A stretch of 64,000 nucleotides of DNA from Balanoglossus misakiensis (taxonomy: Eukaryota > Animalia > Hemichordata): positions 6,708,791 through 6,772,790 of the forward strand of contig CM082596.2 in NCBI GenBank assembly GCA_040954595.2, given 5' to 3'. The notes beneath the pieces are model-generated. The model saw nothing but the letters and a program-made list of their open reading frames with translations. It was not told the DNA's origin and ran no database searches. The position numbers were made by a program, and so were the translations under genes. Every line of letters begins with the position of its first letter. Position 1 is the first letter of the stretch. Shown here piece after piece: positions 1 through 64,000 of the stretch.

Positions 1-862
1 CTCAAGAATTGGTTTCAAGACAGAATTAAACCAAACTTCTTGTCTACTTACTGCACCGAACATTGAAGTTCCAAAAATATCTACATCTTCACCCCCAACA
101 AAAGCCCAATTTTTATCTACCAAAACCACTCTTTTGCCATGGCGTACAATCTTATGATGTGAAATGTTTGGACAGGTCAAAAAAGAACCTGGTTTTTGAT
201 AGTTTGTTAAGAGGCAGGCAGTGTCAAATAAATATTAATCAACTAAAAGAGTACAACCGACTTATTTGATAGAAATGTGACGACAATGGAAAATAAAATT
301 AAAATTTGTTTACTTGTAAATACACACATAATTATCAGCATAAGTTGCGTTTGGGTTATTACTGGACAAGACCCTAAAACTATGCAGGGATCTAATTCTT
401 GTGTGCTTGCATGCCATGCAGTGCAAATATTAACTGCCCCTCACTGTCAGTGCTATTGCATACCCCTCTTTCACTTGCTAATTCCTCTGTCGTACACAAA
501 ATGTAAAGGCTAACTAAACATGTTTGGGTGGAACTATACACATGCAGGGGTGGTTGCAGTTCAGATGTGTGCAAGGACACAAAATTTATCGGTGTTAGAG
601 CTTTAATTTATAAAATAAAACAAAAATAAGACATGACTTATGGTTAGTATTTTTTTCTGGAAGGTTTAGTTATCTGATTTGGCAAAGGCTGTTGAATGGT
701 CTTGTTATAGCTGGCAGAAGGAACAGTATAAGCAGTTGTAAGTTCGGACACCGGTCAATGGGTTAGGTTGGGAAGAGGATTTTGTTTCCATGGCTGCGTA
801 TTCACTGCTCATAGTCAGTTGCTTTTGCCAGCTGTTGCCTAAATTGTATGGGTACATTTGGA

Positions 863-935
863 GTGTGTATGTGTTTGTGTTCGTGTGTTGTGTGTGTGTT
901 TGAGTGTGTGTGTGTGTATGTGTGTGCATGTGCAT
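863..935 (+). repeat. Imperfect (GT)n microsatellite
   Basis: gtgtgtatgtgtttgtgt...gtgtgtgtgtgtgt. Confidence 0.85.
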
Positions 936-1127
936 ACATGCACCTCTGTATCTGGTATCTGTCTGTGTTAAATACATGCTTGTCCATGTGTATTTGTGTA
1001 CACTGACACTTCTCTGACAAATTGTTGCTTGTTTGCTTATTTGTGTTTGGCTGCTTGACTGAGTGCAGAGCAGTTCACAGCACTGCACGGGAAACCATGA
1101 ACATTTTTTTTTAGGAGAGCAACTCAC

Positions 1128-1393
1128 GAATCGTCAGCTGCCGGCTTTCCCCCTCTCGACATCTTGGGCGACTCCTTCACCCTCCTGGGTCCCGACGACG
1201 GAGAGGCGCTGCTGGGTGCCTGGTGGGCCGTCTTGGGTGACGGCTTGGGCTGAGGGGGCTTGCTGTTGCCGGGGGGAGGGGGCGGCGCTTTGCTCTTCTT
1301 GCTGGGTTTCCGGACGGGCATGGTTTCCGTGGGCTCCACGGCCGCCTGGCTGATTGGTTCTTCCTCAACTTTGCTGATGTGGTTTGTGGTTGC
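1128..1393 (-). CDS. PPP1R9A: Core exon 13 (266 nt, phase 0/2): Pro/Lys/Ser-rich [13 protein letters not shown]...[17 protein letters not shown]...AADD
   Basis: Acceptor ttcttgacactgacag|, donor TTC|gtgagt; GC-rich; the gene continues beyond position 1. Confidence 0.87.
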
Positions 1394-4300
1394 CTGTCAG
1401 TGTCAAGAATAAAAAGATTAGAATTGTTGTTCATAAATTTTGCTGGTGGGTCAGCTCAATGTTACATCAACCCTGTTTAGCCGGGTGCCGTCAACCCTTT
1501 CGGATTGCTTAGCCCAGAGTTGCAGCAATCTTTAGGCTGTTTACATCAGTCACTATTCCACTGGAAATTTTAACTCTGTTCTGTTGCAACCTGTTGAAAT
1601 GCCCAGTGCTGGACTCTGGAGCAACAACTTGGGCTGCTCCACACTGAGTTATAAAGCAAGTTTTTTTACCACTGAACATAGCATATGATAGATAAAACAC
1701 AACATTCTTTCTGTGTGACATGTCATAAATTTTGCATCAACGATATCCACAATCAAAGTAAAAACTGCTTGTAATATTTTCACTACAAAACACCAGTACA
1801 TCACAATATGGCATTTTTCTACGATATGAAAATAAAACAGTGAGCAGGCAACAATTATGAGCCAACACAACATAGACACAAAGCTTACAAGTACACATTA
1901 AGACATCGCAAAATAAGTAGCAGGCAATGTTTTACATTTTCTATGGTATACAAACTACATGTAATGAAAAGTGCAAATTTGGTAACTTTCAAATTATCAA
2001 AAAAAATGGACAGAAAACTTTTTCTTATATTAGATTCATTAAGAATTTGAAAAAGAAAAATCAGACCATAATCTAAGATGTTTTTGGCATCAAGCAATCT
2101 TCTACATTAAGAATTTACAAAAACGTGCACAAACGATATCAAAATTAACAGAAACTGATCAAATATACTAAGCTATTAAGAAGCTTTGAACTATATGCTT
2201 GTTGGTCATGGCATCAGTGTTAAGCATGCACAGTTCGGATGAGCCAGAAATCGTGCCGAGCAACACTTATCAGTTCCGGACGTTGGCAATACGTAAATAC
2301 CACCTACATGAAAGACAGTGATTCGAATCCCCCGCGAGTTAGCTGCTGAGCTATTGGGCTTCTGATAAATGGTAGAACAGTGATGGATTGTATGTTAGTC
2401 AGGTGGTAGATTATTAAAAGTAATGTGAATCAAACTGCAATAGTTTTGCTTCAGCTCACACTACTGCAGTAACACACATAAATGGCGCCACTATGATATG
2501 GAAACAGTTGGTGCTTCTTCTGGACAGGATGAAAACACTGACACAGGTGGCACATAGAGCTAAGTTAACCAAAGCGCAACAAACAGCAGGCTACAGCGAC
2601 ATTCTACAACACTGCTTCAAGTTGTATCGGTTACATAGAGTGCCGGAGGACAACTTCCAATGTGCCATAAAGCCTGTGAACGACACTTGTAAGATGTGCC
2701 ATCTGACTCACTGTGGTGACGCAGGACTGTACAGCCCAATCAAAGTATTCTAGTGGGTGACGCTAATGTCAGTCATAATTTTTAACGACAGCAAACTACA
2801 GACAACTATCTGTGAATGATGTCCAGACTGTGCTCAACTACAGATGTGTGGAACAGATACTGTGATACAACGACAGCCACTGAAATTACAGCCAGCCGAA
2901 CAGAACATCTACTGAAATACACATCCACGACAGAGATGTCCACTACAATGACAGAACATCTACAGACAACAGAACAACAGTGAACCACAGAAAGTCTACT
3001 GTATGAAGCAAAGACAGCGATGATAATAAAATTTGACAAAAAAGTGAAAAAAAAGCCAACAACTGTAACAAAATATGTTTTTTATAGAACTAGGCTCGCT
3101 AAAACTACAAGCAATGGATAGCCACACTCAACACTGCAGACATAAACGATGACAGATGAACACACTTCAGAGCTGCATGTACATGTATCTACGTGAATAA
3201 TCTGCTCGTATGTGCACAAAGACAAGTGAAAATGGACAGGTCCTAAGTGACGGCTACATTTTGAACTATCACTACAGCAGTGATGACGAACTTGACTACA
3301 ACGACATGACACTACAGATAAGCTGGATGCTGCTAGTTGCCATGCATATTAAACGCAAAACCACCAAACAAACACTGCAACACTTCTTCTACACTCTACA
3401 AGTAGCTACCTGTGAGGGCGGGCTATCGGCCCAGATATTGTCGGTATGGGCCTCCTCCGATTTCCTTCTCGTCGGCCTACGCCTCTCGGCCAAGGCACTG
3501 GCGCTTACGAGATGCGCTTTTGATTTCTCGAGACTGACGTCCAGTCTCTGCGTTTCAGGTATCAGAGTATTGAAATCAGAATCCTGATGGAGGTAACGAT
3601 TAGAAGCCAACATTACATCATGATGGAACAAAACTTCTCTCTTTAGACAAGCAATGGAATCGTGTTCACTGCTTTCAGGTCAGAATAGAATGAAACGATA
3701 GATAAGTTGAATGTACAATTTGTCCATCATCACTGAGGTTCACACTGGTTTTTTTGCAGACAAGTGTATCCACGAGTTTGGACCTGAAGGTACAGATATC
3801 TAGATTAGAAAACAAGAGCTGGTGCTAGATTCCAGAGGACTGACAAATGACAGGACAAAATATGCCACCATACGTTGTCAACCCTTTCACCACCATGGTT
3901 TGGTCCAAACCATTGTTTTCTATGGTGAAGTTGGACTTCTAACGAGAGATATGGGGTTGGTGAAGGGGTGACGGTTGTTGGGCAAAAATATCTGCTATCT
4001 AAAGAGAGGGACAGCTTTCAAACTTACTGTACTGATTCCTTCCAGTTTGTCTTCTAAGTTCTGTTCGTGAACGTCACCTCCATCGACTCCTGCCTCCTCC
4101 TCGTCTTCTTCCACGTTCACGGAATAGAATCCCTCGCCGCCGGATGACTCGTCATCGCTGACTTCGTTTTCCTCCTCCTCGTCCTCCTCGAGTTCGCCGT
4201 TGAGTTCGAGGCTGTGGCTCTCCGTACCGACCACAGTGACGGGCACGGCTGTATAAAACATAGCAGAACATCAAAGGATGACCCAACAATCCCTACAATG

Positions 4301-7300
4301 TACACACAATGGGGGAAGTCCCTCTGTTTCATGAATGTGCAAGAACAGTCTGGGCATTCAAAACTACAGGGAGAAATCAGGCCCTTAGATATGACCAGTT
4401 TCATATATTTTTTTCTCAAAATATGGCAGAGAACTTGAATGTTTTAGACAGGACAAAAGCATTTCATGCTAATCATGTTGAGATACAGAAAAACAGCGAG
4501 TGTTCTGAATTGTCTTTAACCAATTTTTAAGACAGCTATTATTTCAGCTGATATTCATAGTTCCACATTGTTTTTCAGAAGCAAATTAGAGTTAAATATA
4601 GTATGACCTTTTAGGTTGATGATAATTTTACCACTTACAATATCTGTATGTGACACTTTTGAGTGACTGTGTTACACAAAAGAATATTCCCAATGCCCTT
4701 TTACAGACAGGCTGGGATGATATAAAGATAGTCACAGAATTAACTTCTTTTAAAACAACAGCAGAAGCTGATAGTTGCATAGAAAACAGTAGAAGTAGGA
4801 AGTGATAAATATTGCTAATGTGGGACTTGTGTTGTGCCGTGTTCGGTGAATACAAGCTTACAGTGATAAGTGTGTGCGAGAATATTTCGAAGGGGAACTC
4901 TGGGTCGACTAGGTTTGTCAGTACAGTCTTTTACACTTGGTTTTATATAATTAAACAGAGACTTAATGCTGAAGTAGCTTTAACCCTTTCACCCCCAGTT
5001 CCCTCGTTAGAGGTCCAACCTTACCATAGAAGACAACGGGTTTGGACTGAACCATGGTGGTGAAAGGGTTAAACGCTACGGTTACTGATGCAATAAGAAA
5101 ATTCTCATGATGCAAACAGTGACTTTTGTAAAATTTTCAAGAGCTCCTTAGTAAAATTATAATATTTCAAATGTCACAAATAATCTTTTCACATACACCC
5201 TACAGACGCTTCATCACAAACCAACTGTAAAAGACAATCTGACAAAAACCCAGCAATACAAGAGTTCAGATTCAGGAATAGTGAACTATACAAGAGAATT
5301 ACAGAAATACGCATACAGAAAGAATGTGATTGTGTACAGTGGAGTAAGATACAAAAGGTGATCTACAAATATCACATTCATATCACTAGGATAATTATCT
5401 GTTTCATGGCCAATAATTTCAAAAAACATGAGAACTTCTAACAATCTGATATTGTCTTCTACCCTGGGTGACTATACACATGCCATCATCAGTCTGTGGC
5501 AAAGATTTACTGCGTGTTGTCAATTGTCTTCCACTTCAGAAATCATTAACACCTTGAGCAATAAAAACTGCAATGACAAAGTCTGAGTATGATTTTCATG
5601 CTGTGCGACAGCCAGTCACTGATTTGGAAGTTTAATCGCTTTATTAAACACTCCGCAGAAATCATGAAATCACACTGCACCACAAGAAAAATGGAAACCA
5701 GTTTAGAATGCTTCGTTACTCCAAGGTTTAGTAGACACACAAACACATCAAGTAAGTTATCTGGGCGTTTCCCTGAGAGTCAACACAGTTAGGTTTTGAG
5801 CAGTGAATGTCGACAGTGGTAATTCAAATATTGGCCTGGGCCCATCACCAACATGCACCTTAGCCCACTTATGCAAAGACAACTCAACACTAAAATCAAG
5901 ACCCACCAGAACCCATTTTGATAAATCAGACAAGTCAGCTACAGCCCAGGGGAAAGACCTATCAAGAAATTCACCCATCACCTCGAGATACATATGTGGC
6001 CCTGCCACCTTAAGGAGTATTGGGGAGTACATATTGCTTACTGACGATGTAGCCGATCATAGATTTTTATTTGGAGGTCCACGTGATAAAAGCATCTGTG
6101 CATGCATCTCAAGAAAAATACTTAATATGTTTCCATTCGACCACCCCTATGTAAACTGGGGGTGACTGTTTACCTTTAATGGCAAAGTGGTGTACTTATG
6201 AAGCAGTCGTAATTTGGAAAAGCATTCACACCATTTGCAAACAATTCAATTTACCCAGTAGATGACAAATGGAACAGTAAAGAGATTTCCCTTTACATCT
6301 CTTCAATCTCTGGCCAATTGGCCCATCACCTTCAAGTTCTTTCTACAGGGACTACGCCATGTTTCCCAGAAAATTATACTGTATGCAACTACTTATTAAA
6401 TTCATCAAAGGATCCACGACAGCATCTGTCGTCTGGTACAGATCGACCCAGGGAGAGAAAGTTTACGATGTAAAAGTGTGTAAGTTCAAGAATTTTCAGA
6501 ATTAATATTTGCAGACATGGCAGCTTGGATAAAGCGAGGTGTTTACAAAGCATTTAACGCTAACAAGCCCAGCACCAATACCCCTACCACCATGCACCAA
6601 CAGAAAGTAACGCTTACAGCCCAAAGGTGACAATTAATAGCTAAGCCACAAAAATCGCAAGCTCGATAACAAAAGCGAGTCGGTGCGCTTACCATGGTAA
6701 ACCGGTTCTTCAAAGTAATCTTGTATGAGAAAACGACAGAGTGAACGAAAAACCACATGGGGAAGGATGTCAAATCAAGACAAAATAAAAAAAAACAGAC
6801 AAAACAAGTGCAATAAGTAACTCAGGTTGACACCAGGGATTAAATTTTGATCAAAACAAAAAAATGAACATGTCATTATAAAAAGCGGGTGATAAAATAA
6901 AATGGCCTTCACACCTTGATGAGGCTATAAGCAACCTGCAGATAGTGCTACATAAATTTAACAAAAATTCCTGTAATATTTCATAAGTCGGAGTGTACGC
7001 TTCCCGTGCGAAAAATTCCTGAATTTTCTTCCCCTACAGAATCTTTACAAGATCGCCCTGCAAAATGTTTTTTTTTGCAGTGTGGCCAAACTGCAGTATT
7101 GCCATTGCTGTTGTCTTGATGTCAAGTTCTCAGAATGAAGAATAAAATTGCCAAAGTGAAAAATATTACAGACAATTATTTTTGTTCAACAGGTACCTAG
7201 CTGTAATATCATATCAGTCTTCATCAAAATCCCACATACATCAGCATTATGAATACCGTCTTGTATTTGCAGTTAGCAAGTTCTGATCAATTTCTATGGT

Positions 7301-10300
7301 CACTTTGTTAATCGCTACTTTGCCTAAAATTGCAAAAACCCATTTTAAAATTAGGAAGTCTCTTCAGTACCCAGCGATGTGTAAACTGCGCCTGATTGGC
7401 TAGGAGGAATTTACTAATTTGCATGCATACGACAATACCGCAAGATCTGGTTTTATGTTAGTCACCATTTGATTGAACATTCACAAAGCAAGTAAGACAA
7501 GCTGTTCTATGATACAGAACACTGTATAACTCGATCATTTTGGTAAGAAATTCCTAGCAAACAAAAATCCCTTCATTGCTCTAAAAGGTAAACAAATTGC
7601 TTCTTCAAGAAGGTCATTTAAGTTGATAGCCAAATTGAGGTAAATTCATAATTCCCCTCGGCCCAACCCTCGTCAGCTACCACCAACATATTTTTCCTCA
7701 AAATATGACTTCAGAGAAATAATTTCTGCTTACCCAGAGCTGAATCAGTGTCCTCGTCAACTCGCGTTTCTTGCATACTTTCGGCCCCGAGAATCTCTTC
7801 CAAAGATGGCTGCCTATCGTCTTCGTCAAGCATGTCTGAGTGAAATCAAATTTCTAACATTTACTCTGTCCTGTCCATTTAGCTTTAGTAAAATAGGCAA
7901 ATGTTACATTTCAAATTATGTATAAACATGGTAATCCATGGCGATTTTAATTTCTTCTGAGAGACAAATTATTCCAACCAAAAAATTACCATACTTATAA
8001 AATGCTTCCTCTTGGTGGCAAAAATGAAATCACCCAAAACTGCTAAATTCCCACCAGTTTCCATGGTTACCTACCTGGCCTCGATTCAACATCCACAACT
8101 GTCGCTGCGACTATAACTTCATTGACCTCTTCCACTTCCTTCTCTTTTATGGCCGTCTCAACTTTCACTTCTTTCGGCGGCTCTTTCTCCTCTTCTTTCT
8201 TTATTTCTTCTTTTTTCACTTCCTCCTTCTCTTCTTTCATTTCCACTCTGATGACCTTCACTGGTTCCTCCGGCACGACGACCGACTTCTTCGTTTCCTC
8301 AATGGCTTTTTCCAGCTCTGAAATCTGAGAGTTTCCAGGGAGGGGTCACGTTTAGTAGACACAGCGTCACAAAGTAAAACATCTCCAATATGTGGTTTTC
8401 TGACGACACATTTTCTACATACACAAGATTCACAATACAGAATCAAAACATCGTCTGAAGTCATTTCTTTCTTGGCTGCCAGATTGCCAAAATAAGTTAC
8501 CTTTGCTTCAAGCGCTGCGATATGTTTCTTATTCTTCTCGTCACTCTGTGCGTGCTGTTGTATAAAATATTCTTCACGCTGGATAAATTCTTGCTCCCTT
8601 GAAGAGGAAAAAGACAGAGACGTCGTCAAAGGGACAAAGTCACTAATATTGGAGATCATTTTGGCTATTTTTGCTTCACTTGATAAGGTGTTTATGTTGT
8701 ACTGAGATGCAGTGAATCGTCAGTGATCAACTCACAGACTGTGAATGGATATACGTGTGAGTACAGGGGATAAAATGGCCGCCAGAAACAAGTGAACTAC
8801 AAGATGACATGACAGCACACAAAATTTATATCATGAAAGAAAATTTGATTTACAGTATAAAACTCCAATTATCCGAACTGACATGGGGACGTTGATTTTG
8901 TTCGGACATGCAGACAGTTCGGTTATTCGGATAACGATCGTAAACAATAGAACTGTTTGGGGGACATGACAGCAGTGCGGATAACCAAACAATTCGAATA
9001 ATTGGAGTTCAGATAATTGGAGTTTTACTGTACCTGTGTTGGAATTCTTTGATTAGCTTCTTCGCTTTGTAATACTTCTTCTCCAAGGCAATGTACTGTC
9101 CCTGGCTGTCTTCCAGTTGGTCCTTCATCAAGTCGATCTCCGCTCTGTTCTGGGCCTGCAGGGCCTCCAGCGACTCCACTTTTTTATTGCTGTCTTCAAG
9201 TTTCATCTGAAGTCGCTTTTCTTCTGACTCCCAGCCCTGCGCCTGCAGTACCTGAATGGAAGTGAACAGCAAGTGAGCGTGGACAACCTGTATCCATGTA
9301 ATCTTATCAATAGAGGGTGCTGTACAGTCCAATAAGTATTCAAATTAGCTTTCCCAATATCATCGCGCTGTATGAAAAGCGCACAGAGCTAGGGAAGGAT
9401 AACACTGTCTTGTTAAAATGGGAAAGTAACGATAGAATTCTCTCAGCTAATACAGTATAAGCTTGGAAGAACCAAAGGATGGGCTGTAGTCGTGACCAGA
9501 TTGTGTTTTAAGGCGGATTGCGAGATTGAGTTGTTATTTATGAAATGAGCAGAAGGTAACAACTGTTTTGTGATTTGTATGTGTGGATCAGTCTTTGGGT
9601 ACAAGAGACTGGTTGCTGGTATAAGTTGACAAGCTGAGTAGGGAAAGGGCAGAAAAATGAATCGATTTCCGTGAATCTCTTTCCTGGAAGACGGACAGGT
9701 GGGTGGGGGACATGCTGTGTTATCACCTGGGAGGATCTATAACCTCCATTTGGAGCTGTTAGGTTTGTGCGAATCAAACGTGGAAATGTTAGTCATGTAC
9801 TCTAGATGCGTTAGGATGAAGATGGAAACAGGGGGGTGTGTACTCACAGATTTAGAAGAGAAGAGCTCCTCCTCTCTCTGCTGTATGTGGAGAAGCTTCG
9901 AGTGGGAAGCGGTGGAGGAGAGAGTGGACAAACAAACATGTGGTTGGTGACAATGAACGGTGGTGTGTGCAGAGTCTTGCTGTTTGGGCGGTGGGTTCTT
10001 GAGTGAAGTGGGTGAGGTTAATATTCAGGTGGTGAATCCAAGGCCTTAACCGTTTGAACCCCCAGTCAATGACATCACGCAAGGGGGGTATCCCTGATTG
10101 GCATGCAGGGTTAACAGGGCAAGACACAATGCATGAAACTACCATGAGACATGCATGACTTTCAAACTTAGTTTTAGATCACGTCAGGCAAGGTTAGCAA
10201 TTTTCTGTCAGTTTTAACGATCAGAATATTCACAAAGTTACGTAAACAAAATGCGGATAGTAAACGTAAACACTGAAACCATCTTACATAAAAAGTTTGA

Positions 10301-13300
10301 AAATGGCACATATCTCAATTCCTACTGAAAGCTTAGCTGTGGCCGATACAATCACTTTTTACATATTAAGATTTCAATGACAGACAAAGGCATCTAATAA
10401 AGCAAGCTACACCAAATAAATTGAAGGCTGAGATCGTGTAACAGATGCTGACAGGTCATTCGAAAGACAACATTGGTAGTCCCAACATTCAAAGGTCATT
10501 CTGGATACAGCTAGCACAGTGAAACCATCCCAAGCATTCACAGCCCCTGCGTTCACTGGTCACTTCTTACCTGTATCTTGAGTTTGGCCATCTCCGCCTC
10601 GTTGACAGCGTTCTTGTACTGGCTTTCCTTCAACTTCAACCGGATGATGTTGATGTCTTCCGTCGGCGAGAGGGGTTCGTCGGGACTCTCACTGCCGCTG
10701 CTCTCGTCCAGTTCAAACGTCTCTTGGACGAGCTCATCCTCGTCCGAACCAGACTCGCTGTCGTGTTCTGCAGATTGCTGGAAAATTAAAAAGACATTGA
10801 ACACTCAGTGAGAAGAAATTTGCTTAATTTCCTTTAAGGGGGTTTCCAACACTCTCTAATTTTTACATCACAGTGCATATTGTATATAACAGGTCATTTG
10901 GGAATAAAATTTCATGATATGATCAAAGTCAAATGACTATTCTGAATAAGAAAATGTTTAAAAGTGCTAGATGTCATAGGTCACCAGGGGTCAGAGTTCA
11001 AGGCTTCAGGTACGAATTTACATCTATGTACAAGTTTGGATTAAACAGCCAGACCTATACCTGTAATACTGATTTCATGATTCCATAATCATTTATTTTC
11101 ATATTGCAAACATTCTATTCTTCAGAGGACAGGTTAAGCTGTACTCCAAAACTGAATACAACATGGACAACGTACTTGTGTATATTTTCTTCTTACCTGA
11201 ATATTTTCCTTCGGTTGAGGAGTAGTCTCTTGTTTCAGTGATTGCTGAATCAGCCTGGCAACTTCACTTGTGCCATCTTGCTCTTTCTCCCTGCCAATTA
11301 AAAACCTAAATCAGAAAGAAAAGAGATATTAACATCATTTATATGTTCTTGAAAGTTTAAGTTTGTCATCGGTTCAGGAGACACAAGAGCATATCTTCGC
11401 GGTAAACTAAATTTCTCTTTATGCGCAGAGACTTGGTATGTATTATGAAACAAATGCTACCATTTACTGTCTTATCAAGATAGGTATCCTTTTTTTAGAG
11501 AACATAAATAAAATATACTAAAAAAATAGTTTACATTTTTCAAAGATGCCGGTACTGAATACTGATGCAAATCCTAGAACATAAGTCAGTTCTGTCGGGA
11601 GCTACGCTGTCGTCTTAAATAAACACAACAAATAAATGACACGAGCAGCTCAGCTTGGCACATGCAACGAGTGTAGTGTCATCGGCCTCTATGCAGACAG
11701 CTTGGCTGCGACATGACAGTGCGTGTGGGCATCACAAGCCCAGCTGCTATACATTCGCATGAGCTGTGTTAAGTTAGTAAAATGTTTTTGGGGGGTGTGT
11801 GGTGGGGGGAGTTCTACGTTCTCCAGACCTCTCGGCCACTAGCATACCTGACTTTGCCACTGGTGTTTTTTAAGACTTGAGCTGCATAGCTTTGTGTTAC
11901 ACCTACGAGGCTCTTGCCGTCAACTTCTATGATTTGGTCGTTGACCGCAATCCTGCAAGCAAACAATTCACAATAAGGTTGGTGACGGGCGTTGACTACC
12001 GACAGCCGGGCGCACTCGGGGGATTTGGGCTGGTCAGGTGGGGGACTGGTTCATCAGATGCCGAGAAATATCACAAACTCATCAATGTAAGATAACAATT
12101 ATGACTTTGTCCACTTCTAAAACACTGACAAATATTGGATATTTCTTGGCACTGACAACATGCAATGGTTTGTTAGGAAGTCACGTACTGTAATTGAAAA
12201 TTTATTGGATTAGAATCAATTCCATGCTGAAGCTGTTAGAACTCACAACCCCATCTTCTCCAAAACTTGGAAGGATCCCCAACACTTTCCGTCGCAGGAT
12301 CATTCCAGTTTGAAGTGGGTCGATCGTAGGGGTGCGGGGGTGAAGTACATGCATGCCTGTTTGTAGAAACTTGTTAAAAATTCTCAGCTCCTGTCACTTC
12401 AACCCTGGTCTAGTCCCAATGTCTGCTTTGATGTGGATGGAACCACATTCAAGCAAACGGGGGCCACAGCCTGGCCATTGACCCATTTGTTCATTCACAC
12501 GTACATGTGTATCAATCACCCCACTGTCTATCCATCTGTCAATCATTCAGGACATTCTTAACCCATCAACCAACCCCCACACACAAACCCCACCCTTCCA
12601 CAACATTTGTACCTGCACATCACTTACATTGATTGTACACCCATCCAGAATCACCCAATACCACATACATGTACAGTACACAGCCAACACCACCCACAGC
12701 CCAAGCCTTACCTGCCGTCTTTTTGCGCAGCACCGTTTTCCGTGATAGTTTTGATGAAAATCCCCAGTTTCTCAAGACCAGCGTCGGCACCGACACCCAT
12801 CCCGATGATGCTCAGACCGAGGCCTTCTTGACCTGCAAGACGATCACAATCCATACCTCCAGTGAGCAACGTACACCACAAAAAACGATAGACAAATCTC
12901 CACACAATTCTGGAGTAAAATTCTCCAGCAATCTTGGCTAACACGTACGAAGACAACCCAGTGGTATGGAACTCTGGAATGCAGACGTCTATTTATATCA
13001 TTCAGCCCGACTGCGCGATCACAGGGGACTGCAAGTCCTCAGACCACAACTATGCTGCTGAAAGAAGAACTGATCTCCGAACGTTATCACACAGTTACAG
13101 TCTCAACTATTTCTGGTCACAATGCAGAAATCACTCACTACTTGACCATGGCTTTCTTGCTAGCGGGGAGGTTACTCTTTTTGGAAGGGTGCCACATGTT
13201 TTGGATATCATACTTCAGTTTTAAACTCCAGCTGTTAGATATTTTCGTGACCACCTTTTTACTCAACGGGCCAAGAAAAACATGGCCTAACACTGAACTT

Positions 13301-16300
13301 GTATTCGTAAACCTGACTCTCGTAATCACCACATGGTTTTCAGACCAACAGATATAGAAAACTTGACCCTGGGTCGGGTGGGCTGGCATATACCCACACA
13401 CATTTGTAGCACTACCATGGGTCTAGCAATGTACCGCTAGGCTTCATTGGCTATCACAGATAAAGTCCAGAGTAAATTATGTATGTGTATCCCCTATGAA
13501 ATAAAATAACAATTTCTGTGTGCACAGATATGATTATAAGACTGGTGATTACAATAATACATGTGTATTCAGCAGTCTCACTGCAGATGGTCAACTTCGC
13601 TATTTTTAAAATTCCTTTCTGGGCATACATCTGGAGGGGCTCTTTTGTATGGAAATATTCTGACTAATTTTAGCATTTTCCTTCCACGGTCATGGTAGCA
13701 TTTTTTTATCCAGATGTGCATTCAAATGGGATGACCCTAACGCAATCTGTATCTCATTACTCATTCTCTGCAGAGAAAAGAAGTGCTCTAAATTAAAACA
13801 GTCCTTGAAGGGCTTATGCTGCTACAGATGATAACAATATGTGCTTGATTAGGCGGAAGTACATTTCTGAATGCGAGTCATCACCCCCTGAAAGCGGGCA
13901 TCATTATTTTTGTCCTTCCGATAATTCACCAGCAATTATGCCGCGATGTATCAAAGTCGAGAATGCAGTGCCGGGAGGGGCGTTAAATTTGTCACCGACT
14001 CGCGCTATCACTTGGCAGGAAGGAAATCGAGAGTCTGGACCGATTAGACGTTCCTGTCTGAGGTTCATCGAAACTGGGAACTTCCGTAAAATCTATTCTA
14101 AAGACAAATGTCTGGTTTAACACTGTGCGTTATCATCACGTTTCTCATAATCTTGCATTGACAAAAACACTTGAGCACTTTTAGCTCTTAAGTTTGTCAT
14201 CTCTTTTGAATAATAAAAAAATAAAAGGAGATAAACCCAGATTAACTGGCCGAGAATCTTTTTTCAATGAAGATTACAGTTCTCAAATTTACTTATACCT
14301 GAAATTCAAAATGGCTGCAAAGATTTGTATTAAAGGGAAAGAGTCATTAACATTTTCATATTAATTCAGATAAATTTGATGTGAAACATACATCAGTAGA
14401 TGCTCACTGATATTTAAAGTTTGGATCCTTGGATGCAAGAGCTCAATTCCCTCCCTGAGTGTAAAACTTGCAAAGGGCTTATTTGAATTGGTGGTGGAAT
14501 ACTTCTCACGGCTTGTATATTTATGCTGACAGAAGAATTTTTCTGGTCAGCTGCCACTGTATAAACATAGCCGACTCCATCCTCACCACCTCCCATCTGT
14601 GGTAAATGGAATCACTCAGACATGCACAAGACTAGTCCGGTCCAGTGTACTACAAACTGCACCCTGGTATCACATTTTAAAATATACTTCTGCTATATAG
14701 TGAACTAACATATCTGTGACATTTGCAATGGGTGTGCATTCATTGATAATCATGCAGCAATATTACACATCCTTGGCATTTGCCGCTGATCTCAATCTCA
14801 ATCTGAAACGGCTTTGACCCACGACTGACCTTTTTCCAATTCCACAGGGAAGACGTCCATCCGGTCCACCCGCTTCTCCAGTTCGTATTCTGCCGAGGCC
14901 GCAACTGGATCGACATCGTCATTCCGTCTGTCGTAGTCCTCAAGTGCATAAGTTGAATATACCTGAAACGAAGCATACAAATGTTTCCATGAATATGAGA
15001 AAATCCAACGTTTTTCAGTAAGAAATTGGGACTATACCACCATATGCTATTTGACATTGACAAATTTATCAAAAACTGTCTCGTTTTATAATATATATGC
15101 AGGCATATTAAAAATCTATATGAACTGGACACCAAAGGGGCTTACAACACTGTTCAGTTGACAGGGGTGTCAGGATTATGGAGGTTTCTTAAAATTGTCC
15201 TCTAGACAGACAAAGGTGTTCAGTGTAGATACAATGTACATGTTGTAGGTTCCGGGATTAGACAGCATTGCCTGATTGAAAATCACTCCAGAATTGCAAA
15301 CTTTGGATTCAGACTGTGTTTTCTGCGGGAGATGGAAAATCCAGAGAAGTGGTTGCCATGGCGACATCATCCAGGGGATTTGGGAGGGCTTTTAAGTGTG
15401 TACAGTATTATCGGCTGTGCTTTCGACTCAATTTTACAATTACGATCGGAGTTGCAGATAGTCCATGCAAATGGTTGTACTGCATGAAAATTGCAGCATA
15501 GCACGGATGATGGTTGAGGCATCAAAGAGGTGTACATGTATACAGACGGACAAAAGTTCAAAATGTTCCAAAAAACCTTGGTAGAAGGAACATGCAAATT
15601 CACCAATACCAAACAACAAAACTACGACCCCCCCCCCCCCCCCCCCAACTCCAACTGATGCTTTAAACATTCCAGCCAAATATGACCAAACACAGATTTG
15701 GTGATGAGGACCCTTAGCCAATGAAAATGCTCGACATCTTTCTCCATGTGTCGACATTTTACCAGCCATTGTCAAAACTTCCACAAGACCATCTCGTAAT
15801 TTTCTGGCAGTTTTTTTTAAGCTTTTCAAGTTTAATAAGTTACAGTCAAGCTACAATGTATACGGACTGAATACGGCATGTACGTATCCTCTGGTGTACC
15901 CTCCTCAACATAACAAAACCATTTAGCATTCCACGGCCGACGAAAAGGTGTTAGTCTGAAGTCCACTCTATCAGCCGTAACACACAGATCGCTCAGAAGT
16001 GGGGAAATCACTGTGGCAAGTGCACAACAGAATACACAAAATCTAAGCTCTGACTTTTAAAATGCACTAAGACTTTCAGAACCCACAACTCAGCTCAGAG
16101 TTTTAACATTGTGCTTTTAAATTAAGAGCCCTGGCACTCATGACTACTGATGACATTTCTACGTCTAACATTCCGTATCAGAAATATGTATATCTCATAT
16201 CTAGGTATCAAGATACGCTCGGGTACACACACGCACGCACAGATCAATATAATCTAATAAAAACCCCATTCATCAAAGAAATGTAATTTGGAAATGACCT

Positions 16301-19300
16301 TGAACTTCCCCTAGAGACCCTGAATAAACTTTGATTATTAATTCTCAAAAAAACTCCATAAATGACAAACACAAAACCAGGGGCGAAAATTTACATTTCA
16401 GCGCGATAAGCTCGGAGTCACGATATCGCAAGAGTCCATTTTCTTTGATCTCCGCACTTAACAAAGAAAGTCAGTAAACAGTCGCGGTGCACAAACTGAG
16501 CGCTTATTCATTAAACTTCCCTTTTGTGAACCGAAATTTCTTTTTCTGGTATTCATAGAACTGAATGTGATGGATATATTAAAACCATTCTCAGGCTGTA
16601 ATGCGCGTTACGATGCGCTGTGAAATGTGCTGTAAAATGGATATTAAACCCACAGAAGTGAACTTCCAGATTCGGACAAAACATTATCGATAACGCCTTT
16701 TTGGCAAACCGTCATATTGATCGGCCCGTTTTCAGCATTTTACAAAGAATTGTACGAAGTCAATACTTCACATAATGGGGCAATTCTTTCGGTGTATGGG
16801 TTTTGTTTACTGAAGAAAAAAATAGGCACTGAATTGTGCTGAGTTTATCAGATATACTCTTGTGTGTCATATTGAGCGTGAGTGATGCAAAGATTGTCGC
16901 TATGGCGACACTGGTAACCGAGGCTTTTGGTTACCGGTACTTTTTGTACCTATTCAGACTCTTTTACTACTCTGTGATTTTTTTCTTCTGTAAACTGATT
17001 CAGAACACTGAACAAGTTTTTTCCTAATTTCTGACGTTGCTAAGTGCTAGCTCTGGCAAGACTTACATTTGATTGCCAACTGCCCATCACATGATGAATA
17101 CATAAGTCCTCATTCCCATGAGATTTTTATGATAGGAAAAATGAATAATAATATTGCCTTGACCGCAATTTTATTAACAGGCCGGAAGATTAAATTAAAA
17201 ATTATTGATCCACAGCGTCTTAATCAGAAAAGTGCCTTTCACAAATCTCAATGCATGAATGGGTTCCAAGTGCAACAGATGACCCTTAGGTCAAAAGGCA
17301 AAGGTCAATGGGAAAATTTTATAGCAGCAGCACCTGGGTGCCAGAATACTAAAGAATGTCACTATACCAGATTTCTATGCTTAAACTCACTGAAAATTCC
17401 GGAAGTTTCCAGGACTCTTTCCGGTGGTTTTCCAGATGTATTTGAAATCAAAACACTATATTCCAGGAGAGACTGTACAGTGATTTTGTTGCGTTTTCCT
17501 TCTATAACAGTTTTATCCCATTATGAGAAAACTCAATTAATTCATTAGAATTTTCCAGAAGTAAATTTCATTTTTCCAAGGATTATTGATGACCTTCCAG
17601 TAGTAGTTTCAAACTCCAGGATTTTTCCAGATGTGTATGAATCCTACACTCCTCAACAGACACCCCTTTCCTGACAGACTCTCCCTGAAACCACGTACAG
17701 CACCGGCTGACCCTGACAATGAAAATGCCAGCAGAAAAAAACCCAACCAGATGGTCTTATCCGAAACTGATAAAACTGACGTCTATTTCAAAAGACTTTT
17801 ACTGGACTAAAGTAGTTCTGCCCGATAAGGCGACAGAAAGCACCGTTTTGCAAGGACACCGATCTTTTATTGCCATCATACCAATATCTCCACCTGTTCT
17901 GATTATTTTTCCAGGTCTGCATGCATTTACACAGCACTACTTTTCCTGCTCTTACAAACGTGTTATCTTCTCTTGCAATGTACATGATTAATGTTGAAAT
18001 ATACATGTTAACGTCCATTACGTATAAAGTCTCAGAGGTCGGTGGCATTAAACACTGCCTAAAGTGCCCAATGTGAACCATTGTATTATGGGTAAAGTGC
18101 TCTCTAAGTCCCATCCAAATTGACGTGGACATTATAATGATATACTAGTCACTTTTCTATACATTCAAAGTTTTTATAGAAACCCCCTGCAGTTAATTGA
18201 ATATTTCCACAAAAAAATGTGAAATATTTATACCTATCAGTATCAGAATAAATTTTATCATGGGTTTCAGACGTCGTTTGCAAAGAACATCTGTTACATC
18301 AGAGAAGAACTTATTTAGGATAAAACTGGCATGTTCCGGAACCTCACCGCCGAATAATGAAGGAAACCTGAATATAATTTACCCAACGATACACATCTCA
18401 AAGCACCCCGTGAGAGAACACAATAAGGTGTGATGATTCGCAATCAAACACAAACCCATCCATCACTCAAAGCAGCCTGTATCTTGACAGCTCACTCCTA
18501 ACCTCTCATTGTCAATGCCTGTCCTGACTTTTATGCCATCTTGATACAATTGAACATTTAACCTTACAGATAATAGCTACTACGCTTTGTGCCGAAGTTC
18601 CAATGTGTTATCTTACTCACAGCTGCAGTACTGGAGATGAAATCTTGCATGTGGCGTACATACACTGCACAGACCTGGTTTAGATAACCCACAATTCAGT
18701 TCCAGTAAAACATCGCTCTCATTTTAAAATATCCAGGCATGCAAGAATCGGCATAATTTCTCATAGCACTTTTACCCTGTAACACGCCACGACCCTGACT
18801 GCACCAGCTATGTCAATTTCTTGAATATGACCTCCGCTGAATTAAACATATCGATGACATTTCATTCGAGGTGGAATGATACAGGTAGAGTCACCGTGCC
18901 CCGGTTTGACATACACAAGGCCAATATGTAAAATCTAACCAATTTTCCTCAGACTATTTTTTGCAGGTACTACTCAGTGCCCACTACTGTAGCAACACTA
19001 CGGTCCAGACTCACTCCCGCAGCTCGCTGCCATGGTAACCATACAAGCCCGCGCCCCAACCTGTCCCGGGGCAGTCCAAACTCTGTCGGCAGTTTGCCTT
19101 TATGCTGAGGAAAATCAATACTGACTGTTTCAACAAAAGCCCAATTCCATCAATAACGTAAAAGAAAACAGCGCTCTGCAATTTTCCATTCATAAGTTTG
19201 CATTACAAGACGGAAAACATTTTAAAATTAGATGCGATCAAACAGTCGGCATTTTATTCTAATGGCTATATTGACTGATAAAAAATAACAAGAAAATCAT

Positions 19301-22300
19301 GCAAAGCTACTTGGAGAAATTTAGATTAAAAATGAAAAAAAATTCTACAATTTGTACTGATTTTGTTCCTTTTAATTCCTTCTCGGAGTTTTAAATCTTC
19401 AGTTTATTATCAGAATATCTGAATGAAATATCCATTCAGTGAATTGACAGTTACGCATAGACTTTGAAATGCACTGTGAGTATATTTATATTCTGATAAT
19501 TCACTAACGCGACTCTTATGAGATTTCCCTCTATTTAATTAAAATTTACACATGATCAAATTTGCATTTCACAAATGTAATTAAGCTGGTTTCACCGGCA
19601 GAATAGACTTTTCTCCTTTCCAGAAGAAAATCTGTAAATCAGATCTCCACAACTTAAATCATGTAGTTGTGGACCAATATTGAAATTTTGGAAAATCCTC
19701 TCTACCGTGGTTCTAACATGAACTTTTTTTAGAGTTTGCAAAATGCACCTTGTACTGTCCAAACACTAAATTCAGCAATATATAGAAAACATACATGCTG
19801 CCATATATGTAAGTTTTTATTTTTGCTTTCTTTTTTTTCACATATTGTGTACAGTATTTCATTAATCTGAATGGATAGCTCACAAGATTTATTTCCCTGG
19901 TTATAGAAAATTCATTGTCTGGGCCTTAAAAAGTGTGAGCTGTGAGTTTCTCCCTTTTTGCTTTTAAATACTCTGGTAAATATTTCCTGATGAATTCTGA
20001 CTGAGATAGACTTCTCATCTTACACACCCAAGCTGAGAGTTATTTCTCTGGCACTCAGATCACCCTGACACGTCTGCAGTCTCGTCTCACTTTTAATCAA
20101 CATGCTCAGTTCGTTACTGTTCATTAAATTAAACCGTTGATTGAATTCTTATAACGCTGTCTCATTACATGCAATGGAGGATGCGTTTCGAAATTCTGTA
20201 CTGCCTTCAAGTTTGCCTATATTGTACAACTTTTCTGTACATTTACACTATCCCCACTCCATTCAGATTATTACATGTCTTGCACAGAAATTATTGTTTC
20301 TGATGGAAAGATAAAATCATGACACTACCTTGGCACTTAACACACAGTTGCACGTTTCTTTTCAATTTTAATAACTCGCAGTATTAAATTGAATTTTTTT
20401 GAGGGAGTCTTGCCAAAAAATATCAATTGCAAGTCACATTTGCATTGGGAACGTGACTCCCCATTGATATCAGAGATCATATTCATCGATGTGTATTTAG
20501 CTTAATACACACTAGCTGCATACCACATGTTATATGACCGGAGCAATCAAAAGCTGCCATGTTTTCATCATATTTCAATAGTGAGGTGTGTCCCACAGCA
20601 ATTGATGATAATTTGATGTTTAATTAATAACCCTTGAGTAGAATTCGTTTTGAAAAAAAAAATTAATTGCAGCCATCAGAATTTTCAACATGTGCATATT
20701 GAATTCTGTCAAATGAAGTCAAGGCTAGACTAAAACTCTAACATACAGAAATACGACCAGCACACAAACGAAGCAGACATTTCATTTTGTGGTTTTAAAA
20801 TAATGATCACGTTCAATTAACTGTCTAGCTGTCGAAAACATATAAGCGGGACATGGTTGGCAAAATCTCTCATACACCTATTTCATTCACAAGAACAATT
20901 TAAGCTCGGCATGAGGTAATCTATTTGACTAAACTAGCACGATTTAAAAGTATTATTGTAAAAGCACTCCACTTCATAAGATTCTAGTGTAGAGCATATT
21001 AAGAATACAAATTCCATGCCTGTGTGTGGTGCAAATGTGGTTAAATTTCAGCCAATACCGATTTCCCCTGTTGAGATGTCTTTCAATATTCTGCAAAGTG
21101 CTTGTTAGTTTTCGCCCCGTACATAATGTACTTGTGTGTTTTCCCCTCATTTGTGTTACTTTAAATTGGCACATTATCACATTCTATGATTAGAATGGTG
21201 CCGACTTCAGTGCCAGAGAATGACTCAACGTTCTGGTTTTAAGGACACGACGTAGTAGATAGCTCATTTGTGCATGAGAGTTACAGCCACTGCGGGCAGA
21301 CAGCATATCCAGGAGGTCCCCGGCTGACAGCAGACTAGACTTGCCCCAGCTGTGAGAACATTGAAGAGCTCGACAAGGGGGGACTTGCGGCTTCTGCGGA
21401 GTAAGTCCAAGGTCACAGGTAGTGCGTAACAGAGACACTCTCTGCATGGTAAAGACAACATGTGGGTTTCTCAAAACAGATGGGCTTCCCTGACAATTAA
21501 GCCAAACACACGACGACTGTCAGCCTATTCTCAAAACAGGACAAGAAACTATACTTCATGAAGACAACAGTTATTGCTGAGAAATAGGTTACCAATGGCA
21601 AGTAACACTGAGCTACCCTTCTGCTCCTCTTAATAGCCCTTTCAGCACCATGGTTTGGTCCAAATACATCGTTTTCTATGGTAAACCCGGACCTCTATAG
21701 AGGGAACTGGGGGTGAAAGGGTTAAACAAATCTCTATTGGGTAAATTGGCTGAATGAGAGAGACTTATCACTTTCAGAATCCAACTGAGACTGCAGGATT
21801 ATCCATTTAGTTATCAGTATGAGCGGTCCAATATGTCAAAGTGTTGGCAATTCACTGTAAGGGAAATGTTTATATCCAAATGGGCATAGTTTTAGTACTT
21901 GTCTGTTGATATTTTGGCTTTCTCGCGGGGCACGCAGAACACCAATTCATCCACATGGGACAGACAGGTTGCCCAGGTAACCGCTTAATTAAGATTTCCT
22001 TTGCCCCGTAATCGAGAAATAGTCACTTTAATGACACCACTTCAAATTCTATAATCGGTGCTCACATTCTACGCAATATACTCTCAGCTCTTAACCTCCG
22101 AACTAAACTGCAAATTTGACATTTCAGATCTGGTGGCCTGCCAAAACGGTTGCCAGGGAACGTGTACATGCTAGTGAAATCTTCAAATGACCTCTGACCT
22201 GTACACTTTGACCTGAATGTCCTGTCAAGCCTTGATTCAGGTGAAAGTCATCATAATAACACCTGCCAATAATTCAATTACTTCATTAAAAATTGAACAA

Positions 22301-25300
22301 AGTGCCTCAAACCAGGACCCGAGAATGATATTGATAAAAAGCGACGATTAACTCTTAAGATATCTAAGCTCCCTAAAAAACAATCGAAAACACCAATTTG
22401 CAACGAAATGAAAAAAAATTCATCAAAGTAATCTAAATATCAAACATCGGTGGCCACTTCCTACTCTAAATGGGATAACTGGTTTACATTCACCGGCTGA
22501 AATGTTGACTCAATCATAAAAAGCAGTTTGTTTTTTCCATTAATCGGCTAGCTATTTTAACAATGTCGCCGCAATTACAAAACCGCAGCTATTTCCTTGC
22601 CGGCTTTCTTTCAACCGTCAGATCCTTTTCAACTGTCAGAATCCAAAGGTCGGCAGTTCCATTTTTAAACTCTTTATGAAGAGCTCGATCAATTAGGAGA
22701 GAGAGAGAAAAGAGATGATTTTCTACTCCATTACGTTTGTTCACACATAAGTGAGGTTGACCCTGCCCGCCCACATCTACATTGATTTTTGTCAATTTGT
22801 CCGCTTCCACCACAGAAAATGTGTAGGCAGTGCAAGTTGTATGATTCCACAGGACACAGTCATGTGAACTGTAAAATGGTCAGTCAGTTACAATGGTCAG
22901 ATAACGTTGCCACTGACAGAAAACACTCTCATTTTATGACACTTCAATATACTTCTAATCTGTAAACCTCACTTCATTCCTTCCTCAATATCACAAGACA
23001 CCCCCGCATTTTTACCCCTCTCAACTCAGAACCCCTCCACTCCCTCCTCCCCAGTCTTCCCACTAGAGGACACCCCTTAGACCAAGAGGACACCCTTCAC
23101 AACATGTGTCACCTTCATCCCCCCTCCCCCACATCTCACTGAACCCCCTCTCAAATGAAACACCCACTCTTGTTTCTCTAACATGGAAAATTTAACCTGC
23201 ATTCTCCATCCATTCTGCTTTACCTATTCTCCTCCCACCCCACACACCCTGAAACACCTGCCAAAAATATCCTCAATACCAGCTTAAAACACTGTTTTGT
23301 TTGCCTTAGGAAAAGTTCATCCGACCAGCAAATGATTCAAAATTAATCATCAAAACATTATGGATCGCTGAATAGAAGTCTTTTTTAACGTCAAGGTTTT
23401 ACTTACGAAAACAGAATAAAGAAATTTGACTTTCAACCTGTCACACTCTAAATACAAATCGACCATGAATGGAGCTGCTAAACAATTCGTATTATTTTAT
23501 TATTATTTTTTTGTACGTCAGAACTCAACAATAAGCTTCCCCTAGCCAGTCATTCCAATGAAATCTTGATTACAGTGGCATTCATTCAATATTACATGAC
23601 TCTACATTATTTTGACAACTTCTTTCATAATTTATGGCTGTTAAAGACACGGACGTGTGAACTAATTTCTGTTCGCACACACAATGTAATTTGACATGGG
23701 TTATGGCATATACTATTTAGCCAACGGGCACGTCCAGGTCATTAATTCCAGAGTTCTCCCTGGGGCAATTAGAGAGTATGGGCGGGATACCCTTTAATTT
23801 TAGAAAAACAATAGAAATTCATTATCATAACAATTGATTGAATTGTTATGTAAATTAGCCAATCGGTAACAGGCATTCCGGGGGAGAATTTTGTATTTTG
23901 CACTTTCTGAGGTTCTGAATAATCTATCTGAATAATCTACAACGACACAAGGCAGTCAACTTTGCAGAAATGAGTCAGCTGGGATAGAAGTTGGATGACA
24001 CTTGGTGTAATTCAGACCATTCATTGCATTTCCAAAATGTTACAGACATCAGCGCCTTCGAGTGACTTAAAAACTCAAGTCAATAAAGTCTGGATGTCTT
24101 AAAACAGCCAAGCAATGAATGCAAAACATACTTATCAATATCAGAAAAAAATTCTTTAAAAAAAATATTGATTAGAAAAATTATGAAGAGAGCCAGGGAT
24201 CTGCACGTAATATGCAATTTATTTTCTTGTGGATATTTGATACGACACGTTGCGTTTAAACTATTGGCCCTTAGATAAAATTGGCATCATTAGTAAGATT
24301 GGATGGTCTGTCATTAGTAAACTGAGCAGACGCCTCTCGATTTCAGTCACACATGACTGCCAGTCTTTGGCAGCCGAGATGGATCGAACTGGGAGTGAAA
24401 TTTATCAGCCCACGACAGAAATATATTGACATAACACTGCTATCAAATGGCATCAATTTTTATAAAGAATTGCTATAAAAAAAGAAACATTTTTGCCAAC
24501 TTGCAAGAGTTGCCAAAAGTGGACCAAACTGAAAAGAATATTTGATCGCCGCATCGGATGGATACTTCGCAGAGGGATGGGGGAGACAGACATAGACAGA
24601 GATGCCCAGAGACAAGCAGGGACGGGGAGGGGGGGGACGTACCTCTTCCACGTAGGGGCTGAAGTGCACCCTCTTCTGTCGAATCGGGAAGTGAGCCGCT
24701 CGCAGGGGAAGCGGTGATGAAACCACAAAACCTGTTGTCATGAACATCGCGGACATCTATTGGCATCCTCCTCATAAGAGGCCTAAAATATTTTCCTCTC
24801 TCTCTGAACCTTCCAGCGATATTTCACAAATCCGGGACAGAGACGCGGCAGTGCGGGAATGACCTTCCCATTCCTCATCAGCCACTGTGTTTGTTATTGT
24901 ATTCCGTCAGCGCATTCCGGCATCTCCAGCCTTCTTACAACCGACTGCACAGCCAGCACCACTAGACGCACACGGAACACCAAGCAAGACCTCACCAAAG
25001 AACAGCATATCCGTGGCGGGAATGTCCCATTTAGACACAAGGGGTGGCTAGTGACTGCTCTTGGAAACTGAAATGGACTAGAGCATTTTCAGTACGTAGG
25101 GGTGGCAAGGCTGTGTGACCACCAATCGGGACAAAATGACGAGCGCCAAATCACCAGTGATGAAAACCACAATCGTTTGCCCTTGAGAAACGCACAAAAA
25201 TATTTACCCCAGAAAAGTGTTGCCTGCAAGAAAATAACTGAATGGTCCACTGTAAATTATTCCTTTGATATGTGAAATTAATCCACAACCAGCATAGGCT

Positions 25301-28300
25301 CAATTTCACTTCATTTCATTACATACACAAAAAATATTTATGACTGGTGCATACTTTGACAGTATCATGACAGGCAGACTCACCCATAGATGACAGATGC
25401 AGTCATCCTACAAAATAAACAGAATGGTCCGGAAAGCCAGAACACTCTTCCCCATTTTATCAAACTTTGAATATATGATAATTGATGGTCGAATTCTTGA
25501 TTTTAGACTTAACATTTCCGATAGCAGGACACACTGCATCCCTAGTTTATTTCTTTGTAACATCAGTAATAAATGATAAGTTTAAATTATAATCAGAACT
25601 TATGAAAACCACAGATAGTAGAAAGAGCCCTTCTGTGAACAGACCGACTTTACTCATAAAGCAATTTATTGATGATACTGACTGATTTAGAAACAATTCA
25701 GTTCTTTTCATTTTTCATCACCACACTTCTTTTTACATTTCAGGGCCAGCCAACACTAAGGAACACACACACATGACAGAAAACATCACCATAGCTATTT
25801 TCACAAAATTCCAAAGGAACTTTAACAATAACCATAAACAACAGCCATTTGATTGTCTAAAACAGTTTTCCCAGAAGCATTTCTGAGCTACCAGCCAAGC
25901 AGAACTGCTCCAAAATGGGTTCCACTAAGCCCTACTGACAGGCTCGTCAAATTACTACAATACAAAGTGACATGACAGCAATAAATACATCAAAGAGAAG
26001 GCTTGATTATTTATGAACAGCTAATTTTCATATAGATTATGACTTGCAATTATGCAAATTATATCATTTCAATAATTTATTGTCTAAATTTCGAAATAAT
26101 TCTTGAATAAATACATCCATCTTGTTCCATACTAGATGGACCATATTTTGCTCATTACTAAAATAACTGGTATTTCAGAATATAAATTTAGCCAAAGATA
26201 GGACTAGACTTCAGTGACCTCATTAATATTCAGTGACCTTATTAATATTCAAAGAATGTACCACAAGAATTAAAAATCTTCAATTCTTCACGTAGATTCT
26301 CAGGCTTACGCTGACTTCGTACAATGCAGTGAATCGGTAAATTTGTCGAACAGCAATGAATGTAGAAAAATATTTTTTTATCTGCTGACTTAATTGATTA
26401 TTTCAAATAATACTCGAGTTGGCTATATCAATACTTACTCTTCAAACTGTGCAAATTTCAATGTTATTAATAAAAAAACTTCCATAGGCTGACATAATTG
26501 CTTTATGAATATTCATTAGCTCCTCTCAATAAATGACCCTATTTCATAATAATAGAACGAGGGTGATTCAGTCTCTGCTCATTTTCGATTCTGAGGTCGA
26601 GTTTCAGTTTACACATCACTTAGTACATGATCACAGCCACCGACAACATGTATTGAGTACAACCCACTCTTTGCACAGTACATGTATGAAAGAAAACACG
26701 CCAATACTTTTTAATGGCCCCCAGGGACAACCAAATTATGACGACTTCTCGCTACAATTTACAAGCTGCGACAAAAGGGACATGCCCAGATAATCTCATA
26801 ATGAACTTCAGAATTTTGTTCCACACAATTGAGCCAGTTTTATTTTAGTCAATTCATGTGTCACGATTTTACTTCAAACACACGTGCATGCATCGTTCAG
26901 AAATTAGCGTACTTCATTTTTTTAAAACGGATCTGGTTAAAAAGCAAGTACATCGTATAAAGCCAGTTTTGGCGATCGTTGCAAAATGACTTACAGCAAA
27001 CCGATGGCATCAGGCAGGAATTACACTTCCAAGCTTATCTACTCTCACTCTAATTTCATTTCCCACTCATATCACTTATTATCTCATCAGCCCTGGTAAC
27101 ATCCACTGAAGACTGAAAGTGAGATATTATGTGGTCCTCCCAATGTGACCATGATACAGTAATTGAGTGGGGGGGGGGGGGAAATTATCTCTTGATTGAT
27201 TTTGCCTTTAGCAAATTAATGAAAATGTTTGGAGGCAAATTAGATATATAAAAAGAAAGTCCCTTGGATGCCTCTGGAGTCATTAGCAGAGAACACACGA
27301 CTGGTGGTCCCTGGAGAAGCGGTTGATGAATGTGTCCAACACCTGCACTGGAGTGAGTGGGTTGTAGAAAGTAGAGTGATAACTGAGTGAGTACATGTAC
27401 TCATAGGGGTTGAAGGGCTCAATTACCATTCCACACAGCTACAGGCAAACAAAGACACACAGGACACACAGGACACACACACACACACATATTTATACAC
27501 CTCTGTGCATGCGTGCATACATACATACACATACATACATACAGTACATACATACACTATACAGTTTAGTCTCCTGATGAGTGAGTCCAGTGACTCACGA
27601 AACAACGTTGTAGAGATTATACCACCTACATCCATCCATGCACCCAGAAAGACAACAATATCATTCTGTAAAATTATATGACTTAATGCAATTCTTGATT
27701 TGATTTGATTCCGGTTTATCAAATTGGATGACTTTTTGGATATGCTCATAGCACAAAACCTTCAAATTGAAAAAAATCAGCAATTAAATGTTTTGATGTA
27801 GATTGTTTATAATCACGCCAGTCATATATTGCCTCCCAGTGCTGGAAGAAACATTTGAATCCCCTCCTAGCCCTTTGTCGCCTGGCAACCGCAAACCGCA
27901 AGTGACCCGACCACTAACGGGATCGCAGCCACCGCAAATGCTAATGAAACTTTGATTCGTATTTTTCATCGGGATGTCATGTCAAATAAACGCAGACCCA
28001 CGCCTGCAAAACTAATTAAAAATTAAGGTGTGTGGTGCAACACTGCTGAGTTAACACATACATTTTATACTGCATTTATCATAAACTTTCTATATTGCCC
28101 CATGGAGAGCATGGTTAAACAAGCTGTCATACAACCAAAACAAACTTTCTTGTTCTGTTTGTCTTGCGGTTCAAAATAAAATTTCATCAGGCCTTTGCTG
28201 GCACTCTTTGGGAAAAACAGCCTATTTTTATCAAAATTTAAAAATTTAGATACTTCAAATTCACCTTTAAAGCATAGACTCTAAATTTTCATCACATCTA

Positions 28301-28595
28301 GATTATTAACATCCCTAGAGGGCGGTCTTTAAGTAGGAGGTTGCACTGCACTGATGCATTCATTCAGAGATTGGAACGTGAACACATACCCAAAACCATT
28401 TATGGCTCCCAGTTAAAACAGTTCGACTTTTTGAGAACATTGTCTTTCACACATCTGACAAAACGTTTACGATTCACTCACCCTAATTGGCTTAACACTA
28501 AACTGGACTTTTCTTGTTTCACTGCGTTCAAACTTATGTTCTGGAAGTCCGGGAATCTCGTCTCTGTAATCGAGGTAAGCTAGCTCTTCAGCCTC
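1128..28595 (-). CDS. PPP1R9A: Neurabin/spinophilin-family PP1 regulatory subunit, partial multi-exon gene (13 core exons in window; both ends outside)
   Basis: Spliced translation gives [116 protein letters not shown], recognisably the neurabin PP1-binding and PDZ module, followed by a coiled coil. All 12 junctions are GT-AG with compatible phases. Probably co-orthologous to PPP1R9A and PPP1R9B. Confidence 0.95.
3410..3583 (-). CDS. PPP1R9A: Core exon 12 (174 nt, phase 0/0): [41 protein letters not shown]...SPPSQ
   Basis: Acceptor cctccatcag|, donor CAG|gtagct; resembles the neurabin-1 'FN...PET.RLD....K..A.L....R.RP.R' motif (recalled, not aligned). Confidence 0.9.
3878..3972. mobile_element. 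Same TTAA-MITE family, opposite orientation to 4980-5072
   Basis: ccctttcaccaccatggtttggtccaaacc..ttttctatggtgaagttggacttctaacgag..ggtgaagggg is the reverse-complement homologue of the 4980 copy. Confidence 0.75.
4028..4248 (-). CDS. PPP1R9A: Core exon 11 (221 nt, phase 1/0): acidic (A)[28 protein letters not shown]...KLEGIST
   Basis: Acceptor ttttatacag|, donor ACA|gtaagt; GC-rich open frame. Confidence 0.85.
4862..4908 (-). CDS. PPP1R9A: Candidate 47-nt exon (phase 1/0): [16 protein letters not shown], same phases as core exon 11
   Basis: Branch-like ctgac then aaacctag| (weak tract); donor ACT|gtaagc; open frame. Confidence 0.4.
4980..5072. mobile_element. piggyBac-like MITE (TTAA-CCC...GGG-TTAA), best-preserved copy
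   Basis: TTAA CCCTTTCACC ... GGTGAAAGGG TTAA; 85-bp body. Confidence 0.8.
6693..6719 (-). CDS. PPP1R9A: Predicted 27-nt microexon (phase 1/1): DYFEEPVYH
   Basis: Pyrimidine tract ctctgtcgttttctcatacaag|, donor ATG|gtaagc; keeps frame between core exons 10 and 11. Confidence 0.7.
7734..7835 (-). CDS. PPP1R9A: Core exon 10 (102 nt, phase 1/1): (D)[33 protein letters not shown]
   Basis: Acceptor tttcactcag|, donor TGG|gtaagc; open acidic frame, GC-richer than flanks. Confidence 0.85.
8075..8324 (-). CDS. PPP1R9A: Core exon 9 (250 nt, phase 0/1): [10 protein letters not shown]... E/K/V-rich low-complexity segment
   Basis: Acceptor ctctcag|, donor CAG|gtaggt; this donor is the one of two tandem GTs that matches the phase of the next exon. 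Confidence 0.87.
8501..8597 (-). CDS. PPP1R9A: Core exon 8 (97 nt, phase 2/0): [32 protein letters not shown]
   Basis: Acceptor ttttcctcttcaag|, donor AAG|gtaact; continues the coiled coil in frame. Confidence 0.9.
8851..9032. mobile_element. Tc1/mariner (pogo/Tigger-like) MITE with TA target-site duplication
   Basis: TA-CAGTATAAAACTCCAATTATCCGAACT ... AGTTCAGATAATTGGAGTTTTACTG-TA; ~25-bp TIRs with one 2-nt indel and one mismatch. Confidence 0.85.
9034..9251 (-). CDS. PPP1R9A: Core exon 7 (218 nt, phase 0/2): coiled coil VLQAQGWE...[22 protein letters not shown]
   Basis: Acceptor cttccattcag|, donor CAG|gtacag; 'QY.ALE.KY.KAK.LIK.FQ' neurabin motif. Confidence 0.95.
9588..9683 (-). CDS. PPP1R9A: Candidate alternative terminal or poison exon: [31 protein letters not shown]
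   Basis: Strong acceptor cccacctgtccgtcttccag|; phase 0 frame open to TGA. Confidence 0.4.
   Translation of the reverse strand, partial: ERDSRKSIHFSALSLLSLSTYTSNQSLVPKD
9848..9880 (-). CDS. PPP1R9A: Predicted 33-nt microexon (phase 0/0): [11 protein letters not shown]
   Basis: Long pyrimidine-rich tract ending cttctccacatacag|, donor TCT|gtgagt; in frame between core exons 6 and 7. Confidence 0.55.
10571..10777 (-). CDS. PPP1R9A: Core exon 6 (207 nt, phase 0/0): acidic linker plus coiled-coil start QSAEHDSES...[22 protein letters not shown]
   Basis: Acceptor ttttccag|, donor CAG|gtaaga; resembles the neurabin 'K.KELQ.K.AV.EAE' coil start. Confidence 0.93.
11197..11305 (-). CDS. PPP1R9A: Core exon 5 (109 nt, phase 2/0): [36 protein letters not shown]
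   Basis: Acceptor tttctgatttag|, donor CAG|gtaaga; matches the neurabin end-of-PDZ 'F.IGRE...SEVA.LI.Q.L.QE' segment. Confidence 0.95.
11848..11952 (-). CDS. PPP1R9A: Core exon 4 (105 nt, phase 2/2): [38 protein letters not shown]
   Basis: Not in the ORF track; translated by hand. Acceptor ttgcag|, donor CAG|gtatgc. Confidence 0.96.
12712..12832 (-). CDS. PPP1R9A: Core exon 3 (121 nt, phase 1/2): [44 protein letters not shown]
   Basis: Acceptor tcttgcag|, donor CAG|gtaagg; GLGL carboxylate-binding loop. Confidence 0.97.
14830..14962 (-). CDS. PPP1R9A: Core exon 2 (133 nt, phase 0/1): [44 protein letters not shown]
   Basis: Acceptor tttcag|, donor AAG|gtcagt; highly conserved neurabin PP1-binding segment and PDZ betaA. 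Confidence 0.97.
15352..15365. promoter_or_regulatory. RFX X-box-like palindrome GTTGCCATGGCGAC (representative of a dispersed set)
   Basis: One mismatch from GTTGCCATGGCAAC; function untested. Confidence 0.45.
21633..21725. mobile_element. Same TTAA-MITE family
   Basis: ccctttcagcaccatggtttggtccaaa..ttttctatggtaaa..gagggaactgggggtgaaagggttaa. Confidence 0.75.
24643..24756 (-). CDS. PPP1R9A: Predicted alternative RVxF exon: [38 protein letters not shown], splicing to core exon 2
   Basis: ATG at 24756, donor GAG|gtacgt in phase 0; KRVHFS lies at the same distance from the donor as RKVQFS in core exon 1; CpG-rich upstream flank. Confidence 0.75.
27454..27560 (+). repeat. Compound (CA)n/(CATA)n microsatellite
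   Basis: gacacacaggacacacaggacacacacacacacacat...catacatacatacacatacatacat. Confidence 0.85.
28482..28595 (-). CDS. PPP1R9A: Core exon 1 (114 nt, phase 0/0): [38 protein letters not shown], canonical RVxF exon
   Basis: Acceptor tttttttcttacag|, donor AGG|gtgagt; EIPGL and RKVQF match the neurabin PP1-docking region. Confidence 0.93.
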
Positions 28596-31500
28596 CTGTA
28601 AGAAAAAAAGCAAAAAAAAACAAATAAATTTTAGTTTCACAAAATTTTCGTAGAATGACACATTTGATAAACTGGGGAAAATTCACACAAAAGTTTTCTA
28701 ATGAGCGCCATCAATATCAAGGTTGGGATTTTCTTTCGGATGAAGCTCCCTCAACGACAATGTTGGACTTTTCTTCCCTTTTAAGTGCATGATGGATGCA
28801 CTTTCACTACACGGATATCAAATTGCAAATTCATGCCTGCAATAGAAATCAACTTTCATCAATAATATAATGCTGGCTGAACATGTATCAGTTGTGTTTC
28901 AAAACCTAAATACTGCACACTTCTTGATGGCTTAGAGCCAACGCAAACAAAAAATACTGGAAAATATGTCAAAAGTTACAGCTCTTCCAATCAGTAGGCC
29001 TGTGTGTTCAATTTGTCAGAGCACTATATATTGTGTCACAGTGCCCTCACTCGTCAGAATTTCATTTTCACGCTCACTCTCACAGCTGTTCTCCCAAGAG
29101 CACCATTTACAAATAAATTTGGGCTTATGAAAAAAATATGTGTGAAGCCCGGAACTAGTTGTTATCTGATACTCAAAACGACAAAATTTTGCTAAATAGG
29201 GTGGAAATTTAAAAGAAGCAGACACATTCTGGAATCTTTTGATCACACCGATATGATCATATTTCAAAGTCCTCTTTCTAATATCACAAGAAGAAAATAT
29301 TACTTCATATCAACTTGCAGGAATGTTTCAATACACTGGCGCCAAGGAAAATGGATATGCCACCCTCTTACTGCAGACATACAACTCAAGATTAACGAAG
29401 CTATCCCATTCCCCAGATCATATCAGAAATCGGTTTTCATCTATTAGAGTTCGACAGCAACAGAAGCCAGGCATTTTATTGCCCTTTACAATGAGAATAT
29501 CTTCGTGGAAAAAACGACGCAACTCTATCTTAGATCAACTCAAAGAAAATCGCATCATTGCACAAGACATTCATGCAGGTACTTGCAATGCTTCTTTTTT
29601 TCACTGCTGTCGTGAGGTTAACATGGAAACTCCACCAGTACAGATACGATTCCTCAGTTTTTAAGGGAAGCTTATATCAGTACATGCATTTCACTGCAGC
29701 ACTCTTTGATAATAATCTGCAAGGTTCACATGGCTACTGGCAGCCAGCAACAAAAGTGCTCTGATGACTGAATTGGGTTTATTGCCTTTTATAGCAAGCC
29801 AAGAGTACATTTGGCAGGGTGGGGGTGCGGGGTGACAGGTCTTGGTTGAGAAGCTGCCCTCAGACAGTGCATGCCGAAGATTTATTTCACAAACTTCAAA
29901 CCGAACATTGTATAAGAAGGATGCTACACGTGCTGGGGTGACTCTAATTTACATGTATACACCAGTGAAAGAAAATTCAAGGAAGAGATGATTGGATTAA
30001 GTGTAGCAGGGCTGTGCCTGGATGGGAATACATTTGCCTCTTTTAAATGATTTGACATGCATTCAAGAAAATTCTCATCGCTCATTACTACAGCTGGGCT
30101 TGTCAAAGCAATTCAGGGAGACGGTTCAACAATGCGCCCGAATTCAATAGACCAATATTTCAATGCCGGCGTTCTAACGACATGTGACCGGAATTGAGGC
30201 TTCCGACATCCATTAGATAACAACTGAATAATCCGTAATCACGTCTGGTCCAATTTCTACCTCTCTCTCTCTCTTTTTTAATTCCTTTCGAATGAAAACA
30301 CGTCCATGCTGATTCTCGGCATGCTGTTTCCCTTTCACACCTCGCAGCGACGGCGACGTTTGTAGACAGTGTTTCATTTTCGTCGACCGTTTGAAAGCAT
30401 CACGCACTTGCTTTATTTACAGCATGCAGCTTCTCAACAGAACGAGACCGCGCCAATAGCGAGGCGCTGCGACCATTAAATCAGTGAATAGACCGTCGAA
30501 ACTGCAACATCGTCTCAGACGCGGAAATTCAGCGCAAATGAAAAGGAATAACATCATTTCGAATAAAGCATGGACACAACACTTTTTTTATAAAGTATAG
30601 ACCGCATTCTAAACTAGCAGAAATTACACATTTCTTTTACAGTATCAGACACTGTATTCTAAACTAAAGTGAAATTACAAACATTCTCATGTTACTTCAT
30701 CATCGCAATCTGCGCCCACTACTCGAACTTGACCATGAAATACACCAAGGTGACCTTATACCCAAATAACATCAAAATTAGCAAATCAGTCACAGAACTA
30801 AATTCCACTCGAGCAGATAAATGTATTCCCTCCACTCTTATTTTTCTCTCCAAAAAACACACATTCGGCGACCGAAATTAAATTCTGCGAGATGAACGGC
30901 AAAGTCGCCGGGGGAGAAGTATTCTGGCTGCTAATTGCTTCACGTGGCCGTCACACAAAAACACACTGAGCAGAAACGTTTAATCTAATTGCCGTGTCTT
31001 TCAACCTTTTGGAAGTCAATTCATCTGCTGGATGAAAATGTTTGCGGTGAGGTGCTTGATTGCGTATTCGTTTACGCCGATAATTACGCGACGTGTCGAC
31101 TTCGATTCTGTTCAAAACCCAAGCCACGTCGGGCAAGGTGGTGACCCTGTCCACTGAAATCAAGGGTTCCCGGAACTAGAGTCTCTTTAATAGGCAAACT
31201 ATTCACAATATAAAAATTAGAAAAAGTGACCGAAAAGGAAGTTATATGAATGGCTATGCATGAATTGACTTTCACGAATAACCTGTCTCGCGTAGGTGAT
31301 TGGGAACACAATGAGAACTCAAATTTCAGTGCGTAATTGCACGTGTTTGCAAAATTCGAGTAATTGTATACCGCGTGTATTCTCTGAGCCATTAACCAGT
31401 GGGCCACTCCTCGAAAGAGGGCAGAGACATGAATTACAAAATCAACATGTAAGTTCAGTTCGTTCATTTACGAGAGGGGAGAGATCGAGTCATTCAGTTT

Positions 31501-34500
31501 TGCCTTCATCAAAATCAGAATATCAGTTGCAGAGAAAATTACCAAACAGAGTAAAAAGATACGGCAGAAATTCAATAGGCAGGAAGAAAATGATGGAAGG
31601 GCTTTAACAGAGAGCATGTCTATCGTCACACACATCACACGACTGGGTAATATCAGCCAAACTCGTAGTGAACAAACACTAAATAATTCAAAAACTTGTG
31701 GCGTTGTAAACTTTCATTTCAGAAGCAGGAACTGTGTCAAAAGGAATTCATTTGTAGTGCACTATTTCTTCGGTTGAAGACAGCCTTATGCAAAAGTCAG
31801 TGCACGATTCTCACCGAGCACTTTGAGATCGACACCTGCTGGATTGTACATGTCCAGCATTCCAACAGAACACCCTATTGTGACAGTCACATGTTTATTT
31901 ATTGCAGCAAGGGGCAACGCAGCGACACCATATATATCTCTGACGGATCAGAAAATGACAGTGCAGTTTGTCCACCAGGATTACAAACCAGATCTTTCAG
32001 ATGTAATTTGTCAGTATGTGCACAGTTATACCTTTCAAACGAACGGCACCAGCCAGAAGTGGTTAAGCACTGAAGACGCGAATATCTGCATACCGAGTTG
32101 ATTAAACCACGTACAGCCCCGGAGTACAAACCCCGACAGCAATCCACCAATCAGTGGTGCCAGTTTCCATTGCCTCTCCGACGCAAAACACCCCTGATGC
32201 CATCATTTTCAATCAGATGGACGAATCGTGCCTAATCTAACGATCTGAGGGCGTGTGAGTGCGCTTGAAGTTGCACCTGCCTTTTATTAGTCTCGTACCC
32301 AGCACTGGGAAACAAGTGTAAAATACTGTTTTGTTATTTATATCGGTCACAGCTATACTGGCACAGACATGAATCACATTGAAAGAATTCATGGTTGAAT
32401 GAACCAAAAGGTGTCGAAATCGGCGCAGAAACTCTTGGTCAACTTCGCAGCAATGAACTGTGCACTTACAACACTGACATGCTATTCTCTTTCAAACTTA
32501 ACAACCACTTTAAGAATTGGATCATGGATGTCAGTCATTTACACAGCCCATAAAAAAGTATCTCTTAAATATTGCAAACCTACTGCAAACGTGCATGTTG
32601 GCTGCAAATAAACTGGTCGGAATTATTCATTCCATCCATTTGAGAGTCCTCAACCCCGCCGTGATCAAATTGGCAGATGGACTTGGCAATTATAGAATAT
32701 TCCGTTGCCTGGCAACCAAGAAATGATAAGCCGGAAAACGGTTGAAATAGAGTCAACCTGTCTGACCCAGTCACCAGAGGGACGGAGGAAAATGTGCAGT
32801 TGATGAGTCGGTTGGTCGGCGGAGGTTCTTTGAACGTGAGGGTCCTGCAGTGAACAGGAACAGCTGTTTGGCACAGATAGGCATTGTAGTCCACTGTGAT
32901 GACGATATCCAGTGTTGCAATGCTGTGAGAACTAGGGCCTTTACTAGCAGGACTTTCTGGTGCTGCAGCTACTGATATGAAACACTAAAATCACTACTTG
33001 GACAACAACCATGATTTTTCGGGGTGTATCTCTGCAAGGGTCCGCTGTTCGCGAACCAGATCATTTTATCTGCGAATCACATCTTATGAAACATTTCCCG
33101 CGGCAGAAATGCAAGATGTACCTATTAATGTGCTGTAAAGCAGACGATGTAAAAAATTTCCACCCAGCCCTCTCCTGGCTATTCTATTTCTGGCACGACT
33201 TGATTACAGTTCAGACATAAAAGCGGTTCAATATCATATGCAACCACATTACTTAGCAGTCGATGAAAATGGCCCTCTGTGATCTAATTTTGGAATGGAT
33301 ACTACAACTGAAAAACAAAGACAGAAAAAAAAATCAATGCAACGCCCTCAGCTAACTGTAAAGTGATACACAATGACTTCCATTGCATCAAAATTATGTA
33401 CAAAATGAATTCAGGAATTTCATTCATTATAACCATTCAGATTCTACTGAAGTTCCTGCACACCAATATTCAATCAATCATGAAATAAAATCTTCTGAAT
33501 ATTAGAGTTTGTCAAAAGCATCTGGAGTGCCCCCCTAAATTTACCCCTGGAATTCTATATAATTTTGCTTGATATCATATTCAAATCATGGGGAAAAATT
33601 ACAGCTTTGGGATTTTCATTGCATTTCAGTCAAAAATTATTAAGAGTTAGCTCAAATTTTGGACACCTGAAGCTGAAGAAAACATAATTAAATACTAAGT
33701 GAAATTAAATTAATGTAATGTCGTGAAATTTCACTTTTTAGGAAAGCTTCAGCCGATGCAAATATACAACAGAATTCTTTATCTCCAGGGGATTGGACTA
33801 CGGCAGCATGCAGTAAAATACTCTGCAAAGTGAATAATTGTCTCGAGGGTCAAAGATGTAGCCCAACGAATTTCCTGTCTTGTTTCAGACAAAAAAAAAT
33901 CTGATGTACGACCCAAAGCGCCCAGGTCAATGAAATAAAAGTAAATAGAAGTGATTGGATTTCCAATTTTATGGCCCATCCTCGTTCAGATCTGTCCTTC
34001 AAGCGTTGAACAAATATTTCTTGCTTAACACTGCATAAAGGTCAGGTTCACCATTCAAAATTTTTGTATAAGTAATTCATTTTCGTACAAATGATGCGTA
34101 CGGAAACAAATTAAATCATGCAGATATGACCAAGAGAGAGCTAATCACTTCTAGGATTCTAGGATTTGCAAAAAACGTTCAACAAGAAACTTGAAGATAC
34201 TGCCATAGCTTGTTATGAATTTCTAAATCTCAAATTAGTGACCATTTATTTAAATTGGTAGGCGCTTAGCCTGTTATCTGCAAAATCGTGTCTAGTTCAT
34301 CGAGCATTCCATACAGATCCCTCCAACTGCTATACAGGCCTGTTTAAACATTATTCAACCTATGTCTATATAGACAGGATCGTTTGAATGCCCACTTAAC
34401 GTCGAACAGACATGCTATAAAAAGACATGGAAGCTCGATCTGCACAGTTCTGCACCATCTATCCTGAATACATTTCAGTTTCTATCCTAGGCAAACTCTC

Positions 34501-37500
34501 ACTGGCAATACCTCATCACGGCTCATCAAACAAGATAAACAAGCGCCAGCTTTTGACATGATATCTCATGAGTGCTTCAAATGGACAAGATATAGGGATT
34601 AGTCAGCTTCAGACAACTTCATGGGGGGGGGGGGGTAACAAAGTCTAAACTGTATGTATTAAAACTAAAATGTTTTTAAGTCACAGGGAAAAGTGGCATA
34701 AATTTTCTTGAGATATTCACACAGGGAAACAGAATTGGCAGTTGTTACAGTAATTACTCCCACTGCTTATTACCATCGTCATTACTGTCCAATTACTAAC
34801 AGGAATCGTGTCCAGAACGTTGCAATCTCAGATGCCCATCCTGCTGGTGCAGTGATCTTCCCAGTACATGCCCGCCCAACACATAAAGACTGATAACTGA
34901 AAAGTACAATGCTTTGCTGACAATTTGCAAGTGTCTCTGTCTCTCGTCTGATTCGTGTTCTCGTCCTGTGAAACGCGCGGATACATATAAACAACCCCCG
35001 CTAATTAAGGGGAAGGGTACAATGATCAGGGACCCTGACAACAGTGCTTGCTTCTGTGGCTGGCACAACGGGCAGGGATGCTGTTAGTGTTTGCTACTGG
35101 GGCTATCCATTTCTATCAATATTTCAGAGTGCATTCGATTTGATCAAACCCATACTTCACCGATGAAAGTGACAGCTGCTGATATGACTAAAGCATTTTT
35201 CGCCTCACACACGACAAAGAACCAGTGTTCGTCAATCCAGTGATACTGAATGGACACAAAGCTGGTTGCATGTTACCATGACAACATGCACTGCAGGGTT
35301 TGTGGTACCTGTCATGGCCAGACCTGCTGCCTCCACCCACCGCTATCCAGCAAACCGCGAAATTGCGAGTTTATTCGCAATCAACTCCAACCAGTCGCGT
35401 TCTCTCCCTTCCTCGTGCATTTAACGAGCCCTGCAAATATTCATTTCACTGCGAACCGATGGACGTTAATTGAGCCAGCTTTCGCTTTTGTCCGGCCTAA
35501 CAGCATTTTTCGATCAGTTCAGACCATTTGATTGGACAACAGGTTTTCTCTTTTTAGAGCAAAAAGAGTAATACCCCGTCAAATCTGCTCCAATGATTCA
35601 ACATCCATCAAGATTTCAATCTCCCACTTTCCTGGATTTCCCCCCCCCCCCTTTCTCTTTCATTCATTCTTGCATCAAACAAACAGCGACTAGTATAAAA
35701 TCCAATCTGCCTTTTAGCCAACGCAACACGACAAGTCCAATTACACCTAAACACTACTGAGTCGCCCCGATAACGCAAGGCACTTACGAGATCCCCGTAT
35801 TTGTGAATCTATAAATAACACAATTTCTGCACAAACTTTACACCGCTAAAATGGTTAGCCAGTACACATATCTCAATATTACGTATCCCAATTTACAAAT
35901 GCGTTTGTCACACCCCAGCACCCTTTCAAGCAAGGAAACGCTTTCACGCAATAAAGTGTACATGCATGCATCTTATAAAGAAATAAAGTGGTCATCTATT
36001 GATGTTTTTCAAAAAGTGTTTCGCACGTCAAGCTCTTCATGTCAATTTGCCAACTGCGAAAAAGGTGAATGAACAACGAACAGCCCTCCCCTGGCTCTGG
36101 TTCAATGTGACACATATACAGAACAACGTAACGACTTCATCTCTTGAAATAACGTCACACTTCCAAAGTTCTGCATTCACACTTTCATTGCTGCACAGTA
36201 AACAGGCCAAACCACTGCCACTTGAAAACACCGCAACTGGACCACCAGTTCCGAGCAACAGGGATTAAACCTCAATGCATTCAATGGCTTAGATGAAACA
36301 ACAAACTGTGTACCATTATTTGAGGACACCAGCCTCCGTCCATTTATATTGTTTAATGCACTGAAACTGATCAGAAACTGACACAAAGTGGCTCGTTCAA
36401 CAGCTCATTACGGAACAGAAACAGAAAAACACATCAGTATGTGTGTCCCTTTTATTGGGTAATGTCTTTGAGCAGTTATTAAAATTGCTGCAGTTGCCGT
36501 TTTTCAGACAAATGTAATTACCAAATAGATTTCACGGCAAATCAATGTGACACAACGCTGATTATCACGTCGCTGAAATTGACAACCCCGCACAATGCTT
36601 CCAAAGGGAGTGATATCACTTAACAACCAATAAAGATAGCATCAGTGGCGAAATGAAACATGTTTTCTATTATCAAACTGATCTTCTACCTCAGAGGCAG
36701 AACAGAGTCACGAAAATTACAAAAATCCAAAAGATTGTTCCACGATGACCTTCAAGGCATGGAAGATAAAATAACATATACTTTTAAGAGCCATTTACTA
36801 GATGGTGATGATGGTCGGTATGTGAGATAAACAATAAGTCCAAAAATATCCCACATAGTCTGTGCTAAAATGCATGTCACATTCTGGAAATTTAAATTTG
36901 TAAGAATGCAAGAATGCGATCAATCCACACACAGGTATTGTAATGCATGAGTGTTAGTGTTATGAATAAATTCTGGGGCTAACAGTGGTTTCTGCAATTT
37001 TTTGTACACCGGGTAACTGGCATGTTTCAATGAAATTATTCTGCTGAACACCACAAAGGGAAAAATAATCGGCAAGATTCTGATCAATGTCAAAGGGTAA
37101 CGGTTAAAGTTCATAGAATTTTAAGTCAGTGGGTGGATTTTCGTACAACACATCTGCACCTAAAGAATATTTTGCATCATTAACTTCTGTACCAAGGAAC
37201 ACTAAACCAGCGTAAAAGGCCACTGAAATGATGGACGAGTGTTCACTCCAATATCTCACAATATCCATCTTACGGAAGTTGTTTTCAGCGCAAAATTTGT
37301 AATGATTGTGTAATACACACAGATGGCTGATGACAAAAACCCACCGGTGTGTATCAAATTCCAGCTCAGCAATTTTCAGCGTTCATTCCCCCCACCTCGT
37401 TCAGTCTCTCGAGACGGTTCTGTTTTGTACTGAGACTTGCAAGCACTCTTAGCTTCATGCTGAGCAGCTGATAACACAGCAAACTCTCCCCCATCAAAGC

Positions 37501-40500
37501 ACACCCACTGTCTGTTGCCATGGCGGCCATTCAATGGAAGTTTCAGATGGCTGCAAACAGGATTTTTTTAGGATCTCACACGCAAACCCACAGGAGTGAA
37601 CGTTTCCAGGCATCCCACGGACCTATTTACCAACAATGGCCCGCCTTTCACACGCCAATAATACCAACAGCTCGGCTTGTAATAATGCCAATATCACCAA
37701 CAGATCCTCCATTATCCGTTAGCTCCAACAGGACACAGTAGACACAATTATCAGCTCTGACGACGGGATTAGTAAACATGCTAGAAATCACGGCGTCTTG
37801 ACGTCGCGTTCATGATTATCTTTCGCCGAGACGCATCTGCACGTGGCAACTGAGCATTCTTTAGGTGCCAGCGTGTGTGTGCATTAAAGGGAAAATACAG
37901 AACCTCTTTCTAAGGCTGTGTAAACAATGTCACCTGATGAATTATCGAAGTGACACTAATATTTGCATTTAGTCCAGGCATGCCTCTGTGATGTGTACTG
38001 AAGAGTTTGAGAGTACCTGATTGCAGGTGTACTGACAGGTATTATGTCGCTAAAGCTAAGATTAGCATATGATCTCTTTGGAATTAGATGATTTTTCATC
38101 CATAATTACAAATTGATGCCGCAACTGACAACGCAAAAAACTATTTGGCACTACGCTAAGTGTTAATGTTGTGTCAACTTGCCCCACTGGAGTGACGTTT
38201 CATGCAAAATAAATCTTTCCGATGGCATTTCTTTGCCGTGGTTTAATTCACATCAGAGGAAATAATTTGCACTCTTCGACATCAAATTCAGGGACGGTTC
38301 CTGTTCAACTGGAACAGGACACCTCCTGAATGAACACGCAACTATCAACCAATTTACCCACTGGCATCCAATTTGCAAAGTTCACAGCTTTTCCGTTGGC
38401 CGACGCTCAAAAGCTGTGCACGTCGCACAGAAAGATAATTATCCTCACTACACTACCGTTTTCTGCTAACCTCTTAGCACTTCAGGGCTGCCATATTTTT
38501 TGCAGCTATTATCGATGATACACTACCGGACCAAATCATCTCATTTATTTTTTATTTAGCGAATTGTGATGATCGTACGTGACAGTTTATACCACATCTG
38601 GAAAATCTGACCGATGTGCTGGATCTCGTTGTAAAATAAAAATTACAATTTTCCCTGAATATTTCTGTTCAGATCAATCTTTTTAATGGTCAATTCACAG
38701 AGCAGCAATAGACTCCTATTTTTAGTCACTGAGTTATAGTCCATCTACATTTTATGTCCTTAGAAAAGGAATGATTAACAACAAATTTGGACTGAAATGA
38801 ACTCTGATGAAGACAGGCCTTGAAAATGAAAATCTACCGAGACAGGGCAGACTATTGAGCCGACATAAAGTCATATAAATTTCTTTAGAGCTAAAAGTTA
38901 AATGATCTGACATAAATCCAAGTTAACAATGCTATTTTTATCTCAGACACCTTCCAATGTAAAAAAAATATGTGCAGTTACATTTAATTTTATGAATTTA
39001 CCGGTGTACTGATTCAGAATTCAATAATAACACCGTGCACACACACTTTTGACATTTGGCAATGCTGCAGGATCAACCTGATGACATTTTGCAATCAGAC
39101 GAAGACATTGTAAAAGGAATACGTCATTACACTTTGGAAGAAGCTCACAGATCATGCACTGATCGATAACAGCGGGGCATTCTTTTTATGGCTTACCACA
39201 TTGCCGTCCAGAATATACTGTTGTGTCCACCAAAGAACACGACAAATTATACAGGGAAATAGTAAAATGTTGAAGACCCCCGACATGGGAACTTTAAACG
39301 TGAACTGAAAATTGCCCTAAGATGGCATCTCCCCTGAGACATGTATAATGGTTGCATCAGCAGGTGACCCAACACGCAGTGCTCAGAGACAAGTCGACTG
39401 GAATCAGTTTTTTTATTTCTTCGGAAGTATGCGTAGAATATAGATTTTGCTACATTTTGGTGTGAAACGCATATTGCATCAAAGTTTGAACGATATCAGA
39501 CCATATTCAGCTGTGTGCTAGCTCGTTATGGGACAGCTCATCAAAACACCAGTACTGTTATATTGACACTCCAACGCAACATGGTGTCCATCATAATTTG
39601 CATACTAAACTCCCCCGTGAGAACAGACCGATTTAAAAGTCTACCTGAAAAGTAGGTCAATTTATTAATAATGACGCATCGCATTGCACAGTGCCAGCAA
39701 CAGATCAAACTGCGGACCGACACAGGAAAATGTGTGCGCAACCATGTGATCATAATGCACAAAGCACTGGGAAAGGTACACCTCCGGAATTCGTTTGAAA
39801 CAAGAAATCCTGCCAGATAGGGCCTTTTATCCCCCCAAGATATTACATTTACATTGTATTGAGCACTGTGGGAAGGTAAACATTTCTTTCCCTGCTTTGC
39901 TGGGGCACTGTACTTCTTGTCGCTGTGACTCTGAAACAGACTGCACGTTTCACATATGTGACGTGAAAGCAAGGGACATCTTAACCACCATTTCACCCAA
40001 CAAACCAAACACACGAACAAAACCCAAACATATGAACAAACCACAAAGGAAGCAGTACCAAAGATAGATTTCCCATTACAGAAGAACAAATGAGACCTCA
40101 TACTCAGATATTGATTTGCACATTGCGTCAGTGTGTGTATCACATGTTCGCTCAGTTCAGATGGTGAAACTATTGACGCACTGGGCCCCTTTGTTTAACT
40201 CCTTTTGTTGAAAAAAGAATAACACCCACCATATAAAACGATAATATTTGCTATCAGCAGTTTACCAAAAGCCTTTTTTTTGCACTATTGGTCACTACGT
40301 TTTTATAAATCCCACAAAACAGATGGTGTGTACATGTGGTGTTAACAAAAGCCAATGATATAATACAGAGTGATACTGAATATATTTCAATGTTCAGATG
40401 ATAAAAATCAGGCAGAACAAAATTACAGCTCACTGAGGGACTGATGTATATTTAATGAAAGCTGTCCTCAAAAATCAGATCTTTTCCCACCGGTAATCTT

Positions 40501-43500
40501 CCGCACCGAACACGGAAAACGCCCGGAGCGAACAAGCATTTAACTATAAACCATGCTATCTCTGTATTCCCAGACAAGATGCAACGGAAAACTCTCCATA
40601 AAACGAGACTTGAGTACCGACGAAACCAATCTGAAAACCCAGATAAGACAGCGCCGATCATTAAAATGGCCGTTCAGTGGGGCTAAAAGCAAGGCCAGTC
40701 AACCCACCACACCTTAAGACACCCGAATAATGAGATAACACGAACACACAGTATTGGCACATTACCTCAATCATCGGAAATGTACACGCACATCACAGTC
40801 GAGCGATGCATGCGCAGATTACAAGAAAACAACCTTCTGTCGCGGTAATTACAGACAACACGACTGGGAACCTTTATCTTGATTACACACACACACGTTT
40901 ATCCCGTGTTTAAACTGAATACGATCACAGACACATCTGTCACTGTGAAACACAGATTTATAAACGGCAGCCAGCATGATAACTTTGGAGAGTTTACAAC
41001 CAAGGTTATTTTCTGGATTCAGATAAAATCTGAAGCAGCATGTATTTGGTAGTTTTGTATGGGCAATCCTGCTCAAACTTCATTACATTTTACTATCTGC
41101 AAGACGAAGACTACACAAATTTCTAGCGAGCAGAGTTATATCTCTTTAAGTCTTATCAGTACCGAACTACACATTCATCGCAGACTGAGTTTCAATAAAA
41201 GTACAGTATATTCAATGCTCGCATTAAGCTCGCGCTGAGAGCAAAATTTCAGAGATAGAAATTACAACTGCCTGCGTCCATGCAGGCTACTACTTTAGAC
41301 TAAATCCAAAACCTGAAAGCCTTCTGCATATAGAAAACAATTCATCAAAAAATTGTCTACTCAGTCCTGCTTGGGGAGTTTCATTTAACCCATCAAATAG
41401 ATATGCAAATCGGGGATTCTTTGCAATGGCTGAGTCAACAGCTGGGGCCTGGGGCTTCCCTGACATTCAGATGGGCTTAATGGCTAAATAAACTCGAGAT
41501 ATGCCAGCCAGACATGGCACACAAGACACTATAAAAAGAAAAATAATGAGTTGGGCTTACATTGTAATACACAGAGAGCTGGATTTGCGATGGAAAGATA
41601 TTCAAATCTCTGTCTCGGTGAAAACGCGCACGACTTCAACCACTGAGTTTCCATCAGAAAATCTCGCATACTTGATACAAGTAAAATACAATTCTGAAAA
41701 ATTGCTTTCAGAAACCTATTTTACACCAACAATACGAGAGCTGGCTGAGCACATTCGTGACCGCTGACATGAAGATCTGCTTTCCAGTAAAAAGAAACCG
41801 GGAAATATGAGTGGCTGGCAATGAGAGAAAGTGTCACCTTTCTCCCGAGTCAGTTCCCCGATCTGAGAAAGTCGTGCTGCGAATACATTAGCAGCACAGT
41901 GAACAGCCCAGGAATCCCTTCCCACAACAATGGTCGCATTACATCTCGTGTGAGATTTTTTCTCAATTGCTTCACTTCTCTGGTTTAGACTGCTTTTCAG
42001 TACAATCAATATCATCTGGGTTGTTCTGTCACATTGAAAGTGCACGGCTTGCCAGAAAGTCAATTTTTTCCTCATTTCCCCAGGAGCAGAAGGATACATA
42101 ATACTACAAATATATCAAGCAAAATTATGCACGTCTCACTAGTTCCGTAGCAAAATCGCTGCCTTAAGACAAGTATCCAATTTTAAATGCACCCTTTTTA
42201 CACACCACCTGCAAAGCAATGTACTTTCATAACTATTCAGATATACATCCTTTTGAACTACCAGTATAGTTTCCAAACATCATTTTGAAAATTGCAGTTT
42301 TTTTCCACTATACTAACCATTTAACAGTAAAACAAAAAGCCACTAGAATTATAAATATGCTACACAAATACATGTACTTCAGAGGATGCTGAGTATCGAC
42401 TGAAAAGGGGGTAGTGCACCCCCTCCCCTCCCTCCAAGCTGCCCGGTATATTTTATGCTCATTCACGGACCAATTTGCATCGGCGCTTGATAGAAGGGCG
42501 AGTAGTCACTGATGTTCATTTGGCTTATAAAGCTAGATGTTCACACATGCCTCCCCCCAAATTAGTACCAGTACACTTATTTCCAATCTGAAATACACCT
42601 TGTTACAGTGGCCGCCTGGGGCGGAAGTGGCAAGGCAGCTAAAACATGCTGGTGTCACGAAGCAAGCGTAAGTGTTCTGCGCATGTTCTGACTAGTATGC
42701 CCTCTGAACAACGAAAACCTCAGGGACCTTTCAGAAATTAAAGAACACTCTTCAGGCCCGAAAGTTTACTGGCTGGCACCACGAGAAAAGAAGTTATTGC
42801 CAATGACATAGTTCCCGCTAGATCAAGCATCAGAGGAAATTATGGTGGAATGAAGTCAGACATGTCGGCAAATGGGAGAGTTTCTACCGACGTCTTAGCC
42901 TATATCCATGATATGCAGTGTACTATAATTCATAGTACACATAATATTCGAACGAAATCAGTCAAGGCATGTCTGTCTAATAGCTCGGAAAAGACAGACC
43001 CACAAACATACAGAGCCTACTCTATTAGTCCCCCTGGATTTCGTCTGTGGGGACTTAAGTTGCTGGGTTTCTCTGCAGAAAGGAGAATTGTTGAGAGGCC
43101 ACACTGGACTGGTGGACACACTGTCTTATACAACCAGAGATATCACTGACGCGCTCAGTCTCTGTCCACTCAGCCATGTCGATCAAATAAATATCAGCAA
43201 ATAAAGGCAGCCATGTCAGCAAGTCAGACACTGGGCATTTTATGCGTGATTGAGAAAAATGAGAAAATTATGAAAGTAAAACTAATGTCCATGTATACAT
43301 ACATTTTCCTTAACAAACCATATTACAACAGAAGCAGCATGGTAAACCTCATACCTGTATGTTTGGTCCCATTATCAGCCCCTTTTCAATCTACATTACA
43401 CATAATAACTTTATGTTACAATATGGTGTGCGAGATAACAGCATTAAGGGCTTATTAGGCAATGTTATGATTTCATCACATCCATCAAATACTGGAAGGA

Positions 43501-43685
43501 AGCCATATTTTCTGTGACAACAACAGATTAATGGGTTTTGGCGGATTGTAATTGAGGTAATGTTTGGTAGAAGTGTGCACTCACATGATCGCAGCGTTCC
43601 ACAAACACACAATCTTAAAATGCAAACAAAATCACAGTATGGAAACAAGAGTTTGTCGATAATCAGGATTTTTTTCGGGGTTTAC

Positions 43686-43796
43686 CTTGTGATCAAGGAT
43701 GTAGTATAAGATGTGTGCTGGGCATTCTGGCATCACCGGGTAGTAGGCGGGATTCGGGCCGTCGTGACAAATGCAACAGCAGCAGCAAATTGGCAT
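43686..43796 (-). CDS. PPP1R9A: Predicted alternative first coding exon: MPICCCCCICHDGPNPAYYPVMPECPAHILYYILDHK
   Basis: GCAATG start, donor AAG|gtaaac in phase 0 (compatible with core exon 1), inside a CpG-rich patch. Confidence 0.6.
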
Positions 43797-45059
43797 TGCA
43801 TGACCAGCAGGAGAACTCAGCCGCCGGAGATGATATAGTTTTGCGAGATCAGTGAGAGCTGATGTCGTCGAGAGAAAAAAACGTTTCACGGCTACATCGG
43901 TATCGCCGGGGTAACCTCGGCGACGCAACTTATCCTCGACGTGGCGAGGAAATCACTGGCTGGTTTGTGGGTTCAGTTCTCTGAAATCCAGTGGAGCATC
44001 ATCCATCTGCAGAACTGCCCAATCCCCATCCTTTTTTTCCTTCAAATTCCTCTTACTGTTTCAAATCGGTTCAGTACACCACAAATCCATTTTTCCTTGA
44101 AATTTTTTTCCTATCGGCAGTCATTAACGCCCGGATACAAAATTCCCCCTTTTCCTGGATTCTCCGGTACTAATCCGCCGATGTTAGTTTATCCGGTATC
44201 ACACTCTGCTGGGGACAGCGGCCATTGTTAAACCAACAGCTCGGCACAATATCCACAGATCGCCGGGGATTAGCTGCACCGCGGGTCAATAGAATGAATT
44301 TGTATATTTTACGTGCACACTTCCAAAGAGATTTTGATGCCACTCAGTTTGATAAGTGCTTTCAAGGTCACACTCGGCAAATGAAATGTTCTGACACCGA
44401 ACAGCCCCACCACAAGGCTGCCATAAACGCCGGCCAGAGGGGTTCTTCTCGGTAATCTTGATTTCCGAAAGCAATCAAGAGAGCATTCTGTCCTTGAGAG
44501 GTAGCAGCCTCATACTTCAATGCGAAGGACGTGATATTCGCCTTTCGCTCTGGTGTGGCAGGACTTTTTGTTGGTACTGGTGCACACTACTCCATAATTT
44601 CCCTCACAGATCAGAACGCTTCTTGTCAATCACGCCTTGACTGGAACAGAAGTCATGTTTGCATTACTGTATCTACTATGGGTCCACACCGACAATGTTT
44701 TTGTATTCTAAGCACAGCGTTGAAGTCAGACAGGCAATGTTTGCGAGGTGAAATATGTGCTCTCTAGCAGGCGACATCCCCAATGGGACAGAGCACAGCC
44801 ATCGTCACCATCAGGGAAACACAAAACCCTGAACGGAGAGCTGGGGTGATAAATTAGAAGGAACAGCGTCTGATTATCTCACAGGCAGTCGCGAGAGCAT
44901 CACACAGATTCATCCCGTCCGTCGGAAACAAAACACCGAGTCGCCGTACAGAAAACCTTCACCAAAGAATCATTCAGCGGGCACTTGAACAGAGAAAGCT
45001 ACGCAAGCTCACCGCAGCGAGAGTCACGTCGACGCAAACAGCTGATGAGACACAAATGA

Positions 45060-45067
45060 TGACGTCA
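45060..45067. promoter_or_regulatory. Perfect CRE (TGACGTCA) in a CpG-rich patch
   Basis: Motif match ~50 nt upstream (minus strand) of a GCG|gtgagc donor. Confidence 0.35.
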
Positions 45068-48000
45068 CCACACAAGGATCAGTGGATGTTTAAGGACACG
45101 GGAAACGTGAGCCCACACACATGAAAAGAAAAACATGCATGCCTACATGTTTGACATTAACACGCAAAGCACTACGACACTGAGACACAATAAGAGAGAA
45201 AAAAAAATCTAAATTCGAACAACCATAGGACACACTAGGATGCTTCAACCATGTTGTAATACAGAGTGATAACCCATTTCTCAGAAACAAATATCAGTAC
45301 AGTGAATTTTCATTAAAATTGCAACTGAAAATAATTACTGAAGGTGACAAAAGGGAAAAATAAATCCATAAATTTATAGATATACATTGTAACATTAGTT
45401 TTTGAAGTTGCCTGAGCACGACGATAAGAACTTGACACGAATGCCGAAATAATCAATTAGCTGATTAGCATGCCTGACCTAGAATTTCAAACATACGCAC
45501 CTACACATGTTCAAGTTTACGCATAGAGCAACCAGTACTATCCACGCCATTACTATAGAAATGCAAACTCGACAGCCCTGTGTTGCAGCACCTCAAATCA
45601 TCTTCATTTTAAATTTTACATGTACACAAAATTTGAGTTGAGCTACACTTAACTTAAGCCCTGTGAACTGTATTTCAAGAAAATCCGCCTTCAAACTGTA
45701 ATACTGGCTAATCAATATTAATAAATTTCAAACACTCACGATGCATCAACAGAATGCAATACACCAACATGTTACAGATAAAAGTGTTTTTGACATGAGA
45801 AGTTTTCCTTACACATGCATTCAGACTTCAACTGTGACAAGCAAGTGGTGATGAACACAAAATAGCTTTTGCGAGATTCAGAACAGTTTGGGATGATGAC
45901 AAGTTCTCATGACACACAAGCTAGCACAATTTTCATACATCTGTATTCAAAAAGACCTCTATGTCATATACTTTCTGAAGGTGACTTCAATTCAAAGCAC
46001 TTGAGAATTGACAGGCAAAAGTTAACAGGTTTTTTCCAATGCGCAAAATACAAAAATGCGCTGCTGTCGTTTCATATCAAGATAACTTTCAAAGGTCAGA
46101 TGGTGAAATGGTTACTTTGAGCACTGAGATAACAAAGCAAGATGCATTTTGCTTCAGTACAGTCGGTGTCATCAAAAGTCAAGAATTCATATCTTCACGT
46201 GCGGGCAGCAAATACATGCTTTTTCTAATTTACGAACCCTACACTACAAAACCGTTGTTACGGTGCTTATCAGGTAGGTACGTTTCTGACTTCTGTAGGG
46301 TGTTCTGGGAACTTGCTACAATCTTGGCCTGTGCAATATGAATTCAAATCCAACAAAGCACTTCTTTGCTGTAATACTGTCGTCATCGTCGAACGCAACA
46401 ATTGGCCCGCCCAAGAGGTGATTGAAATTCTTATCGCGGAGAACGATTATACGCGCGATCAACGCTCCGCACATTAATAAAACAACACCAAGACAATGGA
46501 CAGATAGTGTGAGGAGAAATTTGGTTAAGAAGACTGCTTTTCCACAGTTACGATTTATTCCCACTAGTCACTCTTCTGTCAATCATCTCGCTTTCAACGT
46601 ACATCCGTTCCAGAAATACGACAATGTCGGAAGCAATAAAAAATGTTTTCTTAAGTACTCTAAAGTTATATGTCAGTTTTATTGCATCTGTTGACTGCAA
46701 CGAGTTGACACATACACTTTGAGATGCTTGAGCTTTTTGTTGCCTTTTATTTTAATGGATTTTCAGTTTTTGCGGACAAAATATTTACAGACGAATCACT
46801 ATGCGGGTGTGTTGTACAGATAAAGAGAGGTTGCATCCGATTTAAATCGGGCCGTATGATTTGCCGTAAAAACATGCATGGCAGATATTCACAAGTATTA
46901 ACATGCAGAGTGATGCCTCAACAAACAACAATCCAACGAACGACAGTTGCATAATGGAGGTCACAACCTGACTTACGGTAAAACCTACTCATGTGGCCGC
47001 TCATTGCCCTTTACAGTCAAATCACTAGAAAATTTTTTTACTCAACATTGTGAATTGAAGCAAAGGACCCCATTTTAAAAATAAAACAAACATACGGTAC
47101 ATACATTTAAAGGAACAGGACAGAAGGCTTTTGATCACAAAATTCTCTCTTTTTTAATCAAATAAAAATATGATGAAATCATAATTTTTTTTAAAAATAT
47201 GAAACACAGATACGACAGTTTTACTTTTCGTGTCTTCATAATTCAATGCCTCTTTTCAAAACAAATGATGGCAATTCTAAAAAAAAAATTCACCAAGGGA
47301 AAATGAAGTCTACTCTATCTATACAACAGAACAGCAGCACCAGCCATAACCTTTGAGAATAATTATTGATCTGTGATTACGGTGTCACACAACATTGCAT
47401 GCACACCATTATCATTGCTTAATGGGCTACGTGGTTGTAACCATCTGCCTCTTTCAACATCTATCATACATAAAGATCAATTACCTGTTGGTGTATGGCA
47501 GGGATAATCTTACATGTGCTTTATTTATACTCTATAAAACGTCTCTGCCCGTACTTGGGGAGTCCTCACACGTGAGTAGATATTATTTTTTCAGTAAATA
47601 TTACTTCACGCTAATGACATCGTAAAATGTTCTTGTTAGGCGTTTCTGTTCCTCGATAAATTTCGCAACAATGAAAACTGATGTTCAACATTAGACGCTG
47701 TTAGTAGAATGAACTATCATTTCGAAATGAGCTCTATCTTTTTAAAACTTGACACAGTAGAGACTTTGCCCACAGTAATCCGTAAACGGAAATATCAGAA
47801 ATACACATCAGGCGAAAACCCGACAATTGAGAATTTCGTAATGCTTTGGGGACAGGAACAAGCTGTGAAGACAGAAAATTCTGTTTGCGAAATGTTATGG
47901 CAACGGGTTTGAAAAAGTAATCCAGCTCACACTAACAGGGCTTTATGTCTACTTGCTATCATTTTGAAAATTTAAAACCAGTGAAGATGGCTGACTTGGG

Positions 48001-50760
48001 TTGTGCGTACATGAGTATGGTTAATGGTTATACACGACACACAAATGAGTATATATGAATGCACATACATGTACATATCATGTTGCCTGATTGCATTGAA
48101 TTTCAATATGGGTAATGGTATTGTTGCTCGTTTTTCATTTCTGTTTTCATATGTCTGGTGTACTGTATACTACACATTCTCTACTTGCGCCAAGTGGTCT
48201 CAATTTGCATGCAAGAAGAGGACTTGAACAGTCGCATCATATCCAACCCTGTCTACCCCCCCCCCCCCCCCCCCACCTTCAAGTGCACTCACCCAATCAT
48301 GTCAATGCAGGCAACAGGAGACAACCAAAGTTTGGTGGCCAAAAGGTGCATCTTCAGAGACTAATTAAACGAAAATGCTTAGAAAAAATGCTTACTGCTG
48401 AGAAGTACTTCCGTTCAGAATGGTACAAGTCAACCTCAACGAGCAGAGTTCAAGAATCTGCTACCGTTTCCTTGTGAGGTCATTTCCTTGTAATTATTAA
48501 TCATTAAATGGACATAAAGTCATCATCTGTTAACATTACTTGACTGATTTTTGGAAACTATGATAATTTATTGATGATGTCCTGCATATGTGATAATAGA
48601 AAATTTATTGTCAAATGATAACCCTTTATGACAAATTTGTCTGTAGACTAATATTGAGCTTGACGATAAATTAATGAGGGCATTTCTATTCATCAGTTCA
48701 AGATAAACGATACTTTCATTTTAGCATAATTTATCTTTTGCATTCATAAAATGCTTGTTTTTCATTTTGTCAGAACATGCATGAGAATTTGTGCACAGGT
48801 TATAGCCCAGTGGAGATAATCTTCTTTCCTTGCACAGTTGTATCGTGCATCATTTACAAGTTTACCTGAGGACATCTCTCCTGTCTGACTTCATTGAAGA
48901 GGCTCAGGGCACACTATCAAATATTGATCCCTTAATTCACAATTTAACACGGCACACACAGAGCTTAATCAAAAACGCTCATTAGATAATGCACTCCATC
49001 CTTCTTTACTGGCGACTTCGTTTTGTTTAATCGACCACGAGACGGGCATTTTGGGTGTTTTCTTTCTGTTTTTTCTTCTCGCGACTAATGCCTTCCCGAC
49101 GGACACAGCGATCGAGTTTGACTGCAAATTACCCAATCTTACTGTCGTTTGTACTCTCGACAGGAAATTGCAAACCAGACAAACCTATTTCAGTCACAGA
49201 GCTAGCCATTCTCTCCTGTTAGTTTTCTAAATTTAACCCTTTCAACGCTACAGTCAACTTCTCGTCTTTTTTCAAAAAATAAATCCTCATAACTTTTTCC
49301 ACATTTTGTCTCAAATTTTGATTATGTCCTGAAGAAAATCATGACCACTTGGTCTAAAATTAAGGGAAACAAGTAAGGAAGAATGGGTGAAAATTTTAAA
49401 CTGTTGCAACAGAAGAGAAAATTGGTGTTTGTGACAGCTACATGTTTCTGTGAAATGATCAATAATCTGGGTCATCATTTATATCATTTTTATAAAAATT
49501 CCTGACATCCATTTGTCACAATTTTACACCGTAAATAGCCATAAAAAGGCAAGCGTTAAACAATTCTGCTCACACGAAAATATATTTTAAAGGTCTACAT
49601 ATGAGGTTGACACCACTGGTTGCAAACTCATAGCCTGTTATTCGAATACACTGATCAGCGCCACACTCAATAGCCAATTCTCAAAATACAATTATTAATT
49701 AAATCTTGCATGGGGCACAGCTGTTTCCTTCCCTTCTCATATCCTTCTATTTTTTTTAAATCATGGCTAATTTCGTATTCTGCACGACATTGCAACTGAG
49801 GAATAATAATAACACAAGGGGGAGTTTACTAACATATGGAAATCTAACTTGAATACCGTTACACAATGAATAAATTTGCATTGTATTCTCCCACATAAAA
49901 TACCAATTCCCTGTGAAGCTACTAACACACTACCTAGCATGCGTGAACTTCAATGGCCAGATTACAATTATTTAAATCATGATTCTTAAAAACCTTATCC
50001 TGAAAATTTTTTTTACACTTATTCTGTAAACAGTGGTGGTGAATCCTTCAATGTGGACGAACAGCTGTTTGGAAATCCCATTACAAAAATCCTAGCATAA
50101 CCTTCTGTCAAATCGTTTTTTCACACGACAGTACAAAAACTGCGTAAATCTGAGTACATTTTAGGTGAAAACATCAACTGTTTCCTAATTCGCTTACAGT
50201 TAGCTCATACATGGAAAAATAGTAGTTTCCCTAACCACTGATTGTGAAAGCAGTTTTCAAGTTTGCAATAAAGCTAGTTTGAAGCATCCTGATGTGTGTC
50301 CGCCAGTCAAAACGATAATGTTACAATACCGAAACGAAGGGCAGTGATTCGTCAGGTTTGTCCAAGCGGACAAAAACTCACCAAGAACAGGGCATCCAGA
50401 CAAGATACACACAAATGCAGTGGCTTACCGTGGCTCTCCACAACTGATCACAATCACGAATACATTATACGAAAGCAGCTACATGTACATGGGTTAGCCG
50501 TATTTTTCAACTGTGAAGCATGTGCTACATAAGGACCGCACAAGCCCGTACCATCCCACAAGGGAGAGTACACAACACAAATTCGACGTAATCTCATAAG
50601 CGAAGCACTTCCAATACCAAATTATCTGGATGTCTCAAATGTGAAGAGCCGGCAGATGTGAACTATCTATCATAAGAGTCCACTGAACTGGAAAACAAAC
50701 ACACACACTCACAAACCCAGAAGTGCAGGCACCGATGCCCATTACCGACATACACGAGAA

Positions 50761-50768
50761 TGACGTCA
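50761..50768. promoter_or_regulatory. Perfect CRE (TGACGTCA) in the CpG-rich patch 50700-51050
   Basis: Motif match only. Confidence 0.3.
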
Positions 50769-52020
50769 GCTCAGACCAAAACCGACTGAAGAACAACTTA
50801 CAAAAAAACAAGTCGTGGTCTTTTCACCGCCACGCGACCGACGTACGTCTCACAAGAAAGACCACACTTGCAACGGCGAGGACAAGCACCTGGTTCAGCC
50901 ACTCACACTCGCGTATGCACAACCACCGACCGACGGAAAGAGTCGCGGAATTAACCTTCGTTGAACCCGTCCCTCCAGGTGCCTCTGTGCGGTGCTTCTT
51001 CAGGCGTGTCGCGCCACCGTGACCGACTTGCAACCGGGAGAAACGACGACAGTGTTTCAGTGCACAGGCTAATCAACTGTACCGGTATAAGACACACATA
51101 TAGCACTGTGCAGTCCTATACTTCACCTGGTTTGTGTGACTACACGGAGCAAACCAAAACACACTGGGTTGTCAGCTACATTGTACAGCAGGGATTAAAA
51201 ACAGAGAATTTTTAATCTGTTTCTGACATTCAACCATATGTACATAATTAAAAAAAAACAGATGGAAAAATCTTTAATTAGAAAATTCAACACAATATTC
51301 TCTAGACTGCTAGTAGTTGTCCCTCCAATACACCCCTGCAGAAATAGTGGACTTGTCCTTGGTTATTTTACAATGCACTGGAGACTAAGCAGTAAGCAGA
51401 GCCAACTACATGTATTATAATATTTTACTATTTCTGCACTGTTACAGTTCAGAAGAAAGAAATCAGTATCACTATCTCAGACTTTCAAAGGGAATAAATA
51501 CCCTTGTGAATTTCACAAACTGCCTTTAAAATGACAAAACTCAGGGAAAAGATGGCCCTGTTAGTGAGCCATAGTGAGTGTATTCTGAAGAACATTTCTC
51601 GATATTCTTTCCAACCACAGTTCCACCTAAACTCGCGGTCTATGAACCCTTCACAACAACTCTGAAAGCCGAGACGCACACCCGCACTGCAGAAAATAGC
51701 TCTGGCAAAATGCGCTGGGATAATTTATCGCCATGGTAACGCAAGAGGGAAAGGATGTGCGACTGTGTAAAGCAATTACCCCCAGTTTGTACCGGTACGA
51801 CTCGCGTGACGGCAAACTTTTCCTGGAGAGAAAATTGTGGCGAGCAGGCGACCGCCACCGGCATATCAATGAAGACCTGCACCGAACAAACAGGGATGAT
51901 AATTTTCTTCTTATAATGTAGCCTACATACACAGCCAATTGAGAGACAGATTAATGAATTTTTCATCTCTGTGCTGCTTTTCCTATAAATATAATATGAA
52001 GTCGTAAATTGCCATGAACA

Positions 52021-52297
52021 TAAAGCAAAATCCTTTTTTTCATCATCATACAACTCTCAGAGGGTAGCATGTTAAAAACTCTTACTACAACGTACATGTA
52101 ACCTTTGTGTATCTATCTATCTGTCTATCTGTCTGCCTAATTGTCTAAGTCTCTCCTCACACATATTCATGTATAAAGATGAAAATAAAGCTAATCCTTT
52201 TTTCATCATCATCATACAACTCTCCGTAAGCAAGTGGCGTCTTCAACTGTTCTCTATCTATATGTCTGTCTAAGTCTCACCTCACACATATTCATAT
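52021..52297 (+). repeat. Older degenerate tandem duplication (~165-bp period)
   Basis: aatccttttttcatcatcatacaactctc and tgtctaagtctc.cctcacacatattcat each occur twice. Confidence 0.65.
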
Positions 52298-54096
52298 CAC
52301 ACCACAGACTTGCATGTACTATAAGTAACACACCTTTAAGGGGGATTACACGAGTCAACGGTGTGACCAGAAAGATACTGTCTAAGCGCATCAGTTCTTC
52401 AAGTGTGAAAAACACCTCTCAGAAAACTAAAACACCACGAACTCCTTCACGGGTATCACCTACGCATCGCTTGAGAGTTTTAAACAGTGATGTCGTCAGA
52501 TTGTATCTGTCCATCCAAGAGATAGTTGTATATTGCTCTCGCAAATGTTTTTTTTTTTTACGGATAGTTGAGTTGATGTGATGTAGAGTCACGTCAGGAG
52601 TGGTTAGGTGAAGAACTTGCATAAAACATGAAATGGAGATGCGGAATTATGTATTTGGGTGAAATCAACTATGATTGAAAAACACTTTTTTTCAGAGGAT
52701 GGGTTGACTACACAAATGTCTGTGTTGAGGCGTGCTGCTTGGAATGTGCCAAACCCAGAGCAAAGAATAGGTAAGTTAAATCTTTGATATTTTTTGAGTC
52801 CGAGAGAACACCTCTTTCTTAAGTGAGAGCAAAGTAGTCTACCAATTAAAAATTTAATATGGATACAAATGATGTTTGAAAAGCTGATGCGAGGTCATAC
52901 ACACTCGAAAAACTTCATTTAGTTTTTTTTTAATCATGAAGTTCATTCTATTGATAGATCATTTGCTATTTGCCTTCTGAAAGGACATCTCTGTCTTTTC
53001 CATGGTTATGGTACATTGCTGCTCATCAATTAATGAAGTAATTAATTAACCGAGAAATTGAACGGTGACATTAAATATTGGCTGCTTATAGAGTGCCCTC
53101 TAGATACAGATATTGCCAAGGCTCTGTATAAGTACATGCAAATTTTTGTACAAATGTTTCACCTTTAATCAGTAGTGTGGTCCCATTGACATGTATTCAA
53201 ATTTGGTGTTCTCATTAATAAAGCCATGAGTCACAAATTTGGAAGCACGCAGTTTGTTTTGATTTCACACCTTGCTAATAAATAGGACGGCAACCCCTGG
53301 ATTATGAGATGGATTTCTCAAAGACGCACTTTTGACTTCCCAAGCACACACAAGCCCTACTTGTACATGTACTCTTGGGGTCTCTCATCAAACACGTTAC
53401 GTACGCGACAAGCGCCGAAGAAAAAAAAAAGATGAACGAGGTCAGAGCCATTGCTATCAGTTTGATCTCGTTCGAACGAACCCAGGAGACTTGAAATGTG
53501 AACACACATCTCGGAGAGTCAAAAACCTATCAATCAGAACTCGGGACAGACCAGCCATCTTGAATTATGAATGAGACGTATTAAACGCAGAAACGACACG
53601 CTGCAAGAAAACTCGCGGCGTCTCAGCTGCGGGCCGGGTTGCCTAATTGACTGCAATATTTATACGAATTTGTCATCAATTTTTCAACACGACTCGGCTG
53701 TGACGTGCAGAGGAACGTGTGTGTATTCAGTCGTTGATCATCATTTAGAACTGGGGGGAAATTAGTTTCAATTTACAGAACTCATGATTTTCAAAGAAGA
53801 CTAAAGAAATATAGCCAAGAGGGTATGCTGATCAAATATATTTCTTTAATACGAATTCCCTTCCAGACATAATCACCAGTTGCAATTAAAGGACAAAGTT
53901 GCTCACTTTTGACATTTGAGTTATTTTGGTTTCTTGCCTCTGAAAATATCATTGCTAAAAACAGGATGTCACAACTCAACACTAAAAATAACCATTGAGC
54001 TGTTATCGTCTTCCCGGCACAAAAAGACCTTGCCCTCGTGGGCATTACTGTAATGCCCATATCAGACTCCAGACTCTGAAGCACAGTATACACATT

Positions 54097-54297
54097 GAGA
54101 CATTTTAAGAACCAACAACAAAGGCTGCAGAATCACCAGTTGGGAAAAACCCACATCCCTTGGAAGAAGCACTTTCAGTCGCTGTCTGCAAAGCGGAGAC
54201 ATTTTTTTAAGAACCAACAACAAAGGCTGCAGAATCACCGGTTGAAAACAAAACCACATCCCTTGGAAGAAGCACTTTCAGTCGCTGTCTGCAAAGC
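54097..54297 (+). repeat. Tandem duplication, two ~100-bp units (54097-54194, 54196-54297)
   Basis: gagacatttt..aagaaccaacaacaaaggctgcagaatcacc..ccacatcccttggaagaagcactttcagtcgctgtctgcaaagc occurs twice. Confidence 0.9.
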
Positions 54298-57200
54298 ATA
54301 GCCTTTCCCCAAAGCTCTCCCGGTGCAGGCAGCAAATCAATATTCTCTCGCTGATATGATTACAACCCTCAGAAGAAAAGGCCGCTCACAGCCTCATCAC
54401 TTCCCGTTCAACAACTCAGAACCAATCTTCCTCCAAATGACGAAGATGATTACGTGCCAGACGCATTCCATGGCCGGTCGCGGCTTGCATCATTTCTCCC
54501 ATTCTAGGACAACAGACAAGGCAATTCCAAACTGATGACACGATTCCCCTTTTTTCTGTTCCAAGGATATCATTTCAATGGATTGAAATGCCCTTTTTTT
54601 CTTGGTGGTAAAATACACAGACAATCCAGGTATGCACAATATATCAAGACACCTCGACATAAACAGAAGGAATTTGTGACACAAACTTACGCACATACAA
54701 ATCTCTGCTCTCCACTTCTCCATTACAACGAAGGCCCAGTACTCGGAACATGACAATTTGTTCTTACACGACAAATACACAAAAACCTATCAGATATAGC
54801 GAAGATAATTGTAACAACAGTTTCTGCACTAAATACCAATTACCTAAATGAACTAATTATCATTAGCCCACACATTGAACTAATTATCATCAGACCACAA
54901 TTCAGAGTCAAGTTTGTATTTTAAAGGACTACAAACTCAAAACCAATGTTTGACGACAGTCGCACATGAGGTCAACAAACTGCTATTTCACGTCATGTCA
55001 TTAAAGGATGATTATCAATTATCTAAATATAGAAAACAGCGTTATCTCTCATGGCTTTTATTACCAGACACAAATTGAAATAGACTTGAGGCTGATGAAT
55101 CGTTTTTCAATTAATCTTTGGCCACAGTATCATCTCAACAATCTACAACCGTCTGTAGAAAGGGAACGTAGGGCTGCTGATCACAACAGCAGCTATTCCC
55201 ATGGTGAGCTGTAAAAAAAAAAGTTGACGACAGAAACTATCCTAACGACTTTTAAAAATCAATTAATTTGTAACAGTTGCCACACAAGTGATATGAAATG
55301 GACATTCTGCAAAGACTGAAAGGCTAGCACACAGTGCCCTCATATATAGATCCACCCATGATTCCATGCAAAAAAAAACAAAGTAATTTTTGACCTTGGT
55401 TTCAAGATGGTGCTGTTTATGTGTTTATATGAATGGAACATGGATAACCACCTTTTCAAGACACGCAGGAACAGATGCAGCCTTCTCCTCACCCAGGAAA
55501 ACAAAGTAAGTAGGTGACAAAATTTTGGCCTCATGATGGCGTAGTGTCAATCCCAGAAAGAATTCCTCGAACCACCCTACTGTGAGACACACAGACATCT
55601 TTGAGACGATTCTACACAACAAGATGGAGGGGAAAACAGTACTGTGCCACCTAGAGTTTGCAAACAAAAACATTGAGTACTTGGACAATGAAACGCCTTA
55701 GAAATACATTGAATTTTTACACTGTCAAGTGACAACCACTTTCACAGAAATGAGAATAACTTTCATAAGACAGAATGCAAACAATTTAATGCCAGATCTT
55801 CTTGGCGTACATTTCAAATGGTTACACACACTTGACTTCTGTTCAGTTAGGCTCCAAAAATGATTTTACCATTAATTAATGGGGTGCAATGGTGTTTGGA
55901 GGATAGATGTCTCATTTAGAGAGACGTGTCGCAACTGCTGTGGGCCGTCTGAGAATGGAACATGTGGCATGGTTCTGGTTCATGAACCAGGCAGTAAAAA
56001 ACATGAAATTCAATCAATATGATAAAGTAATTATGATGAGTAATTATTGATGGGGATTTCTTATGACAGCCCTTTATTTGACTGACCTTTGACCTCTCGG
56101 TCGTTCACATAAAGATTTATGTTTACAATATAATACCGGAGTGTCAATTTTACTCTTAGTGGAGTGGGCCACTTGTTCTCGGGCAATTTGGGCTCAATTT
56201 ACGACCTGTGTAGCTGTTAAAAGGAATTGAAATTATAACGACTAATATGGAGAGTGGTTCTCTTTTTCTCTGTGAATGAGTTTTCCTTTCTTCTAAGTGC
56301 TGTTGGATAATTTCAAATTCACATTCAGTATAATATCCCCTATGAATATTCATCAGTAATTGTCCGATGCTTATTTGAATAATACTCAGTTATCTTTACA
56401 GTTGACTGCGGACATGCCAAATAAATTATGCATGCAGACAATTAAAAATGGGGACAGATCTAGGATTAATTTAATTTTTTGAAAAGCCAAGCTAAAAATA
56501 AGAGCAACCAATGTTATATTAAAGTTCCCATCCCAACGTGTAATGCTTATATATAAATATTACCTGACAAAACACATTAGCTTCAAATTTGTTTAATGTA
56601 TTCTATGGCCGACACAGCATCTGCTTAATTGCCAGATAATGATTCATTATTTGAGTAACTATTATTATTGCCATCCAATTTCACAGTATTATTTTCACAG
56701 TAGGCTGCCATGTTTGCTTGTACACGACCAAGTTAAATCTCTTGAAAACTTGGATTAAGAATTTATGGACTAAGAATACATGTATACTGATCTTTTGTTA
56801 AGGAAAGATAGGTTCGACAAAGAGTTAAAATATCTTGGGGCCGTTGACATCATTTCAATTGATGTGTGGCCAACAGAATTCCAAACTCAGTCTAGCATGC
56901 ACAAACTCTGTGCTTCTTTTTCAGCTGGTAATAATTCATGCATGCATCGTAAAAAACTGCGGTTACAAAACAAACGTCCATACCCTGAATTAACTTAGCC
57001 TTTTTACACGTAGAGAATAAACGCTGTCACCCCTATTATGCGTAAATGGTTAATGCAGGTCAATAGGATACACCCATTGTTTGTGAGGTCAGAGAGAGCA
57101 TTCCAAATACAAGAGGGGGAGGAAACCAATTAGGTGACTCGGGAGGGGTGAAGCATCTGTCATCTTATCTGGGCTTTTTTTTATTCTTACAAAGCCTCCA

Positions 57201-60200
57201 CTGCATCTAGAACTGAATAAGCTAAACCTTTTATTTTTCCTCTTGAGAGAGTGAAAATTTGTCTTTTACCACTATTTCAAATGATCACAAATCACAATCA
57301 TATTTTTGCAAATTAAAAAGCAACTCTCATAAGTTTTTACTTTCAACAAATATAGATACATATATTATCAGAATTCAAATCAGATAAATACTTTCATATC
57401 GTCATCATCAATCCAAAAGGAACATAGAATTCATATATACAAGTATTAGTCATGAAAAATTGGTCACCACAGATATGCTTCAACTAATCCACGATCCTAC
57501 TTAGTGCACATAGCACACATACATTTTGCATAAATCAAACTGCTCAAACAAAAGATTGGGCAAGCCCCCATACTTTGAATTCTTGAAATGTTACCACAAG
57601 ATGGGCAAGTCCCATTTAAACTCTATACTAAATATTCCTCCTGAGTACTTATGGCCACAGAGGTTATCAAAAGTCATAACTATAAAAAATCCAAGTCACA
57701 GATATCACAAATTTACACGAATAAGGGATTATGGACGGTGTGTGACTATAATACTTTTACCAAAAATAAATCACGCAATAAATTTATTTCAGAAGCTCGT
57801 TCAGTAATGACTGCCTGAAATAAACATTGGTGTCAAACACAAAGAGTATTGGTACTTGACCTTTGACCAATGACCTGGCAGTCAGCCAATGAACTACATG
57901 TACACTGCTCAGATATTTGAACTGGCCCATACATTTTCACATATATTTTAGTCTCTCCCTAAGATCTTCAAACAAGATTGTTCAATTCACCAGATAGTTG
58001 AAATACTTGACTCATTTTATCACCAACACACATTCTCAACTGCCATGTACTCCTGTCACAGGAAACAGCCAGTGTGGTGATGTGAAACACAACGAACTGG
58101 ATATGATATAAATCATCATAATTTTTTTGAAAAGAATTATGTTTTTTCCTGATATTAACACAAAAGTGAAACCGCCACAGTTACAATAATAATCTAAGAA
58201 CCATTTCCCATCCTAGATCAAACATGTTTGTAACTGTGAAATATAAAGGTGTATATTCAGTGCATTGCACTTGTAGTCAAGGCCACATTTGGGTATTACT
58301 ATACCTTTGGCTCTTAAAACAACCACAGAATATACAATGTAAGTATCTATGTCATTTCATCTGAGTCATACACACGTAATTCTTCTACGACTCACAGTCG
58401 CCATGGCGATGTGTGTCCTTCTACATCTGAATTCCCACCTGTGCTCTGTGTCAAACAGTCAGCCCCACGCTGTTTCATTCAATATGTCATCCCCGCCACA
58501 GCAGTGATGGAGGGGTGAATCACCGATTATTGACACGCCAGTGATGGAGCTGCAACAAGAGATGTCACTGCAGGCTTTTCTCATTTTCTCTACAAACCTC
58601 AATTCAAATACACCCAGTCACTAGCTATATTGCCCCCTCCCAAATGTAGACATCAGATAAATATTGGAAAGTCTGACTGCAGCGGCCCTGAGACCTGGAT
58701 CACATCCATTATTACGATTCAAGTATCCTTCACAAACACTCACCATGAAACCACCCACCTTCACAAACATTTAACTATCAGCATCAGATGGCGTATTGCT
58801 TTTCTTAGCCAGGATCTTCAACAGTCATATTTATTTCGGAAAACGTCACCACATGTACATGTAAATGTGCATCTATGACTCAATGTCATTGACCTTACTA
58901 AACGTGCACAGGTACATTTCAGAGGTCTGTGAAAATTGACATACATTTTACCACATCCGAAATTCACACATATGCACTACATATATCTTGGCTAAAACTT
59001 CAAATTTTGGAATTGTAGTCATTGTTGACGATGTCTAAACCAGCTATACGTTTTATACACAACCACATTTATTAATAATGATTAATAAACTCCAATATCT
59101 GAAATTAAGTTGCTTTCTCTCATCAATGGTGATTCCTGAACCACTCACATCCCATGAATGAGAAGATAACAGATCAACGCTCAGGTTATACGCAGATAAC
59201 AGTAACGTTGAGAGCCACCCAACGACACTTGTGCTAGGGTGTGGTGGCATCAGAGATGATATCGAAATCACAGTAAACACCCAAATAGCTCTCAGCTACA
59301 GTGTACCTGTGTAAGTTCATCTGACAGTGCTGGGCCGTCACATTTCTTATCTTCTGCCACAAACAAGGATCTAATCAGATGACCTCTCCTGATACAATCA
59401 AGTGGACGAGATGATTGCAAAATACATTGTATTACTTGGTCACCAATAAATTTAGGAGAATTTTGAATTTTATCCTAAGAGCTGAGAAATACATAAATTT
59501 GCTGACTAATATTTCTATGGATGGTTTCAAGCCACTGACTGTTATGCAACATTGTAACAGAAACTGAGGATTAAGACAATATCAAAATTGTCAAATGTCT
59601 TTGTCTCTAAATATGAATCAATGTGTTTGATGAGGGCAGCAAAATAATCAATACGGGGCCAATCATGGCTCATTTATTTTGCAGAGTTATCTATTGACAA
59701 GTTGTAACATTTCAATATTTATTCCTTCAACTTGAGATGATGGCAATCTCTGTACATTAAACCATGTGATTGTCTTTTATAGATAAAACAAACCCTGCCA
59801 ACACATTTCATTTCATTTCATAAGCAGGAACAGAACACTTGGCCATGCAATGCTGCTAACATGGCACTACATGAATGTAATATTCTGTATTTATATGTCC
59901 CCACATGTCCTGCATAAATCATCTCCCTGTCTGTTTCCTCGCTGCATTTCTGAAATTTGCAATATGAAATTGAAATCCAAACACAGCTGTGAGGACAAGC
60001 AGCTCTTTCACCCTGCTCTCCTATAAAATAATAAATGTATACATGACCAGCCATGCAGATGACAGGCAAGTATTTTGTACATGGGTGAAATGACTAAAAT
60101 CCATAAAAAGGGCTAAAAGTAAGTGTGCAAACTACAGCGAAGGAAACTAGGCGATCCGTTGAAATTTAAATTTTGTAGTATATAAAGATTATTTTCATAA

Positions 60201-62435
60201 TATGCTGAACAAATGGTGTTCAATGGGCTCTCAAAATACCATTTGAGTTCTTTACGATGCAAAGAAGTTTTCACAGCAAATTACACACAAGTTGAGCAGA
60301 CTAGTTTAACCTGCCATTAACAATTCAGCAAACTGTGTTAATCATTTTCTGTATGAAGACCCCCAAAAATAATTCAGGGTTGGTAAAAAAAACTTCACAG
60401 GAATGCGACTCGGCCAAATCAAATGAGCAAAGAGTCGACAATCAAATTAGCCAAGAAACGAGTTCAAAGGCATGCCACACTACGATACAACACCACCACC
60501 CCCAAAAACTGGGCCACACTTGCTAGTTGCTTGGCACGTCAGCCCTTTCATAAACTTTACCTCTAATTGATCTGTCAAGCGAGATGTGATAAATGCCGGC
60601 CTGTTGAACTCGGCCCTAAATAGGGTAACAAATTGGGGTGATCGGCATTGACCTCCAAAGACGTACTTTTTAAACATAGCGGCCACCTGCGGTGATCAGC
60701 AGTGCATTTGGAACCGTGGATGAAAATGCCTTTTGAGGAAATGGTGTGCCACTGCAGACTTAGAATAACTTTCAAACAAAACATTTATGCCTACTAGTAC
60801 AATGTACATACCGAAATCACTGCATTTGTACCTTGTACATGTACCGGTACTCCTACACCAACCGAATTGCAGTTTCATAGCAAAGGCAAGAGCTTAGACA
60901 ACAATAACAAACAGAATGGCCTCCTCCCTTTAATTGCTGATATCCTGTACCGCCTTGTAAAACACAGGTTACATGATTATCAGGTCACTGTGTGTGTATT
61001 GCATGTATTTGTGTAAAGAGCCAATATGTTATAAAATGTATTTTTAGAAGTGCTTCTGATTACCCACGGGAACTCCCATACCAGTGAATTCTACCATCCT
61101 GAATCCAATGTTTATTGATATGACCCCAGTCACCCCAAGGGTGGCTTCTACAGACACAACATACACCAATTATCCGCATGTTGATTTGAATAACCACAAA
61201 CACCCGGCATGTATCCTTATAAGAGTGGTAGGCCTGTAGCAGGCTTGTAGTACAGTCAAATAGTATCTTTTAAGTTATGGATGGTTGGCTTCAAAATGGC
61301 TTCCATGTAAAATTTGAGATTCTCCAACCAAATTATCAGTCTCTATCATCAACATTAGGTTTCAAGATGGCTGCCATGATGTATCTGTCAAGTCTACATT
61401 ATTATTTGTTAAATTATTTTCTAGAATGTAAGAGTACATAGCTTTGATACATGCAGCCAATACAAGCTGCAACAATACAGCAAAGAATGGGGAAATGTGA
61501 ACAATTTTTCTGTACTCTCTCTGAAAAAATACCTCCCCAAGATGAATTCAAAATCATGATTTATATAGTTCTCCACAACACCCACTGTGTGGAGAGCAAT
61601 CTATAACATGCAGCCTGAAACAGTATGTGCATAAAACTGGGGAATTATCTTTAAATACCCTTTCTCCTTAATCTATTCTATCTAATCTAGCCACTGTTTT
61701 TTCTGTACAGCATGGTTACGTGACAGCACTGTGGAACTGACCTAGACGAGAGGGGTTAAATTCTCCTCTGGGAAGCTTGACAACAACAGCCTACATTAAA
61801 GGGCACATGATGAGTAGTAGAAATTCTGAGTCATCGCGCATCAAGCACACTTGACAGACCGCGGAAAACTAAACCGCCAGCATGCTGACTCAGTGAGCTA
61901 CGAATCACGGCCTCTTATGACTGCAAGATTCAAAACAGAAAACAAACTCTTTAATCTCAAAAGTATTTCAAACAGTTGTCGAATGTTTATCTGTTTTAAA
62001 AAAAATAACTTCTCATGGCAGAGTGTGTATGCGTGCTATTTTGAAAATTGACCCGGTAGTGATGGTCAAATATCACAACAATTATCTGTAATGCATGGTC
62101 AGTATTGGTTTACACACAGATACCAACTAATAAAACGTCCATTGAAAAATCCACCGCGATCAAATTTCTAATTTTACTTGCGGTCGGAAATAGATATGCC
62201 ACACTCGTTTAAATAGATGTTTGCCAGTCAAGACCTCTGGCATCGATTATTTTCATTTTATTTTTTTTACAACGGATACAAAGAAAATTGATTGTAACAT
62301 AATGACGGATTTCGGAGAACTTAAAAAAAATGAATTTGAAGTGTGACATTCAGCGATCTATTACTTGAATAAATGGAACCAATATCACCATGGTTTTGGT
62401 GAAACTGAGGATTCCCCCCACCGTCATAAACAAGG

Positions 62436-62527
62436 TAAACCCCAACCCCATTTCCTTCTACAGATACTCAACTTTTCATAGAATCCAATTTGGATATGGA
62501 CCTAACCATGGTGGTACAAGAGTTTAA
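62436..62527. mobile_element. Degenerate copy of the TTAA-MITE family
   Basis: cccca.ttcc....catagaa...ggacc.aaccatggtggt..a.gagtttaa resembles the 4980 copy. Confidence 0.45.
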
Positions 62528-64000
62528 AAAATCTCAGGATTTGGATTCATTTTTATGACAATCTTGCAATAACAGTCGTGTATTTAGATGTGTACTTAAA
62601 GGACTCATGACTGTACTGGTAATCCTGAATAAAATATTTCAAATCGGGTGATTCATGCAATGGTGTTTACTTTACACGGGGCAATTTGACATCAACCGTT
62701 ATGTAGTTGTACAGCCTGTGCAAAATTAAAAAGCCTGCTGTATGAACCTGTGTGCACAACAAAGCTAGTGGATGCTAAAGTCGGCCGTGTGACTCACATT
62801 TAGTAATTTGCAACACTATACAAAATATGTTGAAAGACCAGGACGCTGCGGTTTCACAGCGGAACAGTTGGTTGCATTGAGACATCAGAGTTAATCGTTG
62901 AAGATGGGCGGTAATTGGGTGTGTGCAATACGCATTCTGTGTGTCAAATATTTCCGTTTCCAATGTCAAAGCACTCGTGATCAGTGCCCAGGCAAACAGC
63001 GAAATTTTCACTCTGACATCCCCTACATGTACACACATCGCTGAGTGCAAAATCTCATGATGGTGTCTTTCACAAGTGATCTCAACTACAGAAGCATCAA
63101 GCAACTGGATCATGGTGCCCACAACTGTGGTCTGTCTGTCTGTTTTTTCCCCTATTTTTTCTTTCATTGTGGTATTTTTTATTTGTTTCTGGTGTGAAGT
63201 ATTTAACAAGCACTGATTTAAACCACCTGGCAGTCTTTTTTTCAGTTTGATATTAAAACTCTAACATAAACACTCCAAAAAGACAGGTTGCTTTATTTTT
63301 CATTTTTGCATAGCATGCAAGACAGAGAAGGCCACAAGTATCACCAAATATATCGCCTTCACTTGACGTACATCAGGAATACCCGAAATCTATTCACATG
63401 TTCCAATTTTCCACTCAAAACCAACAGGCACGTCTGTCCTTGGCACATTTCTGACTTGTGACCCACAGTCCCAAATAATGACCTTCAGCCTTTGTACTGT
63501 TGAGTGACTTGTGAACAACCAGGCCTGGTCACAAGTTGCCAATAGCAACAGCTCAGTACAGACACACAAACAGGCCTGTCAGGATAAAATATCATCATGT
63601 ACCCATACAGTGATGGCTGAACTTACTGTACAACTCCACTTGCTATGTTTACAGAATTGAATTTTAAATAAACTCACGTAACGCAGCACTGGATTTCTAT
63701 TTCATGGCATTCCTCAGTGTACAGTGTATCATCAGATTAAACAAAATACTTTCGAACACCCTGCTGACTTTTAGTAAACATTTAATCCACGGAGCAAAAA
63801 TATCTACACATATCATGCTATGCATAAAATATACAAGACTGAAACAGACACAAGCACCCGGAATGTTATCTTGGTAATGGATTTTATACACAGGATGCGA
63901 TCTTGATTCAATCGTTTCTGCGACTAGTTTTAATGTACACCAGAACTGATATTACATACAGCTGCAACATGCAATAACATGTTGCGTGCAACGCTTTCGC

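What the first reader, a model, noticed from the sequence alone, without database searches (positions are those of the whole stretch)
24643..28595. Two interchangeable exons, each supplying a different PP1-docking RVxF motif to the same PP1/PDZ module
Seen: the canonical exon ends [16 protein letters not shown]; an exon 3.7 kb downstream ends [16 protein letters not shown]. Both have phase-0 donors, the same motif-to-junction spacing and exactly 114 coding nt. The ATG is directly preceded by TAG, so it could be a first exon or a mutually exclusive one. Established: neurabins bind PP1 through RVxF, a hydrophobic pair and the YDRR arginine at fixed spacing, and phosphorylation of the Ser after RVxF reduces binding. 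Inference: the alternative exon rebuilds a full PP1 site without the actin-binding N-terminus and EIPGL segment, and makes that Ser an SP (proline-directed kinase) site. This would be a splice-encoded swap of phosphatase localisation and regulation. I cannot confirm that it is undescribed.
Basis: partly seen in the sequence, partly recalled or inferred. Interest (0 to 1): 0.9.

Follow-up and report, generated by a model that had tools for sequence, protein, structure and literature searches.

The report
Second PP1-docking exon in acorn-worm neurabin
An intron of an acorn-worm neurabin gene holds a second phosphatase-docking motif lined up exactly with a splice site, which likely starts a shorter neurabin that would still grip the phosphatase PP1 but lack the long front end; no transcript or relative confirms it yet.

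Summary
Observation confirmed. The gene is an enteropneust hemichordate neurabin/spinophilin on the minus strand. Inside the 13.5-kb intron after the canonical RVxF exon, 24756-24643 is an ATG-led open frame ending [11 protein letters not shown] at a good phase-0 donor, in the same register as the canonical motif. Simulated chance per intron is about 0.02 for a generic motif with an ATG and 0.002-0.004 with the conserved Ser, and the segment lies in the most GC-rich non-exon 500 nt of the window. The equal 114-nt length looks coincidental: the two exons do not align and the TAG acceptor is poor, so 'mutually exclusive' is not supported. The motif's tail is not neurabin-like (no P-I) but resembles Phactr/PPP1R15/ICP34.5 (F-S-x-Y-V-E). 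Best reading: an alternative first coding exon from an internal promoter (0.5); amphioxus has an annotated alternative N-terminus at the same junction, without RVxF. Against: no orthologue was found, none of 184 fetched neurabin models has such an isoform, ten upstream ATGs, and the same hexapeptide recurs at 38805 without a donor. Expression, splicing and PP1 binding are untested. Rivals: chance (0.3), 33-nt cassette exon (0.1).

The parts
28482..28595 (-). Canonical neurabin RVxF exon (114 nt, phase 0-0; EIPGL segment and RKVQF motif)
   Evidence: 70% identical to P. flava aa 664-703; weak PF17817 match, positions 7-39 of the model
24643..24756 (-). Candidate alternative coding exon: ATG-led 38-codon open frame ending in [11 protein letters not shown]
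   Evidence: chance estimates; GC 0.55 and GC3 0.66; inferred exon, no reads
24637..24645 (-). Predicted splice donor GAG|GTACGT, followed by about 90 nt that are 73% pyrimidine
   Evidence: score 6.34 vs -1.2 to 10.7 for 13 true donors, top 15 of 943 GT sites in the intron
24551..25050 (.). GC-rich block (0.538) spanning the candidate exon and its putative leader
   Evidence: highest of 2205 overlapping non-exon 500-nt windows; CpG o/e only 0.72
24643..24675 (-). Rival 33-nt cassette exon (phase 0-0) holding only the 11-residue motif, acceptor ...CGACAG|AAG with a CTCAC branch-like site
   Evidence: acceptor score 6.2, top 4.6% of intronic AGs; sequence
25181..25223 (-). Two strong candidate acceptors (25223, 25181) at the upstream edge of the GC-rich block; possible 5' boundary if a non-coding leader exon lies further up
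   Evidence: scores 10.7 (top 0.1% of intronic AGs) and 8.1 (top 1.3%); read-through from the canonical exon stops after 44 and 30 codons
24764..24775 (-). Two out-of-frame ATGs (24775, 24766) just upstream of the in-frame ATG
   Evidence: would stop after 51 and 48 codons once spliced to 14962
14830..14962 (-). Shared exon with the hydrophobic pair, YDRR arginine and helix of the PP1-binding module
   Evidence: 100% to P. flava; PF17817, E 4e-19; PDB 3egg/3hvq/9gsu
11848..12832 (-). Two main PDZ-domain exons (12832-12712, 11952-11848)
   Evidence: PDZ PF00595 at P. flava aa 742-825

Best explanation
The segment 24756-24643 is likely an alternative first coding exon, transcribed from an inferred internal promoter and predicted to splice to the shared exon at 14962, which would give a neurabin lacking about 700 N-terminal residues but with its own RVxF motif in register with the hydrophobic pair, arginine and PDZ domain. 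Shown: motif, open frame, donor-like site, register, GC-rich block. Inferred: transcription, splicing, translation from ATG 24756 or 24747, PP1 binding. The short form would recruit PP1 to PDZ-bound substrates without the N-terminal targeting region (F-actin binding in vertebrate neurabins; recalled) and without the EIPGL segment. The motif looks independently acquired rather than duplicated. The Ser-Pro could put docking under proline-directed kinases (untested).
For: Chance 0.002-0.02 per intron. Top GC 500-nt non-exon block of the window, with exon-like GC and CpG density. Tail matches proven RVxF-phiphi-R proteins: Phactr1/3 IRFSDYVEV, PPP1R15A VRFSEKVTV, and the PP1-binding ICP34.5 peptide with RVRFSPHV. 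In-frame TAG before the ATG and a poor acceptor there exclude a longer internal coding exon. Precedent at the same junction: B. floridae isoform X17 (P0336) has a different 24-residue N-terminus; Asterias rubens and S. purpuratus RefSeq models are split at this intron, with downstream models starting inside the shared exon.
Against: No relative of the 38-mer: 3 candidates, none at E<=10; 1 hit, a spurious repeat protein; no usable hit. 0 of 184 fetched neurabin proteins carry a non-canonical RVxF at this junction, including 15 of 18 P. flava and 8 of 8 G. talaboti isoforms, although the P. flava set does record a 48-nt cassette exon shared with this window. Ten upstream ATGs within 550 nt, two overlapping out of frame. 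No TATA box or CpG island. The same hexapeptide occurs again at 38805 with no donor in register, itself a 0.002-0.005 event, so coincidences of this size do occur here. The motif definitions were chosen after seeing the sequence, GC-rich DNA favours such codons, and the scan covers very many windows. The amphioxus N-terminus has no RVxF and no similarity; the echinoderm splits may be annotation artefacts.
Confidence: 0.5

Rival explanations
1. Chance look-alike: an intronic GC-rich element (enhancer or unrelated promoter) happens to spell an RVxF next to a GT; nothing is spliced or translated.
For: No orthologue and no annotated isoform; residues F+2 to F+5 occur in 0 of 43 canonical neurabin segments; second RVHFSP at 38805 without donor; generic expectation is 0.07 per intron at the loosest realistic setting; 14 other GT sites in the intron score as well.
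Against: Needs motif, Ser+1, family-type Val+4, register, phase, good donor, open frame with ATG and the top GC block together; the joint motif-donor expectation is below 0.001 when Val+4 is counted (2 hits in 40 Mb; post hoc).
Confidence: 0.3
2. A 33-nt cassette exon (24675-24643) is spliced between the canonical exon and 14962, adding a second RVxF in tandem; the new motif takes the register with the hydrophobic pair while the full N-terminus is kept.
For: Phase 0-0, open, acceptor in the top 4.6% of intronic AGs with a branch-like CTCAC; the exon would be exactly the motif.
Against: No insertion at this junction in any of 184 fetched proteins; does not explain the 550-nt GC block upstream or the open frame back to an ATG.
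Confidence: 0.1
3. A real but non-coding or 'poison' exon (25223 or 25181 to 24643): either a leader for a short isoform starting at a Met inside the shared exon, or a stop-carrying exon that triggers decay; the RVxF frame is incidental.
For: Best acceptor of the intron sits where GC rises; echinoderm models start at the internal MDVF Met; many upstream ATGs.
Against: Leaves the in-register motif as a 0.002-0.02 coincidence.
Confidence: 0.07
4. One reading: a 114-nt internal exon, mutually exclusive with the canonical one, using TAG|ATG as acceptor.
For: Equal length and phase 0-0.
Against: Acceptor score -5.5, purine-rich, worse than about 81% of intronic AGs; no homology between the exons, whereas mutually exclusive pairs usually arise by duplication (general knowledge).
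Confidence: 0.03

Closest known systems
Neurabin/spinophilin (PPP1R9A/B) RVxF-phiphi-R-W plus PDZ module
   Same: Host gene; shared exon matches PDB 3egg/3egh/3hvq/9gsu chains; F+7/F+8/F+18 spacing is kept by both exons.
   Different: No second RVxF exon seen in any fetched model (0 of 184) or in the ten paper searches; the candidate lacks the near-invariant P-I at F+4/F+5.
Branchiostoma floridae neurabin isoform X17 (XP_035661321.1, P0336)
   Same: Short alternative N-terminus joined at exactly the same junction.
   Different: 24 residues, no RVxF, no similarity to the candidate; it would lose the PP1 anchor instead of replacing it; computational annotation.
Phactr1-4, PPP1R15A/B and HSV-1 ICP34.5 RVxF tails
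   Same: Val at F+4 in all; Y-V-E at F+3..F+5 as in the four Phactrs; F-S-P as in the ICP34.5 peptide shown to bind PP1.
   Different: Resemblance covers only about 7 residues; no RPEL repeat upstream; F-to-Arg distance is neurabin's 18, not Phactr1's 14. Convergence, not membership.
t-DARPP and other internal-promoter isoforms of PP1 regulators (recalled, not checked here)
   Same: An intronic first exon yields an N-terminally truncated PP1 regulator.
   Different: Those lose the PP1 motif; here the new exon would supply a replacement.

Membership tests
Neurabin/spinophilin (host gene) | PP1-binding segment PF17817 followed by PDZ and coiled coil | tested here: met
Neurabin/spinophilin (host gene) | Large N-terminal (actin-binding) region | tested here: inconclusive
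   No tblastn match of aa 1-630 of three hemichordate proteins in the window: outside the window or diverged
RVxF-phiphi-R-W PP1 interactors (candidate isoform) | RVxF consensus | tested here: met
   KRVHF fits both stringent consensus patterns used (patterns recalled)
RVxF-phiphi-R-W PP1 interactors (candidate isoform) | Spacing to hydrophobic pair and Arg as in neurabin | tested here: met
   F+7 V, F+8 Y, F+18 R if spliced to 14962; which residues form the pair in spinophilin is recalled
RVxF-phiphi-R-W PP1 interactors (candidate isoform) | Neurabin-type linker S-x-x-P-I | tested here: not met
   P at F+4 in 42 of 43, I at F+5 in 38 of 43; candidate has V, E
RVxF-phiphi-R-W PP1 interactors (candidate isoform) | Physical PP1 binding dependent on the Phe | not testable with these tools
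Alternative first exon | Donor, start codon, open frame, no good acceptor at the coding start | tested here: met
Alternative first exon | Transcription start and junction reads | not testable with these tools
   No read set could be laid on the window
Alternative first exon | Conservation in orthologous introns | tested here: inconclusive
   No acorn-worm genomic intron available; 0 of 30 distant animal loci with the whole intron (19,075 nt in all) hold a second motif
Mutually exclusive homologous exons | Similar length and same phase | tested here: met
Mutually exclusive homologous exons | Sequence homology and a usable acceptor | tested here: not met

The most novel reading that the evidence does not exclude
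An acorn-worm neurabin has evolved, de novo in an intron, a second non-homologous PP1-docking exon with a Phactr/PPP1R15-type tail, so that promoter choice swaps the PP1 anchor, its kinase control (Ser-Pro) and the targeting N-terminus on one PP1/PDZ module.
Probability: 0.4. Interest if true: 0.68.

Novelty: new variant of a known kind. Interest (0 to 1): 0.45.

Why it matters
The intron that splits neurabin's PP1 site between RVxF and the hydrophobic pair is ancient (52 of 78 scored animal loci have an intron at this junction), so it is a natural hinge for swapping the anchor. A real second RVxF exon would be a natural experiment on how a short linear motif arises convergently and on whether the linker after RVxF tunes PP1 affinity, isoform choice and kinase control. 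It is so far seen in one genome only, so its reach is limited until relatives or reads confirm it.

Tried and rejected
Expression: the look-up of sequencing runs for 24500-25300 listed no RNA holder (none was listed, which is no evidence either way), so no reads were laid. No whole genome is held. Homologue searches with the candidate: none; the one hit P0162 is a tandem-repeat ORF. Metagenome loci (80 kept of 149 confirmed) are from distant animals with short introns (51-2341 nt) and show no second motif; weak evidence. The Amphiura model P0249 has an odd N-terminus at this junction but its Phe is out of register; three fish models (P0107, P0110, P0148) have short N-termini without RVxF and P0149 is partial. 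Duplication of the canonical exon: rejected; no long repeat touches the candidate. Derivation from a Phactr exon: rejected by eye, no RPEL-like sequence upstream. Structure or complex prediction: not run, as no PP1 sequence was held and a 38-mer alone is uninformative. Earlier findings of the scan: nothing. Four primary papers were not held, so the roles of the EIPGL segment and of the Ser after RVxF rest on recall plus one table row listing neurabin Ser461 as a PKA site.
Full report
Gene and organism. The window holds most of a neurabin/spinophilin gene on the minus strand. The exon at 14962-14830 is 100% identical to Ptychodera flava, 98% to Glandiceps talaboti and 95% to Saccoglossus kowalevskii proteins, the canonical RVxF exon only 70% to P. 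flava, so the animal is an acorn worm close to, but not, P. flava (inference). tblastn maps 15 exon-like segments from 28598 down to 1130; the first 630 residues of three hemichordate proteins match nothing in the window.

Observation. All sequence claims hold: two 114-nt segments, phase-0 donors, Phe six codons before each donor, TAG before the ATG. Of 30 motif-plus-GT hits on the minus strand at spacings 3-10, only these two have spacing 6.

Chance. A donor matrix from 13 donors of this gene gives the candidate 6.34 (true donors -1.2 to 10.7, leave-one-out); 15 of 943 GT sites in the intron reach it. In 40 Mb of order-3 Markov sequence the expected number per 13,519-nt intron, with a donor score of at least 2.3, is 0.071 for a generic RVxF in register, 0.019 with an in-frame ATG, 0.0044 with Ser at F+1 (40 of 43 canonical segments have it), 0.002 with both, and 0.0007 with P/V/I at F+4 (one search gave similar values). 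These patterns are recalled or chosen after the fact. Separately, 24551-25050 is the most GC-rich of 2205 overlapping non-exon 500-nt windows; the candidate has GC 0.55 and 7.0 CpG per 100 nt, within the range of the 14 coding exons (0.41-0.65; 0.9-9.5). It is no CpG island (o/e 0.72). A caution: the hexapeptide RVHFSP occurs a second time at 38805, with no donor in register, at an expected frequency of 0.002-0.005.

What kind of exon. The TAG|ATG acceptor scores -5.5, below about 81% of intronic AGs, and the two exons do not align, so the equal length is probably accidental; it also depends on which of three in-frame ATGs is used. An internal coding exon cannot begin upstream of that TAG. Two options remain: a first coding exon, or a 33-nt cassette from 24675 (acceptor 6.2, top 4.6%). 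The best acceptor of the intron, 25223 (10.7), and 25181 (8.1) lie where GC rises, so a non-coding leader exon may splice in there; joined to the canonical exon they would stop after 44 and 30 codons. Ten ATGs lie between 25300 and 24757; two out-of-frame ones overlap the start, so efficient translation needs a start site near the ATG or leaky scanning (inference).

The motif. Among 43 distinct canonical segments F+4 is P in 42 and F+5 is I in 38; the candidate's H, P, Y, V, E at F-1 and F+2..F+5 occur in none. The tail instead matches other members of the RVxF-phiphi-R-W group defined in PMC7599070 and PMC12185105 (passages read; supplement 2 of the latter): Phactr1/3 IRFSDYVEV, Phactr2/4 LRFNEYVEV, PPP1R15A VRFSEKVTV, PPP1R15B VTFLEEVTE. 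An ICP34.5 peptide with RVRFSPHV binds PP1 (bioRxiv 10.1101/2025.06.04.657796, passages). So Ser-Pro after RVxF is compatible with binding, and the motif looks independently acquired. Spliced to 14962 it keeps neurabin's F+7, F+8 and F+18 positions. PMC12185105 reports that neurabin's substrate choice rests mainly on the PDZ domain (abstract and passages), which the short isoform would keep.

Relatives. No homologue of the 38-mer was found. Searches with the shared region listed the best 120 of 3597 and 120 of 4500 hits; with cluster members 184 proteins of at least 300 aa carry the junction, many being isoforms of one gene: 178 are canonical and 6 differ, none with an RVxF in register. This covers 15 of 18 P. 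flava and 8 of 8 G. talaboti isoforms; the P. flava set does record a 48-nt cassette exon that this window shares (7 of 15 include it), which makes the absence a real, if modest, negative. In favour of an internal start: B. floridae X17 joins a different 24-residue N-terminus at the same junction, and A. rubens and S. purpuratus models are split at this intron, with downstream models (also in L. variegatus) starting at the Met inside the shared exon; these may be annotation artefacts. Of 80 metagenome loci, 78 were scored, 52 have an intron at this junction, 30 show the whole intron and none holds a second motif.

Literature. Ten searches (listings and abstract starts only) showed no paper on a second RVxF exon in neurabin or on hemichordate neurabin; the library lacks most subscription papers, and four primary papers were not held. 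Passages were also read in PMC6377682, PMC8124259 and PMC4643138 (a table row giving neurabin Ser461 as a PKA site). That this Ser follows the RVxF and lowers PP1 binding, and that the EIPGL region confers isoform selectivity, is recalled.

Verdict. The feature is real in the sequence and unlikely by chance within this intron, but its use is unproven. Most likely an alternative first coding exon that rebuilds the PP1 anchor on a truncated neurabin (0.5); chance 0.3; 33-nt cassette 0.1; non-coding or poison exon 0.07; mutually exclusive exon 0.03. New variant of a known kind; interest 0.45, about 0.68 if confirmed.

Noticed in passing
window 38788-38805 (-): A second exact RVHFSP hexapeptide in the upstream intron, with different codons and no donor in register (expected 0.002-0.005 by chance). 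Chance or a decayed relic.
   Followed up: partly
window 9848-9895 (-): 48-nt in-frame cassette exon in the coiled-coil region, matching a segment included in 7 of 15 P. flava isoforms and absent from 8 of 8 G. talaboti isoforms.
   Followed up: yes
window 30000-31500, 43500-46750, 50500-51250, 53250-53750: CpG-rich non-coding blocks (o/e about 1.0-1.4 in their top windows against a mean of 0.62) in the long upstream intron: candidate unmethylated promoters or enhancers, possibly leader exons.
   Followed up: no
window 28600-64000: No match to the large N-terminal exon of hemichordate neurabins in more than 35 kb: the upstream intron is very long or the exon is diverged.
   Followed up: partly
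window 3875-3959, 4979-5073, 21634-21726, 62492-62529: Short interspersed repeat family in both orientations (up to 93 nt, 84% alike), MITE/SINE-like.
   Followed up: no
window 54103-54306: Tandem duplication with a period of about 102-103 nt.
   Followed up: no
P0336, P0306, P0282 (protein ids): Amphioxus alternative N-terminus and echinoderm gene-model splits all fall at the intron that divides the PP1-binding site, hinting at a deuterostome-wide internal promoter.
   Followed up: partly
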